From a virus, in IMG/VR virus record IMGVR_UViG_3300030061_002970: a stretch of DNA of 64,000 nucleotides, one strand, 5' to 3'. Of the stretch, positions 1 through 64,000 are shown in pieces. The translations under genes were made by a program, and so were the position numbers. Positions within the stretch are counted from its first letter, which is position 1. Each line of letters opens with the position of its first letter. The notes beneath the pieces were generated by a model. It was not told where the DNA came from. It did no database searches and was given only the letters and a program-made list of their open reading frames with translations.

Positions 1-1
1 T

Positions 2-598
2 TATAGTAATTCCGAATTAGCAAAAAACGCACAAGCCTTCACTAAAAGCTTTTTTAAATTTGATTTTTTTGATACACCAGTTAGAGAAGAACAAAAACTA
101 CTATTTTCAACAATAATGCCCACTAATAACTGTAGAAAGAAAAGTGTAGTCATAAACCCAGCAGAAGACCCAGAAGAATATTGGAATCAAAGAAGTGAAG
201 GTATCAACTTACCACAATATGATATATATACACCAGCGTTCTCTGCTGCATCAGCTCCTGAAGGTGCTAATGAAAATTATTATTTACAATGGTTAAAAGA
301 TAGAGATTTATTTACTGGTAATACATTTTACATGACCTGTAAATTCTTTAATGGTAAAACTGGTACAGTTATCAGAATGTTAAATCAGTTACCATCACCG
401 ATACAAGGACAATATAGTTTTGAAGATTTTTTCTATTACCAGATAATTTTAAATATAGAAACTGGTAATACAAACCCAAAATATAATTATACAGTACACC
501 CGTATAATTCAGTAGCTGGAGCTACTGGAATAACATTAGCACCAGCAGGTGAAACGGTCTTAGGACCAATAAAATTTTATGAATACGTAACTACATAG
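2..598 (+). CDS. Putative virion structural protein, 5'-truncated by the window edge
   Basis: The frame of ORF 116..598 is open back to base 2 (YSNSELAKNAQAFTKSFFKFDFFDTP...). It ends ...PIKFYEYVTT, 1 nt before the next gene in the structural block. Confidence 0.7.
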   Translation, partial: YSNSELAKNAQAFTKSFFKFDFFDTPVREEQKLLFSTIMPTNNCRKKSVVINPAEDPEEYWNQRSEGINLPQYDIYTPAFSAASAPEGANENYYLQWLKDRDLFTGNTFYMTCKFFNGKTGTVIRMLNQLPSPIQGQYSFEDFFYYQIILNIETGNTNPKYNYTVHPYNSVAGATGITLAPAGETVLGPIKFYEYVTT

Positions 599-599
599 T

Positions 600-3500
600 A
601 TGGATATACAAAAGTTTACAATACGAAGAAATACCCCGGACACTGGGAGTACTGGAACAATACCCTGTACTGGGGGGACAAATTTTTACCCTATAAACCT
701 TAGTACAAATTGTTCGGGAGACACGATGTATAACTCAACAGGTTCTCAAATAATGAGTGCTTTAGACAGTGGTGTTATGTCTAGTTTTCCGGATGAACTA
801 AAAGATTGTTCACCTACAATCCCATGTGTTATTTTATGGGACGCGGCACTAAACCCAAGCCCAAATAATTGTTACAATCCAGACGGGTATAGTTATGTTA
901 AATTTAAAGGTTTAGTACTTACTTCTGGAGGAACCTTCTACACTGGTAGTTATAATGATTTAATTACAATATATGATGTTACAAACACAAATATAAATCA
1001 ACCGTTAAACTCACAAGGTATTAATGCATTTTGGGGTGAAAGTGTGGAAATATGCAGTTGTTTGGACCCACTAGATGATATTTTATATAAGTTACCCCTA
1101 ACACTAACACAAGACTTCAATGATATAGGGCACTATAGTATTTGGGATGGTAGAATAGACCAACAACAAGTATTTTCTAACTTTACTTTTACAGCTAACA
1201 CTACAGGGAATGGTATGAAAATACAAGTATATAATACAACCAACTTTGGTTCGTATAAAGAATTCCAACAATCCTCATATAGAATTGATTGGGGTGAATG
1301 TGATTGTTCTATACCAGTTAATGCTAACGGTTATCCTTGTTGTGAAGATTTACAATATCCATCCTTAACAAGTGAATATGAATATGTAAATCCATCACAA
1401 TATAGTATTAAGATAACCCATGAAGGTCCATGGGGACCAACGTCTGTCAGTCAAATAATAACAGTACCCAACCTAACCTATACTCAAATATTAGCACAAC
1501 CATTTTCATCAGCACCACCAACAGGAGCTGGAATGGGTGGAGCTGCGGTAGGAGCAGGGGTAGCACTATCACCAACAACACCAGGAGGTGACCCATATCA
1601 AGTAAATTTAAGTGGTCCTAACCCAACACCATCAGTAACACCACCACCAATGTTTACCTCAACAGCGTATCACGGTACTTACGGTACTATTGGTACACCA
1701 AACTATTACCCTTTAGATTCTGGTACTAACATAAATCAATATAGTGGTACCTCTATAGGTTGTTTTGAACTTACGGGTATCACAGAAAGTTCAGTAGGTA
1801 TATTTTCTACATATAGTAATACACCATCTACCACAGCTCCAGGATTTTTACCTAATGGGTTTGAAAAATTTGTCACAGTACCTGTTGGTGGTGACGTTAT
1901 AGACCCATTAACTAACACTATAACAGCAGGTATGGTGGGGGAGATATTCGAAGCAAATGCAATATACACTGGATATACAATATCTTCCGCAAATGGACAA
2001 ACTCCTATAGATTTTTATGACTTTCCAAATGGAATAACAATTTTTGTGGCTACTAGTTGTGGTTTAAATTCTTTAGCGTTTGGTGGTGAAGATTGTTTTG
2101 AATGTCCCGAAGAAACTTGTGAATTTTGTTTAACTAAAGATGAATATATTGATAGGGTTACACTCACAGTAGAAACTATAACACCTAATCCACCATCTAG
2201 TCCACCTAATTGGTCACCTTTTGTAGATTATGTTAAAGGAGATATCGTATATGATGTAACACCACAGTCTTGTTGTTGTTATATTGCTGTGACAGATATA
2301 ACACAAACAAGTAATGTTGGAGGTAACAGTCCATTCGCAGGAATACTACCACACCAACTATATCAAGGTGTCTATGTTAATCCTACTGGACCTGATGTAC
2401 ATGTGTGGGAAGGTTGTACACCTGATTGTGTGAGTTGTCCTACAGGAAGTGCTTTACCTTGTGAAGACCCTTATAATATTTTTAATGCATATTCACCTAT
2501 GGGTGCTATTGGAATAGCGGGACAGTGGAATAACACACAAGTTTTTAACGCTGGTGAGTTTATATATGGTCCAGACGGAAATTGTTATAGAGCAATAAAT
2601 AATGTGCCAGCTGGTATCGTACCAACAGCCACTACTAACGTGACAAGTTGGGATTACGTGGGATGTGCAAGTTGGGTGTGTCCACAAGATTTAACAAATG
2701 TTGGTCCTGACGTTTGTGAATTAATTTCAGGGAGTACTCCTAATAGTTTTACTTTCTACGCGGGACCAGGAGGCTGTCTAACCGCATATAATAATGGTAA
2801 TTGTCCTGTAGATGATAGATGGCATTGCCCAAACCAATATAATTGTGACACACCTGGATGTATACAAATAGATTACACACATCCACAATATAATAATCCT
2901 GGTTACCCACTATCAGTTACTTTTTCATCAATGACAGACTGTGAAGACTGGTGTAACCCAATAGCTTGGTCATGTACAACACCAACAAATACACCATGTT
3001 GTTCTGAAGTTTCGTGTGCTGCTTTACCAGATTCAGACTATTATGATATAATGACAAATTATATACTTGCTACACCACAAGTAACTGCCACTAATAACCA
3101 ACTATTCCTAGACCCATTTTACACTTTAAATGATTGTGAAACTGGTGTCCCAGGACAAGGAATATCCGCATGTTGTGATTTTACAGCTTGGGAATATTTT
3201 TGTGACACAGGGTGTGTACAAATAACAGGTGGTAATTATCCCACTTCTGGTGATTGTGCAAGTGACCCAAATAATCTAGGTGGTTTACCAGGTCCTTGTG
3301 GTTGGGACTGTTATGACCCCTGGTACCAACCATGTAGTGGTGGTACCGGTTTTCCTGGTAGTACTACTTGTGTACCTTGTTATACTAATGGTTGTGGGCA
3401 ATACAATACCTCAGCAGATTGTTGTACCTATTGTAACCCACCATTAACTGACTGTTGGGTTTGTTTAAGTGGTTCAGCTACACCATGTCAAAATCTAGCA

Positions 3501-6500
3501 CCTTGTCCTACACCATTACCAACTTGGGAGGCGGACTGGGCTATTGACCCAGCACTTGTACCATTAAGTGGGTTTGGAGCAAATCCAAATCCTACAGACC
3601 CAACCTTAGCTTTACTATATCCAAATGGGTCCTACGCTACTGCACAAGATTGTGATGATAATTGTCCTACAGACGGTGGTATAGATTGTTTAGTTAGTTT
3701 AACTAATGGTAGTAGTTATGGTAATTGTGCAAATTATCCAAACCCAGTTGCATTACCTAGTGGTTGGGGTTGGTCACCTGGAGGCCCTTATGATTCTTAT
3801 TCAGCTTGTTGTATAGCAACAGGTTGTTGTGATATAGAGTGTGATGAAAACTCTTCGATATTTAATCCAATGAGTGGATTATATGACCCATCATGGCCAT
3901 ATTGGCCTTGTGTTTACACTCCTGTTGCAGTAGGAAGTGCTAATATACCTTGTAGTCCTTTAGGGCCAATATATTGTACATTTACAGAATGTGTGACAGC
4001 CAATCCAAATGGTTGTATTCCTGACGGAGAAACTTGTGAGTGTGCGTGTGACCCATTTACTGGTGGTGTTGGTGTAGACCAAGAAGAGTGGGATAGTACA
4101 TATAATAACTATCAACAATATGATTATGTATCTTGGCAAGTAGGAGCACCTGATGTTTGTTGTTATTATTGTGATGTACCATCAGGTAGTAATCCTTACG
4201 TGGGTCCACCAGCAGGATTTTATGATTGTAATTATTTTATACCTGGAGGGCCAGACGCACCAAACGGAACACCAAATGCTTGGATTAGTTGTGGTAGTAC
4301 CCCAAGTGGAAATACGGTTGGTGGTTGTGACCCATGTCAACAAGTTTCCGGGGATACCTATAGTTGTGACTTTATTGATGGTTGTGTTCTTAATGTTATA
4401 CCGTGTAATTTTGTTCTAGGTTCAGAAGCAGCTAACAACTGTTATACTGCTAGTACATGTATGGACCACTGTAGGGCAGGTTGTTTTTGTGATGATAATG
4501 GTACACCATCAGACCCTTCGGATGATTTTACAGATTGTGTAATGCAACAGGATGTTATAAATGGAGTAACGACCAACTCATCAAGTTGGTACGGGTTTTT
4601 AAGTGTGTGGCAGTGTCAACAAGGCATACTAGCACCACCACCAAGTAATTTAGATTGTTGTTCTGGTGCAACTAGTAAATTTCATTGTGACGATACTGAA
4701 TGGTGTAGTTCATTAAACCCTTGTGTAGCACCTGATGGTTGTGGATGTATAGAAGTTTTTCCTGGAGACCCACTGTATCCTACAGCAGCTTATACTACTT
4801 TATCCGACTGTCAACAAAATTGTAAGTGGGCTTGTGACCCTTCGTCAACCGGAGGACAATGTCAATTTGTAGGTAATAATCCATTAAACTTATTTCCAGA
4901 ACATACTTCAGCTTTTGACTGTTGGTCCAATACAAATAACTGTAACTGTACAGCACCTTCAGTTTATTTTTGTGATACGAATGCTGGACAATCAGCAACT
5001 ACTACAAATTGTTTCCCAGAAACTACCATAGTAAGTTGGATTGCTACACCACCTTTCCCAGGATGGACCCAAAATCAAGTATTTGGGCAACAGGGTACTG
5101 GTACACCTTATCCAGCTGGTGCTACTGGATTCGCTTCCTTGGGGGACTGTCAAGCAGCTTGTAGATTTTGTTGTGACACAAATGTTAGTTGTACTTGTGA
5201 CTTAAACCCGTATAACTTTTCCTGTGCGTTATCTATAGGAGATTGTATAAGTTTACAAGCTCAATATCCTTGTTGTCCACAAACAACAGAATATTGTTGT
5301 GATGAAACATTAGGGTGTATAAGTTTTGTTGGTACGATGCCAGCAAGTTGTGTACACGGACCATTTGCAACACCAACCCAGTGTCAAGACGAGTGTAATT
5401 TTATATGTGGAGAATGTAAACCAGATTTAGGTGCTACAGCACAACCAGACCCATGTCACTGTAGTCTTATAACTATACCATTTTATTCAGCAGTACCACC
5501 ATATGGTGCTTGTACAGCTTATAATACTTTAGCAGACTGTATAGCCAATTCTTACCCATTAGGTGGTACAGGTTCTAATAATACTACATGTTGTCCGTGT
5601 GAAGATTGTAAAACAGCAGGTAGTGTTACATTCCCAATAATTGACGCTGGTGGTACTTGGTCATTAAGTAACGTTGCAATACCAATGCCAATAGTAGGTA
5701 GTGTACTTGCAACCCCAGCATGGACTCCGGGGGTAAGTTATACTATAGGTGATGTTGTAATTGACGGTGGTGGAAGTGGAGGAACATTAACTAGTTGTTG
5801 TTTTGTTATGGTGTATGACCAATATGACCCTGCTTTACATAGTTCTATGAATCCACACGAATGGTATGATGCATACGCGAATGAATTAGCAAATAATACA
5901 CCTAGTACATTTCCTGGTGGACAACCAAATGGAGGATACCCAATGTGGGTACCGTGTGACACCAGTTGTCCTACCACAGCTGCAACTCCTACGATGTATG
6001 AATGTCTTCCAGGGCAACCAATATACACTGGTCCTTGTATGAACGCAACTCTGCAATACCCAATAAATCCAGTAGGAAATACTGGGTACGGAGCGATGGG
6101 TATTAATGCAGGAACCAGTTCCTGGTCGTTTCCTCAAATATTTTTTGATTGGATAGTACAAACTTTCCCACCAAATACGGCATTTGCTAGTAAAAAAGCT
6201 GTGAGTCCAAACGCTGTCAATGCTTCCTGCCCTAATCCTGACCCTAATCAGTATGGTGGTGCTGGTGGAATGTTTCTGACACGACCTAGTTGTCATTCTC
6301 AAAATGTTATATATACCACAGCAAATGGATGTCCCCAGTCTGTACCTTTCCTTGATTGGAATGAGGCTATCACTTGGTTAAATCAGGTTAATACAAATCT
6401 AGGTTTACCAACAACATTTAATACGGGTATGAATGTACAAGAAGCAAGAGATGAAATGACTAGTTATGGGGAAACAAATGTCGGGCTTTTCGCTGGTTCG

Positions 6501-8549
6501 TCTAGTTGTCAATGTTCACAAGTAGGACCATGTTCTTGTCAACAATGTACTAGTGGACTTAACTGTGTATATCCAAATTTAACATTATGTAATTTAGCAG
6601 CAACTGCAACTCCTTGTTGTCAACCACCACAAACAGGATACTATGTTTGTGATACAGGAAATCCAAACCCAGGTACTGGAGTTTGTCCTTGTGTGTGGGA
6701 CGCAAATGCTATTGTGGGGTATAATTCTATCTCAGATTGTACAGGTGACACCAGTACATGTTGCTATCAACCAACTCCAACAATGTGGAAATGTAACCCT
6801 TATTCAGCAACTACATCAGGATGGTCAGGTTGGGATGGTTATTTACAACAGATGAATACTGTGGGGACTACAGCGTTAAATCATTTTACTATAGACGTTG
6901 CAGATGCTCAATATCTAGTATTAATGGGGCAGTCTCAAGCATACGCCAATACAATAATAAATGCAGGGTATTTCCCAGATGAACTAACAGCTTTACAAGT
7001 GTTTTTTGCTAAAGCTAGAGGATTGGGTTATGATTTTGATGGTCCTGGTTCTACATTGGCTGGTGCTAGTCTTAGTGCTTACTACTTTGGTCTTGCAAAT
7101 TATGTTAGTCATGTACAATGTTTTCCATATACAACACAACCAGGATTACAACAATCTCCTGACTGTTTTGCACAAGTAGCGGATGGTACCTATCGTTTGA
7201 AAAGACTGCTAGTGAATACTACCATCCCATCTATACTTGGTGGTGGTGGTAACGTTCTTATCTACTTTAGTGAGAATACTTATTGGTATAATGTGATGAT
7301 GGGAAATACATCATGTCTAACCAATGCCAGTCTGAATATAATCTACAGTCCGAGTCAGGCGGGTAGTCCTCAGTATAGTCCTGATGGATATCTTCTTGAC
7401 CTTGCATTACTTATTAGTACCATAAATAATGACCCTAATATACCTTGTAATGGTCCTTCAGCACCTACTACAGCACTTAAGGTTATTTCTCTACCAATGT
7501 GTACACCACCATGTGAATGTTACCAAGACCCTAGTGGTGTATATAGTTCACTGTCACAATGTGAACTAGACCCAACAAATTGTTGTGATACAATTATACC
7601 AGATAGTTGGGATTGTGTTAATTGTCCGGGAACATGTAATTGTTTAGACCCAGGAACTGGACTAGGTGTGTATACAACACTTAATGATTGTTTAACTGAT
7701 TGTGTAAACCCACTTACACAAGGTTGTGAAGATTGTGATATTACCTTAGCTAATGTTTTAACTTCACAAGCAATCTATTTGGGTGGATGGGACCCACTCA
7801 CCCAATATAATTTAAGTGAGTGTGTAGTTTCTGATGATGATGATTGTTGTTATTGTTGTGTACCAGCAGGGCCTACACCAAATAGTGCAAACCCATACAC
7901 TTCTCAAAGTCTACAAACTATGTTATTTCAAGTTGCTGCAGCTTCAGTATGTAAAGATGGTCAAGGAGACCCTAGTTCTATCATAGGTATAAATATTGGT
8001 GGTGGAATGTGGTTACCGTGTAACGTTGATGTTAATAATAACCCATGTGGTACTTCACCCATTGTAGAATGTGAGGACTGTAATACGACACTATATAACG
8101 ATTTACCAACACCAGTAACTTTCCCACACCAATCAATTAATACAGCATATACTTCTGTACCATTTCAATTAGGTCAATGTATATATAATGTAGACCCTAC
8201 AAAAATAAACGAAAATTGTTGTTGGTGTTGTGGTTGTGAATTTGGTTGGGATAGTGTTGATAACAAATGTTTAGAACCAGGTCCTATCGGCCCTGCTGGA
8301 CCTGGTGGACCAAGTTTACCAACAGCTAAGTCTGCACAATATAGTTCAGTAATGCCACCACCTTGCCAAATTATTAATATGGACCCAGGTACTGGTGACC
8401 CTAACAGTGGTGATTTTATAGTTAATAATGGTACCTATAATAGTGCGTGGTTACCTTGTGGTGTTAATAGTCTAAATAATCCTTGTGGTGGTGCAAATAG
8501 TTCATCCTCATCATCCATACAACCGGACTCATCTATAGTACCTTTTTAA
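600..8549 (+). CDS. Giant Cys/Pro-rich modular virion-associated protein (PKD-like N-region, CBM5/12-like modules, many Cys repeats), 2649 aa
   Basis: Single ORF. Has a YRIDWGE...YSIKIT PKD-like segment, W-x5-6-Y-x2-G-D-x-V modules, and repeated (W/Y/F)xC...C...(Y/F)x(S/T)xxxCxxxC units. Sits among structural genes. Confidence 0.75.
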   Translation: MDIQKFTIRRNTPDTGSTGTIPCTGGTNFYPINLSTNCSGDTMYNSTGSQIMSALDSGVMSSFPDELKDCSPTIPCVILWDAALNPSPNNCYNPDGYSYVKFKGLVLTSGGTFYTGSYNDLITIYDVTNTNINQPLNSQGINAFWGESVEICSCLDPLDDILYKLPLTLTQDFNDIGHYSIWDGRIDQQQVFSNFTFTANTTGNGMKIQVYNTTNFGSYKEFQQSSYRIDWGECDCSIPVNANGYPCCEDLQYPSLTSEYEYVNPSQYSIKITHEGPWGPTSVSQIITVPNLTYTQILAQPFSSAPPTGAGMGGAAVGAGVALSPTTPGGDPYQVNLSGPNPTPSVTPPPMFTSTAYHGTYGTIGTPNYYPLDSGTNINQYSGTSIGCFELTGITESSVGIFSTYSNTPSTTAPGFLPNGFEKFVTVPVGGDVIDPLTNTITAGMVGEIFEANAIYTGYTISSANGQTPIDFYDFPNGITIFVATSCGLNSLAFGGEDCFECPEETCEFCLTKDEYIDRVTLTVETITPNPPSSPPNWSPFVDYVKGDIVYDVTPQSCCCYIAVTDITQTSNVGGNSPFAGILPHQLYQGVYVNPTGPDVHVWEGCTPDCVSCPTGSALPCEDPYNIFNAYSPMGAIGIAGQWNNTQVFNAGEFIYGPDGNCYRAINNVPAGIVPTATTNVTSWDYVGCASWVCPQDLTNVGPDVCELISGSTPNSFTFYAGPGGCLTAYNNGNCPVDDRWHCPNQYNCDTPGCIQIDYTHPQYNNPGYPLSVTFSSMTDCEDWCNPIAWSCTTPTNTPCCSEVSCAALPDSDYYDIMTNYILATPQVTATNNQLFLDPFYTLNDCETGVPGQGISACCDFTAWEYFCDTGCVQITGGNYPTSGDCASDPNNLGGLPGPCGWDCYDPWYQPCSGGTGFPGSTTCVPCYTNGCGQYNTSADCCTYCNPPLTDCWVCLSGSATPCQNLAPCPTPLPTWEADWAIDPALVPLSGFGANPNPTDPTLALLYPNGSYATAQDCDDNCPTDGGIDCLVSLTNGSSYGNCANYPNPVALPSGWGWSPGGPYDSYSACCIATGCCDIECDENSSIFNPMSGLYDPSWPYWPCVYTPVAVGSANIPCSPLGPIYCTFTECVTANPNGCIPDGETCECACDPFTGGVGVDQEEWDSTYNNYQQYDYVSWQVGAPDVCCYYCDVPSGSNPYVGPPAGFYDCNYFIPGGPDAPNGTPNAWISCGSTPSGNTVGGCDPCQQVSGDTYSCDFIDGCVLNVIPCNFVLGSEAANNCYTASTCMDHCRAGCFCDDNGTPSDPSDDFTDCVMQQDVINGVTTNSSSWYGFLSVWQCQQGILAPPPSNLDCCSGATSKFHCDDTEWCSSLNPCVAPDGCGCIEVFPGDPLYPTAAYTTLSDCQQNCKWACDPSSTGGQCQFVGNNPLNLFPEHTSAFDCWSNTNNCNCTAPSVYFCDTNAGQSATTTNCFPETTIVSWIATPPFPGWTQNQVFGQQGTGTPYPAGATGFASLGDCQAACRFCCDTNVSCTCDLNPYNFSCALSIGDCISLQAQYPCCPQTTEYCCDETLGCISFVGTMPASCVHGPFATPTQCQDECNFICGECKPDLGATAQPDPCHCSLITIPFYSAVPPYGACTAYNTLADCIANSYPLGGTGSNNTTCCPCEDCKTAGSVTFPIIDAGGTWSLSNVAIPMPIVGSVLATPAWTPGVSYTIGDVVIDGGGSGGTLTSCCFVMVYDQYDPALHSSMNPHEWYDAYANELANNTPSTFPGGQPNGGYPMWVPCDTSCPTTAATPTMYECLPGQPIYTGPCMNATLQYPINPVGNTGYGAMGINAGTSSWSFPQIFFDWIVQTFPPNTAFASKKAVSPNAVNASCPNPDPNQYGGAGGMFLTRPSCHSQNVIYTTANGCPQSVPFLDWNEAITWLNQVNTNLGLPTTFNTGMNVQEARDEMTSYGETNVGLFAGSSSCQCSQVGPCSCQQCTSGLNCVYPNLTLCNLAATATPCCQPPQTGYYVCDTGNPNPGTGVCPCVWDANAIVGYNSISDCTGDTSTCCYQPTPTMWKCNPYSATTSGWSGWDGYLQQMNTVGTTALNHFTIDVADAQYLVLMGQSQAYANTIINAGYFPDELTALQVFFAKARGLGYDFDGPGSTLAGASLSAYYFGLANYVSHVQCFPYTTQPGLQQSPDCFAQVADGTYRLKRLLVNTTIPSILGGGGNVLIYFSENTYWYNVMMGNTSCLTNASLNIIYSPSQAGSPQYSPDGYLLDLALLISTINNDPNIPCNGPSAPTTALKVISLPMCTPPCECYQDPSGVYSSLSQCELDPTNCCDTIIPDSWDCVNCPGTCNCLDPGTGLGVYTTLNDCLTDCVNPLTQGCEDCDITLANVLTSQAIYLGGWDPLTQYNLSECVVSDDDDCCYCCVPAGPTPNSANPYTSQSLQTMLFQVAAASVCKDGQGDPSSIIGINIGGGMWLPCNVDVNNNPCGTSPIVECEDCNTTLYNDLPTPVTFPHQSINTAYTSVPFQLGQCIYNVDPTKINENCCWCCGCEFGWDSVDNKCLEPGPIGPAGPGGPSLPTAKSAQYSSVMPPPCQIINMDPGTGDPNSGDFIVNNGTYNSAWLPCGVNSLNNPCGGANSSSSSSIQPDSSIVPF

Positions 8550-8555
8550 TTTAAA

Positions 8556-9134
8556 ATGATTATGGAATATGGGAAACATAAAAAATATGAAATAGGGTAC
8601 ATCAAAGTAGATAAAAAAATTTATATGCCTACAGTAGAAAGGTTAGATAAATGGGTTGATATAATATCTAAAAAAAAATGGTATAATAATTTTGAATTTT
8701 ATATTACAGGTTCTTTTACAAGTCACATAATGAAAATAAGACCTTTTTGGCCTACATGGGATGTAGACATGGTTGTAACACAAGAAGAAGGTAAAGAATT
8801 GGACTATGATTTAATTAAAAGAGTCTTACTGGAATCTGTTGAGGTTGCTTTAATAGATTGTGATTTTTGGATGGACCTAAGTTTCCAAAGAAAAAAAGAT
8901 ATATGGGGGTTAAAACCAGGACAATCACTAAATAACGCAGCCACTCATATAGTAAAAGCAATCAAATATAGTAATAAAGGTAAGGTAGAACTAACTAAAG
9001 ATTTGTGGGAAATACACAGAGAGTTTCCCCTAAAAAAACATATAGCAAGAAATAAGTTTGGTTTTAAATACGGCAAACTAATTTCAATAAAAGAATACAA
9101 AGAAAAATATTATAAACAAAATGTGTCAGTATAA
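8556..9134 (+). CDS. Pol-beta superfamily nucleotidyltransferase-like protein
   Basis: hhhGS motif (YITGSF), DxD (WDVDMVV) and a third acidic residue (WMDLSF). Confidence 0.6.
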   Translation: MIMEYGKHKKYEIGYIKVDKKIYMPTVERLDKWVDIISKKKWYNNFEFYITGSFTSHIMKIRPFWPTWDVDMVVTQEEGKELDYDLIKRVLLESVEVALIDCDFWMDLSFQRKKDIWGLKPGQSLNNAATHIVKAIKYSNKGKVELTKDLWEIHREFPLKKHIARNKFGFKYGKLISIKEYKEKYYKQNVSV

Positions 9135-9167
9135 ATTATTACTGGGATATTTATAATAAAATAATAG

Positions 9168-9389
9168 ATGGGATTTAAAAAAATTTTTAGAAATGGTTGT
9201 ATACCACCTTTAACAAAAGAAGAGGTTTTAATGAATGTTTGTGAAAGACCAGAAACCAGGTCTAACATATTTATTGAAAGAGGTAAAATAACCGTCTTTG
9301 AAAAACCCCAAAGACTAGGACAAACACCAAATTTAGGTGAGTTAGAGTTACATGGATATGGGTTTTATAAAATTAATAAACAACCTTAA
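9168..9389 (+). CDS. Small putative structural protein (73 aa)
   Basis: Preceded by TATTTATA at 9148 and abuts the next structural gene. Confidence 0.65.
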   Translation: MGFKKIFRNGCIPPLTKEEVLMNVCERPETRSNIFIERGKITVFEKPQRLGQTPNLGELELHGYGFYKINKQP

Positions 9390-9391
9390 AA

Positions 9392-10300
9392 ATGGCATTA
9401 GGAGCATACGGAATAAAAAGACCAGCTGACGTACTTCCAGACGACGTACAAATTATTGTACACTACACACCAAGTAGGGACGCAACCTCTAATTTTGTAG
9501 TTTCACAATTACCAGCAAATACCTTATTAACACCACATTACCACCAAAATAATACTGGTGGGGCAAACGGTGTTGAAATTCTAGGTGGACTATATGATTT
9601 ACAATTACCATCCAACGTCTTCGCAGCTAAAGGAATTTATACAATTTATATTAGACCAGTAGAGATAAGAACTACTATAATAGATTGTGGTATCTTAGCT
9701 TCTCTACCAAACGTAAAAGGACTTGTCTTTGATTTAAATAATGTACCAGCAGCATATAGAAGTAGATTTAAACCACATTCCTTAGTGGGTTATAGAATAG
9801 AATACTTACAAGCAAATGGAGAAAAAATACATAACTTTTTTAGAATAGTAACATCTAATTTTTATTGTGAACCAGTAGCAGCAAATCTAACAAACCCAAA
9901 TCAGGTAGCACCAAGATACGTCTACACAAATACTGAAACAAATTTAATATTTTGTACACTAACACCAACAAGTGCCCCATCAAATAATCCTAACGCGATT
10001 CCATTTATAGGGCAACCGGGACAAAACGTTATAATTACAAATACTTTTTTCAACCCAATTGTTTTAGATGTAGAAATGGTAGACCATGACTTTGACACTT
10101 TAGCTATTGCATTATACGGTAACCAATCTAAATCAATAGACGACGGAATCTACACCCTTTACGACTTTAACCAAAATATCTATCAACAATACGATTTATA
10201 TGAGGTTAGAGACCAATTTAATGACCAATTATACGAAATTAGAGCGAATAGAGGTAACAATATAGATTTTAGTAAGACATTTAGTACAATAAACGTTTAA
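9392..10300 (+). CDS. Putative baseplate/tail structural protein
   Basis: 302-aa beta-rich ORF in the structural block; function inferred from context. Confidence 0.55.
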   Translation: MALGAYGIKRPADVLPDDVQIIVHYTPSRDATSNFVVSQLPANTLLTPHYHQNNTGGANGVEILGGLYDLQLPSNVFAAKGIYTIYIRPVEIRTTIIDCGILASLPNVKGLVFDLNNVPAAYRSRFKPHSLVGYRIEYLQANGEKIHNFFRIVTSNFYCEPVAANLTNPNQVAPRYVYTNTETNLIFCTLTPTSAPSNNPNAIPFIGQPGQNVIITNTFFNPIVLDVEMVDHDFDTLAIALYGNQSKSIDDGIYTLYDFNQNIYQQYDLYEVRDQFNDQLYEIRANRGNNIDFSKTFSTINV

Positions 10301-10306
10301 CGAGTT

Positions 10307-13300
10307 ATGGCTAGTAATAGATTTAGATATCCACCAGCACCAGGACACGGAGGAGATACCTTTAGTGATAATCTAGTAGGTAATCAAATAACAGACGGGT
10401 CTTCACAAATGACTATGGGTAATTTTTCCATTGGTCAAGAATACACTCGAAGCGTATCCACACCTCAAAAACTAGAAGGATTTTCTAATCCAATTACCCT
10501 AGAATCTTTAGATTTTAACGACTTAAAAACAGCACAGGCATTTGTAAAAAATAATTACCAAGTATACATTAATACTGATACAAATAATATAGCCGAATTA
10601 GTTTTATATGGTTCATTAAAAAAGAGATTAAGTGTTGCTACCCAAAGTATCATTAATTTTTTTCCTGCAGCTCTATTCATTGATGGGGTAAATTCACTTA
10701 ATCAAAGTGGTAATACCACAGCTTATAATATAAACTACAATAGTGGCACAGACCAAACTACTTTTAATGTAAGTGTAGACCACATATCAAATCCATTTGT
10801 TATAGAATTTACCTCAAATGGTGAGTTACTTAATACACCTATTAGTAAGGAACAAATTTTAAATAATTTAGAAATGTTTGGTTATGGAGCTGATACATTA
10901 ATTAAAGTTGCAGATGGAACAGTATCTAAATTAAGAAATTTAACTACAGAGTATAAAAATTATGTTTTAACCCTGGGTGGGGAAATAAATGCTTTAGAAT
11001 ATAAAATAATAGATTTTAAACCACAAACTGTAACTACAGGTTTTCTAACTTTTACTGTTGAGGGTAATCCATTTATAAATAATAGTAGTACTACGGATAC
11101 ATTCTTCATTAAACCTAATAGTTTAGAAAGTGACGAAGCATTCAAAAACTTCGATTATGTTGAAAGGTTTTTAATGAACAGAGATGTAGTACCTGAATAT
11201 ACAGCAACTTTTAAATTAATAAAAGAATCTAGTGCGGGTGGAACATTTTATAGTAATACTATGATAACTTGGCCTAAACAAGACGCTATTAATATAGACA
11301 TAACTAGTAGTGGGTACACTAATTATCTAACTCAGTTATCTGACTTAGGAAATGAATTAGATGTACAAAAAACTAACTTAGTTTCTAGATTTTTAACGGC
11401 ACCAGTACTAAAAGAATTTGATACTACAGACCAAAAAATAGAAAAAACACTACAAATATATGGTAGAAGTTTTGATGATATAAAAACATTTGTAGATGGT
11501 ATAGCTTACATGACCAATGTAACATATGACAGTAAAAATAACATACCTAACGAATTAATTAAAAACTTCGCAAGAACCTTAGGGTGGTCAACACCTAACA
11601 CACTAAATAACAACACATTCTTAGACAACGTATTAGGGGTAACAGTACCAGAATATTCAGGTAGTAGTGCAAGTATGACACCTGCAGAATTAGATATAGA
11701 ATTATATAGGAGGATACTACTTAACACAGGATACCTATTTAAATCAAAAGGTACTAGGAAATCTATAGAATTTCTATTAGGTTTAATAGGTGCACCTGAA
11801 GCTTTAGTTGAGTTTAATGAGTATATAGTTTTAGCGGATGCAAAAATAAATTTAAATAAATTTTATGATGCTTGGGCTGTTGTTTCTGGTGGGACATATG
11901 TAACTAAAACAATAAAATATAGTATACCATTTTCATCTTTTACATATGTTACCGGTACAACCACTAATAATTTTAATTTTGGGGACTACCCGATAGACGG
12001 TGCTGGATACCCAAAAGTACCACCAACAAACAACAATTTCTTTTTCCAAAGAGGAGCGGGTTGGTTCGAAAGAACAGAGGAACATAAATCAGATTTAGTT
12101 ATAAATCAAGAAGCCTCAACATTAAGTGGGTGTAATCCTAGTGTAGTTACTAAATTTAATAATTTTACTTGGGGTGGATTTTGGTCTACTGGTATACACT
12201 CTAACAATCCTAAAGCACCATATTTAGATAGATTTAGAAGATTTCCACATATGTATTTTGGGTATTCCCTAGAAAGAATTATAGACGACAAGAAATCTTG
12301 GGTAGAAATAGGGGAAGACATATATAGACCAGATTTAGACCCTGATATGGGTATTTTCCAATTAAATAACACACAGCAAAATTTTAAAAACAGTGTTTAT
12401 AGGGAAAAATGTGGACAATTACAAAGAAGAAAAGAAAAATTAATTGCTAAGTTTGAAGAATTAACCGCCGCGGGTACAAACCCAAACTGGAGAAAACTAC
12501 TTATAAGTAGAATTCGATATGTCGAAATGTTTCAAAAAAATAAATGTAAGACAGAAGACGAAACTAGAAGATATAGTTTTAATGATAGATATTGGAGAAG
12601 TGCATACTACCAAACAAGTAACGAAAAATTAATTTTAAATGTTAAAAATGTTGATTTAAATTTAAATATAGGACAAGGATTGACGTACGATGTTTGGAAA
12701 CAATCTAGTTTATATAATTGCATGTTTAGTGGTGGTACATTACCACCACCCTACCCATCAAGTGGTGGGACCTGGGACTCAACAAATCCACAAATTAATG
12801 CTAAAAAATTAGACTTTAAGTTATTTAAAGATAATTTCTGGAAATATTTTATTGATGTAAAAAATAGAATGACCATAAATGATGGTAAAACTGGTGGGTA
12901 TCCAGTACTACAACAAATGTATCTAGATTATCTAAATAAAAGTTGTGGTGAGAATAATAAGTATACCTACACTAAAATGGTTGATTACGCACAATCGATG
13001 GGAGACTATTGGATAAGAATAGTAGAACAAATGGTACCAGCAACAACACTATGGACTAGTGGGGTTAAAATAGAAAATTCTGATTTTCACAGAGACAAAT
13101 TTGTATATAGATGTTTTTCTATGTCAGGAATATCCTATGATTCTGGATATACAACTACCTTTACAGTAAATCCGACAGGGTATACCTCTTTTCCAGCACC
13201 ACAGTTCCAAGCAAGGATGATGAGTTTCAACGCACCACCTGTGGCCCCACAACCAAATACTAGATATTATAATAACATACTAACCGGTAATACAACTAAT

Positions 13301-13711
13301 CCAATATCCACTTATGCTTCAGAATATGACATAAATCAAAAGTCATTAATATCGGGAAGTGAGTTAGTGGTCAAAGAAGGTAAAATATTAGCTAATGAAT
13401 TTAACACAAACAAAAGAAAATTTGAATCCGAACCAATCTTTACAAAACAAGGTAGTACAAATAATCTTTTATGTGTGTATGGTTTAAAAGAATTCGGCAA
13501 TCAAGGACTAGGTTGGTTAAAAACCTACAATTTAAATAGTGGTGGTGGACTCACAAGTCCAACCCAACAAGCAACCACAACTACACCACCATCACGTGGT
13601 GGTACCTCGGGTATAAATACAACTTCTAGTGCTGGTTCTTCAGGTGGAGGTGGATATTCACCAAGTGCTGGAGCTGGAGGTTCTTCAGGCGGAGGTGGTG
13701 GAGGATATTAA
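10307..13711 (+). CDS. Putative baseplate wedge-like protein
   Basis: YRRILLNTGYLFKSKGTRKSIEFLLGLIG resembles the KGT-x2-(S/G)I motif of phage tail protein I / baseplate wedge proteins. Gly/Ser-rich tail ends in Y. Confidence 0.55.
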   Translation: MASNRFRYPPAPGHGGDTFSDNLVGNQITDGSSQMTMGNFSIGQEYTRSVSTPQKLEGFSNPITLESLDFNDLKTAQAFVKNNYQVYINTDTNNIAELVLYGSLKKRLSVATQSIINFFPAALFIDGVNSLNQSGNTTAYNINYNSGTDQTTFNVSVDHISNPFVIEFTSNGELLNTPISKEQILNNLEMFGYGADTLIKVADGTVSKLRNLTTEYKNYVLTLGGEINALEYKIIDFKPQTVTTGFLTFTVEGNPFINNSSTTDTFFIKPNSLESDEAFKNFDYVERFLMNRDVVPEYTATFKLIKESSAGGTFYSNTMITWPKQDAINIDITSSGYTNYLTQLSDLGNELDVQKTNLVSRFLTAPVLKEFDTTDQKIEKTLQIYGRSFDDIKTFVDGIAYMTNVTYDSKNNIPNELIKNFARTLGWSTPNTLNNNTFLDNVLGVTVPEYSGSSASMTPAELDIELYRRILLNTGYLFKSKGTRKSIEFLLGLIGAPEALVEFNEYIVLADAKINLNKFYDAWAVVSGGTYVTKTIKYSIPFSSFTYVTGTTTNNFNFGDYPIDGAGYPKVPPTNNNFFFQRGAGWFERTEEHKSDLVINQEASTLSGCNPSVVTKFNNFTWGGFWSTGIHSNNPKAPYLDRFRRFPHMYFGYSLERIIDDKKSWVEIGEDIYRPDLDPDMGIFQLNNTQQNFKNSVYREKCGQLQRRKEKLIAKFEELTAAGTNPNWRKLLISRIRYVEMFQKNKCKTEDETRRYSFNDRYWRSAYYQTSNEKLILNVKNVDLNLNIGQGLTYDVWKQSSLYNCMFSGGTLPPPYPSSGGTWDSTNPQINAKKLDFKLFKDNFWKYFIDVKNRMTINDGKTGGYPVLQQMYLDYLNKSCGENNKYTYTKMVDYAQSMGDYWIRIVEQMVPATTLWTSGVKIENSDFHRDKFVYRCFSMSGISYDSGYTTTFTVNPTGYTSFPAPQFQARMMSFNAPPVAPQPNTRYYNNILTGNTTNPISTYASEYDINQKSLISGSELVVKEGKILANEFNTNKRKFESEPIFTKQGSTNNLLCVYGLKEFGNQGLGWLKTYNLNSGGGLTSPTQQATTTTPPSRGGTSGINTTSSAGSSGGGGYSPSAGAGGSSGGGGGGY

Positions 13712-13719
13712 AAAATAAT

Positions 13720-16700
13720 ATGGAAGAAAAAGTATATAGAACAAAAATAGATTTAAGAGTTTTAGGGGATGAAATAAAATTTGTTTTTTTTATGTCCGGA
13801 AATGTTAATAGTAGAACTCCTTCTGAAGTAATAAGTAAAAGAGCGTCATTTAATTTTATTTATGATACTAGTTACCCAGTAGATGTTATTGTAGAAATAA
13901 AAAGTGGTGTACAAAGAACATTTCTATATTTTGACGAAAAAATACTAAAATATAATAATATAAATAAGTTTATAGGGTTAAAACCAACACCCATAATTTT
14001 AGAAGTTTTTACAAATTCTAAAGGCAATCTTGGGTTTGAAAAAATAAACAACTCAATGACTGGTGCTTTTCTAAGTCATAAAAACTATTTTAGTAATAGT
14101 CCGAACAGTGGAGCTATAGAACCTTTTGGTAAAATTATTGGTGGTAAAGCACATGCCTTACAAATGATAATACCTGGTGTTATATTTAGAAGAAATACAA
14201 TACATAACCTATCTTTTGATATGGATATTTTCATAGAAAAATGCGGTCAATATGTGCATTCACTGGACTTTAAGGTTAATTTAGATAATGATAAAATAAT
14301 TAAAGGTGATATTATAACTATAGAACCTGTAAAACAAATTACAACACCACCACAAACAATAAAATTAGAAACAACTTATTTAACACTACACTCTAAAGAT
14401 TTGTCAGATAGAGAAGTGATATACGACTACAAAAAACAATTAACACCACAAAATTGTTTACCCGAAACTTTAGATTTAATTAGTAGTAGAGTTTATGCGG
14501 TGAAAAACCCATTAACTCCAAACGTTAACTTAAATGATGTAAACCTACCAACCAATAACTTAATACAAATACCATATAATATTTCTAGATTTGTAGAAAA
14601 TAATGAGGTTAAAGAAAGTAGAAAAGTATTTAAAAATGGAAAATATGTGTACCCATTAAATTGGGCAAGTGAATTACAAAATAATGAACTTTTTAGTGAA
14701 GCTGATAAGTGTTATTCTTTAAAATTTTCTACTAAGACACAACTAAAAGCGTTTGAAGAAAAATTAAAAACACAACAAATTGGTAGTATAGAAAATTATC
14801 CTACAATCAACTCCCAAGGGCAAATACAAAATATACCTAGAACTTATTCTAGAATATCACAATGGGTTAATAGAAGTTCTTTAAATACATTTACAGACGT
14901 AAGGTTTACTTATACTGTTGATGGTGATATTAACACAATAACTGTTTGTCCTAGTAAAGAATGTGTTGTAGGGCCTACAAAAATAGGTTCTGAACAAGGA
15001 TTGTATACAGCAGGTAATGAATATCTCCTACCAAGTGGAGAAGAATATATAGGTTTTTATCATGTACACCCAGAAAAAGGTGCTATGGTAGGAGCAAAAC
15101 ACACCACTGAACTACATGATGTTCTAACACCTCTATATACTATAGCACCTATTAGTGCAAATACAGTGACAGATTTTTGTTTTACTACTTACGATAAAAA
15201 AGATGAAACAGAATTATACACAGGATTTACAGCTACGACCGCTGACCCTAATATAACTAATAAAACCTATGACCTACATTTAAGTGGAGCTTCTTTCTCA
15301 GCTAATACTATAGTACCTATTAGTAATATAGAGAGACAAACAAAAATGAAACTAATTGGTGATACCACTCTAGAATATAGACCATATACATTTAGTGAAG
15401 CTTATGGTAGAAATAATGGAACATTAATTTTTAATGAGTCGGATGTGGATAACTATCTTACTTATTCCGCATTAACTAGTGGTATATATAGGTTTACATA
15501 TAAGGGGTATTTAAATATAAAATATACTGATAGTCAGTGGTGTGAATACCTAGAAAAAGCATACCCTTCCGGATTTACAGGTAGTTATCCAGGTAACGAC
15601 TATGAAATTAAAAGACTTATAAATACTTCTATAATTCAAGCAGGTGATGGTGAAAAAGAAGTTGTAGCGACAGACACAGACTTTAAATTTAATGCTGGTG
15701 AAAAATATAGAGATTGTACATCTGGGAGAGAAAAATATATTTGTGGTGATGCACCAGATAATACAGGAATATTAAACTTTAATTTTACAGCTTCTATAAT
15801 ACAAGGTTCATCGACAGGTGGTACCGGAACAACATTATCCGAGTTTAAAGTTGTAAGAAGTAGAAAAACAGATGGATTTGCAAACGATTATTTAACATTA
15901 GATGTTGATAAAAATGATTTAACTACTAGTGGTATGAATAGTTGTATATTAAGTTCTATGACATCATCTACTATATTCCACAAACAAATACCAATCACAT
16001 TGGACACGGGATTAATAAACTTAATTAGTGGACAAACCATACAATTAAAATATGAAACAGATTGGAACTCAACCTCTAAAGGTGGGTTTTATTATTTATC
16101 CGGTGGTGCAACAGCTATAGATATAAATTTAGGTCATAGATTAGACACGAGTGGGAATACTTTAGAATCTCCTTATTATCGTGGTATAAAAGCATCTAAT
16201 GGTGTTAGTAGTAAAAAATTATTTTTTGACTCAACCAAAAAATCACTACCGTTTGAGTTAAAAGTTGGTGACACTACAAAAACAATAGAACTTGATGGTA
16301 CCCTTTATTTGTCAGATAGTGAATGTGGAAACATAAGAATACCTTTTGTTGATAATAATACTTTTGGTGATTTAAATTTTGTAGATAGTACAGCTCCTGA
16401 TGGTAAATTAGTTTGGGATATTAGTACAGAAAAACCTACAAATAACTGGCAAAGAATGATAGAAAATAATACAATAAAAGACTACATGTTAAGTGACAAA
16501 TCTAATTCACAAATGACCCACATGAAAGAAAACGGATTATTTTCATTCTACCTACCAACATATAATAGTTATGAGTACGGTGCAAAATGTGATTTTAATT
16601 TCCCACAATTAAGTCAGTCTTATATTATAGTTAATAACTTTAAAAATTATTATGGTAATACATTATTACATTATATAGTAGTCACACCAGACTGCGGTTT

Positions 16701-17643
16701 TTATAAACCATGCTCTGGAACAAAAGTAGGTACAACTTATGATATTATACATAAAACTACACCAGCTGACTGGAAATTAGTAAATCTAAACAGAAAATTA
16801 AACATAAAAGGTAAAGACGTTAATATAGTTTCTGCTTTTTCACATTACAACCCTGAACCAGAAGTCTTATCTAATAGCACTAAATGTAAGTATTACTGCC
16901 AATGTGGGCAAGAACTATCTAAAGCGTTAAAGTTAGACCCAATATACGGAATAACTAATATATTTCACGATTTAGAAACTAAAGAGTGTGATGATTGTTT
17001 AAAAAATGCACAAGAATATTGTTTTTCTTTAAATAATAAATGTACAGCACATTTAGTTGGGGACTGTGCAAACGATAATATTTATGTGGGACAAGTAATA
17101 AACAATTTAAGACCAACTACATTTAACACACCTGTTACCACTACACTATTTGGTGGTTCAGACGTATCTTCTGGAGGAGGGTATCCAGCAGGTCCTAGTG
17201 GACAACCAGGAATTGTAACAGGAGGAGGCGACCCAAGAGGAGGCGACCCAAGAGGAGGCGACCCAAGAGGAGGCGACCCAAGAGGAGGCGACCCAAGAGG
17301 AGGTACTTTAGATACTGGAGTTTTTGTTCTTGGTGATAGACCAACAAATATTGTAAGGTATGGTTGTAAAGAAGGACTGTGTTTTGAAGACCCTGATGGG
17401 GTGTATACTTCATTTGAAGAATGTGTGGCAAGATGTTCACCACCACCTCCACCACCAAGTGGTGACGGACCAGTTAAACCAGCAACCGATACAGAAGATG
17501 AAAAAACTGATGTAAAAGATAAGTACGACGATGAAATTAAAGAAATTTCAGATGTCGGAAAAAAAGGTTTATGTAGTGTAGGTTATTATTGGTGTGAAAG
17601 CGTTGGTAAATGCATAAGTGAAAAAGAACCTTGTAAAGGATAA
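13720..17643 (+). CDS. Large putative virion protein with GGDPR repeats and Cys-rich C-terminus
   Basis: 1307-aa ORF in the structural block. C-terminal RYGCKEGLCFEDPDGVYTSFEECVARC matches the repeat of the giant protein. Confidence 0.6.
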   Translation: MEEKVYRTKIDLRVLGDEIKFVFFMSGNVNSRTPSEVISKRASFNFIYDTSYPVDVIVEIKSGVQRTFLYFDEKILKYNNINKFIGLKPTPIILEVFTNSKGNLGFEKINNSMTGAFLSHKNYFSNSPNSGAIEPFGKIIGGKAHALQMIIPGVIFRRNTIHNLSFDMDIFIEKCGQYVHSLDFKVNLDNDKIIKGDIITIEPVKQITTPPQTIKLETTYLTLHSKDLSDREVIYDYKKQLTPQNCLPETLDLISSRVYAVKNPLTPNVNLNDVNLPTNNLIQIPYNISRFVENNEVKESRKVFKNGKYVYPLNWASELQNNELFSEADKCYSLKFSTKTQLKAFEEKLKTQQIGSIENYPTINSQGQIQNIPRTYSRISQWVNRSSLNTFTDVRFTYTVDGDINTITVCPSKECVVGPTKIGSEQGLYTAGNEYLLPSGEEYIGFYHVHPEKGAMVGAKHTTELHDVLTPLYTIAPISANTVTDFCFTTYDKKDETELYTGFTATTADPNITNKTYDLHLSGASFSANTIVPISNIERQTKMKLIGDTTLEYRPYTFSEAYGRNNGTLIFNESDVDNYLTYSALTSGIYRFTYKGYLNIKYTDSQWCEYLEKAYPSGFTGSYPGNDYEIKRLINTSIIQAGDGEKEVVATDTDFKFNAGEKYRDCTSGREKYICGDAPDNTGILNFNFTASIIQGSSTGGTGTTLSEFKVVRSRKTDGFANDYLTLDVDKNDLTTSGMNSCILSSMTSSTIFHKQIPITLDTGLINLISGQTIQLKYETDWNSTSKGGFYYLSGGATAIDINLGHRLDTSGNTLESPYYRGIKASNGVSSKKLFFDSTKKSLPFELKVGDTTKTIELDGTLYLSDSECGNIRIPFVDNNTFGDLNFVDSTAPDGKLVWDISTEKPTNNWQRMIENNTIKDYMLSDKSNSQMTHMKENGLFSFYLPTYNSYEYGAKCDFNFPQLSQSYIIVNNFKNYYGNTLLHYIVVTPDCGFYKPCSGTKVGTTYDIIHKTTPADWKLVNLNRKLNIKGKDVNIVSAFSHYNPEPEVLSNSTKCKYYCQCGQELSKALKLDPIYGITNIFHDLETKECDDCLKNAQEYCFSLNNKCTAHLVGDCANDNIYVGQVINNLRPTTFNTPVTTTLFGGSDVSSGGGYPAGPSGQPGIVTGGGDPRGGDPRGGDPRGGDPRGGDPRGGTLDTGVFVLGDRPTNIVRYGCKEGLCFEDPDGVYTSFEECVARCSPPPPPPSGDGPVKPATDTEDEKTDVKDKYDDEIKEISDVGKKGLCSVGYYWCESVGKCISEKEPCKG
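17224..17303 (+). repeat. Perfect 15-bp tandem repeat (GGAGGCGACCCAAGA) x5 plus partial, encoding GGDPR
   Basis: Five identical units read directly at 17224-17298, followed by GGAGG. Confidence 0.95.
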
Positions 17644-17658
17644 AAATAAAATATAATT

Positions 17659-20600
17659 ATGGCAATGGCAACATCTAATGGAGATATAATGTTAATCAAC
17701 TATAATGTAGAACACACATTAAGTGGTAAGTGTAATGGGCAAATATGGTCTGTCGACGTTTCCGGTAATACAAGTGTGATTCCACCATATACTGTTAGTT
17801 GGTCTGGTAGTAGTAATAGTTATACAGCAGATACTTTTGATATTATAAATTTATGTGAGGGTTGGTATGAGGCTACTATTACCGATTCCAGAGGTAATAC
17901 TGGTAGTACCGAACTACAAGTAAGTGGATTTACGGTACCATTAATAGAAGCAACACTATCTAATAATGATTGTGTGCTAGACACCAATAAACTAGGACAA
18001 ATTAGTGTTACAACCTCAACTACAACAACGTCTAGTTTTAGGTATGATTTGGTTAAAAATGGAAAAGTTGTAGATAGATATTATGGGACAACTGCTGATA
18101 CGACACATATATTTTCTGGTGTAACTAATGGGGTATATACTGTTAGTGTTATTGAGGATAGACCTATGAATACAAACATAGCACCTGATAATAGTGGGTG
18201 TACCCCATATAACTATAACGATGGTAATAATGGAATGAGTACTGCTGGATGGAATCTTAATACCCTTTCTGGTACTAGTATGAGTTGGGAACCATATGTA
18301 CCTAACGCACCTTATGATATGCCATTTAGTTCTGGTTGGGGACCAGCACCAGCTACTTCTGCAGCATATTTTGATACTGGACTAGGTGTTGATGGAAAAG
18401 TTTATAGTAGTAATCCATATGTGTGGTTTTACACCGGTACAACAGCTAGTAGATTAACAGATAGTAGTGATGATTGGTATTTAGGTGAAGCCGCCATAGA
18501 TATGACAGAAGGTGGTAATCTAGGACCTACAACATTAGCAGCAACTGCGGGAAATATAGGAAAATTTTACTATAACACAGTAATTAAAAAGTATCTATAT
18601 TGGTGGCCAGCACAGGGAGCTGGTTATGGTTGGAGAACATTAGACCCTAGACAAAATTATGGCATATTTGGTAACCCAGTAGCAGTTAGTGGTTTAACAG
18701 GTACATCTTATGGTGTAACAATAGAAGATGTTAGTTCTAGTGATTACTCAGTTAATTCGGGTGGTACAGTAGCTGTTGGGACAGGAATAGTTTTAGAAGG
18801 TGGTTCATCACAACTTTATGCTACTAGTGGAAATATTAGTGGGGTTGTGGGTAAACAAAGTTTATGTTCGTACTACAATTACACTTGGGAAGTTACATTT
18901 AGAAGTGGGGCAGCTGATGACGATACTATAGGTATTACTCTTGCATCTTTTAGGGATGATAGAGGTAAATATGGACCTACAGGTGTGACACATACTTTAG
19001 ACTTAATATTTAATGGTAGGGTTGGTACAACTACAGTCGCTACTAATAATGGTGCTGACGCATATGCATTTAGTAACTATAACACACCTAAATTTAGAAA
19101 TTGTAACGGTGGGTGTAGTGGTGCAGAAACAACTAACTATGGTATAACTACTGTATTGAGTAACACAGCAAGTAAAACACCATTTACCACCAGTACCAAT
19201 TGGAATGTTATGGGTGCAACCAGAATTAGGGTAAATAGATATGGTGATTTTGGTGAATTTTTTACAATTGATTTTACAGATACTATGGCTAACGCTTCGG
19301 GGGGTGCAATAACAAAAGGTAATGGTGATGCGAATCCATATAATTCTACTTATACTATAGATTTTAATTTATTAGATAAAAGTACTTGGGTAGGAGATAA
19401 TGCTTCAGCTCCTTATTGGGTGGATAACTATGCTTTATGTAAGTATTTGGGGTCTAGAGGTATTGGTTTTTTTGCTAGTTCACAAGATGATGCCAGATTC
19501 TACCACATGCAATTTACCGGTGGTTCTTTTAATGAATATTTAGAAGGACCTATATGTGGTGTAGACGATGGACCAACCGAAACTATAGGTATTACAGCTA
19601 CCACAGCTACAACAGTAAATGTAAATAATACTAAATGTAGACCTAAATACACCACAACACAAAAAGGTGTACCACAAGTAAGACCCATAATTAAAGCTTC
19701 ACTACAAACAATGCCATCACCATTATTAACAATTAATGGTTTAAGTAGACCAACAACTACAGTATCTACAGAAATTGGTGGTAAACCAGCACTAGAAGTT
19801 TATAATTTAGAAAATACTAAAGGTAAAAATATACAATTCTATTTTGGTGGTAATAACCAGGATATGATTTTTGAAAATGCATACCCTAAATTTAGAGTTT
19901 ACCCCTATATATTTGAAACTGAACAAGTAGCTCCATTAGCCGACTACGAAGCGATATTTGACACAATGCCAGCTTACATGGATAGTGATGTTAAATCCAT
20001 AATATTTAGTGCTGAAACATTCATGCCATTATCAGGGTTGTCTACAGATACGTCATGGGAATTTATAATAAGACCTAGTTATTTATATAAAGATAAAAAT
20101 TCTACAACAGATACTTGGGTGGATACAGCAGAATACCCAACAAGTAGAGACATAGATGCTGGTAAAGACTTTTATATGGTGGTACTACAAAACCCACCAG
20201 TACCACAAATATATTTAGACGACTTTGATGTGCCAATAACGGGTTACGCGGTATTAAGAACTGAAACTTATAAATTAGTAAGTGGTTCCGGTGATTTACC
20301 TGATACTACAGCAACCACGTATACTTCATCTACATTTTACTACACACTGGAATCACCAGTAGCTAGTAGACCTATGGTTAGTGTTAATGGTGTTGTTTTA
20401 AAAGAAGGAAGAAGTGGTACTACAGTACCTGATGGGTATAATGCAGGTGGGATTGCATCAAACGATTATGGTGATTATTATTTTTATGAAAATACAAGAA
20501 GTGTTATATTTCACCCAGAAACAGTACAGAATGGTGATGACCTACAATTTATGTATGATACACAAGGTGGTGCGTATACACAATCTGTAGAAATCCCAGG

Positions 20601-21219
20601 GACAGTGAGTACCGAATCAACCGATAGAATATATGAAGAAAATGGGTATTATTACGTTAATCTAGAAAAACAATCTGTTGGAGCGATAACATTGGCAATA
20701 AATGGGGTATTACAAAATGATAAAAAAGATTATAGAAAATTTAGTGACACTAAAATACAATTACTAAATGAACCATCAACATATAGTAGTGGTGATGTGT
20801 TAGTTTTATTTTACAAAACAATTTATAAGGTAATATCAGCACCTATAACTAAAGACCCTATTGTACCAGTAACATATACAAAAAATAATAACTTAGAAGA
20901 AGAAATAATAGTTAGACTTTTTAATTCTACTGGTAATTTAGTACAAGAACTTAGAGACAAAATAGATATTGATATGTCAGGTAATATATTTAGAGAATTT
21001 AAATTATTACCTCCTGACCCAGATAGTTATTATTACTATGTTTTGGTAAGAAGATACTACCCATTGATTGGGGGACAAACAATTACAAGTGAATCACAGA
21101 CAGACACAATAAACTTTGTTATGGATAGAAACGTATTCTATTCACCACCAAGAAACAATAATTCAACAATAATCTCAAACACCTCTAGTGGTAGTATTTC
21201 TTCGGGTGGTGGATATTAA
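17659..21219 (+). CDS. Virion structural/adhesion protein with N-terminal SprB-like repeats
   Basis: CNGQI..V.VSG..PPYTVSWS...DIINLCEGWYEATITDSRG is SprB-like. C-terminal V(S/A)(V/I)NGV(V/L) repeats are typical of phage tail/baseplate beta-domains. Ends SGGGY. Confidence 0.65.
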   Translation: MAMATSNGDIMLINYNVEHTLSGKCNGQIWSVDVSGNTSVIPPYTVSWSGSSNSYTADTFDIINLCEGWYEATITDSRGNTGSTELQVSGFTVPLIEATLSNNDCVLDTNKLGQISVTTSTTTTSSFRYDLVKNGKVVDRYYGTTADTTHIFSGVTNGVYTVSVIEDRPMNTNIAPDNSGCTPYNYNDGNNGMSTAGWNLNTLSGTSMSWEPYVPNAPYDMPFSSGWGPAPATSAAYFDTGLGVDGKVYSSNPYVWFYTGTTASRLTDSSDDWYLGEAAIDMTEGGNLGPTTLAATAGNIGKFYYNTVIKKYLYWWPAQGAGYGWRTLDPRQNYGIFGNPVAVSGLTGTSYGVTIEDVSSSDYSVNSGGTVAVGTGIVLEGGSSQLYATSGNISGVVGKQSLCSYYNYTWEVTFRSGAADDDTIGITLASFRDDRGKYGPTGVTHTLDLIFNGRVGTTTVATNNGADAYAFSNYNTPKFRNCNGGCSGAETTNYGITTVLSNTASKTPFTTSTNWNVMGATRIRVNRYGDFGEFFTIDFTDTMANASGGAITKGNGDANPYNSTYTIDFNLLDKSTWVGDNASAPYWVDNYALCKYLGSRGIGFFASSQDDARFYHMQFTGGSFNEYLEGPICGVDDGPTETIGITATTATTVNVNNTKCRPKYTTTQKGVPQVRPIIKASLQTMPSPLLTINGLSRPTTTVSTEIGGKPALEVYNLENTKGKNIQFYFGGNNQDMIFENAYPKFRVYPYIFETEQVAPLADYEAIFDTMPAYMDSDVKSIIFSAETFMPLSGLSTDTSWEFIIRPSYLYKDKNSTTDTWVDTAEYPTSRDIDAGKDFYMVVLQNPPVPQIYLDDFDVPITGYAVLRTETYKLVSGSGDLPDTTATTYTSSTFYYTLESPVASRPMVSVNGVVLKEGRSGTTVPDGYNAGGIASNDYGDYYFYENTRSVIFHPETVQNGDDLQFMYDTQGGAYTQSVEIPGTVSTESTDRIYEENGYYYVNLEKQSVGAITLAINGVLQNDKKDYRKFSDTKIQLLNEPSTYSSGDVLVLFYKTIYKVISAPITKDPIVPVTYTKNNNLEEEIIVRLFNSTGNLVQELRDKIDIDMSGNIFREFKLLPPDPDSYYYYVLVRRYYPLIGGQTITSESQTDTINFVMDRNVFYSPPRNNNSTIISNTSSGSISSGGGY

Positions 21220-21276
21220 TATAGAATATAGTGAACAAACTAAAATAAAAGGTATTTATGATTAAAGACAAAAATT

Positions 21277-23700
21277 ATGAGTTATATAGTTAAAAACAGT
21301 ACACAAGGAGCTATCGTAGCTCGATTAACAGACGCTGGTAGGAAAAAACTATCAGAAGGTAAATTAAATATTGGACTATTCCAAGTAGGAGACAGTGAAT
21401 TTTGTTATGATTGTTACACTAATTCACTAACATTTGCTACTGGTACACATATTTTACAAGCAGAACATAACGCACAAAATCTCTTAGGTTTTCCAGCAAA
21501 AAATAAAGGACATGTTAAATACCCATTACAAGATGGTATAGCTAGTGGTGATACATTTGGTCCAACAATACCACAACCAGGATTCGAAGAAGTTTACAAT
21601 ACAGCAGCTCAAAGAGGATTTTTTAGTGGTACGGGTTGTAACTTTGGTGCAGAAGTAGGGTTTGAATACGTACTGAACTCAAATTGGGTAACACCAGCCT
21701 CAGCTATGACTGGAGGTGCAACCATGCAAATATTAAGTGCTGGTACAACAAGTCTTTTTGCTGACGAATGTTACACAGATATTGATTACACACCTATGCC
21801 GGGAGATTTAATTTCGGTAACCTACCAACTATCTGGGGGTACTAGTTGTTTTGAATTAAACTGTGACGCACCTTCACCTACACTATTCTACCAAGTTTTA
21901 GACAATGGAGGTGTAGCATCCGACCAACAAACTACTACTATAACGTTAACATTAGATAGAAATATAGCTGATTTTAATAACAGTGCAAATTTAGCATTCC
22001 AATCATACTCCGCTGAAACTTTTGCTAGGGTAAGGGTTTATCCTGGGATGTCAGCTGACCCTATGACAACTGATAGTATATATGTTACCGCAAATACTTC
22101 TACGTATTGGTGTAACGACACACTCTCATTTAATAGTTGTTGTGATGTGTCAGAATTTGACGCTCAAATATGGAATATGAACATTAATTGGACACATACT
22201 GTAGCCGGAGTAGACCCGGCAATATACGAAGGAGTAAATCATTATGGGTCAAGTGGATATTCAGGTTCTAAAGAATATTTTGGTTTAGAGAGCGATAATG
22301 GACAAACATTTAGTAATACAGCTTATGACGATTATCAAGATTATTTTGCTGGTACCTGGTATTATGATTCATTTAGTAATGTTAGAGGGGTTAAACCTTC
22401 AGAGCAAAAATGTGCTGGATTCATACACTACACCAACTTAAACACCACAGATTTCTATGGTGAAAAATTTGCTTTAGAATCTGTAGGTTATAATCCAGCA
22501 ACCACAATAGGTGAAGCACGTAATTTTAAAATGCATTTACCTTGGTTAATGTGGCATAAAAAAACAAGTGTTACCGGTTCTGGTGCAGGTACGGGAATGG
22601 GAGACGAAACGAAATATGGTCAAACTTTTTATGTTGACCCAGTTGGATTTAGTGTTTTCCCAGTAGGTGCTCAACCACACATAATGCAATCCAACCTTAA
22701 TCCTAATATGAATGATGATGGACTAAGATATTATCATTTATGGGATGACAATTCAGGTAGTGGAACAACTAACCCTAATAGGGTGGGTAAAGTATTCCCA
22801 GATTATAAAATGGTGGTAATTGATGATGAAGAATTATTAGCAGCAATGTCGTATAAATCAAATAGAAGTTGGACTTTACCAGCACCTAAAACAGAAAAAT
22901 TCCCAGCTGGTACTATGTGTACCACAGGATGTACTGGAGGTGCTGTACAATTCCCTGGTGATACACTTTATATGACATATATGTTGGTTAATACTGGAAT
23001 GACTACTGGATTACACTGTAATTATTATGTTAAAGAAACAAAAGCACCTGGAGAAACCGATTTTGACGTAGCTTTTACATTGGGTAGAGAATTCCCTTAT
23101 TTAATTACTGATGAGTTAGGTACTGGATTTACAGCAACAAAAGTATACATATTAACACAACTAGTTCAAAATGGAAACACATTAAATCCAGCAGATTGGC
23201 ATTATAGAGATGTGACTGCTGAGTTAACAAATCATACTGTGGGAGATAAAATTTCCGCTTCACAACTAGTAGGTCACACTTTTTATATAACTGAAGATTA
23301 TACAGCTGGTAGTACTGCAACTTGTCCTTACTGGTCTGCAATGACTTCTTATAACTTAGATAATTTTATAAATATTCCTAGTGTGACAGAACCAACACAC
23401 TTACAATTTGGGGATGAATATTTCTTCTATGGGTCACTAGCAACAGATATAATGGCAACAATATATGAAATGAAACATGTAGTACAATTAGGTAATAATC
23501 AGTACACACAATCAACAAATCCAACTTGGGTAGATTATAACTTAGCAAATGCTACTTTACCAGCAGCTAACGCTAGAATAACCGAAATTGGTTTATTTGA
23601 TAATGAAAATGGGAATCCAGATTTAATGGCTATTGCTAAATTGCAGTCACCTATTACAAGAACGGGGACTCAACAATTTACAATAACTATTGATTTTTAA
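21277..23700 (+). CDS. Tail-collar-fibre/baseplate-like protein
   Basis: N-terminal LTDAGRKKL and C-terminal ITEIGLFD...LMAIAK, the two halves of the phage tail-collar fibre (DUF3751-like) motif. Confidence 0.65.
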   Translation: MSYIVKNSTQGAIVARLTDAGRKKLSEGKLNIGLFQVGDSEFCYDCYTNSLTFATGTHILQAEHNAQNLLGFPAKNKGHVKYPLQDGIASGDTFGPTIPQPGFEEVYNTAAQRGFFSGTGCNFGAEVGFEYVLNSNWVTPASAMTGGATMQILSAGTTSLFADECYTDIDYTPMPGDLISVTYQLSGGTSCFELNCDAPSPTLFYQVLDNGGVASDQQTTTITLTLDRNIADFNNSANLAFQSYSAETFARVRVYPGMSADPMTTDSIYVTANTSTYWCNDTLSFNSCCDVSEFDAQIWNMNINWTHTVAGVDPAIYEGVNHYGSSGYSGSKEYFGLESDNGQTFSNTAYDDYQDYFAGTWYYDSFSNVRGVKPSEQKCAGFIHYTNLNTTDFYGEKFALESVGYNPATTIGEARNFKMHLPWLMWHKKTSVTGSGAGTGMGDETKYGQTFYVDPVGFSVFPVGAQPHIMQSNLNPNMNDDGLRYYHLWDDNSGSGTTNPNRVGKVFPDYKMVVIDDEELLAAMSYKSNRSWTLPAPKTEKFPAGTMCTTGCTGGAVQFPGDTLYMTYMLVNTGMTTGLHCNYYVKETKAPGETDFDVAFTLGREFPYLITDELGTGFTATKVYILTQLVQNGNTLNPADWHYRDVTAELTNHTVGDKISASQLVGHTFYITEDYTAGSTATCPYWSAMTSYNLDNFINIPSVTEPTHLQFGDEYFFYGSLATDIMATIYEMKHVVQLGNNQYTQSTNPTWVDYNLANATLPAANARITEIGLFDNENGNPDLMAIAKLQSPITRTGTQQFTITIDF

Positions 23701-24509
23701 TGGCATTTTTAAATATACATAACAATTCTTTGTCCGGTAATACGATGAGGTTATATTTGTCCGATTATGGAAAAGCAGTATTAACATCACAGGTTAGTTT
23801 ACTAGATGCTATACAAAAATTCGGACTATCGGATTCAGATATTGATTATCGTAGATTTGTGGGTAATGGTAGTTGTGTTGATAATATATCTGTAACTGGT
23901 GATTGTGGTATAACAGGTACTAGTGTTAGTGCATTAACTGGCTCTTGTTTTTATGATTTACCAGATTCTAGGGGTGGAGACCCTTTAGTATTATCTGGTG
24001 ATTACGGAACCCTTTCCTCTGTAATGAAAGGACCTAAATTTGAAATAAAAAAAGGTAATATAAAATTTTTTAATAGTAGTATAGGGAGTGACTATATACA
24101 ATCTACATTATGGTCCACCTTTAAACCACCAACAAAACACCAAGAAGTCGAATTACCTTCTTCTGGGGTAAGGAGTAGTTGTTGGTCTATGGGTATGAGT
24201 GTTACTAGTTATTTTCCATCTTACTGTACTATATGTGCAGATTTTAATCAAGATGGTTATGTAGATATAAATGACTTTAAATCTTTTTTAAGTTTAATGG
24301 GTAATAAAAGTACAAATAATGAATTGGTTGGCGATTTTGATGGTGATGGTGTAGTAGGTGTCTCTGACCTAAATAGTTTTTTAAAATGTTTGGGTAATAA
24401 TGGAGAGAACGTACTAGAGTATTGTAAAGATGAATTTGTTTTCTGTACATTGTGTGAATACCTAGGTAAAGAATCACCATGTAATGGAGATTGTATTAGA
24501 TGTATTTAA
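23700..24509 (+). CDS. Tail-associated protein with C-terminal dockerin-like (double EF-hand) domain
   Basis: N-terminal LSDYGKAVL...FGLSDSDIDYR. Two Ca-binding loops, ADFNQDGYVDINDF and GDFDGDGVVGVSDL. Confidence 0.7.
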   Translation: MAFLNIHNNSLSGNTMRLYLSDYGKAVLTSQVSLLDAIQKFGLSDSDIDYRRFVGNGSCVDNISVTGDCGITGTSVSALTGSCFYDLPDSRGGDPLVLSGDYGTLSSVMKGPKFEIKKGNIKFFNSSIGSDYIQSTLWSTFKPPTKHQEVELPSSGVRSSCWSMGMSVTSYFPSYCTICADFNQDGYVDINDFKSFLSLMGNKSTNNELVGDFDGDGVVGVSDLNSFLKCLGNNGENVLEYCKDEFVFCTLCEYLGKESPCNGDCIRCI

Positions 24510-24559
24510 ATTAAAAGAAATCGTTTAACGAGATAATTATATAATAAGAGAATAAAAAA

Positions 24560-26446
24560 ATGGCATATATAACAAGTGCAACAACAACGACATTAGAGTT
24601 ACAATTAACTGATGAGGGACGTAGACGTGTTTTAGAAAGTAAAAGTCTAACTTCATTATTTGAAAAGTTTGCTATTTCAGATGCTGATATAGACTATAGA
24701 AATACTCAACAACACGCAGACACTAACGCTACCACTAACGATTCTGCACAACTAGGTTATATACCATATGTTACTGGTAATTTATTAAATTTTAGAAAAC
24801 AAATTAATAATGGGTATAGACAAAAAAATATAATATGGGCTTCACCAGAAACTAATACTGTTAATGCTAGGGGGAACGAAACAACATATGTAGCTGTCGG
24901 AGTAAAAACAACCAACGGAAGTGTTAAATATTATAGAGATAATGTAGAAATAGATGTTTATTTACATGATTATTTTGTACTTAATAAATTATTAGCATCA
25001 AAATATATAGCCGACCACAAAGACATACTATCTTCTAACCCTACAACAATTGAACAAAGTTTAAATAACTACTTCCAAGACACATTAAATGTGATTACTA
25101 ATTCTGATTACAATTCTTTTCTAAATGACCTATCAGAATTTGGTATAAGTCAATACCTAGATTTTTGGGATAATATTAGAGTATATAATGGAGCTGATTT
25201 TAGTAGTGAAGATGTTAAACTAGTCCCTATGAAAGATTATAGTTATTTTAATGGGTTAGCTTTGGCAGGTGGAGCTTTTATGAGTAGAGGTGAAAATATG
25301 GGTATAGACTTTAGTGGAACTTACCTAAAAGGTTTAAATGTAGCTTCTCCATTTTCTCTTGTATTTTCACCATCACTAGATAATGGAAGAACTAGGTATA
25401 CTAAAGGTTCTGGTTCAGCGGGTATAGGATTTGAAGCTTTCAGCATGGGTTATTTAAATTGTGGAGGTATAAATAATTGGGATGAAAGTAGTACAGCCCC
25501 ATATCCTATGTTTGATATGTTAACAAAAGAAACTGGATGGTCTACAGATATGGTAGATATAACAAATACCTTTATAGGGTTTGTTTCTAGTGTAGACATG
25601 GAGACTAGTGTTGCTAATGAAAATTTAGCAAATCTAGGATACTCAAATATTACAGCAACCCTACCGACAGCAAGAATAGTATTAGATATTAATAAAGGTA
25701 ATGATGCGTCACCAACATATTACCCAATAAAAATGAAAAGATTAAGTCAGGAAGAAGGTAAATATATTAATATAAACTCACAACAAGCTAAAGGTATTAA
25801 CATAACTAAAACAACTCACCCATCGGACACTTTTGGTTTATTAGTTGGTGGGCTAGAGTATACCTCAAACTGGAACTCAAATCAAAATGGACTCAGATTT
25901 TCTGCACCATATTTTAGAATGGTACCATCTAAAGATAATGCGATGAGTATTGATTCAGGTAGAGTTGCGGCACAAACTGAACCTTACTATACCCTAAGTA
26001 CTCGTATGATGAAAATGGCTGACGAAATATTTGTTGGTGTAGCGTCACAAAGTAATAACTTTTGGAGGACTGATACATATAGTGGTGGGTTTAGAAGTGG
26101 ATTAAGTGGTAGTAGTCTTAATCACTATAATATATCTATACCAGTAACATGGACAGTATACTCTCAAAACTCACCTAGTGCAGCACCTTGTAAAGTAACT
26201 GTTAGATTTAAATTTAATAAAGAAGCTGTTACTGACTCAGTATCATACAACACGGTTTCTTCACAGAATTATTATAGAATATATGATGATGCAGAATTTA
26301 AGTTTTATGGTGCTGCAGGAGAAACTAAGACATCATTTTCACCAGACCCAAGAGGATTTGGTTACGCTTCAGGTGCGTCTACTACTTGGACAACAAGTGG
26401 TGGAGATGCATTATTTAGAAAAGTAATAACAGGACAAGAAATTTAA
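24560..26446 (+). CDS. Tail-associated structural protein (paralogous N-terminus to the 21277 and 23700 genes)
   Basis: LQLTDEGRRRVL...FAISDADIDYR. Confidence 0.65.
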   Translation: MAYITSATTTTLELQLTDEGRRRVLESKSLTSLFEKFAISDADIDYRNTQQHADTNATTNDSAQLGYIPYVTGNLLNFRKQINNGYRQKNIIWASPETNTVNARGNETTYVAVGVKTTNGSVKYYRDNVEIDVYLHDYFVLNKLLASKYIADHKDILSSNPTTIEQSLNNYFQDTLNVITNSDYNSFLNDLSEFGISQYLDFWDNIRVYNGADFSSEDVKLVPMKDYSYFNGLALAGGAFMSRGENMGIDFSGTYLKGLNVASPFSLVFSPSLDNGRTRYTKGSGSAGIGFEAFSMGYLNCGGINNWDESSTAPYPMFDMLTKETGWSTDMVDITNTFIGFVSSVDMETSVANENLANLGYSNITATLPTARIVLDINKGNDASPTYYPIKMKRLSQEEGKYININSQQAKGINITKTTHPSDTFGLLVGGLEYTSNWNSNQNGLRFSAPYFRMVPSKDNAMSIDSGRVAAQTEPYYTLSTRMMKMADEIFVGVASQSNNFWRTDTYSGGFRSGLSGSSLNHYNISIPVTWTVYSQNSPSAAPCKVTVRFKFNKEAVTDSVSYNTVSSQNYYRIYDDAEFKFYGAAGETKTSFSPDPRGFGYASGASTTWTTSGGDALFRKVITGQEI

Positions 26447-26450
26447 AATT

Positions 26451-26885
26451 ATGAACGTAAAAGCATTAGAGTGGTATAGAAATAATAGTGACTACACAGA
26501 AAATAGTCGAAAGGTAAATAAATTACCAATAGCATATTTTGATAATCAAAATATAAAAGGTGGAAGAAATAGATATCAGGATGTTGTATCTACAGGTGGT
26601 AACGGAATGGATTTTTATGGTACCCCTGGTGAGTATGGAGCTAGATTTAAAACGTCCAAATATTTATCGGTGATAAGTTCGTTAGATAAAGGTAAAATAA
26701 TGTTTGTTGATTATCCAAGTAACGGTAAACTAACAAAAAGAACAGTTTTCCCTGGTATACAAAGTAATGGGAATAATATGAGTGAGGCTAGTCCTTTTCA
26801 TATGATAAAACTTTACTTTCCTGGTAGAGCGTCCTTAGCTTTAGATACAAACACTAATTCAGCTAATTATAAAAATTGGAATTAA
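26451..26885 (+). CDS. Hypothetical protein
   Basis: 144-aa ORF tightly packed in the operon. Confidence 0.6.
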   Translation: MNVKALEWYRNNSDYTENSRKVNKLPIAYFDNQNIKGGRNRYQDVVSTGGNGMDFYGTPGEYGARFKTSKYLSVISSLDKGKIMFVDYPSNGKLTKRTVFPGIQSNGNNMSEASPFHMIKLYFPGRASLALDTNTNSANYKNWN

Positions 26886-26886
26886 A

Positions 26887-28092
26887 ATGGGAAAACTTAA
26901 AAAAATATCAGCAAACGAAAAATTTGTAGAAACTACATTAGTTCCTTGGTCGGGGAACGGTTGGACTACCACAACAGGTACTTCACTAACATTTACAGCG
27001 GTACAAAGAGACCCATCTAATGGGAGACCATTCTCAAACCTATTTTCATCGTTTAACTTACCTACAACTTCAGCACAATGTGAAACATTTGAATCTTCTT
27101 GGGCTAGAAGTGGGTTTAGTGGGTTAAGTCAAGAAAATGTTGTTGTTGTTGATATAGGTGTTAACACATATGGTGAACTTATAGATGGAAGAACACTTAA
27201 ACTAACACTACCTATGGGTGGAACATACCGTGGAGGTGAGGTTGGTAATACCCTAGATTTTTACAGTTCATATTATGAACCGGAACCATTTTCATCAGAC
27301 AATTCGATAAACGGAGAGTATTTCGGAGGACCATCGATAAGAAACGAAAATGTAAAAGGTAACCCTAGTCTACACTCAACTAATATAGCGTTTTTATTCA
27401 CAGATGAAATTTTAGGTCCTGAAATGTCTTCTACAACAACAACTATAAGTAGTTGGTCTAGTGGTTGGCAACAAGACGTAATACCTAATGGGTATACTGA
27501 TGGTGGGGTAGATAATTTTAGATTTACCGATACAGTTTCTTCATCAAACACACCTAAAGCATATGCACAATCACAAGATATTCCAGTAGGAATTTGTTAT
27601 CTAGATAAAGGATTTATAGTCTTAACAGACCCAACAATAGTACAAAATTTCCTATACTCTGGTTCAGCTTCTGGTACAAGTGCAACCACAATTGATTATG
27701 GTTATACTGGTGTAGAATCAGGATTTACCCAAGTATTTTTTACGGCAGACACTTCTGGTTCTTGTACTTACTATTCTTTTGAAAGAGAGATATTGTTAAC
27801 CATTAATGTCGTCGCCAATTCAGGAGAATTTTTTATAACAGAAAATCAAACAGCTTCTAGTGCAGATGCACCTTATTATGGTGCGGGAGGTAGTGATACC
27901 GGCATACAGTTTATGACGCCATTTGGTGAAGTAAACCAAGTATGGGATTTGTCCAGTGTTAGCTCTACCTATATAACAGAAATAGGTTTATATGACGCAC
28001 AAAACAGATTATTAGCTATAGCAAAACCAGATAGACCAATTAAAAAACCTAAAAACACACCAGTAACCTTGACTTTGAAGTTAAAATTCTAA
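26887..28092 (+). CDS. Tail-collar/baseplate-like structural protein
   Basis: C-terminal YITEIGLYDAQNRLLAIAKPDRPIKK motif. Confidence 0.65.
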   Translation: MGKLKKISANEKFVETTLVPWSGNGWTTTTGTSLTFTAVQRDPSNGRPFSNLFSSFNLPTTSAQCETFESSWARSGFSGLSQENVVVVDIGVNTYGELIDGRTLKLTLPMGGTYRGGEVGNTLDFYSSYYEPEPFSSDNSINGEYFGGPSIRNENVKGNPSLHSTNIAFLFTDEILGPEMSSTTTTISSWSSGWQQDVIPNGYTDGGVDNFRFTDTVSSSNTPKAYAQSQDIPVGICYLDKGFIVLTDPTIVQNFLYSGSASGTSATTIDYGYTGVESGFTQVFFTADTSGSCTYYSFEREILLTINVVANSGEFFITENQTASSADAPYYGAGGSDTGIQFMTPFGEVNQVWDLSSVSSTYITEIGLYDAQNRLLAIAKPDRPIKKPKNTPVTLTLKLKF

Positions 28093-28102
28093 TATTTTAA
28101 TT

Positions 28103-28699
28103 ATGAAAAATATTGGAAATCGACCTAAAATTTTGGGTTTAGACATATCTACAAAAACTATAGGGTGGGCTCTATTTGACCTACAGGATGGGCAACTTCT
28201 AGAATTAACTCATTTCTCACCAAAAATTAAACCACCAAAGGAGTGTAAAATAGAAGAAATGTTGGAAAAAACCAACCATTTTAAAGATAAACTATCCGAC
28301 TATACTAAAGTGGGGATTACACAGATAGTGATAGAAGAACCACTAATTAATTCAAACAATATTAGAACCGTAGCTACTTTAATGAGGTATAACTCGTTTA
28401 TAACAAGAGTAATATATGATGTTTTAGGTATTGTACCAGAGTTCATATCCACATACAACTCTAGAAAATTTGCTTTCCCAACACTATTCACTGAAAATAA
28501 AAAAGGAAGAAATGTTTTATTTGGTAAATATGAAGTTGGGTGTGATAAAAAACAAATAATTTGGCAACATGTTTCTGATAGAGAACCACATTTAACATGG
28601 GCTTATACACGTAATAATACACTTAAAAAAGAAAATTACGATATGGCGGATGCTTATACTTGTGTTTTAGGTTCTATGAAACAAAAAGGTATTTGGTAA
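28103..28699 (+). CDS. RuvC-like Holliday junction resolvase
   Basis: ILGLDISTKTIGWA, IVIEEP and DMADAY: RNase H-fold catalytic D/E/D-x2-D. Confidence 0.8.
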   Translation: MKNIGNRPKILGLDISTKTIGWALFDLQDGQLLELTHFSPKIKPPKECKIEEMLEKTNHFKDKLSDYTKVGITQIVIEEPLINSNNIRTVATLMRYNSFITRVIYDVLGIVPEFISTYNSRKFAFPTLFTENKKGRNVLFGKYEVGCDKKQIIWQHVSDREPHLTWAYTRNNTLKKENYDMADAYTCVLGSMKQKGIW

Positions 28700-28730
28700 T
28701 TGATTAACCAGTAAAAATTCCATACATTTA
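28700..28730 (+). promoter_or_regulatory. sigma70-type promoter TTGATT-N17-TACATT, predicted +1 on the primase ATG
   Basis: -35 at 28700, -10 at 28723, ATG at 28735. The same geometry recurs at several genes. Confidence 0.55.
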
Positions 28731-28734
28731 TCAC

Positions 28735-29649
28735 ATGGAAGATAACCCACTATTATTAGAACTACTACAAGATGTTTTAGGTGATATAAATTCACATTAC
28801 CCAAATAAAGGACAAATCTCATTTGATTGTCCAGTTTGTTCATATGATATTAAAGGCTTAGATAAAGGAGATGGTAAAGGTAATTTTGAAGTAAACTACC
28901 AACAAGGAGTTTATAAATGTTGGGCATGTTCAGAAACCTACAACACACATGGTTCTTTAAATAAATTATTTTTAAAGTGGGGAAATAAAAGAAATAAGTC
29001 TACTTGGAAATTAATAGGGGGTGACTTTATTAAAACACAAAAACGAACCTACGAAGACGTTACACTACCAAATGAGTATATATCTTTTACTAAAGGAAAT
29101 AAATTAACCATACCTTATAGAGAAGCTTATAATTATTTAAGAAAAAGAAATATAAGTGATGAAGTTATAACAAAGTATTCTTTAGGTTATACCACAGAAG
29201 GTAAATATAGAGGTCGAATTATAGTTCCTTCTTTTGATGAAAATGGTGACATCAATTATTTTGTTTCTCGTTCTTATGTGGGTCATAAGAATAAATATAA
29301 AAATCCTGAAGCAGAAAAAGATAAAATTATATTTAATGAACACCAAATAAACTGGGAAGAAAAAGTTTATCTGGTAGAGGGTGTTTTTGATATGTTTTTT
29401 GTTAATAATTCGATACCAGTATTAGGTAAAAATGTTAGTGATAAACTCTGGGGTAAATTATATGATAATTGTAAAGATAATATTGTGATATGTTTAGATG
29501 GAGATGCCTGGAAAGATTCGGAAAAATTATATAGAAAACTAGATGGTGGAAAATTAACCGGTAGAATCAGACTAATAAAGTTACCTAAAGATAAAGATGT
29601 TGGTGAATTAGGTGGTTTAAAAGGACTAAAAGAAATAAAACTATTATAA
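28735..29649 (+). CDS. DnaG-like DNA primase
   Basis: Zn ribbon CPVC...CWAC, GRIIVP, TOPRIM LVEGVFD and ICLDGD. Confidence 0.85.
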   Translation: MEDNPLLLELLQDVLGDINSHYPNKGQISFDCPVCSYDIKGLDKGDGKGNFEVNYQQGVYKCWACSETYNTHGSLNKLFLKWGNKRNKSTWKLIGGDFIKTQKRTYEDVTLPNEYISFTKGNKLTIPYREAYNYLRKRNISDEVITKYSLGYTTEGKYRGRIIVPSFDENGDINYFVSRSYVGHKNKYKNPEAEKDKIIFNEHQINWEEKVYLVEGVFDMFFVNNSIPVLGKNVSDKLWGKLYDNCKDNIVICLDGDAWKDSEKLYRKLDGGKLTGRIRLIKLPKDKDVGELGGLKGLKEIKLL

Positions 29650-30423
29650 ATGAAAATAATTAAAGAATTAGCAAAGTTTAACAATATAAAGTTTCACGAT
29701 AAAGAACATATCTATTACCTAGATGGAGTTAAAACAAAATCAGTAACATCGGTAATATCAAACTATAAACACCCTTTTGATAAAGATTACTGGTCACAAA
29801 AAAAAGCAGATGAAAGAGGAATCACAAAAGAAGAAATACTAAAAGAATGGAAATATAAGGCAGATTTTTCTTGTGAAAAAGGTTCTGCTTTTCACGAGTA
29901 TGCTGAAAATTTCTTAACAAATAAATTATTTCCATTTCCAGAACATAAAATTACCGAAGCTTTAGGTAGTGTGGAAAATATGTTAGAATGTAAACAAGCT
30001 GTTAATAAATTGACAAAAATGTTTACTGAGTTTTACGAAACATCTTTTGGTAAACTAATACCTGTTAGGGCGGAGATTGTTGTTGGTGACAAAGATTGGG
30101 GTGTTACAGGAATGATTGACCAGTTATTTTATAATGAGAAATCTAAAAAATTAGAGATATGGGATTGGAAAACAAATAAAGCTATAAATAAAAAAAATAA
30201 ATGGCAGCAATTTAAGGAACCATTATCTCACCTAGACGTTTGTGAATTAAATACGTATTCTTTACAGTTATCTTTTTATAAATTAATAGTGGAAAGAAAT
30301 ACAGAGTTAGAACTTGGGGACTGTTATATAGTATGGTTTAATGAAAATAACGATACATACAAAATTATGAAATGTTATGATTTTAGAGAAGAAATTTTAA
30401 AAATAATGAATAAAGATGGGTAA
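29650..30423 (+). CDS. PD-(D/E)xK (Cas4/RecB-like) exonuclease
   Basis: SVTSVI, KGSAFH, E..., GMIDQLF, IWDWKT and QLSFY motifs. Confidence 0.8.
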   Translation: MKIIKELAKFNNIKFHDKEHIYYLDGVKTKSVTSVISNYKHPFDKDYWSQKKADERGITKEEILKEWKYKADFSCEKGSAFHEYAENFLTNKLFPFPEHKITEALGSVENMLECKQAVNKLTKMFTEFYETSFGKLIPVRAEIVVGDKDWGVTGMIDQLFYNEKSKKLEIWDWKTNKAINKKNKWQQFKEPLSHLDVCELNTYSLQLSFYKLIVERNTELELGDCYIVWFNENNDTYKIMKCYDFREEILKIMNKDG

Positions 30424-31108
30424 ACAAAAAATAAAAGTAAGAATAAAAGATATTCATTGTGATATTAACCCATCATCAATCCTTTATAGTTGGAGGAGAC
30501 TAAGAAAAAGCATAAACACAAACGGATATAAACCAGAAAATTTTTCCTATATACTAGTTTACAAACATGATAAAAAATACCACATCATAAACGGTAATCA
30601 CAGGGTAAAAGTTTTAGAACAAATGTATGGTGAAGATTATGAGTTAGAAGTCATCTGTCAAGACAAACCTCAAACAGCTTTAAAAGATTTGTACAGAAGA
30701 ATGATAGAACCTATTTTAGGTAAAAATAAAAGTAAAATAACTAAAATTATTACTTTAATAACATTAGGTGTTATATTTTGGTATTTTTTTATTAGTAACT
30801 TATTAGCTACTATTATTTTAAGTGCAATTATTTGGTACACCATTAATTACTTTCCAGAAAATACCTATTCATTCCCAGTTAATTACGAAGTGGACCCTGA
30901 TAAAAAAAAATGGCAAGATAAATACCCATATATTTACACACTTTGGTTAAACTTATATAAAAATCTTAGGGTTATAATTATAATGACAACTATACTTTGT
31001 TATATAATTTATTTAGCTCACGGTGGTGTTTTAAAATTAATTGGTGTCCTACTTTTCGTGGGTGTAGCAGCTAGTCTTAAAGAAAAAGAAAAGAATAATG
31101 AAGATTAA
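30416..31108 (+). CDS. ParB/Srx-like N-terminal domain fused to a multi-TM region
   Basis: LRKSI..NG..P..ILV...YHIINGNHRV is ParB-like, followed by about four hydrophobic segments. Confidence 0.6.
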   Translation: MGKQKIKVRIKDIHCDINPSSILYSWRRLRKSINTNGYKPENFSYILVYKHDKKYHIINGNHRVKVLEQMYGEDYELEVICQDKPQTALKDLYRRMIEPILGKNKSKITKIITLITLGVIFWYFFISNLLATIILSAIIWYTINYFPENTYSFPVNYEVDPDKKKWQDKYPYIYTLWLNLYKNLRVIIIMTTILCYIIYLAHGGVLKLIGVLLFVGVAASLKEKEKNNED

Positions 31109-31883
31109 AAATATTATACACTATTCTGATTTACATTTAAAACTCTATAAACAACACACACGAGACAAAAATATATTAGAAATAGCATTAAAAGAGTGGA
31201 AAGAATTATCACCCGACAGAATAGTATTTACTGGTGATTTTGTGCATTCTAAAAACCAAATGACACCAGAACTAATAAATTTAATGTCTTGGTTTATGAC
31301 AGAAACAGCTAAAATATGTAAATGTGTTTATATAATTGGTAACCATGATTTTTTAGAAAATAACTTAGATAGGATGGATGCTATATCACCAGTTGTAGAC
31401 AGTCTAAATAATCCTAATATAGTATATTATAAAGATAAAGGATGTTACAAGGACAATAATATATTATGGTGTGTATATTCATTATTAACACACAATACCA
31501 AACCAAATATACCTGAAGTATGTGAAGAACATAAAGTAGGTTTGTTTCATGGACCAATAATAGGTCTATATACAGATATTGGTTTTGAGTTTGAAGATGG
31601 TTATAGTGTGGAAATATTCGAAGATTGTGATGTTGTGTTAGCGGGTGATATACACAAAAGACAAACATTTAAAATACCAGGAAATAAAAAAGCCTACATG
31701 ATTGGGTCTATGATAAATCAAAACTTCGGTGAAAGTATAAAAAACCACGGGTATGGGTTGTATAACACAGAAACAAAAAAATATAAGTTTTTTAATATTG
31801 ATAATCCTCAACCTTATCTTAATTTTAAGATAAAGGATATAGAAGATATCCAAAACGAAAAAGAAATTTTAACAAATGCTTAG
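31098..31883 (+). CDS. SbcD/Mre11/gp47-like metallophosphoesterase (nuclease subunit)
   Basis: SDLH, TGD, GNHD, FHG and GDIH motifs. Confidence 0.85.
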   Translation: MKIKNIIHYSDLHLKLYKQHTRDKNILEIALKEWKELSPDRIVFTGDFVHSKNQMTPELINLMSWFMTETAKICKCVYIIGNHDFLENNLDRMDAISPVVDSLNNPNIVYYKDKGCYKDNNILWCVYSLLTHNTKPNIPEVCEEHKVGLFHGPIIGLYTDIGFEFEDGYSVEIFEDCDVVLAGDIHKRQTFKIPGNKKAYMIGSMINQNFGESIKNHGYGLYNTETKKYKFFNIDNPQPYLNFKIKDIEDIQNEKEILTNA

Positions 31884-32316
31884 TAAAGAACAACACAAAG
31901 AGTTTAAAAATTATTGTCAATTAAATGAAATAGAAGACATTGATAATTTTATTGTTAAATGTGCTAAAGATGGATTAACATTAGATAAATACGGAATAGC
32001 ACCATTCTTACCTAAATCACAAATACAAGAAGTACCAGTAGAAAAAGAAATAATAAAAGAAGTTATTAAAGAAATACCGGTAGAAAAAGAAGTTATTATT
32101 GAAAAGATTGTGACTAAAGAGGTAAAAGATACTCAGTTAATTGAAGAATTAGAAAAGCTTAAAAAAGAATTAACTGAAAAATATAATATAATAAATGAAC
32201 AAAAAAATAAAATAAAACAACAAGATGATGTGTTAGAACACTTTAAAAATGTTACAGTCAACAGAAGAACTAAACACATGAGGTCATCTAACTTAAACGA
32301 CACTTATTACGATTAA
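31876..32316 (+). CDS. Hypothetical coiled-coil protein with EVPVEKEII-like repeats
   Basis: 146-aa ORF overlapping the upstream stop. Confidence 0.6.
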   Translation: MLSKEQHKEFKNYCQLNEIEDIDNFIVKCAKDGLTLDKYGIAPFLPKSQIQEVPVEKEIIKEVIKEIPVEKEVIIEKIVTKEVKDTQLIEELEKLKKELTEKYNIINEQKNKIKQQDDVLEHFKNVTVNRRTKHMRSSNLNDTYYD

Positions 32317-32320
32317 AACT

Positions 32321-32644
32321 ATGGAAATATTTATTTGGATTTTAACAGCTTACGGAATGTCAAACATATTAGTGTTTGGTAGTATTTTTGAAAACCTAAG
32401 AACTTGGTTAATAAAAAAATCAGAATTTTTTGGTGACCTAATTCAATGTATGATGTGTACATCTACATGGGTGGGATTCTTTTTCTCATTAGTATTTTTT
32501 TCACCAACAGCAGAACTAACAGTCATACCATACACTAATTGGTTTTTTGATGGAATGTTTGCTAGTGGTTCAGTATGGGCTATAAATGCTATTATAGAAT
32601 ACTTTGAAGAAAATAGAATAGACAAAGGGCCAGGAATACAGTAA
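32321..32644 (+). CDS. DUF1360-like membrane protein with CxxC
   Basis: FGDLIQCMMCTSTWVG motif and three hydrophobic segments. Confidence 0.6.
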   Translation: MEIFIWILTAYGMSNILVFGSIFENLRTWLIKKSEFFGDLIQCMMCTSTWVGFFFSLVFFSPTAELTVIPYTNWFFDGMFASGSVWAINAIIEYFEENRIDKGPGIQ

Positions 32645-32645
32645 A

Positions 32646-32674
32646 TTGATTTACACTTTAAAATTCTTTATATT
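32646..32674 (+). promoter_or_regulatory. sigma70-type promoter TTGATT-N17-TATATT, predicted +1 on ATG 32681
   Basis: Read directly from the sequence. Confidence 0.55.
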
Positions 32675-32680
32675 TTAAAT

Positions 32681-33850
32681 ATGAAGAAAATTAACATACC
32701 ACTGTTCAAGGTATTTATGTCACCTAATGCACCAGAAAAAGTTAAACAAGTACTAGAATCTGGATTTATAGGAGAAGGTGAACAAGTAAAATTATTTGAA
32801 AAAAATTTAAAAAAATACATAGGTTGTAAAAACTTAGTAACAACAAATTCAGCGACTTCTGCACTTCACTTAACACTTCATTTACTTAAAAATAATATTC
32901 ATGGACATAAAAAATATAATTGGCCTTTTGTAAAAGAAGGTGATGAGGTATTAAGTTGTCCACTAACTTGTACAGCAACTAATTGGCCAGTACTAGCTAA
33001 TAATTTAAACCTAAAGTGGGTCGATGTGGATAGAGATACATGCAATATGTGTCTAAGTGACTTAAAGAATAAAATATCATCAAAAACTAAAATTATAATT
33101 CTTGTTCACTGGGGAGGTAATCCAATAGACCTAAAAAAGATAGAAGAGATAAAAGAGTATTCAGAAAAAAAATATGGATTCAGACCTATCATAATTGAAG
33201 ATTCAGCACATGCATTCGGGAGCGAATATAAAGGACAGATACTAAGTTCAATAGATAACGACAATATAAAAGTTCATAGTTTTCAAGCTATAAAACACAT
33301 TACAAGTATTGACGGTGGGTGTATTATATTTCCAGATAATACCTTAACAAAACAAGCAAAACTTTTAAGGTGGTATGGTATTGATAGGGATGACAACACA
33401 AAAGATTTCAGGTGTGAAAATAATATTTCTGAATGGGGATTTAAATTTCATATGAATGATGTGTGTGCTACTGTAGGTATAGAAAATCTTAAATACGTTA
33501 ATAAATTACTTAAAATTAATAGAAGAAATGCTGATTATTATATAAAAAAATTAAGAAATAATCCGGATATTACCCTTTTAAAAGTTGATAAAAATAATAA
33601 TCCATCGTATTGGATATACACAATAAAGGTAAAAAATCAAACACGGTTTATGGAAAAAATGAATAAAAACAATATAATGGTTAGTAGGGTGCATGAAAGA
33701 AACGATAAACACTCATGTGTATTTAAATATAACACAAAATTGCCAAACCTAGACAAAATAGTTAATGAGATGATTTGTTTACCTGTAGGTTGGTGGTTAG
33801 GTAAAAAAGAAATCAAACAAATAGTAAAAGTTATAAATGATGGTTGGTAA
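32681..33850 (+). CDS. DegT/DnrJ/EryC1/StrS PLP-dependent sugar aminotransferase
   Basis: NSATSALH, GDEV, VHWGG, IEDSAHAFG, SFQAIKHIT (PLP Lys) and ICLP. Confidence 0.9.
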   Translation: MKKINIPLFKVFMSPNAPEKVKQVLESGFIGEGEQVKLFEKNLKKYIGCKNLVTTNSATSALHLTLHLLKNNIHGHKKYNWPFVKEGDEVLSCPLTCTATNWPVLANNLNLKWVDVDRDTCNMCLSDLKNKISSKTKIIILVHWGGNPIDLKKIEEIKEYSEKKYGFRPIIIEDSAHAFGSEYKGQILSSIDNDNIKVHSFQAIKHITSIDGGCIIFPDNTLTKQAKLLRWYGIDRDDNTKDFRCENNISEWGFKFHMNDVCATVGIENLKYVNKLLKINRRNADYYIKKLRNNPDITLLKVDKNNNPSYWIYTIKVKNQTRFMEKMNKNNIMVSRVHERNDKHSCVFKYNTKLPNLDKIVNEMICLPVGWWLGKKEIKQIVKVINDGW

Positions 33851-34901
33851 TAAAAGTATTTCGTGTATTATTTTAAGTTGTTTAAATGATTTATTTGTAA
33901 AGGAGAGATTAATACCTAGTATTAAAAGAACCACAAAACATTTAACAGATTGGGATATAGAAATAATAGTAATTGATGCCGGTCCAAAACAAAACTTTAA
34001 AATGAAAGGTATAAAAGTAATTAAATCACTACCATACCACATACCAAAAGCATATAATTTAGGTGTAAAAAACACAGATAAAAAGTATTTAGCTTTTTTT
34101 CATGATGACGTAGATATCTTAGACTATAATTGGGTATTAAAGGCAACTAAAGTACTATCAAGTGATGTGTACGCTGCTGGTCCAGATTTACACACCACAG
34201 GTATCCCGTACAAAAAATTTAAAACAAAATTTTTTTTAAAAGAAGCTCCTATGTTTATGGAAAGAGATAAGTTTTTAGAGATAGGTGGTTATGATGAGGA
34301 GTGTTATTTTGGTTATGAGGATTTAAAATTATCTAATTCTATTCATAGTGTTGGAAAAAAAATTAAAAAGATTAGGGTGAAATACCTACATTTTGGCGGT
34401 ACTACTAGTGTTCTAATAACACACAACAGTACAACACAAAAAAAATTAAAAAAAGAAATAATAAAATTTTATAGTGTAAAAGAACATAATAATTTTTTAT
34501 TACGACACCCTGAAATTAAAATAGTTAAAACAAATATATTTAAAAAATTTAAATCTCCAATAATGTGGTTTTTAATGATTTTAGCTAATAAATCAATCTA
34601 TATAAAAAACTTAAAAAAAATATCAGATAATTTAGGTATGAGGTATGTACATGATTACTGGGATTTAGAAAGAGTACCTTCAGAATTATATGACCTTTTA
34701 TTGCCTAGAACAGCAAAAGAAATGGATTTATATTTAGAAGACATCAAGGAAAATAGGAATGGTGAATTATACGGAAAATTAGAAAAATGGAAAAATAAAA
34801 AATTTGAAGAATATGCTAATAGTGACAAAAGAAAACTTGACGAAATTAATTTTAAGAATATTATTATTAAGTGTGTAGAAGCAATAAAAAAAAATATATG
34901 A
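33837..34901 (+). CDS. Glycosyltransferase family 2
   Basis: EIIVID, AYNLG, LAFFHDDV and IGGYDE..FGYEDLKL. Confidence 0.8.
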   Translation: MMVGNKSISCIILSCLNDLFVKERLIPSIKRTTKHLTDWDIEIIVIDAGPKQNFKMKGIKVIKSLPYHIPKAYNLGVKNTDKKYLAFFHDDVDILDYNWVLKATKVLSSDVYAAGPDLHTTGIPYKKFKTKFFLKEAPMFMERDKFLEIGGYDEECYFGYEDLKLSNSIHSVGKKIKKIRVKYLHFGGTTSVLITHNSTTQKKLKKEIIKFYSVKEHNNFLLRHPEIKIVKTNIFKKFKSPIMWFLMILANKSIYIKNLKKISDNLGMRYVHDYWDLERVPSELYDLLLPRTAKEMDLYLEDIKENRNGELYGKLEKWKNKKFEEYANSDKRKLDEINFKNIIIKCVEAIKKNI

Positions 34902-37228
34902 GTACATTAAAAAAATTAGAAAATCCCTTTATTAAGGTAACCTGGGAAGACATACCAGAAAACTTTACACAAGAAAGAATTAAGAGAGTTAGAAGTTATT
35001 TCCAAAATAAATATAATTCTAAAAATGTCACAATTCTTACAAGAGGCGTCGATAGAAAATCAGGTAAAGAATTAGACCTAGATTTAGAACAAAATATTTT
35101 AGACACAGCATACCAAAGAAATTTAATGTCACAATTTGTGATGGCAAATGATATGGGCGTAGATGTAAATCTACTAAAAAGATTGGATGATAAGGTAAAT
35201 GCTGAATTAGCTGATAGTGTAGAAATAGATACAAAATATAAAAGAGTTTATATTAAAAATATTAAATTTTCTAATTTTTTATCTTTTGGTGACAATAATT
35301 ATTTAGATGTTAAAAAATTAGGTGGGATAACAGTTATAGATTCTAACCCACCTAATTTTGGTGGTAAGTCAGTGTTAGCGGTAGACCTAATACTATTTCT
35401 ATTTTTTAATACCACAACAAAATCCAGTAAAGCTGGGGAAATATTTAACAGGTTTAAAAAATCAAATGAGGTTTTTGTACAAGGTGAAGTTGAAATAGAT
35501 GGTCGTGATTACATAATAGTTAGAAAAATAAAAAGAAGAAAAACAAAAAAGGGAGAATGGTCAGTTAGTACAAATCTAGAATTTTTAGAAAGAAAAGATG
35601 ATGGTTCACTACAAAATTTTACTGGGGAACAGAGAAGAGAGACTGAAAAATTTATAAAAGAATCTATAGGTACTATGAATGATTTTTTACTTACTGTACT
35701 ATCTACAGCATCTAATTTAGAATCTCTTATAGAGTCTAAACCTACTGAAAGAGGTAACGTTCTTAGTAGGTTTATAGGTTTAGAGGTTTTAAAAGATAAA
35801 GAAAAAGCGTGCAAAGAAATGTATTCAAAATGGTCTAAAACACTAATTTCTAATGTATATAATACAGAAGAATTAAAAGAAGAAATAAAAAAATATTTAA
35901 AAGAAAAAGAAGACCTAATAAAAAACAATGTAACCAACGAAAAAAATCTAAAAACTTGGGAAGGGGAGTTAAAAGAAAAAAATAACCTTAGAGATAATCT
36001 AATAAGTCAGAAAATAACTGATATAGATACTGAAATACAAAATGTGAACCCTAGATTGGTGGAGGGGAGTATAGAGCAAGTAGAAAACGAGCTAAATGGT
36101 TTAAGTACAAAATTAAAGGTCTATGGTGATAAAGAAATACCAGAAGAAATAGATTTAAATTTATTGAGAGATAAAACTAAAAGTAGAGATGAACTTAATA
36201 TTGAAAATGTAAAAAATAAGACTAATCTAAAAAATTTAACTAACACTCTCAAAAACCTAAAAGAATCTGAAATATGCCCTACTTGTAAACAAACATTAAA
36301 GGATGTGGACCATAGTGAAGAAATAGATAAATTAACTGAAGAAACAAAAAATTTAGAGTTAAATATAGAAAATAAAAACTTAGAATTAAAAAAATTAAAC
36401 ATTATTGTAGAGAATTTAACAACTAAAAAAAATGTTTTTGATGAGTATGAAAAAGAACTTTTAAAAAAAGAAAGGTTGATTTTAGAGGTTGGACAAAAAA
36501 AATTAGAACTAGAAAAATTAAAAAATAAATTAATTAAGTGGCAAGAAAATAAAGAAAGATTAGAAAATAATGCTAAATTAGAAAAAGGGGTATTAACTAT
36601 TAACTCTGAAATTGATGTGTTAAAAAATAAAAAAGAAAATATATTTAGAGAAGTTGAATACAATACTAATAGAATAGAAACAATAGATAATTCTATTAAA
36701 GATAATAATAGTAAGATAGAAAAAATAAAAAAAGAAAATAACGTAGAAAAAGTTTTTAGAGCTTACTTAACTGTATTTGGTAAAAATGGTATAATAAAAA
36801 CAATTGTTAAGAGCGTTGTACCCAAATTAAATAATGAATTGATGAGATTACTGTCTGATGTTACAAATTTTATGGTAGAGATAAGAGTAAACGATAAAAA
36901 TGAAGTGGAATTCTGGATGGTAGACAATCAAACAAATGTCGAAAAACTACTGTCTACTGGTAGTGGATTTGAAAAAACACTATCTTCTTTAGCTATACGT
37001 ACTGTATTGACTAAAGTATCCTGTCTACCAAGACCCAACATTACAGTTTTTGACGAAGTATTGGGTAAGGTAAGTAATGAAAATTTAGACCAAGTAGGGG
37101 TATTTTTTACAAGAATAAAAGATTATTTTGAAAACGTTTTTTTAATCACCCACAACCCACTAGTTAGAGAATGGGCAGATAACAATATAACAATTAAAAA
37201 AGAAAATAATATTTCAAAGCTTGTTTAA
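34898..37228 (+). CDS. SbcC/Rad50/gp46-like SMC ATPase
   Basis: FSNFLSFG, Walker A NFGGKS, coiled coil, Zn hook CPTC, signature GSGFE, Walker B VFDE, LITH. ATG 34898 overlaps the upstream TGA (ATGA); GTG 34871 is an alternative start. Confidence 0.9.
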   Translation: MSTLKKLENPFIKVTWEDIPENFTQERIKRVRSYFQNKYNSKNVTILTRGVDRKSGKELDLDLEQNILDTAYQRNLMSQFVMANDMGVDVNLLKRLDDKVNAELADSVEIDTKYKRVYIKNIKFSNFLSFGDNNYLDVKKLGGITVIDSNPPNFGGKSVLAVDLILFLFFNTTTKSSKAGEIFNRFKKSNEVFVQGEVEIDGRDYIIVRKIKRRKTKKGEWSVSTNLEFLERKDDGSLQNFTGEQRRETEKFIKESIGTMNDFLLTVLSTASNLESLIESKPTERGNVLSRFIGLEVLKDKEKACKEMYSKWSKTLISNVYNTEELKEEIKKYLKEKEDLIKNNVTNEKNLKTWEGELKEKNNLRDNLISQKITDIDTEIQNVNPRLVEGSIEQVENELNGLSTKLKVYGDKEIPEEIDLNLLRDKTKSRDELNIENVKNKTNLKNLTNTLKNLKESEICPTCKQTLKDVDHSEEIDKLTEETKNLELNIENKNLELKKLNIIVENLTTKKNVFDEYEKELLKKERLILEVGQKKLELEKLKNKLIKWQENKERLENNAKLEKGVLTINSEIDVLKNKKENIFREVEYNTNRIETIDNSIKDNNSKIEKIKKENNVEKVFRAYLTVFGKNGIIKTIVKSVVPKLNNELMRLLSDVTNFMVEIRVNDKNEVEFWMVDNQTNVEKLLSTGSGFEKTLSSLAIRTVLTKVSCLPRPNITVFDEVLGKVSNENLDQVGVFFTRIKDYFENVFLITHNPLVREWADNNITIKKENNISKLV

Positions 37229-37240
37229 ATATTTATAAGT

Positions 37241-37798
37241 ATGAAACCTAGAATAAAAAAATATCTATTATTTATGTTTGGAAATTGGGAAACAATAGAA
37301 AGAAACGCACCAATAATGAATAACATTAGAGATATTATGGAGACCATTGTCACAACACAAGAATTTAGTTTTGTTACTGGGGATAAAGTAATAATAATGT
37401 GTATAAAATCTGAATTAGCATTTGAAGATATAAATCAGATACTAGAAGAATTTTTAGAACCACACATATCTACTTATTTCTTAATGCCTAAACCTAGAAA
37501 ATTAGGTTATAGGTTAGATAAAAATTTAGAAAATCATTTATTTGGTAAAGCACCTTTACACCCACAACTAAATATAGACCCTAGAGTTGCACAAGCTTTA
37601 GCGGACCAACTTAAGAATTTAATGGATAGTAAAGTTAAGAGATTAAGAGACACACTACTTAACCCAATAGAAAAAATAAAACCAAACAAGTTAAGACCTT
37701 TAAACGTAGATAACGTCTTAGATAAGATTATTGATGAGGGTATGGAGAGTTTAACACAAGAAGAACTTGATTTCTTAAAAAAATATAATAAAATTTAA
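37241..37798 (+). CDS. Hypothetical protein with C-terminal DUF6576-like motif
   Basis: VDNVLDKIIDEGMESLTQEELDFL. TATTTATA upstream. Confidence 0.55.
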   Translation: MKPRIKKYLLFMFGNWETIERNAPIMNNIRDIMETIVTTQEFSFVTGDKVIIMCIKSELAFEDINQILEEFLEPHISTYFLMPKPRKLGYRLDKNLENHLFGKAPLHPQLNIDPRVAQALADQLKNLMDSKVKRLRDTLLNPIEKIKPNKLRPLNVDNVLDKIIDEGMESLTQEELDFLKKYNKI

Positions 37799-37825
37799 TA
37801 AATAACTTTTTAAAAATATTATTAT

Positions 37826-38191
37826 ATGAAATTTAATACAGGAAATTATAAATTATCATTATTTACTGAAGATGTATGTGAAGACTGTAAAAGTTTAAAA
37901 GATATTCTACAGGATAACAATATCCCATTCACCAACTTAAGTATCACCACTAAAGTAGATTCAGAAGAACAAAAAAAAATTAATTCTGCTAATAGATGGG
38001 ATTTTATAGATGCAGAAAGAGACAATAATGGGTTTAACTGGTTTACACCAGTTATGGTTATAGAAAGTGATAATGGTGAAATATCTTATATACCATCAGT
38101 ACGAGATACTGTAAATTGTGATGATGGGAAGTGTGTAAATGACATGACATCAGAAAACGTACTAAAAGTCCTAACACCATACCTTACCTAA
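37826..38191 (+). CDS. Glutaredoxin/thioredoxin-fold protein (CEDC)
   Basis: LFTEDVCEDCKSLKDIL..NNIPF and the cis-Pro loop FTPVMVI. Confidence 0.7.
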   Translation: MKFNTGNYKLSLFTEDVCEDCKSLKDILQDNNIPFTNLSITTKVDSEEQKKINSANRWDFIDAERDNNGFNWFTPVMVIESDNGEISYIPSVRDTVNCDDGKCVNDMTSENVLKVLTPYLT

Positions 38192-38237
38192 GATATAAGT
38201 TTATTCCAAAACATACAAATAATTCAAATTTATTTAT

Positions 38238-38304
38238 TATATTTGTACAATATTTAGTGAAACTGACAAAAAGTCAGTAATACCATTACGGTACACTATT
38301 TGTA
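38238..38304 (+). promoter_or_regulatory. Control region of the sigma gene: Bacteroidota-type TATATTTG, palindrome ACTGAC-N5-GTCAGT and a sigma54-like GG-N10-GT box
   Basis: TATATTTG 38238-45; palindrome 38262-78; CGGTACACTATTTGT 38289-38303. Confidence 0.45.
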
Positions 38305-38347
38305 ATAAAATAAGTATATAAACGTTTAATAAATAAAAAGTAATTAT

Positions 38348-39145
38348 ATGTCAAAAAATACATTTATAAACCAAGCAGAAATCTCTCAGTATCTAAAAGA
38401 TGTTAGAAAAAGAAAAATTTTAACACCAGCAAGAGAAAAAGAACTGGCAAAAATGATGTTAAGTAACGAACTTTCACTAGAGGAGAGAGAAAAAATACAT
38501 TTAGAACTATTAGAAGGAAATCTTAGATTTGTAATTAGTGTAGCAAAAGATTACCAAGGACAAGGAATAGATTTACCAGATTTAATAGCGGAAGGTAACT
38601 ACGGATTACTAAAAGCTATTAATAATTTTAAATGGGAAAAAGGGTTTAGATTTATATCATACGCTGTTTGGTGGGTAAAACAATCTATACTACAGTCTTT
38701 AAATGAACATGCACGTACAATAAGACTACCGGTAAATATTATACAAGAATTACATAAAGAAAGAAAAAAAGTTACCGACGAAATAGGTAAACTAAACACT
38801 AAACTAGCTATGTTACCAACAACTATAAATTATGACAGACCTATAAATGAAGAGGGTGATACACTTATAGATATTTTGGTTAATAAAGACGCGGATAACC
38901 CAGAAGAATCTTTTGCGGATGAGGTAAATTTAAAAGATGAGTTAACTAAGTTGATGGCGGCACTAGATGAGAGAGAAAAAAATATAATAATAGATTATTA
39001 TGGTCTTAATAAAACACCTATGACTCTACAAGAGATTGGTGATGGACTCTCATTAACAAAAGAAAGGGTAAGACAAATAAAAGAAAAAGCTTTACGTAAG
39101 TTAAGAAATGATAGCTATCAGTTATTAGAATACCTAACTGATTAA
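38348..39145 (+). CDS. RNA polymerase sigma-70 family factor (RpoD/RpoS-like, lacking region 1.1)
   Basis: YLKDV, NLRFVISVAK, DLIAEGNYGL, GFRFISYAVWW, RTIRLP and TLQEIG..LTKERVRQIKEKALRKL. Confidence 0.92.
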   Translation: MSKNTFINQAEISQYLKDVRKRKILTPAREKELAKMMLSNELSLEEREKIHLELLEGNLRFVISVAKDYQGQGIDLPDLIAEGNYGLLKAINNFKWEKGFRFISYAVWWVKQSILQSLNEHARTIRLPVNIIQELHKERKKVTDEIGKLNTKLAMLPTTINYDRPINEEGDTLIDILVNKDADNPEESFADEVNLKDELTKLMAALDEREKNIIIDYYGLNKTPMTLQEIGDGLSLTKERVRQIKEKALRKLRNDSYQLLEYLTD

Positions 39146-39166
39146 TATTTATCAATAAAAGGATAA

Positions 39167-40414
39167 ATGAAAAAAACATTATTTCCATTATTAATAGCAC
39201 TATCAGCACTTGCTGTATCTGGTTCAGCTGCTTTTTATTCGGTATTTGGTTTAAGTAAACTATTTGCGGGGGCTAGTACACAGGTAATTATTATGGCCGG
39301 AAGTCTTGAATTTGCCAAATTAGTGGTAGCATCACTACTATACCAATACTGGGACACCATAAATAGAGTACTCAGAATTTACTTATCTATAGCGTGTTTT
39401 GTTCTAATACTAATCACATCTGGTGGTATATACGGATTTTTATCTGGAGCCTATCAAGAAACAGCAACTAAATCGGAATTCTTGGACAAATCTTTAGTGG
39501 TTTTAGAAACTAAACAAAATAGGTTTGAAGAACAGAAGACAGACCTTACTTTAGAAAAGACACAATTAAATACAACTATTTCTGATTTAAGAACATCACT
39601 CTCAAATCCTGCTCAGGTATCATACTATGACGCCGAAGCTGAAAAAGTCATAACAACAACTTCCAGTTCAACAAGAAGAGCATTACAATCAGAATTAAAA
39701 ACTACAATAGAAGATAGAGATAAATTAAATCTAAAATTAGAAGCTGTAATGGATTCCGTAATGAGAATTGATACAGAACTATTAGAATTAGAAATTGGTA
39801 ACGAAGAACAAAGAGAATTAGGACCACTTAAATATCTTGCAGAAACAACAGGATACCCAATGGGACAAGTAGTCAATTGGTTTTTATTATTAATTATATT
39901 TGTTTTTGACCCATTAGCAATAGCATTGGTTGTAGCAGCAAACTTCGCATTTACACAAATACGAAGAAAGGAACCAGAAGTTAAAATGTCTGTACCAGAT
40001 GGATTAGAGTTTAACACACCTTATACTATGGAAGAAGTTTCGGAAGCTTTTAAAAGACAAGACAAAAAAGAAGAATTAGAAATAGATGAAAAAAGGATGA
40101 ATATAATAGGACAAAATGGTAATGACGGACTACACTATGATAATATCATAACCACAACGGAAAATTTAACCAAAGACGAAATAGAAAATATAAGTAAAGA
40201 AATAGGTAAGACCGAAAAAGAAACTAACCCAACACCAATAAATCCTTCTAAAAAAGACCTTGAAAAATTAGCCGAAGTACTTAATATTAATTATAGTGAT
40301 GAAAATGTAGATTTAGATAGACTAACCGACACAACACAAACATTAATAAATAAAGTTGTAAGAAGTGAAAATGAAAAAAATAAAAACACACTCAAATACA
40401 AAGGTAGAAAGTAA
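39167..40414 (+). CDS. Multi-TM coiled-coil membrane protein
   Basis: Three N-terminal TM segments, a coiled coil, then a TM with IFVFDPLA. Confidence 0.7.
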   Translation: MKKTLFPLLIALSALAVSGSAAFYSVFGLSKLFAGASTQVIIMAGSLEFAKLVVASLLYQYWDTINRVLRIYLSIACFVLILITSGGIYGFLSGAYQETATKSEFLDKSLVVLETKQNRFEEQKTDLTLEKTQLNTTISDLRTSLSNPAQVSYYDAEAEKVITTTSSSTRRALQSELKTTIEDRDKLNLKLEAVMDSVMRIDTELLELEIGNEEQRELGPLKYLAETTGYPMGQVVNWFLLLIIFVFDPLAIALVVAANFAFTQIRRKEPEVKMSVPDGLEFNTPYTMEEVSEAFKRQDKKEELEIDEKRMNIIGQNGNDGLHYDNIITTTENLTKDEIENISKEIGKTEKETNPTPINPSKKDLEKLAEVLNINYSDENVDLDRLTDTTQTLINKVVRSENEKNKNTLKYKGRK

Positions 40415-40928
40415 ACAAATTCTTTTGTGTAACACAAACAGAAATAGCAAAGATTTCCTAAACTCAATAAAATTTAGATTAAACGGTAACTATAAGAAAG
40501 TACCAAATTACCTAATAGAAAAAAGTGGTAAAATAAATAATTTAAATAAAGAAGACGTGACACCCTATTTTTTAGACGGATACACCAATAAAGGAGTGGT
40601 TGTTGTTTGTTTGGAAAATGTTGGTTGGTTAAAAAGAAGAAGGGTAGATGGTAAGTTTGTTGACTGGTTAGGTGATATTTATAATAATAAAGTCCATGAA
40701 AAAAAATGGAGAGGTAAACATTTTTGGGATATTTATAGCAATAAACAGATGGAAAGTACTTTAAAACTGGTTAAAGATATTTGTAAGAAACAAAACATAC
40801 CACAAGATTTTATAGGGCATAATGTTCTAGTTGATGGGATAGAAAATTTTAAAGGTATAGTTTCTCGAAGTAACTATAATGAATATTGGACCGACATAAA
40901 CCCATCTTTTAATTTTGAACTATTATGA
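40371..40928 (+). CDS. N-acetylmuramoyl-L-alanine amidase (Amidase_2)-like protein, apparently lacking the Zn-binding His residues
   Basis: Fold motifs YLIEKSGKI, CLEN, Y..KQMESTLKLV..IC...NIP and DINPSF. The expected HHT reads CNT and GIxSH reads GIVSR. Confidence 0.6.
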   Translation: MKKIKTHSNTKVESKQILLCNTNRNSKDFLNSIKFRLNGNYKKVPNYLIEKSGKINNLNKEDVTPYFLDGYTNKGVVVVCLENVGWLKRRRVDGKFVDWLGDIYNNKVHEKKWRGKHFWDIYSNKQMESTLKLVKDICKKQNIPQDFIGHNVLVDGIENFKGIVSRSNYNEYWTDINPSFNFELL

Positions 40929-41461
40929 AAAAAACTATTATTAAAGATTATACAGAGTACCACAATGATAAGTACGATGAAATGAAGTCACTTTTGAATA
41001 AATCTAAAAAATTATTTGAACAGGTGGAAAAAGATGATAATTTAGATATGCAAAGAGATGAAGAAAAAATAAAAGAGTATGAAGTTTCTAGTGGAAAAAT
41101 AATAGTACATGGTTATACCACAACAGATATCACTTTAACCGATGAAGAAAAAAACACATATCAGGAAACAATGGACGATTTTATTGAACAAGTTTCTGAT
41201 TTAGTAGATTACAACTCCCTCAACATATACGATAATAATGTAGAGTGGTCCGGGGTTTTGGTCAAATACGACACAGAATTCTTTTATACGGTAGGTGAAA
41301 GAAATGGAGTATATATTACAGGTAGTATGATTAAGGTAGACGCAGAAATGTTAGAGATGTTAAATAACCTAAAAGACTACTACCAAATATTCTCCGCAAA
41401 ATGGGCAAAAGTATTGGCAGATAGAAAGTCAACTAAAAAAATGGAAGACGAAAACAAATAG
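40925..41461 (+). CDS. Hypothetical acidic protein
   Basis: 178-aa ORF with ATGA overlap. Confidence 0.65.
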   Translation: MKKTIIKDYTEYHNDKYDEMKSLLNKSKKLFEQVEKDDNLDMQRDEEKIKEYEVSSGKIIVHGYTTTDITLTDEEKNTYQETMDDFIEQVSDLVDYNSLNIYDNNVEWSGVLVKYDTEFFYTVGERNGVYITGSMIKVDAEMLEMLNNLKDYYQIFSAKWAKVLADRKSTKKMEDENK

Positions 41462-41462
41462 T

Positions 41463-41780
41463 ATGGAATTTTTAAGAAAATCATGGAAATGGGTATTAGG
41501 TGTTATAGGGTTTTTTATAGGGTTTGTTTGGTTCATGAACGCCAACTCAAGTAGAAAAGTTAAAAAGATTAAAAAGAATATTAGGGGTAATGAAAATAAA
41601 ACGTCAGAGGTTGACGGCAAAATAAAGTATGTTAAAAAGAAAAAGAAAGTTACAAAGAAAAAAATAGCTGACACAGAAAAGGAATTAAAAGAACTTAAAA
41701 CTAAAAAACCTAAAGTAAAAAAGAAAACAGGGAAACAGGCAACTAACTCTCTAAAAAATAGACTTAAAAAAAGTAATTAA
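41463..41780 (+). CDS. N-terminal TM, Lys-rich coiled-coil protein (possible lysis accessory)
   Basis: WKWVLGVIGFFIGFVWF followed by a basic coiled coil. Confidence 0.55.
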   Translation: MEFLRKSWKWVLGVIGFFIGFVWFMNANSSRKVKKIKKNIRGNENKTSEVDGKIKYVKKKKKVTKKKIADTEKELKELKTKKPKVKKKTGKQATNSLKNRLKKSN

Positions 41781-41781
41781 T

Positions 41782-42156
41782 ATGAAAAAACTAGTATTAA
41801 TATTATTATTGTTTACACCAGTATGGGCCTTTACTCAGACACACACTTTTACTGAAAAAGAAGTAGTTAAAATGGACTCACTATTTCAAGTATACGAACA
41901 AACAGATAGTTTACAAAAATTAGAGATTAACCTACTTAAGACTCAGATAACAAATTATAGAACCCTACACACCCAAGATAGCTTACATATAGCTTTTATG
42001 AATGAAAAAACAGACCTATTAAACCAAAGAATAGATTTATATATAGATTTGACAAAAGAATTAAGACCTAAGTGGTATAATAAACCTGTAGTTCACTTCT
42101 TTTTAGGTGCAGCAACAATTGTTACGGCTTCTTGGGTCGTATCTAACGTTAAGTAG
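41782..42156 (+). CDS. Signal-peptide, coiled-coil protein with C-terminal hydrophobic anchor
   Basis: MKKLVLILLLFTPVWA and PKWYNKP..FFLGAATIV. Confidence 0.6.
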   Translation: MKKLVLILLLFTPVWAFTQTHTFTEKEVVKMDSLFQVYEQTDSLQKLEINLLKTQITNYRTLHTQDSLHIAFMNEKTDLLNQRIDLYIDLTKELRPKWYNKPVVHFFLGAATIVTASWVVSNVK

Positions 42157-42168
42157 TATTTATAAGTA

Positions 42169-42411
42169 ATGGCATTAACAAAAACAGATAAAGACGAAAT
42201 TGCAAGAATCGCGAGAAAAGAGATGAAAGATTTCATGTCTAAACCCCAATTTAAAAATGAGGTACAAAAAGTAGTGGCTGATGAAATTAAAAGAGGACGA
42301 AATACTAGAACCGAGATTGTTGATATTGTAAGTAAAGTTATGTTAGAGTTATATAAGACATTCTGGTTTAGACGTAGTATGTGGCAATCAGAAATAAAAA
42401 GAGTAAGATAA
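42169..42411 (+). CDS. Hypothetical protein (late-motif gene)
   Basis: TATTTATA at 42157. Confidence 0.6.
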   Translation: MALTKTDKDEIARIARKEMKDFMSKPQFKNEVQKVVADEIKRGRNTRTEIVDIVSKVMLELYKTFWFRRSMWQSEIKRVR

Positions 42412-43043
42412 TGGGAATAAAAGATAATTTTGAAAAAGGGTTAAATAAGGCAATAGAAGGTAAAGATAAAATGTGGTTTAAATCTCTACTTAAAAATGCT
42501 AAAAATCTAGAAGAAAAAGAAACGGAAGAAGAGATGGAAGAAGCTACAACATCTGCAAGTGCAGGTGCGTTTATGGCTCCTTTGGGTGTAGACCCTAGAT
42601 TTGCAAAGAAAAAGAAAGAGAAAAAAGAAGAGGTTGGTGAAGCTACGACATCTGCAAGTTCCGGCCAATACGTAACACCACAAATGTGGGCAAAAAATGA
42701 TAAGAATTGGAGAGGTGGGGCAAAAACTCAATGGCCTGGTGGAAAATTTGTAAAAGTTAAAGATAAGTGTAAAAGATTTCCATACTGTAACCAAGGAGAT
42801 ATAAATGCTTTAGATTTATATGAAAATAAAAAAATTACAAAAGCTATTGAGGAAGTTGCAAAGAAAACAGGAAAAGATAAAAACTATATAAAAGAATTAG
42901 TAAAAAAAGATTTAGAGGAGATTATAAGACGTAGCATTTATAAATCACCAATAACCTCTATACTAGGACCAAAAAGTAAAATGAATACACCAATAGGTAA
43001 AATATTCACAATGGGTTCAAATGTGGGGGGAAAATACGAATAA
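42411..43043 (+). CDS. Hypothetical probable head-associated protein with duplicated EATTSAS motif
   Basis: ATG 42411 overlaps the upstream TAA. EATTSAS occurs at 42540 and 42639. Confidence 0.6.
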   Translation: MGIKDNFEKGLNKAIEGKDKMWFKSLLKNAKNLEEKETEEEMEEATTSASAGAFMAPLGVDPRFAKKKKEKKEEVGEATTSASSGQYVTPQMWAKNDKNWRGGAKTQWPGGKFVKVKDKCKRFPYCNQGDINALDLYENKKITKAIEEVAKKTGKDKNYIKELVKKDLEEIIRRSIYKSPITSILGPKSKMNTPIGKIFTMGSNVGGKYE

Positions 43044-43069
43044 ATAGATATTTATAATAAAAAGAAATT

Positions 43070-43990
43070 ATGTCAATTAAAAATACAGTATTAGCTTCAA
43101 GTCCGGATTTAAATAAAATCATAGAAAAAGCAGTGAAAAGAATTGGTGAAAATCATTCACTAGCTAGAGATAATAAAGGTGTGGAAATGAAACCAGCTGA
43201 AATAGAAGAAGATAGAAAAGAATGGAGAAAATCTGAGGTTATAGAAGAATCTTTAAAAGCTGTTGCTGATGAAATGGCAGAAAAAATGGTATTAGAGAAT
43301 ACAATAGATAACATGGTAAAAGATGTACTAAAAGACGAAAATAAAAATAGTGCAAAAAAAGAATTAAAAATAGAAGAGGGAACTAAGAGTGTGATTAAAA
43401 AATTAATAAATAAAAAATTAAATAATATATCCGAAGCTAGTAAAGTACCTGGGTACGATGCTTATGAAAAAGCTGTTAAAAAATCTAAAAATCAAAATGA
43501 CACAGCTATGAAAGATACTAAAAAGAAATTTAAAGAGTACGAAACTTTTGAAGGAGGTGAAAGTCCAGATTTCCCACACCAGGAAAACTCAAAAACTAAC
43601 GCTGACGGACAATTTCAGTACTACAGAAATAATGAAGAGTCTGATGAATTTATAGAAGATTTTGGGTATCCAGGATTGATAGACTTTGACATTAATAATT
43701 TAAATATGGAAAAATTAGTAGACTATTTAGAAGGTTCATCTGAAACAGGAAATGCACAAACCGATAAGGATGGGAACGCGTTAGGTAACGTGGTACCAAG
43801 TGACCTAGGTGAAAAAATGATAAAATCATCAGAAAGAAGAAAGAAAAAAATAGCTGATGAAAAAGATTCAATGACAAATTTAAGAGGTTACACACCAGAT
43901 GTACAAAAAGTAAAACAAGTAAAGGAAGGTGTAGGCTCGGATATAGAAGAAATGAAAAAATTGTGGGCATATAATAAAAAGACACAATAA
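43070..43990 (+). CDS. Hypothetical charged protein, probable head-internal
   Basis: TATTTATA at 43049 and many (I/L)xE motifs. Confidence 0.6.
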   Translation: MSIKNTVLASSPDLNKIIEKAVKRIGENHSLARDNKGVEMKPAEIEEDRKEWRKSEVIEESLKAVADEMAEKMVLENTIDNMVKDVLKDENKNSAKKELKIEEGTKSVIKKLINKKLNNISEASKVPGYDAYEKAVKKSKNQNDTAMKDTKKKFKEYETFEGGESPDFPHQENSKTNADGQFQYYRNNEESDEFIEDFGYPGLIDFDINNLNMEKLVDYLEGSSETGNAQTDKDGNALGNVVPSDLGEKMIKSSERRKKKIADEKDSMTNLRGYTPDVQKVKQVKEGVGSDIEEMKKLWAYNKKTQ

Positions 43991-44039
43991 ATCTATTTAC
44001 CAACCAATCTCTATACCTATCTTTAAAATAGCAAAAGAT

Positions 44040-44513
44040 ATGGAAAGAAGAAGATTATTACCTGAAGAATTTTTAAATTATGTGACTAAAACTATTAGTC
44101 CTGAAGAAACACGCATATGGGTTAAGGTCAATAATATTAATACAGAAAAAACAGAATTATTCTTTGACTTAATAATATCTTTATTCTATCTTATAGAAGA
44201 AACATATTTGGGAAAAGACGTAATAAAAAATGAAGAACAACAAGAAGGACATTTTTTATGGTGTTGGAATAAAACATTAGAAAATTTTAAAAAAGAAAAC
44301 ATTAACTTTAAAGATAAGGGGGAACACTATAACTATTTTTATAACTTCTTCTACGAAGGGTTCTATAATAATGAAATAGATGAGAAAATCCCCAAACTAA
44401 AAAAATTTTTAGAAGAATTATTCCAACTATATAAATTAAAAACAGAGTCTGAATTAGATATGTTAGCAGAAATTTATAAGATATTAGAAAATAACTTGAC
44501 TGTTAATAAATAA
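44040..44513 (+). CDS. Hypothetical protein
   Basis: 157-aa ORF. Confidence 0.65.
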   Translation: MERRRLLPEEFLNYVTKTISPEETRIWVKVNNINTEKTELFFDLIISLFYLIEETYLGKDVIKNEEQQEGHFLWCWNKTLENFKKENINFKDKGEHYNYFYNFFYEGFYNNEIDEKIPKLKKFLEELFQLYKLKTESELDMLAEIYKILENNLTVNK

Positions 44514-44524
44514 TTTTTTAAAAT
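44496..44524 (+). promoter_or_regulatory. sigma70-type promoter TTGACT-N17-TAAAAT, predicted +1 on ATG 44531
   Basis: Read directly from the sequence. Confidence 0.65.
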
Positions 44525-44530
44525 TAAAAT

Positions 44531-44746
44531 ATGAGAATACTTAATATAATTAGTAATGAGTTAATTATTGAAAAACAAAAATTAGAAAATGATTTGGAGA
44601 GAGTTTTAAATAATACTGAACTTTCTACTGAAAAAGTAGTTGACCAATCAATAGAACTATTAAATAAACTAACACAAGTTAGTAATACAATATTAACTTG
44701 GGAGTCGTACATAAATAAAGAAAAAGAAGAAAATAAAAAAAATTAA
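44531..44746 (+). CDS. Hypothetical protein
   Basis: 71-aa ORF directly after the promoter. Confidence 0.6.
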   Translation: MRILNIISNELIIEKQKLENDLERVLNNTELSTEKVVDQSIELLNKLTQVSNTILTWESYINKEKEENKKN

Positions 44747-44747
44747 T

Positions 44748-44921
44748 ATGGAAACATTAACACAATTAGAAACACTAGTAACGTCTATTAAAGTAGACGC
44801 TGAAAAATTTTTTGACAAAAAAAATAAAAGTGCTGGAATCAGAGCTAGAAAATCTGCACAAGAATTAAAAGCGGTACTACAAACTTTAAGAAAAGAAATA
44901 TTAGAAGAAAGTAAAAAATAA
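44748..44921 (+). CDS. Histone H1-like (Hc1 family) nucleoid-binding protein, 57 aa, not in the ORF track
   Basis: Translated by hand: METLTQLETLVTSIKVDAEKFFDKKNKSAGIRARKSAQELKAVLQTLRKEILEESKK. The DAEKF..K.NK.AG.RARK motif is the Hc1 signature. Confidence 0.8.
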   Translation: METLTQLETLVTSIKVDAEKFFDKKNKSAGIRARKSAQELKAVLQTLRKEILEESKK

Positions 44922-45101
44922 ATGAATAGTTGGATTTATACTTTAATGTTTATATTTTCTCTACTGGTAATCGGTAGAAATATTTTTTTAGTTGTGACTA
45001 AATTATTTTCAGCTGAACCGTCACCCTACAAAATAAACTATGTAGAATTACTACTATTGGGTATTTGTGTATCCTATTCATTAACATTCATCATACATTA
45101 A
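44922..45101 (+). CDS. Small two-TM membrane protein, 59 aa, not in the ORF track
   Basis: MNSWIYTLMFIFSLLVIG...LLLLGICVSYSLTFIIH. Exactly fills the gap between its neighbours. Confidence 0.65.
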   Translation: MNSWIYTLMFIFSLLVIGRNIFLVVTKLFSAEPSPYKINYVELLLLGICVSYSLTFIIH

Positions 45102-45569
45102 ATGACTTTATACGAACAAATATCAAAATTAGGTGGGTACTTCAATAGCCTTAGATTACATGAAGGTCTATTAGTAGTGGACTTAAAGCTACCTATAGAA
45201 TGGAAAGTAAAAGAAATAGTAGGTAGTAGAGGAAATAAAATACAACTACAAGAAGGTAGTAAAAGTAAAACACAAAAAATAATTTCATTTTTTTCTTCTT
45301 TTGACGAACAAGAAAGTGAAATATTAGAGGAAGAAGTTTTAGCTGTGATAAAATGGAATAAGGAAAGAGAAGAAAAACAATTACTACTACAACAAAAAAT
45401 GGTAGAGCTAGAAAAAGTTTTTCATGAAAATGATATAAATTCTTTAAGAAATTTAGATATAAATTTTAAAACAAGTATGTTAAATTTAAATGGAGAAACA
45501 AAAATTGAGCCGTTGGTTAGAGAAGGAAATGGAGAAGGACCAGAAGGAAATACTTCACCACAAGAATAA
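45102..45569 (+). CDS. Hypothetical protein
   Basis: 155-aa ORF. Confidence 0.6.
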   Translation: MTLYEQISKLGGYFNSLRLHEGLLVVDLKLPIEWKVKEIVGSRGNKIQLQEGSKSKTQKIISFFSSFDEQESEILEEEVLAVIKWNKEREEKQLLLQQKMVELEKVFHENDINSLRNLDINFKTSMLNLNGETKIEPLVREGNGEGPEGNTSPQE

Positions 45570-45678
45570 AATAATCAACCAAATAAAAAAAGAAGGTGTA
45601 AAAGGAATCATACCTATACCTAAACCTAAAAAACAAAATGGAATATGGAAGAAAATCAAAAAGTTTTTAGGTATTTAG
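45490..45678 (+). CDS. Hypothetical protein
   Basis: 62-aa ORF with an amphipathic C-terminus (WKKIKKFLGI). Confidence 0.5.
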   Translation: MEKQKLSRWLEKEMEKDQKEILHHKNKIINQIKKEGVKGIIPIPKPKKQNGIWKKIKKFLGI

Positions 45679-45878
45679 GTGAATGTGCTACTATAGCTGA
45701 AAAACTAGAAAAAGAAAATTTATTTACCTCCTCAAAAGTTACACTATCCACAAATTCAAAAAATTATTTAGAAATAATTAAAGAAATAGAAGATTTTGTT
45801 AAAATGCGTATAAATAGAGAACAACCAACTATATCCCTAACAATAGGTAGGACAGAGTTTATATTTAATAAAGACTAA
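45645..45878 (+). CDS. Hypothetical protein
   Basis: 77-aa ORF. Confidence 0.55.
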   Translation: MEENQKVFRYLGECATIAEKLEKENLFTSSKVTLSTNSKNYLEIIKEIEDFVKMRINREQPTISLTIGRTEFIFNKD

Positions 45879-46510
45879 TAAGTGAATTGTTTCCTCAAAA
45901 ATTCTCTACTGTAACCCTCACCAACCAATAAATCATAAAGTTGTTTACGTTGTACTGTATTGGTATCTGAAACAAATAAACAATCATATCTACCACTATC
46001 TAAGAATTCCAGTTCTATAATTCTTAATAACCTAGTGGAATCAGCAATTGTTTTTAAACTAAAAACATTAAATACCTCATCTTTTTGTATTATAAATTTA
46101 TTGTTTAAAGTGAAAACTTGTTTAAAATCTTTAGAAGATAAGTAAGAATCCACTAAATCACCAAAAGAAATTTTACTCTTTGTTGTGTGATTATAAATCA
46201 TCTCCTCCTTCCAGTAAGGTAATAATTTAATTATGTTGTAACTAGATTCACCTAAAGTAATCTTTTTATTTCTACCTAGTTCATCTTTAACAAAGATACT
46301 TTCTTTTGCTGTCTCAGTTGTTATTATAGACAACTCAAACATAACTTTCTTACGGGAAATATATTCTGTTACGAATTTAGGCTTTTTTTCTCCGATAAGT
46401 TTATTATATTTGTTTAAAATACTTTTTTTACTATTTGAAGAAAAGAAGACTTTACTCCTTTCTCCATTTTTAAATAAAACTATTTTGTATTTATTACGAT
46501 TATAACTCAT
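45875..46510 (-). CDS. Hypothetical protein
   Basis: 211-aa ORF filling a gap that has no long + strand ORF. Confidence 0.7.
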   Translation of the reverse strand: MSYNRNKYKIVLFKNGERSKVFFSSNSKKSILNKYNKLIGEKKPKFVTEYISRKKVMFELSIITTETAKESIFVKDELGRNKKITLGESSYNIIKLLPYWKEEMIYNHTTKSKISFGDLVDSYLSSKDFKQVFTLNNKFIIQKDEVFNVFSLKTIADSTRLLRIIELEFLDSGRYDCLFVSDTNTVQRKQLYDLLVGEGYSREFLRKQFTY

Positions 46511-47518
46511 ATGAATAAAGATTACTATAAAACTCTAAATATAAATAGAAATGCGACTCAAGATGAGGTAAAAAAGTCATTTCGTAATTTATCGAAACAA
46601 CATCACCCAGATAAGGGTGGTGATGAAAATATTTTTAAAGAAATATCCGAAGCGTACGACACACTAGGTGACCCAACTAAAAGACAGGACTACAACCATA
46701 AATTAGATAACCCTTTTAGTAATGGTGGGGATGTAAATATGGAAGATGTTTTCAATAACTTTTTTAGGCAAAATCAACAACGTAGACAAGTTAGGAGGGG
46801 TAAGAATTTAAGTATACCATTAACAGTATCTTTAGATGATGTATTTTTTGGTAGAGTAAAAAAGTTACGTTACAATAGAAATGTAAATTGTGACGGTTGT
46901 AATGGTGGGGGTGGTCAAACCAAACCTTGTGGGCACTGTCACGGTAGAGGTATATTAGAACAAGCGGTTGGTAATGCTTTTTTTAGACAAATAAGACAAG
47001 TACAATGCCCAAACTGTAGTGGTAAAGGTAAAATATTATTAAATGCTTGTGGTAAATGTGGTGGTGTTGGAAAAAATAAAAAAGAAAATACTATAGATTT
47101 TGAAATACCTAAAAACCTAATGACAGGTCAAGTGTATACTTTTAGGGGTATGGGGGAAGAAATAGAAAATGGACACCCAGGAGACCTACAAATACAAGTG
47201 GTTATTGCTAGACATAGTGATTTTAAAATATCTGATAGAGACTTAATTTATGAACCAGAAATTAGCATTTTAGATTTACTATTAGGTAGAATTGTAGAAA
47301 TACCCTATTTTGGTGGTTATATAAATACTAATATTCCACCATGTAGTTCACCAAACACTTCATTTAAGGTTGGTGGTAAAGGACTTTTAAAAAGCAACGG
47401 GTTAAACGGTGACATCTTAGTCAAACCAATAATTAAAATGCCTACAAGATTAACTAAACAAGAAGAAGACATATTAAGGAATTTATATAATTCAGAAAAC
47501 TTTATAAGAGGGATATAA
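46511..47518 (+). CDS. dnaJ: DnaJ (Hsp40) chaperone with zinc-finger domain
   Basis: DYYKTL, HPDKGG, four CxxCxGxG repeats and a C-terminal domain. Confidence 0.92.
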   Translation: MNKDYYKTLNINRNATQDEVKKSFRNLSKQHHPDKGGDENIFKEISEAYDTLGDPTKRQDYNHKLDNPFSNGGDVNMEDVFNNFFRQNQQRRQVRRGKNLSIPLTVSLDDVFFGRVKKLRYNRNVNCDGCNGGGGQTKPCGHCHGRGILEQAVGNAFFRQIRQVQCPNCSGKGKILLNACGKCGGVGKNKKENTIDFEIPKNLMTGQVYTFRGMGEEIENGHPGDLQIQVVIARHSDFKISDRDLIYEPEISILDLLLGRIVEIPYFGGYINTNIPPCSSPNTSFKVGGKGLLKSNGLNGDILVKPIIKMPTRLTKQEEDILRNLYNSENFIRGI

Positions 47519-47720
47519 TAAATTTTATTACAGTTATATAACCTATAATCATAGGTATGAAACCAAATACTATCACAGTAAATCTTTCCCCAGGACTTAC
47601 CTGTCCCAAAGTCTTATCGTATACTTGTTCTTCCATAGTTCTAGAAGCATTTAGAAGGTTTTTTTGAATCCTACCAGCTTCGTTCATTATTTTTTTTGAT
47701 TTACATGATTTACAAGACAT
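47502..47720 (-). CDS. Small membrane protein with N-terminal CxxC
   Basis: MSCKSCK... plus a C-terminal TM. Late motif on the - strand at 47739-45. Confidence 0.6.
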   Translation of the reverse strand: MSCKSCKSKKIMNEAGRIQKNLLNASRTMEEQVYDKTLGQVSPGERFTVIVFGFIPMIIGYITVIKFIISLL

Positions 47721-47770
47721 TTTATTTTTTCTTTAAACATAAATAGTAAAATTTAACAAGTAAATAAAAC

Positions 47771-47799
47771 TTGAAATTCACATCAAAATATATTATTAT
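47771..47799 (+). promoter_or_regulatory. sigma70-type promoter TTGAAA-N17-TATTAT, predicted +1 on ATG 47806
   Basis: Read directly from the sequence. Confidence 0.55.
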
Positions 47800-47805
47800 T
47801 TTACC

Positions 47806-48981
47806 ATGGGAGAACAAACAACAATATTTGATATTATAGAAGAAGAAGACATTTTTGATTTTGATGGTAATAAACAAAATCTTATAGATAATCTAGACAT
47901 GCTTAAAGAAATGTCGGTAGAAGAACAAACACTTTATAAAAAGTGGCAAGAAATGAATAAGGGTGGTAAGATGGCCAAGGTAAAAAATAAATTATATAAT
48001 TACCGAACAAATCTATGGGTACCATCAGATTTAAATGACTTAAACCACACCATAAAACAAATTGAAGATTTAGAACCTTATGTTGAAATGGCAACACCAG
48101 GAAAAGGTGTTACCGAATGGGTAAACTATCGTAAACTCATCCATACAATGGAATGGGTTGCAAATCCTGGACGTAATATGAAATTCTGGGTAAGAGATAG
48201 GAAAACTAACAAAGTCCTTGGTTTGATTTGTTTAGGGTCTGATGTTACCAGTATTAAAGTTAGAGATGCCTACATAGGGTGGGATAAAACAAATAAATTT
48301 GACCAACACAAACTAAATAATACAGCGATAGCTACTACAATATGTTCGACCCAACCAGGAGGGTATAATATGTTAATGGGGAAGTTAGTTGCCGCATTAA
48401 CAACCTGTAAGACAATTAGAGATGCGTGGGAAGAAAAATATGGTGATAAACTAATTGCTGTAGGAACAACATCTTTATACGGAATCAACTCCATGTACAA
48501 CGGAATGCCACACTTCAAAACAATGGGTGAAACATCTGGTAAGGTTAGACTAAAACCAGACGATAGTGCGTACCTACCTTGGAACAAATGGTTGAAAGAT
48601 ACTCACCCAGAAGAACATAAGAAAGCTATAAGTGCTACAGGACCTAAACAGAACATACTTAACAAGGTTTTTAAACATTGTGGTATAAAGGGTTCAGATT
48701 ATGACCACGGATTTAAGAGAGGAGTCTATCTTGCAATGATGTATGACAATGGTTGTGAGTTCTTAAGAGGGGAGATAGAAGAAAAAGACTTGAAAATAAA
48801 GAAAAAATTCCAAGACGATATCCCATACACAGATAAATGGTGGAAGAAAAAAGCAATTAGAAGGTATGAAAATATGTACAAACAAGATAGAATTAAGCCA
48901 GAACAACTATTCTATTGGGATGTGATTGACTTATCCTGGGAAGAAACAAAAGAAAAATATATAAAAGAAGTAGGAAGATAA
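47806..48981 (+). CDS. DruA/DUF4338-like protein
   Basis: PGRNMKFWVRD..T.KVLG.I.LGS, RDAYIGW, QP.GYN.L.GKLVA, W.EKYGD and TTSLYG. Confidence 0.7.
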   Translation: MGEQTTIFDIIEEEDIFDFDGNKQNLIDNLDMLKEMSVEEQTLYKKWQEMNKGGKMAKVKNKLYNYRTNLWVPSDLNDLNHTIKQIEDLEPYVEMATPGKGVTEWVNYRKLIHTMEWVANPGRNMKFWVRDRKTNKVLGLICLGSDVTSIKVRDAYIGWDKTNKFDQHKLNNTAIATTICSTQPGGYNMLMGKLVAALTTCKTIRDAWEEKYGDKLIAVGTTSLYGINSMYNGMPHFKTMGETSGKVRLKPDDSAYLPWNKWLKDTHPEEHKKAISATGPKQNILNKVFKHCGIKGSDYDHGFKRGVYLAMMYDNGCEFLRGEIEEKDLKIKKKFQDDIPYTDKWWKKKAIRRYENMYKQDRIKPEQLFYWDVIDLSWEETKEKYIKEVGR

Positions 48982-48982
48982 T

Positions 48983-49177
48983 ATGGCAGACACAAAATTA
49001 TTAATAGCATTATTCGTTTTAGAAGTAGTAGCTTTCGGATGGTTAATTTGGGAGGCAAAAATAGGAAGAGAGAAAAGAGAGCAAATAATCCAACTAGAGA
49101 ATCAAATATTAAAACTAGAAAGAGTTATAATAGCAATGGAAAAAACAATAATTAAAAAAATAGATAAAAAGAAATAA
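48983..49177 (+). CDS. Small TM/coiled-coil protein
   Basis: 64-aa ORF. Confidence 0.55.
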   Translation: MADTKLLIALFVLEVVAFGWLIWEAKIGREKREQIIQLENQILKLERVIIAMEKTIIKKIDKKK

Positions 49178-49178
49178 A

Positions 49179-49739
49179 ATGGAAGAAATATTAATTTACA
49201 CACAACATTACGCAAATAGTATAACCGAAGTCTATTTAACGGAAGACAAAAAAACAGTAATACAAAAAAAATGTCTTTATTCTTCATGTGGGGAATACAC
49301 ATATGATATTGAAGAGTATTTGGAGAAAAAAATGGTTGGTTACAGACAAATTAGAAAAAAAGTTAATAAAACTAACTATGTTTTAGACATAGACGGGACA
49401 TTATGTGAAGATATACCTAATGAACAGTTTGATAGGATGTCTGACGCAAAACCACATCATAATGCAATAGAAACAATTAATAAGTGGTACGAAGAAGGAA
49501 ATATAATTACATTTTTTACATCTAGAAAAGAAGAACATAGAGAAATTACTGAACAGTGGTTAAGAAATAACGAAGTGAGATGGCATCATATAATTTTTGG
49601 TAAACCAAGAATTCACGAAGATGTTACAGGATATCATTATATAGATAACCATAAAGTTAGAGCTACTAGATATAAAGAAGATAGTGTATGGGGGGAACTG
49701 ATAAGTGCGACAAAAGAAATAAAAGTTTTTCCTAAATAA
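49179..49739 (+). CDS. HAD-family phosphatase with an N-terminal extension
   Basis: VLDIDGTL, FFTSR, FGKPR and YIDN. Confidence 0.8.
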   Translation: MEEILIYTQHYANSITEVYLTEDKKTVIQKKCLYSSCGEYTYDIEEYLEKKMVGYRQIRKKVNKTNYVLDIDGTLCEDIPNEQFDRMSDAKPHHNAIETINKWYEEGNIITFFTSRKEEHREITEQWLRNNEVRWHHIIFGKPRIHEDVTGYHYIDNHKVRATRYKEDSVWGELISATKEIKVFPK

Positions 49740-49763
49740 TGTAATAAAATAATAAAAAAGTCG

Positions 49764-49771
49764 TATATTTG
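49764..49771 (+). promoter_or_regulatory. Bacteroidota-type -7 element TATATTTG, 4 nt before ATG 49776
   Basis: Matches TAnnTTTG. Confidence 0.55.
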
Positions 49772-49775
49772 TACT

Positions 49776-50024
49776 ATGGAAACAAAAGAAAAATCAAACT
49801 GGGACACATACGACTTTCAAGACTGGGTTATTAGAAACATCCATCTTGTCTTAGGAGGAAAAGAACTAGATTTATTTCTAAAAAATAATTTTGGGTATAA
49901 TGACCTAAAACTTTTTGGTAAATTAGAACAAGCAGAAAATCTAAAAAGTGCATACCAAAATAGAATGTTTGATAAGATGATTACCTATAGTGGTAATTTA
50001 AAATGGACTAGTATTAATTTTTAA
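49776..50024 (+). CDS. Hypothetical protein
   Basis: 82-aa ORF. Confidence 0.6.
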   Translation: METKEKSNWDTYDFQDWVIRNIHLVLGGKELDLFLKNNFGYNDLKLFGKLEQAENLKSAYQNRMFDKMITYSGNLKWTSINF

Positions 50025-50037
50025 AAAGTAAAATAAA

Positions 50038-50322
50038 ATGGGTGGAAGTACAATAATGGAAAAAAGAGGTCACCACATATGTAAAATGGTGAATTACGAA
50101 GTTAGACAAAAAATAACAAGAGAAACTTCAAAAAGGGTAGGTGGTAAAATAGTAAAAACTCCAGGTAATGTGGAAGTTATGATTTACAAAAATAAAACCA
50201 AGATAGAAGGTGGGATGAAGGACATCAAACTAGCAGCACAAAAAATATATGATATCCTTAAAAAAGAAGGTAAAACAACTACTGTAGATAAGAGGTTAAT
50301 TAAAAAATATAATTTGACATAA
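50038..50322 (+). CDS. Hypothetical basic protein
   Basis: 94-aa ORF. Confidence 0.6.
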   Translation: MGGSTIMEKRGHHICKMVNYEVRQKITRETSKRVGGKIVKTPGNVEVMIYKNKTKIEGGMKDIKLAAQKIYDILKKEGKTTTVDKRLIKKYNLT

Positions 50323-50327
50323 TATTT

Positions 50328-50657
50328 ATGTATATGGAGGTTAACATACATATCTATTTAAAAAAACTAAGAGACTTTTTTGAAAACGATAAAGAGGCTA
50401 GGGAGGACATGTTTGGGCACACACAAGTAGATATGGAGGAATTTTTTAAAATGGTCACCGAACAAGCGACCATCAACAACAAAAAAAATGGTGACCCTAT
50501 GTTAAGTGGTACGGAAATGTTAGATATAGTAACGGACTTAGCTCTAAAAGATGTAGAAAAAGAATTAGACACCAAACAGTTTGTTAAAAGACAAAAAGAG
50601 ATTGAAAAAGTATTCGTACACTTAAAAGAAGGGTTCCCACCTTTTTGTCTCAACTAA
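50328..50657 (+). CDS. Hypothetical protein
   Basis: 109-aa ORF; the start may be 50334. Confidence 0.6.
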   Translation: MYMEVNIHIYLKKLRDFFENDKEAREDMFGHTQVDMEEFFKMVTEQATINNKKNGDPMLSGTEMLDIVTDLALKDVEKELDTKQFVKRQKEIEKVFVHLKEGFPPFCLN

Positions 50658-50671
50658 ATTAAATATCCTTA

Positions 50672-50700
50672 TTGACAATAATTTAACAATTAATTAATTT
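50672..50700 (+). promoter_or_regulatory. sigma70-type promoter TTGACA-N17-TAATTT, predicted +1 on ATG 50707
   Basis: Read directly from the sequence. Confidence 0.6.
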
Positions 50701-50706
50701 TAATTC

Positions 50707-51051
50707 ATGACAAATAAACTTGATAAATCTAAAGAAGCTGTTAATGACTTATTATTACAAAATTACACACCCGTTTTAATGGTTAAATTATCCACACCTT
50801 CAACAATAAGACTAGGTGAAAATTTAGAAAAATTTGCATTAGACATAAGTAAAAAAACCGGATATGAGGTATTAATGTTCCCTAATGAAGAGGAAACAGA
50901 TTTAAAATTAGTTAGTGTCTGTGGGACCAAAACAGAAGAAATAGAAGAATTAAGAGAGTATATTTTTACTAAATATAAATCTCAAAGTTTAGAAAATACA
51001 CCATTCACAAAGATTAGGGATATAGTTAAAAAAAATAAAAATGAAGAATAA
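50707..51051 (+). CDS. Hypothetical protein
   Basis: 114-aa ORF. Confidence 0.6.
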   Translation: MTNKLDKSKEAVNDLLLQNYTPVLMVKLSTPSTIRLGENLEKFALDISKKTGYEVLMFPNEEETDLKLVSVCGTKTEEIEELREYIFTKYKSQSLENTPFTKIRDIVKKNKNEE

Positions 51052-51319
51052 AGGAATGCCCACCCAAGAAGAAATAATAAAATTTAATAGGTTAGAAAGT
51101 AAAAAAGATGAAATGGTGGACCACCCTAATCACTATGGGGGTGAAGACAATCCTTATGAGGCAATTAAAGTAATTGAGGCGTGGGGGTTAGGGTTTAACT
51201 TAGGAAATTCAGTAAAATATATATCTAGAGCGGGTAAAAAACTAGATATATTAGAGGACTTGCAAAAAGCAAGTTGGTATATAAACAGAGAAATAAATAA
51301 ATTAAAAAATGAAAGGTAA
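51041..51319 (+). CDS. DUF3310 family protein
   Basis: VDHPNHY, EAIKVI, GFNLGNSVKYISRAGKK and EDLQKASWYI. Confidence 0.85.
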   Translation: MKNKGMPTQEEIIKFNRLESKKDEMVDHPNHYGGEDNPYEAIKVIEAWGLGFNLGNSVKYISRAGKKLDILEDLQKASWYINREINKLKNER

Positions 51320-51737
51320 GATTACAACAGATAAAGGGACTATGGTGGTAGAGTTCTATGAAAAAGACGCACCAAATACAGTAAATAATTTTGTTAAATT
51401 AGCGAAAGAGGGATTCTATAAAGATTTAAATTTCCATAGAGTAATACCTAATTTTGTAGTTCAAGGAGGGTGTCCTAATGGCACTGGAGCTGGTGGACCA
51501 GGATATAAAATTAATTGTGAATTAGAGGGTGAAAATCAGTTTCACGATAAAGGAGTACTATCTATGGCGCATGCGGGAAGAAATACTGGGGGTTCACAAT
51601 TTTTTATTTGTCATGGGAGACAAAATACACAACATTTAGATAGAAATCACACATGTTTTGGTAAGGTAGTTGAAGGATTAGATATTATAGATAATATACA
51701 ACAAGGAGACAAGTTTAACGTAGAGATAGAAGGCTAA
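51309..51737 (+). CDS. Cyclophilin-type peptidyl-prolyl cis-trans isomerase
   Basis: APNTVNNF, FHRVIPNFVVQGG, LSMAHAG.NTGGSQFFI and HLD..HTCFGKV. Confidence 0.95.
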   Translation: MKGKITTDKGTMVVEFYEKDAPNTVNNFVKLAKEGFYKDLNFHRVIPNFVVQGGCPNGTGAGGPGYKINCELEGENQFHDKGVLSMAHAGRNTGGSQFFICHGRQNTQHLDRNHTCFGKVVEGLDIIDNIQQGDKFNVEIEG

Positions 51738-52633
51738 TGAAAACCAAACTATCTGATAATGTTGGTAATACTCCCCTAATACCAATAACCATAGGGGGTT
51801 ATACAGTTTGGGGAAAAGCTGAATTTATGAATCCAAGTGGTTCGGTTAAAGATAGAATGGCAACATTTATTATTAATAACGCGGAAAGAAATGGTTTAAT
51901 TATCAAAGGAAGTACTTTATGTGAAGCCACGAGTGGTAATAGTGGCATTGCTTTCGCTATGTTAGCAGCTGAAAGAGGTTATAAAATGGTTATAATTATG
52001 CCTTCTAATATGTCCGAGGAACGTAAAAATATGTTTAGATATTATGGGGCTGAATTAATAGAAGTGGAGGATGGTGATTTTGATGGGGCAATAGACCTAA
52101 GAGATAAGATGTGTGAGGACAAGGGGTGGTTTAACTGTAACCAATTCCATAACCCACTCAACATTCAAGCACACTACCAAACAACAGGACCTGAATTTTA
52201 CAACCAATATAAAGAACTTAAAGGAGAAAAATCATCTCCAGCTGTTTTTGTGGCTGGAACAGGCACTGGAGGTACTTTAATGGGTACGGATAAATTTCTA
52301 AAAGAAATGTGGCCCAATATAAAATCAGTGGCTATTGAACCCAAAGAAAGTGCTGTGATGTCAGGATTTGAACCAGGCCTTCATGGGATACAAGGAATAG
52401 GAGACGGAAGTAAATTCTTAGTAGATTTAGATAGGGTATCAGAAATAAGAATAGTAAGTACAGAATGTGCTAAAGCTTGTGCTAGACATCTAGCTAAAAA
52501 TTATGGGTTATTTATTGGGATAAGTGCGGCAGCCAACGTGTTCGCGTCATTCCAGTGGTTAAGGGATAATAATAAAAAAGATGCTATAACTATATTGTGT
52601 GATAGAGGAGAAAGATATTTTAGTTGTATGTAA
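51737..52633 (+). CDS. cysK: Cysteine synthase (O-acetylserine sulfhydrylase, CysK/CysM family)
   Basis: GNTPL, KAEFMNPSGSVKDR, EATSGNSG, GTGTGGT, HGIQGIG and CDRGERY. Confidence 0.9.
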   Translation: MKTKLSDNVGNTPLIPITIGGYTVWGKAEFMNPSGSVKDRMATFIINNAERNGLIIKGSTLCEATSGNSGIAFAMLAAERGYKMVIIMPSNMSEERKNMFRYYGAELIEVEDGDFDGAIDLRDKMCEDKGWFNCNQFHNPLNIQAHYQTTGPEFYNQYKELKGEKSSPAVFVAGTGTGGTLMGTDKFLKEMWPNIKSVAIEPKESAVMSGFEPGLHGIQGIGDGSKFLVDLDRVSEIRIVSTECAKACARHLAKNYGLFIGISAAANVFASFQWLRDNNKKDAITILCDRGERYFSCM

Positions 52634-52696
52634 ATAACTAGAGTTTATTTATGAAGTAAGTCGTTTATGATTATATTTATGGTAAACGACTTTTTT

Positions 52697-53482
52697 ATGC
52701 GTATAATAATCACAGAAAACCAATACACTAGACTTTTTGAACAAGAGGAAGTTAGGTGTGTACCTACAGGAAAAACACAATTTTCTGAAGTAGACATTTC
52801 TTTTTATGATATGTTATATAACGGAGATGTTTTAAACTATGGTGACTATGATTTAGATAAAACTCATCCCGTATGGATAATCCAAAAAAAATTAAGAATA
52901 AATCCAGATGGTTATTACGGAAAAGATATGTTGAAAGCTTTATCTACCCAGTTAGACATTGATTTATGTAAACAACTTAACAATAATATACCATTAGGTG
53001 TTAATGGGTTAAAACAATTAGGGTTATATGTAGATATTCCAGAAGATAACGAAAATTATATTTTAGCTTCTACTTTAGTTGGGGAAAATCAAAGAGCTGG
53101 AGAAAAAGAACTAAACGCAATCCTATCCACAATAAAAAATCGAGCAGATAAATGTGGGTATAGTATGAAAGACTCTGTATTGAAAGGAAAACAATATTCC
53201 ACTTGGAATTACTTTAATAGATTAGATAAAGAAGGTAAGTTTGAGGAGTTACACAATAGAATAACCAACCAAAAAGTGAAAGGTTTTGATAAAATGTTGA
53301 AAATAGTTGAAGACTTTGGTGATGGGGACGTTATTAAAGTTAATCATTATGTCAACCCTAATATAGTAGATTTAAGTACGGGTAGTACTAGAACTATCGC
53401 TAAATCCTATAACAACAATAAAAAGTCAGCTAAGAAAATAGGTGACCATATATTTTGGTGGGATAAAAGACATTCGTGTTAA
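52697..53482 (+). CDS. SleB/Hydrolase_2-like cell-wall hydrolase with degenerate PG-binding segment
   Basis: LASTLVGE...AI..TIKNRA...QYSTWN...HYVNP...IGDHIF. IQKKLRINPDGYYG resembles PG_binding_1. Start placed at the ATG after TATTTAT. Confidence 0.7.
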   Translation: MRIIITENQYTRLFEQEEVRCVPTGKTQFSEVDISFYDMLYNGDVLNYGDYDLDKTHPVWIIQKKLRINPDGYYGKDMLKALSTQLDIDLCKQLNNNIPLGVNGLKQLGLYVDIPEDNENYILASTLVGENQRAGEKELNAILSTIKNRADKCGYSMKDSVLKGKQYSTWNYFNRLDKEGKFEELHNRITNQKVKGFDKMLKIVEDFGDGDVIKVNHYVNPNIVDLSTGSTRTIAKSYNNNKKSAKKIGDHIFWWDKRHSC

Positions 53483-53507
53483 TCAAATAAGGAGATATTT
53501 ATATAAT

Positions 53508-54950
53508 ATGAAAATCGAGATAACAGAAAAACAGTTAGAGTTTATTAATGAATCACTTTTAAGTGAAGGTGGTATTAGAGATATTAATAAGTTAGCTCAG
53601 AGATACCCAAAAGCTGAGATATACTTTCACCAAGACCTAGATGGTGTGGTATCAGCATTAGGTATGAAAAATTATTTAGAAAAATATGGTATAGATGTTA
53701 TTGATACTCATGTAATACAATATGGGGATAAAGAATTTTCAGTAAAAAAACCATCAGCTAGTGATGATGTAATGCCAGTACTAGTAGATTTTGCACACGG
53801 TAAACCAATATTTAAAATACACACAGACCATCATGATTCACAAGCTGGGGTAGAAGATGACACTGCTACACAATTTAGGGGTGCGAGGTCTAATGTTGAA
53901 ACTATTTCCCAAACTATAAGTCCTAGTGATATTTTTACAGATGAAGATATAATGATGATTAACACTGTTGATTCTGCTGATTATGCAAAACACGATATTG
54001 AACCGGAACAAGTTATGAACTTAATTAGAGATTTTGAGTCTGGTGACCAAACTTATGAAAAAAGATGGATGTTAGGTCTTTTAACGAATAAATTATTATT
54101 AGCTTACAAAAACAAACCAGGATTTCTAGAACATTTAGTTATGAATTCTTCACCATCCCTAATGAATATATACCAAAATATAACCTCATACGCAAAAGAA
54201 AAAGGGTTTGCTTCACCAGAAGAAATGGCACAAAATCAAGCCGGTTACATAAAATCCCAACAAGAAAGTAATAATCTAAATTTAGATGGTAATATAATAG
54301 TACAGTATGGTGGTGGTAGATTATTTAAACCAGGTTCTTATGATAGATACACACCATTTAAAATTTATCCTGACGCTGACTTTTTTGTGGTTGCATGGCC
54401 AATGGGTCTTGTACAAGCTTCTTGTAATCCTTTTAAGAAAGATAGAGCACTTAAAGGTGTTAACTTAGGTGATATAGCTCAGGAAGTGTTAAAAGAGGTT
54501 GAACCACAACTTAAAAAACACCAAGTACCAGTTTCAGTTATTAAAAGAATAGGTGAGACAAAAGCAGAAGGAGAAAGTATAGGATTTAAAACTTCAGACT
54601 TATTTGCACTATATAAAGACCATCTACAAAACATGCCATCAACCGACTCAAAATACTACGATATGGCAGTTAGTATAATTGACACTCCTTGGGATAAGTT
54701 AAGTGAAAAACAAAAAGCTGTTTTAGATAAGATAACTGTACCAGCATGGGATGTCATTCAAGCTAATAGTGGTGGGCATAAATGTATAACTAATATTAGT
54801 GGTTTAAATTTCTTTAGTAGAGCTACGAGACAACCAGAAGGGCCTTATAAGAAAAAAGCAGATGCCAAACCAACAAGGTATGTAGAATTTGTAAAATGGG
54901 TACAAAAAGAAATGGTTAAGAAAATTAAAGATAATATAGACGCTAATTAG
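53508..54950 (+). CDS. DHH-family phosphoesterase
   Basis: HQDLDG, VDF, DHH and C-terminal GGH. ATG 53508 follows TATTTATA. Confidence 0.75.
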   Translation: MKIEITEKQLEFINESLLSEGGIRDINKLAQRYPKAEIYFHQDLDGVVSALGMKNYLEKYGIDVIDTHVIQYGDKEFSVKKPSASDDVMPVLVDFAHGKPIFKIHTDHHDSQAGVEDDTATQFRGARSNVETISQTISPSDIFTDEDIMMINTVDSADYAKHDIEPEQVMNLIRDFESGDQTYEKRWMLGLLTNKLLLAYKNKPGFLEHLVMNSSPSLMNIYQNITSYAKEKGFASPEEMAQNQAGYIKSQQESNNLNLDGNIIVQYGGGRLFKPGSYDRYTPFKIYPDADFFVVAWPMGLVQASCNPFKKDRALKGVNLGDIAQEVLKEVEPQLKKHQVPVSVIKRIGETKAEGESIGFKTSDLFALYKDHLQNMPSTDSKYYDMAVSIIDTPWDKLSEKQKAVLDKITVPAWDVIQANSGGHKCITNISGLNFFSRATRQPEGPYKKKADAKPTRYVEFVKWVQKEMVKKIKDNIDAN

Positions 54951-55278
54951 TAAACTCTAATAAATCACCCTCATTTATATAATATTTACCAGAAGGAACC
55001 TCTAAAACTTTATTTGCCACACCATAATAAGATTTACATTTATTATCATTACAAGGTGGACAATCCCTATGTATTTTAGTAACTTTGTTATTGATAATAA
55101 ACACTATGTCTAAAGAAATTAAACAATCCTTCATCCAGAAAGAACGCTCTGAGACTTCAGAAAAAACAAAAAGCATTCCACCATCAAGAAATTCCCTACC
55201 CATCATACCAGTACTAATAGCATTAGGTGTAGACATAATCTCTAAAGGAAGGACTTTATTATCTAAAATAACATTCAT
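54943..55278 (-). CDS. DUF192 family protein
   Basis: GMMGR...GMLFVF....SFWMKD..ISLDIVFI...VLE. Late motif on the - strand at 55284-91. Confidence 0.85.
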   Translation of the reverse strand: MNVILDNKVLPLEIMSTPNAISTGMMGREFLDGGMLFVFSEVSERSFWMKDCLISLDIVFIINNKVTKIHRDCPPCNDNKCKSYYGVANKVLEVPSGKYYINEGDLLEFTN

Positions 55279-55296
55279 ACTATTATAAATATTTAG

Positions 55297-55470
55297 ATGG
55301 AACAAGAAACAAACAAAGAATTAAAAAAACAAGTAGAAGAACTAAAAGAACTCATAGAAACTATTGAGGTTAAAGATAAAGAATCTGTGGAAGATATGAA
55401 CCACATTAACACCCAATTAGATAAATTAATTAAAAAATTTGACAAAAATGAAAATAAAAACAAAGATTGA
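55297..55470 (+). CDS. Small coiled-coil protein, 57 aa, not in the ORF track
   Basis: MEQETNKELKKQVEELKELIETIEVKD...NKD; fills the gap before the GS gene. Confidence 0.5.
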   Translation: MEQETNKELKKQVEELKELIETIEVKDKESVEDMNHINTQLDKLIKKFDKNENKNKD

Positions 55471-56491
55471 GTACATCTGGTTAGATGGTAATAAACCAGA
55501 ACAAACTTTAAGAAGTAAAACTAAAATTGTAGATTTAGACAGTACTATTACCACACCAAACCCAGAAGACTTACCAGAATGGTCATTCGATGGTAGCTCC
55601 ACAAGACAAGCTGTGGGCAATAATTCGGATTGTATCCTAAGACCAGTTAGGGTTTATCCAGACCCACAAAGAGTGGGGTCATATCTTGCATTATGTGAAG
55701 TATTGAACGAAAAAGGTATTTCACATAAAACTAATGAAAGAGCACAATTAGAAGACTATGACTTCCATAGACACCAAGAAGGTTGGTGGTTTGGGTTCGA
55801 ACAAGAATATGTTTTAATGAAAGACGGTAAACCACTAGGATTCCCAAAAGAAGGATATCCAGAACCACAAGGAAAATATTATTGTGGTGTAGGTACAGAT
55901 AGAGTTATTGGTAGAGAAATTGTAGAACAACATTTAGATGCTTGTATGAACATTGGGTTAGAAATTACAGGAGTTAATGCGGAGGTAATGTTAGGCCAAT
56001 GGGAATACCAACTATTTGGTAAAGGAGCTTTAAAAGTTGCTGACGACTTATGGGTTAGTAGATATCTTTTATATAGAATAACAGAAAATCATGGAGTAAC
56101 GGTAGACCTACGACCAAAACCAGTGGAAGGTGACTGGAACGGTTCAGGTATGCACGTTAACTTCTCAACTAAAGAAATGAGAGAAGTGGGAGGTAAAGAT
56201 TTGATAGAAGGTATTTGTGACACACTATCGTTTTATCATGAAGAACATATCAATAATTATGGTAGTGATAATGAAAAAAGGTTAACAGGGTTACATGAAA
56301 CACAAGCTATAGATAAATTTAGTTATGGTGTATCAGATAGAGGAGCTAGTATTAGAATTCCAGTGTCTACAGTAAAAAATAATTGGAAAGGTTATGTTGA
56401 AGATAGAAGACCTGGAAGTAATGGTGACCCATATAAAATAACTAAAAGATTATTGGAGACCTTAAAAAATCAACCAGAATTAGTAGAATAG
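55448..56491 (+). CDS. glnII: Glutamine synthetase type II
   Basis: EYIWLDG, LRSKT, WSFDGSST.QA, GFEQEY, PQGKYYCGVG, NAEVMLGQWEYQ, GDWNGSGMH, RLTGLHET, RGASIRIP and EDRRP.SN.DPY. Confidence 0.92.
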   Translation: MKIKTKIEYIWLDGNKPEQTLRSKTKIVDLDSTITTPNPEDLPEWSFDGSSTRQAVGNNSDCILRPVRVYPDPQRVGSYLALCEVLNEKGISHKTNERAQLEDYDFHRHQEGWWFGFEQEYVLMKDGKPLGFPKEGYPEPQGKYYCGVGTDRVIGREIVEQHLDACMNIGLEITGVNAEVMLGQWEYQLFGKGALKVADDLWVSRYLLYRITENHGVTVDLRPKPVEGDWNGSGMHVNFSTKEMREVGGKDLIEGICDTLSFYHEEHINNYGSDNEKRLTGLHETQAIDKFSYGVSDRGASIRIPVSTVKNNWKGYVEDRRPGSNGDPYKITKRLLETLKNQPELVE

Positions 56492-56506
56492 TTAAAAAAT
56501 AATTAT

Positions 56507-56514
56507 TATATTTG
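56507..56514 (+). promoter_or_regulatory. Bacteroidota-type -7 element TATATTTG, 4 nt before ATG 56519
   Basis: Matches TAnnTTTG. Confidence 0.55.
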
Positions 56515-56518
56515 TGGT

Positions 56519-56716
56519 ATGAAAAGTCCTGATATTAAAAAAGATGCTGATTTTGTACTAAAAGTACTAAATAACCAAAATAATAAAGAAGTTCATAAAC
56601 CAGCTTTAAAAAAGTTAATAATAAACTTTGAAAATAAGTGGAATGACTTATTAGGACCTGGAGTAGCAGATTTTTATATTAACCTTTTAAATAAAAAATA
56701 CAAAAATGCCATATAA
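56519..56716 (+). CDS. Hypothetical protein
   Basis: 65-aa ORF. Confidence 0.55.
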   Translation: MKSPDIKKDADFVLKVLNNQNNKEVHKPALKKLIINFENKWNDLLGPGVADFYINLLNKKYKNAI

Positions 56717-56900
56717 TATAATAAAAGAAATGATAGACCCTAAAACAGGTAATAAATCATTTGTCCTACTAACAGATGGGTTGTCTCAAATATGGGACGT
56801 AAAAAGTGAAAAAGAAGCTCATAGAATAGCTACAATGATGACAGAAAATTCAGATAGTGGTTGGGTTTATAAAGTTAGAAAAACTTGTAATAATAAATAA
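56706..56900 (+). CDS. Hypothetical protein
   Basis: 64-aa ORF. Confidence 0.6.
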   Translation: MPYNIIKEMIDPKTGNKSFVLLTDGLSQIWDVKSEKEAHRIATMMTENSDSGWVYKVRKTCNNK

Positions 56901-56902
56901 AA

Positions 56903-57295
56903 ATGTTAAAAAAAAGTACACATAAACATAAGTTCGACAGAAGAAGAGCATTAGAATGTGCATTCGTAGAAAAAAGTAAAAATAATCCAGGGTACCTTAA
57001 GTACTTGGTTACTATAGGTGAAAAAGATGGGACAAAACATACACAACCAGTTTATGGTAAAGATATGCAAGATGCACTAAGTAGACTAATCAATCAGGAA
57101 AGAACAGTGAAAGTTGAAAGAAAATTAGAAAATAATACAGGATTTATATTTCTAATATGGTTGATATTAATGGGTGTACCAGCATTTTTTGTTGAACACC
57201 ACACACCGTGGTTCCTAGTATATACAATGGGAACACTGTTAGTATTAATATTAACCGCAACTTGGTGGTATAATTATATTAGAAAAGGAGAATAA
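56903..57295 (+). CDS. Hypothetical protein with two C-terminal TMs
   Basis: 130-aa ORF. Confidence 0.65.
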   Translation: MLKKSTHKHKFDRRRALECAFVEKSKNNPGYLKYLVTIGEKDGTKHTQPVYGKDMQDALSRLINQERTVKVERKLENNTGFIFLIWLILMGVPAFFVEHHTPWFLVYTMGTLLVLILTATWWYNYIRKGE

Positions 57296-57296
57296 T

Positions 57297-57518
57297 ATGT
57301 ATAGAATAGTAAAAGAAGAAAATAGATTAAGTGGTAAAATACAATACATTATAGAAAAACGTAAAAAGTTTTTATGGATGGTATCTTGGATAAGGGATTT
57401 AGATTTAGACGTACAACAGATAGGTCCTGTAGGAGCCCCTACATTAAGTGGGGCTCAATACAAATTAGACCAAATAATTGCATGGGATGGTAAAATTCTT
57501 AAAAAAACCACAGTCTAA
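57297..57518 (+). CDS. Hypothetical protein
   Basis: 73-aa ORF. Confidence 0.6.
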   Translation: MYRIVKEENRLSGKIQYIIEKRKKFLWMVSWIRDLDLDVQQIGPVGAPTLSGAQYKLDQIIAWDGKILKKTTV

Positions 57519-57757
57519 TGATGTTAGACCCCTTAGAAAAAAATGCAGCTTTTAGATTAGCTTACGAATTTATTATAAGTTCTATGGAAGAAGACGAAGT
57601 TTACGAAAACCTAGAATTCGTTAATAAAGACCTACCACACAAAACCATAGACAAATTGATTACCTTTTTTGAAAAAACAGAAGAGTACGAAAAATGCTCC
57701 AAACTCCAAAAAATAAAACATACCCGACTTTCCAACTATTCCAAATATAACTTGTAA
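57518..57757 (+). CDS. Small protein with UVR-like motif
   Basis: FFEKTEEYEKCSKL. Confidence 0.55.
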   Translation: MMLDPLEKNAAFRLAYEFIISSMEEDEVYENLEFVNKDLPHKTIDKLITFFEKTEEYEKCSKLQKIKHTRLSNYSKYNL

Positions 57758-57777
57758 TTACTTTATATTTATAGTAG

Positions 57778-59409
57778 ATGACTATGAATATGTTAAACGA
57801 ACAGGTAAATAAAAGAGTTGTATACGAGGATGATAAATATGAACTCGTATTACCTTATAATATTGCATCTATTTGTTCTATAGCACCACAATGGTGTAAG
57901 GATGAAAAAATTAAAGAAGCTACCGTAAACGCGTTTAAAACTCCTGGGGTAACCTATATGCTCATAGAAAAGGATAAAAACAAAGCAGGGATAGTCCACG
58001 ACACCAAAAGTAAAATACCCTTAAGATTTGGTGGGGAATATGCTCTTTTTGACCCACTTAGAGACCAAGCGTTAAATATAAATTGGTACCAGAAAAAAGC
58101 CGTAAAAGAATTCTTCAGTGACAAACCACAACTAATAGAAAAACTAAACATACCGTACTCCCTCAAAGAAAGATTAAAATTTGAAATGCCTTTTAGTGAA
58201 AAGGAAATGAAACAATTTTCAGAAAAGAATGATTTTGCAAAAGCAGTTTATGATGAGATAAGAGGTGCGAAAGGGCAAAATCTGGACTGGGAACAGTTTG
58301 AAGGTAACGACAACACGACAGTATCTGATAGTAGTTGGTTCTTTGATAATATGAATGACGATGAAATAGGAATCATGCCTGATGGAGAAGGAATCTTAAT
58401 AATCACCAACGACGAAACCTTCAAACATAAGTTTTTAGATTTAAATGATGATGATGACTGGGCATATAACGCAGCGATGGGTTATGGGGGTTATTATGAT
58501 GATTGTGAGGAAATGGACGTAGAGGAATTAAATTACATGAACAGTTATTTAACTCCAGAAAATCGTGGACGATTACAAACCCTAAGAGAGTTAGTAGGAG
58601 AACCAAAATTTACAGAACAGGAATTACAACACGATGAAGGAAACGTATATGATTTCCTTGAAAAGTATTTTCCAGTAGAAGCAGATGAGATGTCTGATGG
58701 TTGGTTAAGTAGTTTAGGTTGTGCAGTTTGGAGAAGTAGAGCGCAAGCTACTAGACAAGAGATAGATGACGCAAAAGTATTTGACTATGATGAAAGAGGA
58801 AGAAACACCGAAATGTATATAACATGGAAACAATTATTACAAGTTATTGGTACAAAGAGTGTTGAAAGTTTTTATGATTTGGGTGAAATAGAATTAAATG
58901 AGTTACCTGCCTTATACGATGGTTGGTATGATGCGTGGGATGTAGATGATGAAGGTCAGAAAGAGATGAATGCAGCTTTTACAAAAATGTTGGATGATAT
59001 AGAAGAAGATGGGGTGGACACAATTAGGGATAGAGTTAAAAGAAGTGAAAGTTTTATTAAAACACTTGGTGAACTAGGATTTAAAAAGGCATCAGGATGG
59101 AATCCAGGATTCTCAAACAGAACACCAGTATATAATTTGAAAACTAGTGACGGTAAGTCTATTGTATTGGCAAATATAACAGTCGGAAATTACGACCACA
59201 AAGATGAAACAGTATCATTTAAGGATGAAAGTCAAAACTCAACCAACAAAGGTTTGATGAATGATGTTGAATTAGAGGATTTCCTAGAGTACGTAACCAA
59301 CCCAAGACTACCATTTAATCAAGAAGAAAAAGAAGTTAACGAAAACTATACAAATAGAATTATTAATAATATTATTAATAATATAATCACAGAAAATGTA
59401 CGTAAGTAA
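57778..59409 (+). CDS. Acidic hypothetical protein sharing a VYEDDK...WC domain with the LRR protein
   Basis: 543-aa ORF. TATTTATA at 57766. Confidence 0.7.
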   Translation: MTMNMLNEQVNKRVVYEDDKYELVLPYNIASICSIAPQWCKDEKIKEATVNAFKTPGVTYMLIEKDKNKAGIVHDTKSKIPLRFGGEYALFDPLRDQALNINWYQKKAVKEFFSDKPQLIEKLNIPYSLKERLKFEMPFSEKEMKQFSEKNDFAKAVYDEIRGAKGQNLDWEQFEGNDNTTVSDSSWFFDNMNDDEIGIMPDGEGILIITNDETFKHKFLDLNDDDDWAYNAAMGYGGYYDDCEEMDVEELNYMNSYLTPENRGRLQTLRELVGEPKFTEQELQHDEGNVYDFLEKYFPVEADEMSDGWLSSLGCAVWRSRAQATRQEIDDAKVFDYDERGRNTEMYITWKQLLQVIGTKSVESFYDLGEIELNELPALYDGWYDAWDVDDEGQKEMNAAFTKMLDDIEEDGVDTIRDRVKRSESFIKTLGELGFKKASGWNPGFSNRTPVYNLKTSDGKSIVLANITVGNYDHKDETVSFKDESQNSTNKGLMNDVELEDFLEYVTNPRLPFNQEEKEVNENYTNRIINNIINNIITENVRK

Positions 59410-59611
59410 AAAAAGAAGTATTCTCAAAGCAGTTAGTTGGAGAATCGTAGGAACATTGGATACAATGGCTCTAGGATGGATAATAACTGGTAACCCAGTC
59501 ATGGGATTAAAAATTGGTGCATTAGAATTATGTACTAAGTTCGTTCTCTATTATTTTCATGAAAGAATTTGGGTAAAATCTAAGTGGGGAACTAAAAATA
59601 AAAAATCTTAG
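59396..59611 (+). CDS. DUF2061 family membrane protein
   Basis: RSILKAVSWRIVGTLDT...TG....IG..E..TK..LYYFHERIW. Confidence 0.85.
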   Translation: MYVSKKRSILKAVSWRIVGTLDTMALGWIITGNPVMGLKIGALELCTKFVLYYFHERIWVKSKWGTKNKKS

Positions 59612-59618
59612 TCTAGAT

Positions 59619-59649
59619 TTTGTTATTCTAAAAAAATTGTTTATCTTTG
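59619..59649 (+). promoter_or_regulatory. Complete Bacteroidota sigma-A promoter TTTG-N19-TATCTTTG
   Basis: TTTG 59619-22, TATCTTTG 59642-49, ATG 59654. Confidence 0.65.
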
Positions 59650-59653
59650 TCCT

Positions 59654-59770
59654 ATGATTGAAAAAATAGTACAAATATTAGGAATGGGGTGGGTTATACT
59701 ATGTGTGAGTTGTATAACTTGGACTATAACAGAATACATATATCTAAAATTTAAAAACCCAAAAATATGA
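59654..59770 (+). CDS. Small membrane peptide, 38 aa, not in the ORF track
   Basis: MIEKIVQILGMGWVILCVSCITWTITEYIYLKFKNPKI. Follows the promoter and is ATGA-coupled to the next ORF. Confidence 0.6.
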   Translation: MIEKIVQILGMGWVILCVSCITWTITEYIYLKFKNPKI

Positions 59771-59892
59771 AAATTTTACTAACATATTGGTTATTTGGGT
59801 TTATGTCGTATGTAGTATTATATATGATAATAGATGGTCCAGGAATTATTAGAAAAAAAATAAAAAATTACCTAAAAAAAAATAAAAAATGA
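59767..59892 (+). CDS. Small membrane peptide, 41 aa, not in the ORF track
   Basis: MKILLTYWLFGFMSYVVLYMIIDGPGIIRKKIKNYLKKNKK. ATGA overlaps at both ends. Confidence 0.6.
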   Translation: MKILLTYWLFGFMSYVVLYMIIDGPGIIRKKIKNYLKKNKK

Positions 59893-60071
59893 AAGTGATA
59901 ATATGGATAGAATACGACCAACTAGAAGATTTACTTAATGGTGAAACTATTGATTATTGGGAAAGAGAACCAGGAATGTTTGAGAAAGTAATTCAGATTA
60001 GTGTGGACAGTGACACATATCAAAAATTAAAAGATAATAGAACAGATGATAGACCAAATACAACCAAGTAA
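59889..60071 (+). CDS. Hypothetical protein
   Basis: 60-aa ORF. Confidence 0.55.
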   Translation: MKVIIWIEYDQLEDLLNGETIDYWEREPGMFEKVIQISVDSDTYQKLKDNRTDDRPNTTK

Positions 60072-60747
60072 ATTATTATTTTTAGATATTGAAACTTGTG
60101 GTTCCTATGCGACAATAGAAGAACTAGAAGAGAGAAATGGTATTTTATATAACCTATGGAATAAAATGGGTGACTCTTATTTTAGAAGACATTACCCAGA
60201 GGATGAAAGAATGTCAGACGGTGAATTATTTAAAAAATATTCAGGTTTATTACCGGAGTTTGGTAGGATTGTTTGTGTAAGTGCGGGATTCATAACCGGA
60301 GACGAAAGAAAAATACAGTCATTTACCAAAGGAGGAGAAGAAGATATTTTAAAAGAAACAGTTAATCTTTTAAATAGAGTACATAAACTAAGGTTTTCTT
60401 TGTGTGGACACAATATAAAAACATTTGATTTACCATATCTAGGTAAAAGAATGTTAATAAATAAAATAAAACCTTCCCCTATAATGCCGTCTTATGATAC
60501 AAAACCGTGGGAAATAAAAGCTTTGGATACGAAAGAGTTATGGAACTTTGGGTCATACAAAGGTTTGTCAGCATTACACCTAGTGTGTAGTGTTTTAGGT
60601 TTAGACACACCAAAAGATGGAAAAGTAGATGGTTCTAACATACATAAAAGTTATTATATGGATAATAACATTTCAGAAATAAAAGAATATTGTGAAAAAG
60701 ATGTAAATGCGTTGATGGATATAGTTTCCCACGTAAAATCTTTGTAA
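60046..60747 (+). CDS. PolB-exo-like 3'-5' exonuclease (DEDDy)
   Basis: FLDIET, GHNIKTFDLPY, DTKELW and YCEKDV. Confidence 0.88.
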   Translation: MIDQIQPSKLLFLDIETCGSYATIEELEERNGILYNLWNKMGDSYFRRHYPEDERMSDGELFKKYSGLLPEFGRIVCVSAGFITGDERKIQSFTKGGEEDILKETVNLLNRVHKLRFSLCGHNIKTFDLPYLGKRMLINKIKPSPIMPSYDTKPWEIKALDTKELWNFGSYKGLSALHLVCSVLGLDTPKDGKVDGSNIHKSYYMDNNISEIKEYCEKDVNALMDIVSHVKSL

Positions 60748-60791
60748 ATTCTTTCTAATTAACTTATATTTATAATAAAACAGATTTAAAC

Positions 60792-62210
60792 ATGGCCTTT
60801 AACTTTAAGGAAATCTTAACTAATTTAATTATTGAGGATAGTCGTTACGATGTTCTCATGAAAAAGTACACCGAACCAAAAAAGAAGGGTAAAAAAGCTC
60901 AAATGGATAAGGAACTTTTAAAGACCTTAATGTTGGCAGACCCTACAACTAAATATGAAGGTGCAAACACAGCTGATGAAGATACTAGAGAAATTGAAAA
61001 AGTTGGAGCTTACACTAATTGGATAGTTAAACAGTGGTTAGGTTTACCACAGGAAGCTGACAAAGAATTTGCTTATGGTAGTCCAGATTGGGGTGTTGCA
61101 TTAGAAAGACTACAAAATTTATTTATGGAAGACCTTTATAAGGTGTCGGAAGATTTAGAAAAATTTCACTACCTTAAAAAGACAAAAAAGTATGAAGGAC
61201 AAAAAGATATTGGACAGATAAAGTCTGTATCAGATTTATATGATAATGTAAAAGATTACCAAGTTAGTAAGGATGAAATAACTAAGACTAAAGCAGAAAG
61301 ATTAAGAGACGATGTTGAAAAAGTTTATGAAGATGATAAATGGTTAATTTTAATACCTAAATCTAAAGAAGCTTCTTGTCATTACGGAGGTGGACAAACT
61401 AGATGGTGTACAGCATCAAAAACATCAAACTACTACGACCATTATTCAAAACAAGGTCCATTATATATGATGATGTATAAAGAAGATGCTGGTAAATCAC
61501 CATCTGAAAGTAGAAGTCATCAGTTCCACTTTGAAAGTAATTCATTTTATAACGCAGAGGATAGAAGTATTGAGTTAGGTCCGTTCTTTGCTACATATCC
61601 CGAACTTAAACCATTTTTTAAAGAAAAGTTCGCGAAGTTTATGGGTAAAGATTATGGTAAACAAGTACAACTAAGATACCCTAACGACACAGCGTCTAAA
61701 TATATTTCTATTTATGGGTTCGATGAGTTCTTTGAAGCTTTACCAGAAAGTTTAGAGAGATTGGATATTGAGATATCAAATAATAGAGGGTACGGTCAAA
61801 AAGAAATGAAGACACCAGCTTTTAGATTACCAGATGATATTACAAGATTTAAAAATTTAGAAATGTTACACATTGAAGGTATGTTAAGTGAGTTACCAGA
61901 TGAGGTGGGTGAATTACAAAACTTACAATTTATATCTATACCTAACAACCCTAACTTAGTACACATTCCAGAATCAATAGTTAATCTACCTAATCTACAA
62001 GTACTAAATGTTAAAAATAATTCAAAAATGGTTATACCACACAAAATTATGGAAAAAGCAGCGTGTGGTGAACTAGTATTAATTAAAACCCAACCAGACC
62101 AGTCCTTTGGAGTTGGGGAATGTTCAAATGGACAAAAAGTAGTAGTTAATTACGTTGATAAACAAGGTGATTACAAGACTGCTGAAGAAGCAGAAGCTTC
62201 TATAGAGTAA
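60792..62210 (+). CDS. Leucine-rich-repeat protein with N-terminal WCTA-motif domain
   Basis: EASCHYG...RWCTA, then LPDDITRFKNLEML, LPDEVGELQNLQFI and IPESIVNLPNLQVL. Confidence 0.75.
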   Translation: MAFNFKEILTNLIIEDSRYDVLMKKYTEPKKKGKKAQMDKELLKTLMLADPTTKYEGANTADEDTREIEKVGAYTNWIVKQWLGLPQEADKEFAYGSPDWGVALERLQNLFMEDLYKVSEDLEKFHYLKKTKKYEGQKDIGQIKSVSDLYDNVKDYQVSKDEITKTKAERLRDDVEKVYEDDKWLILIPKSKEASCHYGGGQTRWCTASKTSNYYDHYSKQGPLYMMMYKEDAGKSPSESRSHQFHFESNSFYNAEDRSIELGPFFATYPELKPFFKEKFAKFMGKDYGKQVQLRYPNDTASKYISIYGFDEFFEALPESLERLDIEISNNRGYGQKEMKTPAFRLPDDITRFKNLEMLHIEGMLSELPDEVGELQNLQFISIPNNPNLVHIPESIVNLPNLQVLNVKNNSKMVIPHKIMEKAACGELVLIKTQPDQSFGVGECSNGQKVVVNYVDKQGDYKTAEEAEASIE

Positions 62211-62235
62211 AATTGTTAACTTAAAAACATTATTT

Positions 62236-62424
62236 ATGGAAAATTTTCTATTAAGTTTAGATAGAGAAAAACAAATTAAAATGCTAGAAGATGCATTGAA
62301 GGAAGATAGATTTGATATTTTTACAAGTCTTTCTAAAGTTTTATTGGACGCACCCACAAATAAAGGTGGTGTACCAACAGAAGTAATTGAGGAACTATTT
62401 AAAAAATACCAAAAAACTTATTAA
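62236..62424 (+). CDS. Hypothetical protein
   Basis: 62-aa ORF. Confidence 0.55.
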   Translation: MENFLLSLDREKQIKMLEDALKEDRFDIFTSLSKVLLDAPTNKGGVPTEVIEELFKKYQKTY

Positions 62425-62430
62425 CTCTTC

Positions 62431-62459
62431 TTGTCTAAACACAAAATTTATTATATACT
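62431..62459 (+). promoter_or_regulatory. sigma70-type promoter TTGTCT-N17-TATACT upstream of the tRNA-like gene
   Basis: Read directly from the sequence. Confidence 0.6.
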
Positions 62460-62480
62460 TATATTGAATTAAAGAAACAT

Positions 62481-62550
62481 GCGGGTGTAGCTTAATGAAA
62501 AGCGGCATACATTCCAGTAGGTAGATGGTGATTCGTTTCACCCACCCGCT
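62481..62550 (+). tRNA. Atypical tRNA-Gly(TCC)-like gene
   Basis: Acceptor GCGGGTG/CACCCGC with discriminator T, D-stem GCTT/AAGC, T-stem GGTGA/TCACC, anticodon loop containing TTCCA. Loops are non-canonical and no CCA is encoded. Confidence 0.7.
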
Positions 62551-62566
62551 CTAAAAATTAAAAATT

Positions 62567-62845
62567 ATGGCGAAATTAAGAAAAAGAGGTAACAGAAGTA
62601 GAGAAGACAGAAGGTTAGAAGCGGTTAAAAGACAAGAATACTATAATAGTCTTACACCACAACAAAAACTAGACCGTCTCCCTATAAATGGTGAATCAAA
62701 AAAGGAAATTAATAAATTAACTCATTTAATAAAATTTGGAAGAAAAATAAACACACCAGCTACCCCTTCCAAAACTAAAAAAATGAAAGACGCTAAACCA
62801 TCAAGAAAAGAAAGGTGGCAAGCTAAACAAAAAAATAAAAATTAA
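62567..62845 (+). CDS. Small highly basic protein
   Basis: 92-aa Arg/Lys-rich ORF. Confidence 0.6.
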   Translation: MAKLRKRGNRSREDRRLEAVKRQEYYNSLTPQQKLDRLPINGESKKEINKLTHLIKFGRKINTPATPSKTKKMKDAKPSRKERWQAKQKNKN

Positions 62846-62849
62846 AATT

Positions 62850-63065
62850 ATGACAAAAGAATTATTTGAAATGTTAAGACTATCAGCTGAATCAGACAAA
62901 GCAAAAGCTTTATTATCTTTAAAATTATTAGGTAATAACCCATCAGGTATTGGTGACCACTCAACCGGAGATTTTTATAAAAATGCGGAGGAAGCTCTTG
63001 CTGCACTTGCAGATGCAGATGGTAGACTAAGTACTTTAACAGAGTATTTCGGCAAAGACCAGTAA
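62850..63065 (+). CDS. Hypothetical protein
   Basis: 71-aa ORF with a GIGDHS motif. Confidence 0.65.
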   Translation: MTKELFEMLRLSAESDKAKALLSLKLLGNNPSGIGDHSTGDFYKNAEEALAALADADGRLSTLTEYFGKDQ

Positions 63066-63092
63066 TAAAATTAAAAAAGTTTCTTTAGGGGC

Positions 63093-63121
63093 TTGACAGA
63101 GACATATTTTTAATATATAAT
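63093..63121 (+). promoter_or_regulatory. Perfect sigma70 consensus promoter TTGACA-N17-TATAAT
   Basis: TTGACA 63093-98 and TATAAT 63116-21. Confidence 0.8.
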
Positions 63122-63153
63122 TAAAGGACGTTTAACACTTTAAAAAGATAACC

Positions 63154-64000
63154 ATGAATTTAATCGACGCTTTACAAACAAAAGATACATTGACAGAAAA
63201 CGGGATGACTACAAACTCATCTTCTTTAAATCACTGTGTCAATCTTTTCTTCCAAATCGGAGCAATGCGAGGTATGGATAAGAAAAGGTTACTCGCCAAG
63301 GTCTCTAAAGCGTTTAATGAAGACCCTCTCACAACAATTAAAATTATTTTTTGGGCACGTGATGTCCGTGGTGGAGCTGGTGAGAGACAAAGTGAATACG
63401 GTAGGTGGGATGATGTATTAACATTGGTTGGTACAATGAATTGTTGGGAATCTGCTTTAGATTTAATTAAAACAGCTTTAGATAATAAAGATGGTTTATG
63501 TGCAAAGTGGATGCCTAGAAAAGGTACTAAAGCGAATATCATTCGTAGGTACCTGAAGATGTCACCAAAACAATACCGTAAGTTATTAGTGGGACTTACA
63601 AATGTGGTTGAAACCAAGATGTGTGCAAAGGATTGGAAAAGTATCGATTATTCGAAACTTCCATCCTTAGCCTCGTCAAGGTACCAAAAGACTTTCATGA
63701 AGAATGATGAAAGTAGGTATGAAACGTACAAACAAGCATTAGTGGATGGTGTAACAAAAATTAATGCTGGAGCGGTATACCCTTACGATGTTATCAAATC
63801 TATAAAACAAGGGGGTGAGAAAGTTGTTGCACAAGCACAATGGGACTCATTACCAAATTATATGGAGGATATTAACGAAAGAGTATTACCAGTAGTTGAT
63901 GTATCAGGTTCAATGTATACACCGGCAGGAAATAACGGTAACGTTACCTGTATGGATGTTTCAACATCATTGGGTATGTACATCTCAGAAAGAAACGAAG
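63154..64000 (+). CDS. DUF2828 / TROVE(Ro60)-like vWA-domain protein, 3'-truncated by the window, not in the ORF track
   Basis: Translated by hand from ATG 63154: TENG, RDVRGGAGER, EYGRWDD, LCAKWMPR, YRK, VETKMC..W..IDYSKLPS.A, YPYD, QW and MIDAS VVDVSGSM. Open to the window end. Confidence 0.85.
   Translation, partial: MNLIDALQTKDTLTENGMTTNSSSLNHCVNLFFQIGAMRGMDKKRLLAKVSKAFNEDPLTTIKIIFWARDVRGGAGERQSEYGRWDDVLTLVGTMNCWESALDLIKTALDNKDGLCAKWMPRKGTKANIIRRYLKMSPKQYRKLLVGLTNVVETKMCAKDWKSIDYSKLPSLASSRYQKTFMKNDESRYETYKQALVDGVTKINAGAVYPYDVIKSIKQGGEKVVAQAQWDSLPNYMEDINERVLPVVDVSGSMYTPAGNNGNVTCMDVSTSLGMYISERNE

What the first reader, a model, noticed from the sequence alone, without database searches (positions are those of the whole stretch)
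600..8549. 2649-aa Cys/Pro-rich modular protein in a phage structural block
Seen: from about 2100 onward the ORF is built from roughly 15 variable units of the form (W/Y/F)xC...C...(Y/F)x(S/T)xxxCxxxC (e.g. SWDCVNC..CLDPGTGLGVYTTLNDCLTDC, EYCCDETLGC..GPFATPTQCQDEC), with many CC/CCC clusters and high Pro content. There is no signal peptide. Established: tailed-phage virions assemble in the reducing cytoplasm and are usually Cys-poor, whereas such spacing is typical of disulfide-bonded extracellular modules; the tail resembles the Kunitz C-terminal FxSxxxCxxxC. Inference: a long disulfide- or metal-stabilised fibre or surface appendage of an undescribed type.
Basis: partly seen in the sequence, partly recalled or inferred. 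Interest (0 to 1): 0.8.

Follow-up and report, generated by a model that had tools for sequence, protein, structure and literature searches.

The report
Giant cysteine-rich phage baseplate fibre
An uncultured marine jumbo phage encodes, among its baseplate genes, a real 2,649-residue protein with 197 highly conserved cysteines, and its small cysteine-stapled building block is also found in the secreted surface proteins of one clade of small-genome marine Flavobacteriales, the likely hosts.

Summary
ORF 600-8549 (+) encodes 2,649 aa with 7.4% Cys, 9.6% Pro and 1.5% K+R, and has no signal peptide.

- **Repeats.** The unit ending [YF]x[ST]xxxCxxxC occurs 7 times in strict form against 0.4 by shuffling. 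An HMM finds 10 copies; a looser motif finds 18 sites, about a third of them doubtful by eye.
- **Conservation.** Cys is by far the best-kept residue: 82% in 30-39%-identical homologues, against 14-41% for every other residue.
- **Location.** In 56 IMG/VR loci the gene holds one fixed slot: gp25-like, gp6-like, 1140, 605, 289, X, 302, 1134, 1307 aa. X grows from 542-650 aa in distant phages to 2,440-2,990 aa in this clade.
- **Fold.** AlphaFold2 confidence is low to moderate. Each unit is predicted as strand-strand-helix, with the helix on the CxxxC motif. The model also shows a PKD-like domain, CBM5/12-like modules and two hypervariable cassettes.
- **Host link.** One unit is 59-63% identical to a 28-aa four-Cys repeat of type IX secretion cargo proteins. 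That repeat is present in 65 of 68 genomes of one Flavobacteriales family and in 0 of 300 other sampled Bacteroidota.

Best reading: a long baseplate-attached adhesin or fibre built of disulfide-type beads. Cys pairing and virion membership were not shown. The scan has already reported sister proteins in three other genomes with the same reading.

The parts
600..8549 (+). Whole gene: 2,649-aa protein of 281 kDa, pI about 4.05, with 197 Cys
   Evidence: 29 homologues at 30-93% identity.
600..2159 (+). Conserved N-terminal core (aa 1-520), the presumed baseplate-docking part. It is the only part shared with the 542-650-aa orthologues of more distant phages.
   Evidence: Best BFVD match is a PKD-domain protein of an uncultured Caudovirales phage, E=1e-13.
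1155..1475 (+). PKD/FN3-like Ig sandwich (aa 186-292) with an I-D-W-G-[DE] motif
   Evidence: VIA Z 8.8 (SGBP-B, 24% identity) and Z 8.5 (PrtV PKD1, 81 of 82 aa). Foldseek, a weak PDB profile hit to 4xed and Atlas leads point the same way. No Pfam hit.
1497..1754 (+). Gly/Ala/Pro/Thr-rich low-complexity linker (aa ~300-385), absent in distant homologues
   Evidence: pLDDT below 30. 57% gaps in far homologues.
2058..5699 (+). Conserved Cys-rich array (aa ~487-1700). It holds ββα units and CBM5/12-like W...Y..GD.V...CC(C) modules, for example at aa 538-565.
   Evidence: Cys conservation in far homologues is mostly 0.9-1.0 here.
2817..2954 (+). Unit aa 740-785 (HMM domain E 3.5e-12)
   Evidence: Predicted strands 740-742 and 755-757, helix 778-785.
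4677..4949 (+). Two adjacent best-scoring units, aa 1360-1408 and 1409-1450
   Evidence: E 1.1e-12 and 6.9e-9. Strand-strand-helix predicted at pLDDT about 70.
5289..5549 (+). Units aa 1564-1599 and 1604-1650
5706..5963 (+). CBM5/12-like module plus helix (aa 1703-1788)
   Evidence: VIA Z 4.2, rmsd 2.1-2.7 over 51 aa against chitin-binding domains. Pfam CBM_5_12 is sub-threshold: E 0.031, 14.7 bits against a cut-off of 26.2.
5997..6569 (+). Hypervariable cassette 1 (aa ~1800-1990), a compact α/β domain inserted between Cys elements
   Evidence: pLDDT 75-90. Identity 0.11-0.12 with 29-47% gaps in far homologues. No Pfam, Atlas or PDB match.
6639..6764 (+). Unit aa 2014-2055
6786..7499 (+). Hypervariable cassette 2 (aa ~2063-2300)
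   Evidence: Identity 0.03-0.07 with 53-78% gaps in far homologues. pLDDT below 50. No Pfam hit.
7599..7706 (+). Near-canonical host-type four-Cys unit (aa 2334-2369), with an extra CxxxC loop insert
   Evidence: 59-63% identical to the repeats of a Flavobacteriales MAG protein, with 13 invariant columns. Canonical-repeat HMM domain E 6.6e-9. Weak Kunitz-like fold hits, Z 2.5-2.9.
7719..8042 (+). CBM5/12-like module region (aa 2374-2481)
   Evidence: VIA Z 4.3-4.6, rmsd 2.2-2.6 over 50-55 aa against SmChiB, GbpA and ChiC chitin-binding domains.
8043..8549 (+). C-terminal Cys-cluster region and Ser-rich tail (aa 2482-2649)

Best explanation
The gene encodes a very long baseplate-attached appendage, a tail fibre or adhesin, of an uncultured marine jumbo myophage whose hosts are probably small-genome marine Flavobacteriales.

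Proposed layout:
- The conserved N-terminal ~520 aa docks on the baseplate periphery. It comprises an α/β domain, a PKD-like Ig domain and a β-rich domain.
- Next comes a chain of roughly 25-30 small independent modules. Most are 30-60-aa strand-strand-helix 'beads' with one Cys near each strand and a CxxxC pair on the helix. CBM5/12-like β-modules carrying CC/CCC clusters are interleaved with them.
- Two hypervariable globular cassettes near the distal end are the best candidates for host recognition.

In the released virion the beads are most likely locked by intramodule disulfides, as in the homologous four-Cys repeat that the host clade exports through Sec and the type IX secretion system. 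This would give an acidic, Lys/Arg-poor, protease-resistant stalk. Because the protein has no export signal, oxidation would have to occur late, at or after lysis in oxic seawater, or with unidentified help.

Shown: the gene is real; the Cys residues are conserved; the gene sits in a fixed baseplate-operon slot; the C-terminus has expanded; the module is homologous to host cargo repeats; the secondary-structure pattern is consistent.
Inferred: virion location, disulfide state, the docking and receptor-binding roles, and the host.
For: - **Real and conserved.** 29 homologues at 30-93% identity keep 6-9% Cys and 1-2% K+R. Cys identity is 96% in near and 82% in far homologues, against 14-41% for all other residues; invariant columns are mostly Cys.
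- **Baseplate context.** In the 94%-identical record, a GPW_gp25 protein and a Baseplate_J/gp6-like protein lie upstream. The order gp25, gp6, 1140, 605, 289, X, (192), 302, 1134, 1307 is kept in 56 loci.
- **Fibre-like evolution.** The N-terminal core is conserved. The protein in this slot is 542-650 aa (3-4% Cys) in distant phages, 880-1,260 aa in intermediate ones and 2,440-2,990 aa (7.4-8.6% Cys) here. The C-terminal third is variable, with two cassettes.
- **Unit fold.** In both AF2 models, a helix begins about 3 residues after the aromatic residue at all 13 motif sites compared and is preceded by two short strands.
- **Disulfide type rather than metal type.** The unit profile finds proteins with tandem 28-30-aa four-Cys repeats. 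Four of those nine carry the type IX secretion C-terminal domain, one of them also an M43 peptidase, and one further hit has a signal peptide. There are 322 such clusters, mostly with PF18962, and all 10 genomic loci lie in marine Flavobacteriales MAGs. The window unit at aa 2334-2369 is 59-63% identical to these repeats. His is 0.7%, and CxxC is not enriched: 15 observed against 12.8 +/- 3.4 expected.
- **Host link.** The repeat is present in 65 of 68 genomes of one family, 58 of 251 of the order, and 0 of 300 other genomes sampled from the phylum.
- **Precedent.** Cyanophage Pam3 has disulfides in its wedge and between wedge and tail fibres (PMC9942802).
Against: - There is no virion proteomics or imaging; location is inferred from gene order only.
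- AF2 confidence is low to moderate (mean pLDDT 53.7 and 60.9).
- Total Cys counts are odd in 17 of 30 homologues, so some Cys must be free, intermolecular or metal-bound.
- The co-loss test of Cys pairs is confounded by phylogeny and gives only weak local signals.
- No sulfhydryl oxidase or DsbA-like gene was found in the ORFs scanned. Only a sub-threshold glutaredoxin-like ORF turned up, and many small ORFs were not scanned.
- Only one unit is close to the host-type repeat; the others match it weakly.
- No PHROG tail-fibre family matches.
- Oligomeric state is unknown.
- DnaJ identity does not discriminate host clades.
Confidence: 0.62

Rival explanations
1. The cysteines mainly coordinate metal ions (Zn, Fe) or stay reduced, so the modules are metal-stapled or thiol-rich rather than disulfide-bonded. 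This would suit assembly in a reducing cytoplasm.
For: There is no export signal. CC/CCC clusters are mildly enriched. Cys totals are odd in 17 of 30 homologues. No oxidase was found. From established knowledge: T4 fibre proteins gp12 and gp37 use metal ions.
Against: His is only 0.7%. CxxC spacing is not enriched. The homologous repeat sits in Sec- and type IX-exported proteins with exactly four Cys per 28-aa unit. The pattern of a helix CxxxC plus strand Cys is that of disulfide-stabilised mini-domains.
Confidence: 0.15
2. The protein is not part of the virion. It is released at lysis, or displayed by another route, as a free adhesin, decoy or matrix-binding protein that merely shares an operon with baseplate genes.
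For: There is no direct evidence of virion incorporation. The scan reports phage-encoded type IX cargo genes in other marine phages (unchecked). CBM5/12-like modules could bind polysaccharide.
Against: The gene sits in a fixed slot between wedge-type genes and other large structural-size ORFs in 56 loci. A conserved N-terminal core with an expanding, variable C-terminus is the classic tail-fibre pattern. It has neither a signal peptide nor a type IX C-terminal domain.
Confidence: 0.13
3. The repeat pattern is a compositional artefact of a Cys/Pro/Gly/Thr-rich disordered protein with no defined modules.
For: Large parts of both AF2 models have pLDDT below 50. Units are highly divergent, with 28% mean column identity.
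Against: The strict motif occurs 7 times against 0.38 expected. Cys positions are 82-96% conserved across 30-93% identity. Strand-strand-helix is predicted consistently at the motifs. There is significant homology to an independent repeat family.
Confidence: 0.04

Closest known systems
Uncurated tandem four-Cys repeat (about 28-30 aa, W-D-C-x4-5-C-x-D-P-G-T-G-x-G-x-Y-x-x-L-x-x-C-x3-C) in type IX secretion cargo of marine Flavobacteriales; examples are P0031 (M43 peptidase), P0091 and P0082
   Same: Same Cys spacing and the same DPGTG and Y..L..C...C signature. The window unit aa 2334-2369 is 59-63% identical, with HMM domain E 6.6e-9. The reciprocal profile search is also significant. In the host proteins the repeats lie between the functional domain and the C-terminal sorting domain, which suggests a spacer or stalk role (inference).
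   Different: Host proteins carry a signal peptide and the Por_Secre_tail domain, and 3-10 near-identical tandem copies. The phage protein has neither export tag. Its units are highly diverged, carry loop insertions up to whole domains, have extra Cys, and are interleaved with other modules. No Pfam or NCBIfam model exists for the repeat.
Phage tail fibres and baseplate-peripheral receptor-binding proteins of T4-like and other myophages (functional class); Pam3 disulfide-linked tail fibres (PMC9942802)
   Same: The gene lies downstream of gp25-like and gp6-like wedge genes. It has a conserved N-terminus and a variable, expanding C-terminus, plus small Ig-like and CBM-like domains. Pam3 shows that aquatic myophages can use disulfides in baseplate and fibre parts.
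   Different: No sequence or fold match to any known fibre shaft or tip. The predicted build is beads on a string of Cys-rich mini-domains, not a trimeric β-helix or coiled coil. The about 197 Cys far exceed the handful seen in Pam3.
Kunitz/BPTI domain (Pfam PF00014)
   Same: β-hairpin followed by a C-terminal helix bearing CxxxC, preceded by an aromatic-x-[ST] motif. VIA-align places aa 2332-2371 on BPTI, HAI-1, TFPI and bikunin (Z 2.5-2.9, rmsd 1.7-2.6 Å over 32-37 aa).
   Different: The unit has four core Cys rather than six, different spacing and no Pfam match. The Z-scores are within noise for a small domain in a 1,200-residue model.
CBM5/12 chitin-binding modules (Pfam PF02839)
   Same: The W-x(n)-Y-x2-G-D-x-V motif occurs at aa 538, 1708 and 2397. 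The top VIA hits for aa 1703-1788 and 2374-2481 are all chitin-binding domains (Z 4.2-4.6, about 50 aa, nearly whole-domain coverage).
   Different: Pfam score is below threshold: 14.7 bits against 26.2. The C-terminal aromatic pair that binds chitin in characterised members is replaced here by CC/CCC clusters (read from the sequence). Similar small β-modules also occur as structural parts of phage fibres.
'Moraphages', large aquatic phages with predicted Bacteroidota hosts (PMC12619734)
   Same: Shared gene content: gp25 and gp6 baseplate genes, DnaG primase, SbcC-like exonuclease, glutaredoxin-like ORF, DnaJ, glutamine synthetase and glycosyltransferases. About 30% GC and an aquatic source.
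   Different: No phylogeny was made, so membership is untested. The paper does not mention cysteine: 0 occurrences.

Membership tests
Myophage baseplate-attached fibre/adhesin (functional class) | Gene lies in the baseplate or tail-fibre gene cluster | tested here: met
   GPW_gp25 and Baseplate_J/gp6-like genes lie three to five genes upstream. The order is conserved in 56 loci.
Myophage baseplate-attached fibre/adhesin (functional class) | Conserved N-terminal attachment part with a variable distal part | tested here: met
   The core, aa ~165-510, is shared by all orthologues of 542-2,990 aa. The C-terminal third is hypervariable.
Myophage baseplate-attached fibre/adhesin (functional class) | Physical presence in the virion | not testable with these tools
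   There is no cultured representative and no proteomics.
Myophage baseplate-attached fibre/adhesin (functional class) | Similarity to a known fibre, tailspike or baseplate family | tested here: inconclusive
   No PHROG or Pfam hit. Only weak small-domain fold hits to phage 7-7-1, Pa193 and phiAB6 tail proteins, Z 3.7-3.8.
Four-Cys repeat of Flavobacteriales type IX cargo (uncurated) | 28-30-aa unit with W-D-C, C-x-D-P-G-T-G, and Y-x-x-L-x-x-C-x3-C | tested here: met
   Met for aa 2334-2369: 59-63% identity and 13 invariant columns; domain E 6.6e-9. The other units match only weakly, with domain E 5e-4 to 0.06.
Four-Cys repeat of Flavobacteriales type IX cargo (uncurated) | Sec signal peptide and type IX C-terminal sorting domain on the carrier protein | tested here: not met
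   No Por_Secre_tail hit at E<=1 and no hydrophobic N-terminus. The module is shared, but the protein is not type IX cargo.
Kunitz/BPTI (PF00014) | Six-Cys pattern and profile match | tested here: not met
   No Pfam hit at E<=1. The units have four core Cys with different spacing.
Kunitz/BPTI (PF00014) | β-hairpin plus C-terminal helix fold | tested here: inconclusive
   VIA Z 2.5-2.9 over 32-37 aa.
CBM5/12 (PF02839) | Profile match above the gathering score | tested here: not met
   E 0.031, 14.7 bits against a cut-off of 26.2; only 15 of 44 profile positions matched.
CBM5/12 (PF02839) | Three-stranded β fold of about 45-55 aa | tested here: inconclusive
   Z 4.2-4.6 with rmsd 2.1-2.7; the seven best hits are all chitin-binding domains. 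This is below the level at which the tool's own notes advise trusting a match.
PKD domain (PF00801/PF18911) | Ig-like sandwich with a W-G-D-G-type motif | tested here: inconclusive
   Fold Z 8.5-8.8 covering a whole PKD1 domain. The motif I-D-W-G-[DE] is present. There is no Pfam hit, and the PDB profile hit has E 2.1.
Moraphage lineage (PMC12619734) | Clusters with moraphages in MCP or TerL phylogeny | not tested
   Neither gene is in the window. Only gene-content resemblance was seen.

The most novel reading that the evidence does not exclude
The phage builds its host-recognition appendage from the same exported disulfide bead that its host clade uses as the stalk of type IX surface enzymes. 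Because the phage protein is made without export, the ~190 thiols would oxidise only after lysis. Virion maturation, and perhaps infectivity, would then be gated by redox state in seawater. The host-like beads might also let the fibre slip through, or bind homotypically to, the host's own coat of bead-bearing surface proteins.
Probability: 0.15. Interest if true: 0.85.

Novelty: new variant of a known kind. Interest (0 to 1): 0.6.

Why it matters
- **An assembly problem.** If the reading is right, a virion part assembled in the reducing cytoplasm must somehow acquire on the order of a hundred disulfides. That is a concrete, testable question for phage assembly, and a possible case of redox-dependent maturation in the sea.
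- **A new domain family.** The work defines an uncurated 28-aa four-Cys domain. It is a near-universal marker of one clade of streamlined marine Flavobacteriales (65 of 68 genomes) and is shared with their presumed jumbo phages.
- **A host link.** The shared module provides a sequence-based link to hosts for an uncultured phage group.
- **Fibre evolution.** The graded series from 542 to 2,990 aa in one gene slot is a clean example of fibre growth by module accretion.

Tried and rejected
- **Library searches on the whole protein or its parts.** Pfam, PHROGs and NCBIfam gave no family. tblastn and megablast against 50,697 phage records gave no match.
- **PDB sequence searches.** The unit profile found nothing at E<=10. 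The N-terminal core profile gave only a PKD hit at E 2.1.
- **Fold searches.** Foldseek against PDB with both models gave nothing at E<=1e-3.
- **ESM Atlas.** Only weak PKD leads for aa 1-520 and no usable hit for cassette 1.
- **Gene-fission idea.** The 73-aa ORF at 9168-9389, proposed by another reader as a detached C-terminus, has no similarity to any family member; best E 0.17.
- **Cys co-loss test.** Dominated by clade-wide differences, with only weak local signals.
- **DnaJ as a host marker.** 32-35% identity to all five Bacteroidota genomes tried, so it does not discriminate.
- **Kazal link.** The Kazal_1 hit in host proteins is a separate domain at aa 105-126, not the repeat.
- **Unexplained.** The representative-library search with the unit profile did not list the giant family itself.
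Full report
**1. Observation**

ORF 600-8549 (+) is uninterrupted and encodes 2,649 aa. Its composition is extreme: 9.6% Thr, 9.6% Pro, 9.5% Gly and 7.4% Cys (197 residues), with only 39 Lys+Arg against 229 Asp+Glu. The protein is 281 kDa with a pI of about 4.05. Neighbouring ORFs have 0-2.6% Cys, with one exception at 4.8%. The slightly higher G+C of nt 2000-8000 (39-41% against about 30-33%) follows from this amino-acid bias (inference).

The strict motif [YFW]x[STD]xxxCxxxC occurs 7 times, against 0.38 expected by shuffling and a maximum of 4 in 2,000 shuffles. A looser form gives 18 sites, about a third of them doubtful by eye. An iterated HMM seeded on eight units finds 10 units at domain E<0.1 in this protein and 241 in the family. 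The consensus is aromatic-x-C-D-x5-G-C-x7-P-x6-Y-x-T-x-x-D-C-x3-C.

There is no hydrophobic N-terminus and no membrane-like segment.

**2. The gene is real and the cysteines are what selection keeps**

A search of 5.8 billion proteins found 29 homologues at 30-93% identity. All are 1,933-2,997 aa, all come from metagenomes (several from Tara Oceans), and they sit on contigs of up to 298 kb. Every one keeps 6-9% Cys, about 9% Pro and 1-2% Lys+Arg.

In a 30-sequence alignment, the Cys of this protein are identical in 96% of cells among near relatives. Among relatives that are only 30-39% identical overall, the figure is 82%. No other residue type exceeds 41% (Trp), and most lie at 14-25%. Invariant columns are overwhelmingly Cys.

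Residues 1-1700 are conserved. Residues ~1800-1990 and ~2063-2300 are hypervariable and largely gapped in distant relatives, and the last 350 residues are intermediate.

**3. Genomic setting**

The window's own assembly is not held. The nearest record is an 80-kb IMG/VR contig estimated at 25% complete, which implies a genome of about 300 kb. It carries a 94%-identical copy.

Upstream in that record lie a gp25-like wedge protein (PF04965), a gp6/Baseplate_J-like protein (PF04865, PHROG 6), and then proteins of 1,140, 605 and 289 aa. The last of these overlaps window 2-598. Downstream in the window are ORFs of 192, 73, 302, 1,134, 1,307, 1,186, 807, 269, 628, 144 and 401 aa, none with a match above any family's cut-off. 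Replication and repair genes follow: RuvC-like, DnaG primase, an exonuclease and an SbcC-like protein.

A profile-based scan of IMG/VR returned 56 loci. In every locus whose flanks reach far enough, the order gp25-like, gp6-like, 1140, 605, 289, X, (192), 302, 1134, 1307 is preserved.

The protein in slot X forms a graded series:
- 542-650 aa, 3-4% Cys and 3.4-5.7% Lys+Arg in the most distant phages;
- 880-1,260 aa and 3.3-6.3% Cys in intermediate ones;
- 2,440-2,990 aa and 7.4-8.6% Cys in the clade of the window.

Only aa ~165-510 of the window protein align across the whole series. Even the short versions end with one or two units of the same type.

This is the classical signature of a tail fibre or receptor-binding protein: a fixed attachment end and a distal end that grows and varies.

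**4. Anatomy from structure prediction**

Two AlphaFold2 runs used the 30-sequence alignments. They covered aa 1-1200 (mean pLDDT 53.7) and aa 1340-2539 (mean pLDDT 60.9). Confidence is modest, so I use only local features.

- *Units.* At all 13 motif sites compared, a helix starts about three residues after the aromatic residue of the [YF]x[ST]xxxC motif. Examples are helices 778-785, 843-848, 883-888, 938-944, 1015-1020, 1401-1407, 1514-1520, 1592-1598, 1644-1649, 2044-2049, 2318-2323 and 2361-2367. Each helix is preceded by two short strands that carry the first two Cys. The unit is thus a strand-strand-helix bead.
- *PKD-like domain.* aa 186-292 form an Ig-like sandwich. The best matches are a Bacteroides surface glycan-binding protein (Z 8.8, 24% identity) and a PKD1 domain (Z 8.5, 81 of 82 residues). 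Foldseek, a weak PDB profile hit that shares the W-G-D-G motif, and Atlas leads agree. The best BFVD match is a 'PKD domain-containing protein' of an uncultured Caudovirales phage, E=1e-13.
- *CBM5/12-like modules.* aa 1703-1788 and 2374-2481 align to chitin-binding domains at Z 4.2-4.6 and rmsd 2.1-2.7 Å over 50-55 residues; the seven best hits are all such domains. The sequence motif W-x(n)-Y-x2-G-D-x-V followed by CC or CCC occurs at aa 538, 1708 and 2397, against 0.03 expected. Pfam CBM_5_12 stays below threshold. In characterised CBM5/12 modules an aromatic pair binds chitin, but here Cys clusters occupy that position, so a sugar-binding role is open.
- *Cassettes.* Cassette 1 (aa ~1809-1979) is predicted as a compact α/β domain at pLDDT 75-90, and no match was found for it in any library searched. 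Cassette 2 is unresolved.
- *Kunitz resemblance.* The unit at aa 2332-2371 aligns weakly to Kunitz/BPTI domains (Z 2.5-2.9).

**5. Where the bead comes from**

A 37-position profile of nine window units was run against 1.84 billion representative proteins. It found nine proteins at E<=1e-3. They carry tandem, nearly identical 28-30-aa repeats with exactly four Cys. Four of the nine have the type IX secretion C-terminal sorting domain, one of those also has an M43 peptidase domain, and one further hit has a signal peptide. No Pfam or NCBIfam model covers the repeat. A Kazal_1 hit in some carriers is a separate domain.

An HMM of 28 such repeats hits window aa 2337-2368 with domain E 6.6e-9, and four other units weakly. 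Aligned directly, the window unit is 59-63% identical to the six repeats of a Flavobacteriales MAG protein, with 13 invariant columns.

Searching with one carrier's repeat region found 322 protein clusters. Most have PF18962, variously combined with M43, M4 and S8 peptidases, FG-GAP, DUF285, MAM, PKD or Kelch domains. All ten genomic loci recovered lie in marine Flavobacteriales or Cryomorphaceae MAGs.

Whole-genome searches with the repeat profile give a sharp distribution:
- 65 of 68 genomes in the GTDB family of that MAG (genomes of 0.8-2.1 Mb), often in many genes;
- 58 of 251 genomes sampled across the order, almost all of them small genomes;
- 0 of the 300 other genomes sampled evenly across the phylum.

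In the host proteins the repeats lie between the functional domain and the sorting domain, which suggests a spacer or stalk role (inference).

**6. Most likely mechanism**

I read the protein as a very long appendage anchored by its N-terminal core to the baseplate periphery. Its shaft would be a string of small, independently folded, Cys-stapled beads and CBM-like modules. Recognition functions would sit in the two hypervariable cassettes, the distal modules, or both.

Three arguments favour disulfides over metal sites. The homologous repeat is an exported four-Cys domain. His is only 0.7%. CxxC spacing is not enriched.

Since there is no export signal, oxidation would have to happen at or after lysis. 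Nothing here shows how. Among the ORFs scanned, the window encodes no recognisable thiol oxidase. It does encode a full DnaJ, a cyclophilin-type prolyl isomerase (E=2.8e-43) and a sub-threshold glutaredoxin-like ORF. These could assist folding of a 253-proline, 197-cysteine protein (speculation).

Disulfide-bonded wedge and fibre parts are documented in the freshwater myophage Pam3, where DTT releases the fibres (PMC9942802).

The evidence has gaps. Cys totals are odd in 17 of 30 homologues. The Cys co-loss test is weak. No coordinates were available to check Cys pairing. Virion membership rests on gene order alone.

**7. Host and lineage**

The shared bead points to the small-genome Flavobacteriales clade as host or gene-exchange partner (inference). 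The nearest cultured relatives of the gp6-like protein are Flavobacterium and Microcystis phages, at 26-29% identity. Gene content resembles the 'moraphages' with predicted Bacteroidota hosts: DnaJ, glutamine synthetase, glycosyltransferases, primase, an SbcC-like protein and a glutaredoxin-like ORF (PMC12619734). No phylogeny was possible. DnaJ identity does not discriminate among Bacteroidota.

**8. Novelty and relation to earlier notes**

I found no library entry, named record or paper describing this protein family or its bead. Functionally it is a variant of a known kind, a phage tail fibre or adhesin, built in an unusual way.

The scan's notebook shows that sister proteins of 2,454, 2,619 and 2,894 aa in three other genomes were already followed up, with essentially the same reading. 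I reached mine before seeing those notes, and they are not independent evidence.

The following I did not see in those summaries:
- the sharp taxonomic restriction of the bead;
- the 542-to-2,990-aa growth series in one gene slot;
- the motif-to-helix correspondence;
- the negative test of the 'detached C-terminus' idea.

Noticed in passing
window 13720-17643 (+), aa ~1170-1245 of the 1,307-aa ORF: This second large tail-block protein has five tandem G-G-D-P-R repeats. They are followed by one near-canonical four-Cys unit (Y-G-C-x4-C-x-x-D-P-x-G-x-Y-x-S-x3-C-x3-C; canonical-repeat HMM domain E 0.036). The bead may therefore be used in more than one protein of the block.
   Followed up: partly
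window 46511-47518, 51309-51737, 37826-38191 (+): The phage encodes a full type I DnaJ (J domain, CXXCXGXG zinc finger and C-terminal domain), a cyclophilin-type peptidyl-prolyl isomerase (E=2.8e-43), and a sub-threshold glutaredoxin-like ORF (21 bits against a cut-off of 22.9). These are possible folding helpers for the Pro/Cys-rich giant.
   Followed up: partly
window 23700-24509 (+): A 269-aa ORF with 4.8% Cys and an EF-hand-like Ca-binding loop at aa ~179-201. All Pfam hits are just below their cut-offs.
   Followed up: no
window 9168-9389 (+): This 73-aa ORF, proposed elsewhere in the scan as a detached C-terminus of the giant, shows no similarity to any of the 30 family members (best E 0.17 over 36 aa) and has no Pfam hit.
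   Followed up: yes
window 47806-48981, 55439-56491, 60792-62210, 32681-34901 (+): Accessory genes: a DruA-like protein (PF14236, E=1.3e-24), a short glutamine synthetase, a leucine-rich-repeat protein, and a DegT-type aminotransferase next to a GT2-like glycosyltransferase.
   Followed up: no
L064-L073 (IMG/VR loci), ORFs at ~9731-11650: The orthologues of the giant in more distant phages are only 542-650 aa and end with one or two Cys units. About 2-3 kb of other coding sequence fills the space before the conserved 302-aa gene.
   Followed up: partly
Search of protein representatives result: The unit-profile search of the 1.84-billion-protein library did not list the giant family itself, although its members carry many matching units. 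The reason is unknown; a composition filter or the library's make-up are possibilities.
   Followed up: no
P0032 (metagenomic protein, aa 283-343): One carrier of the host-type repeats ends in an HslU-like segment (E=4.8e-20). This is probably a chimeric gene call or a contig join.
   Followed up: no
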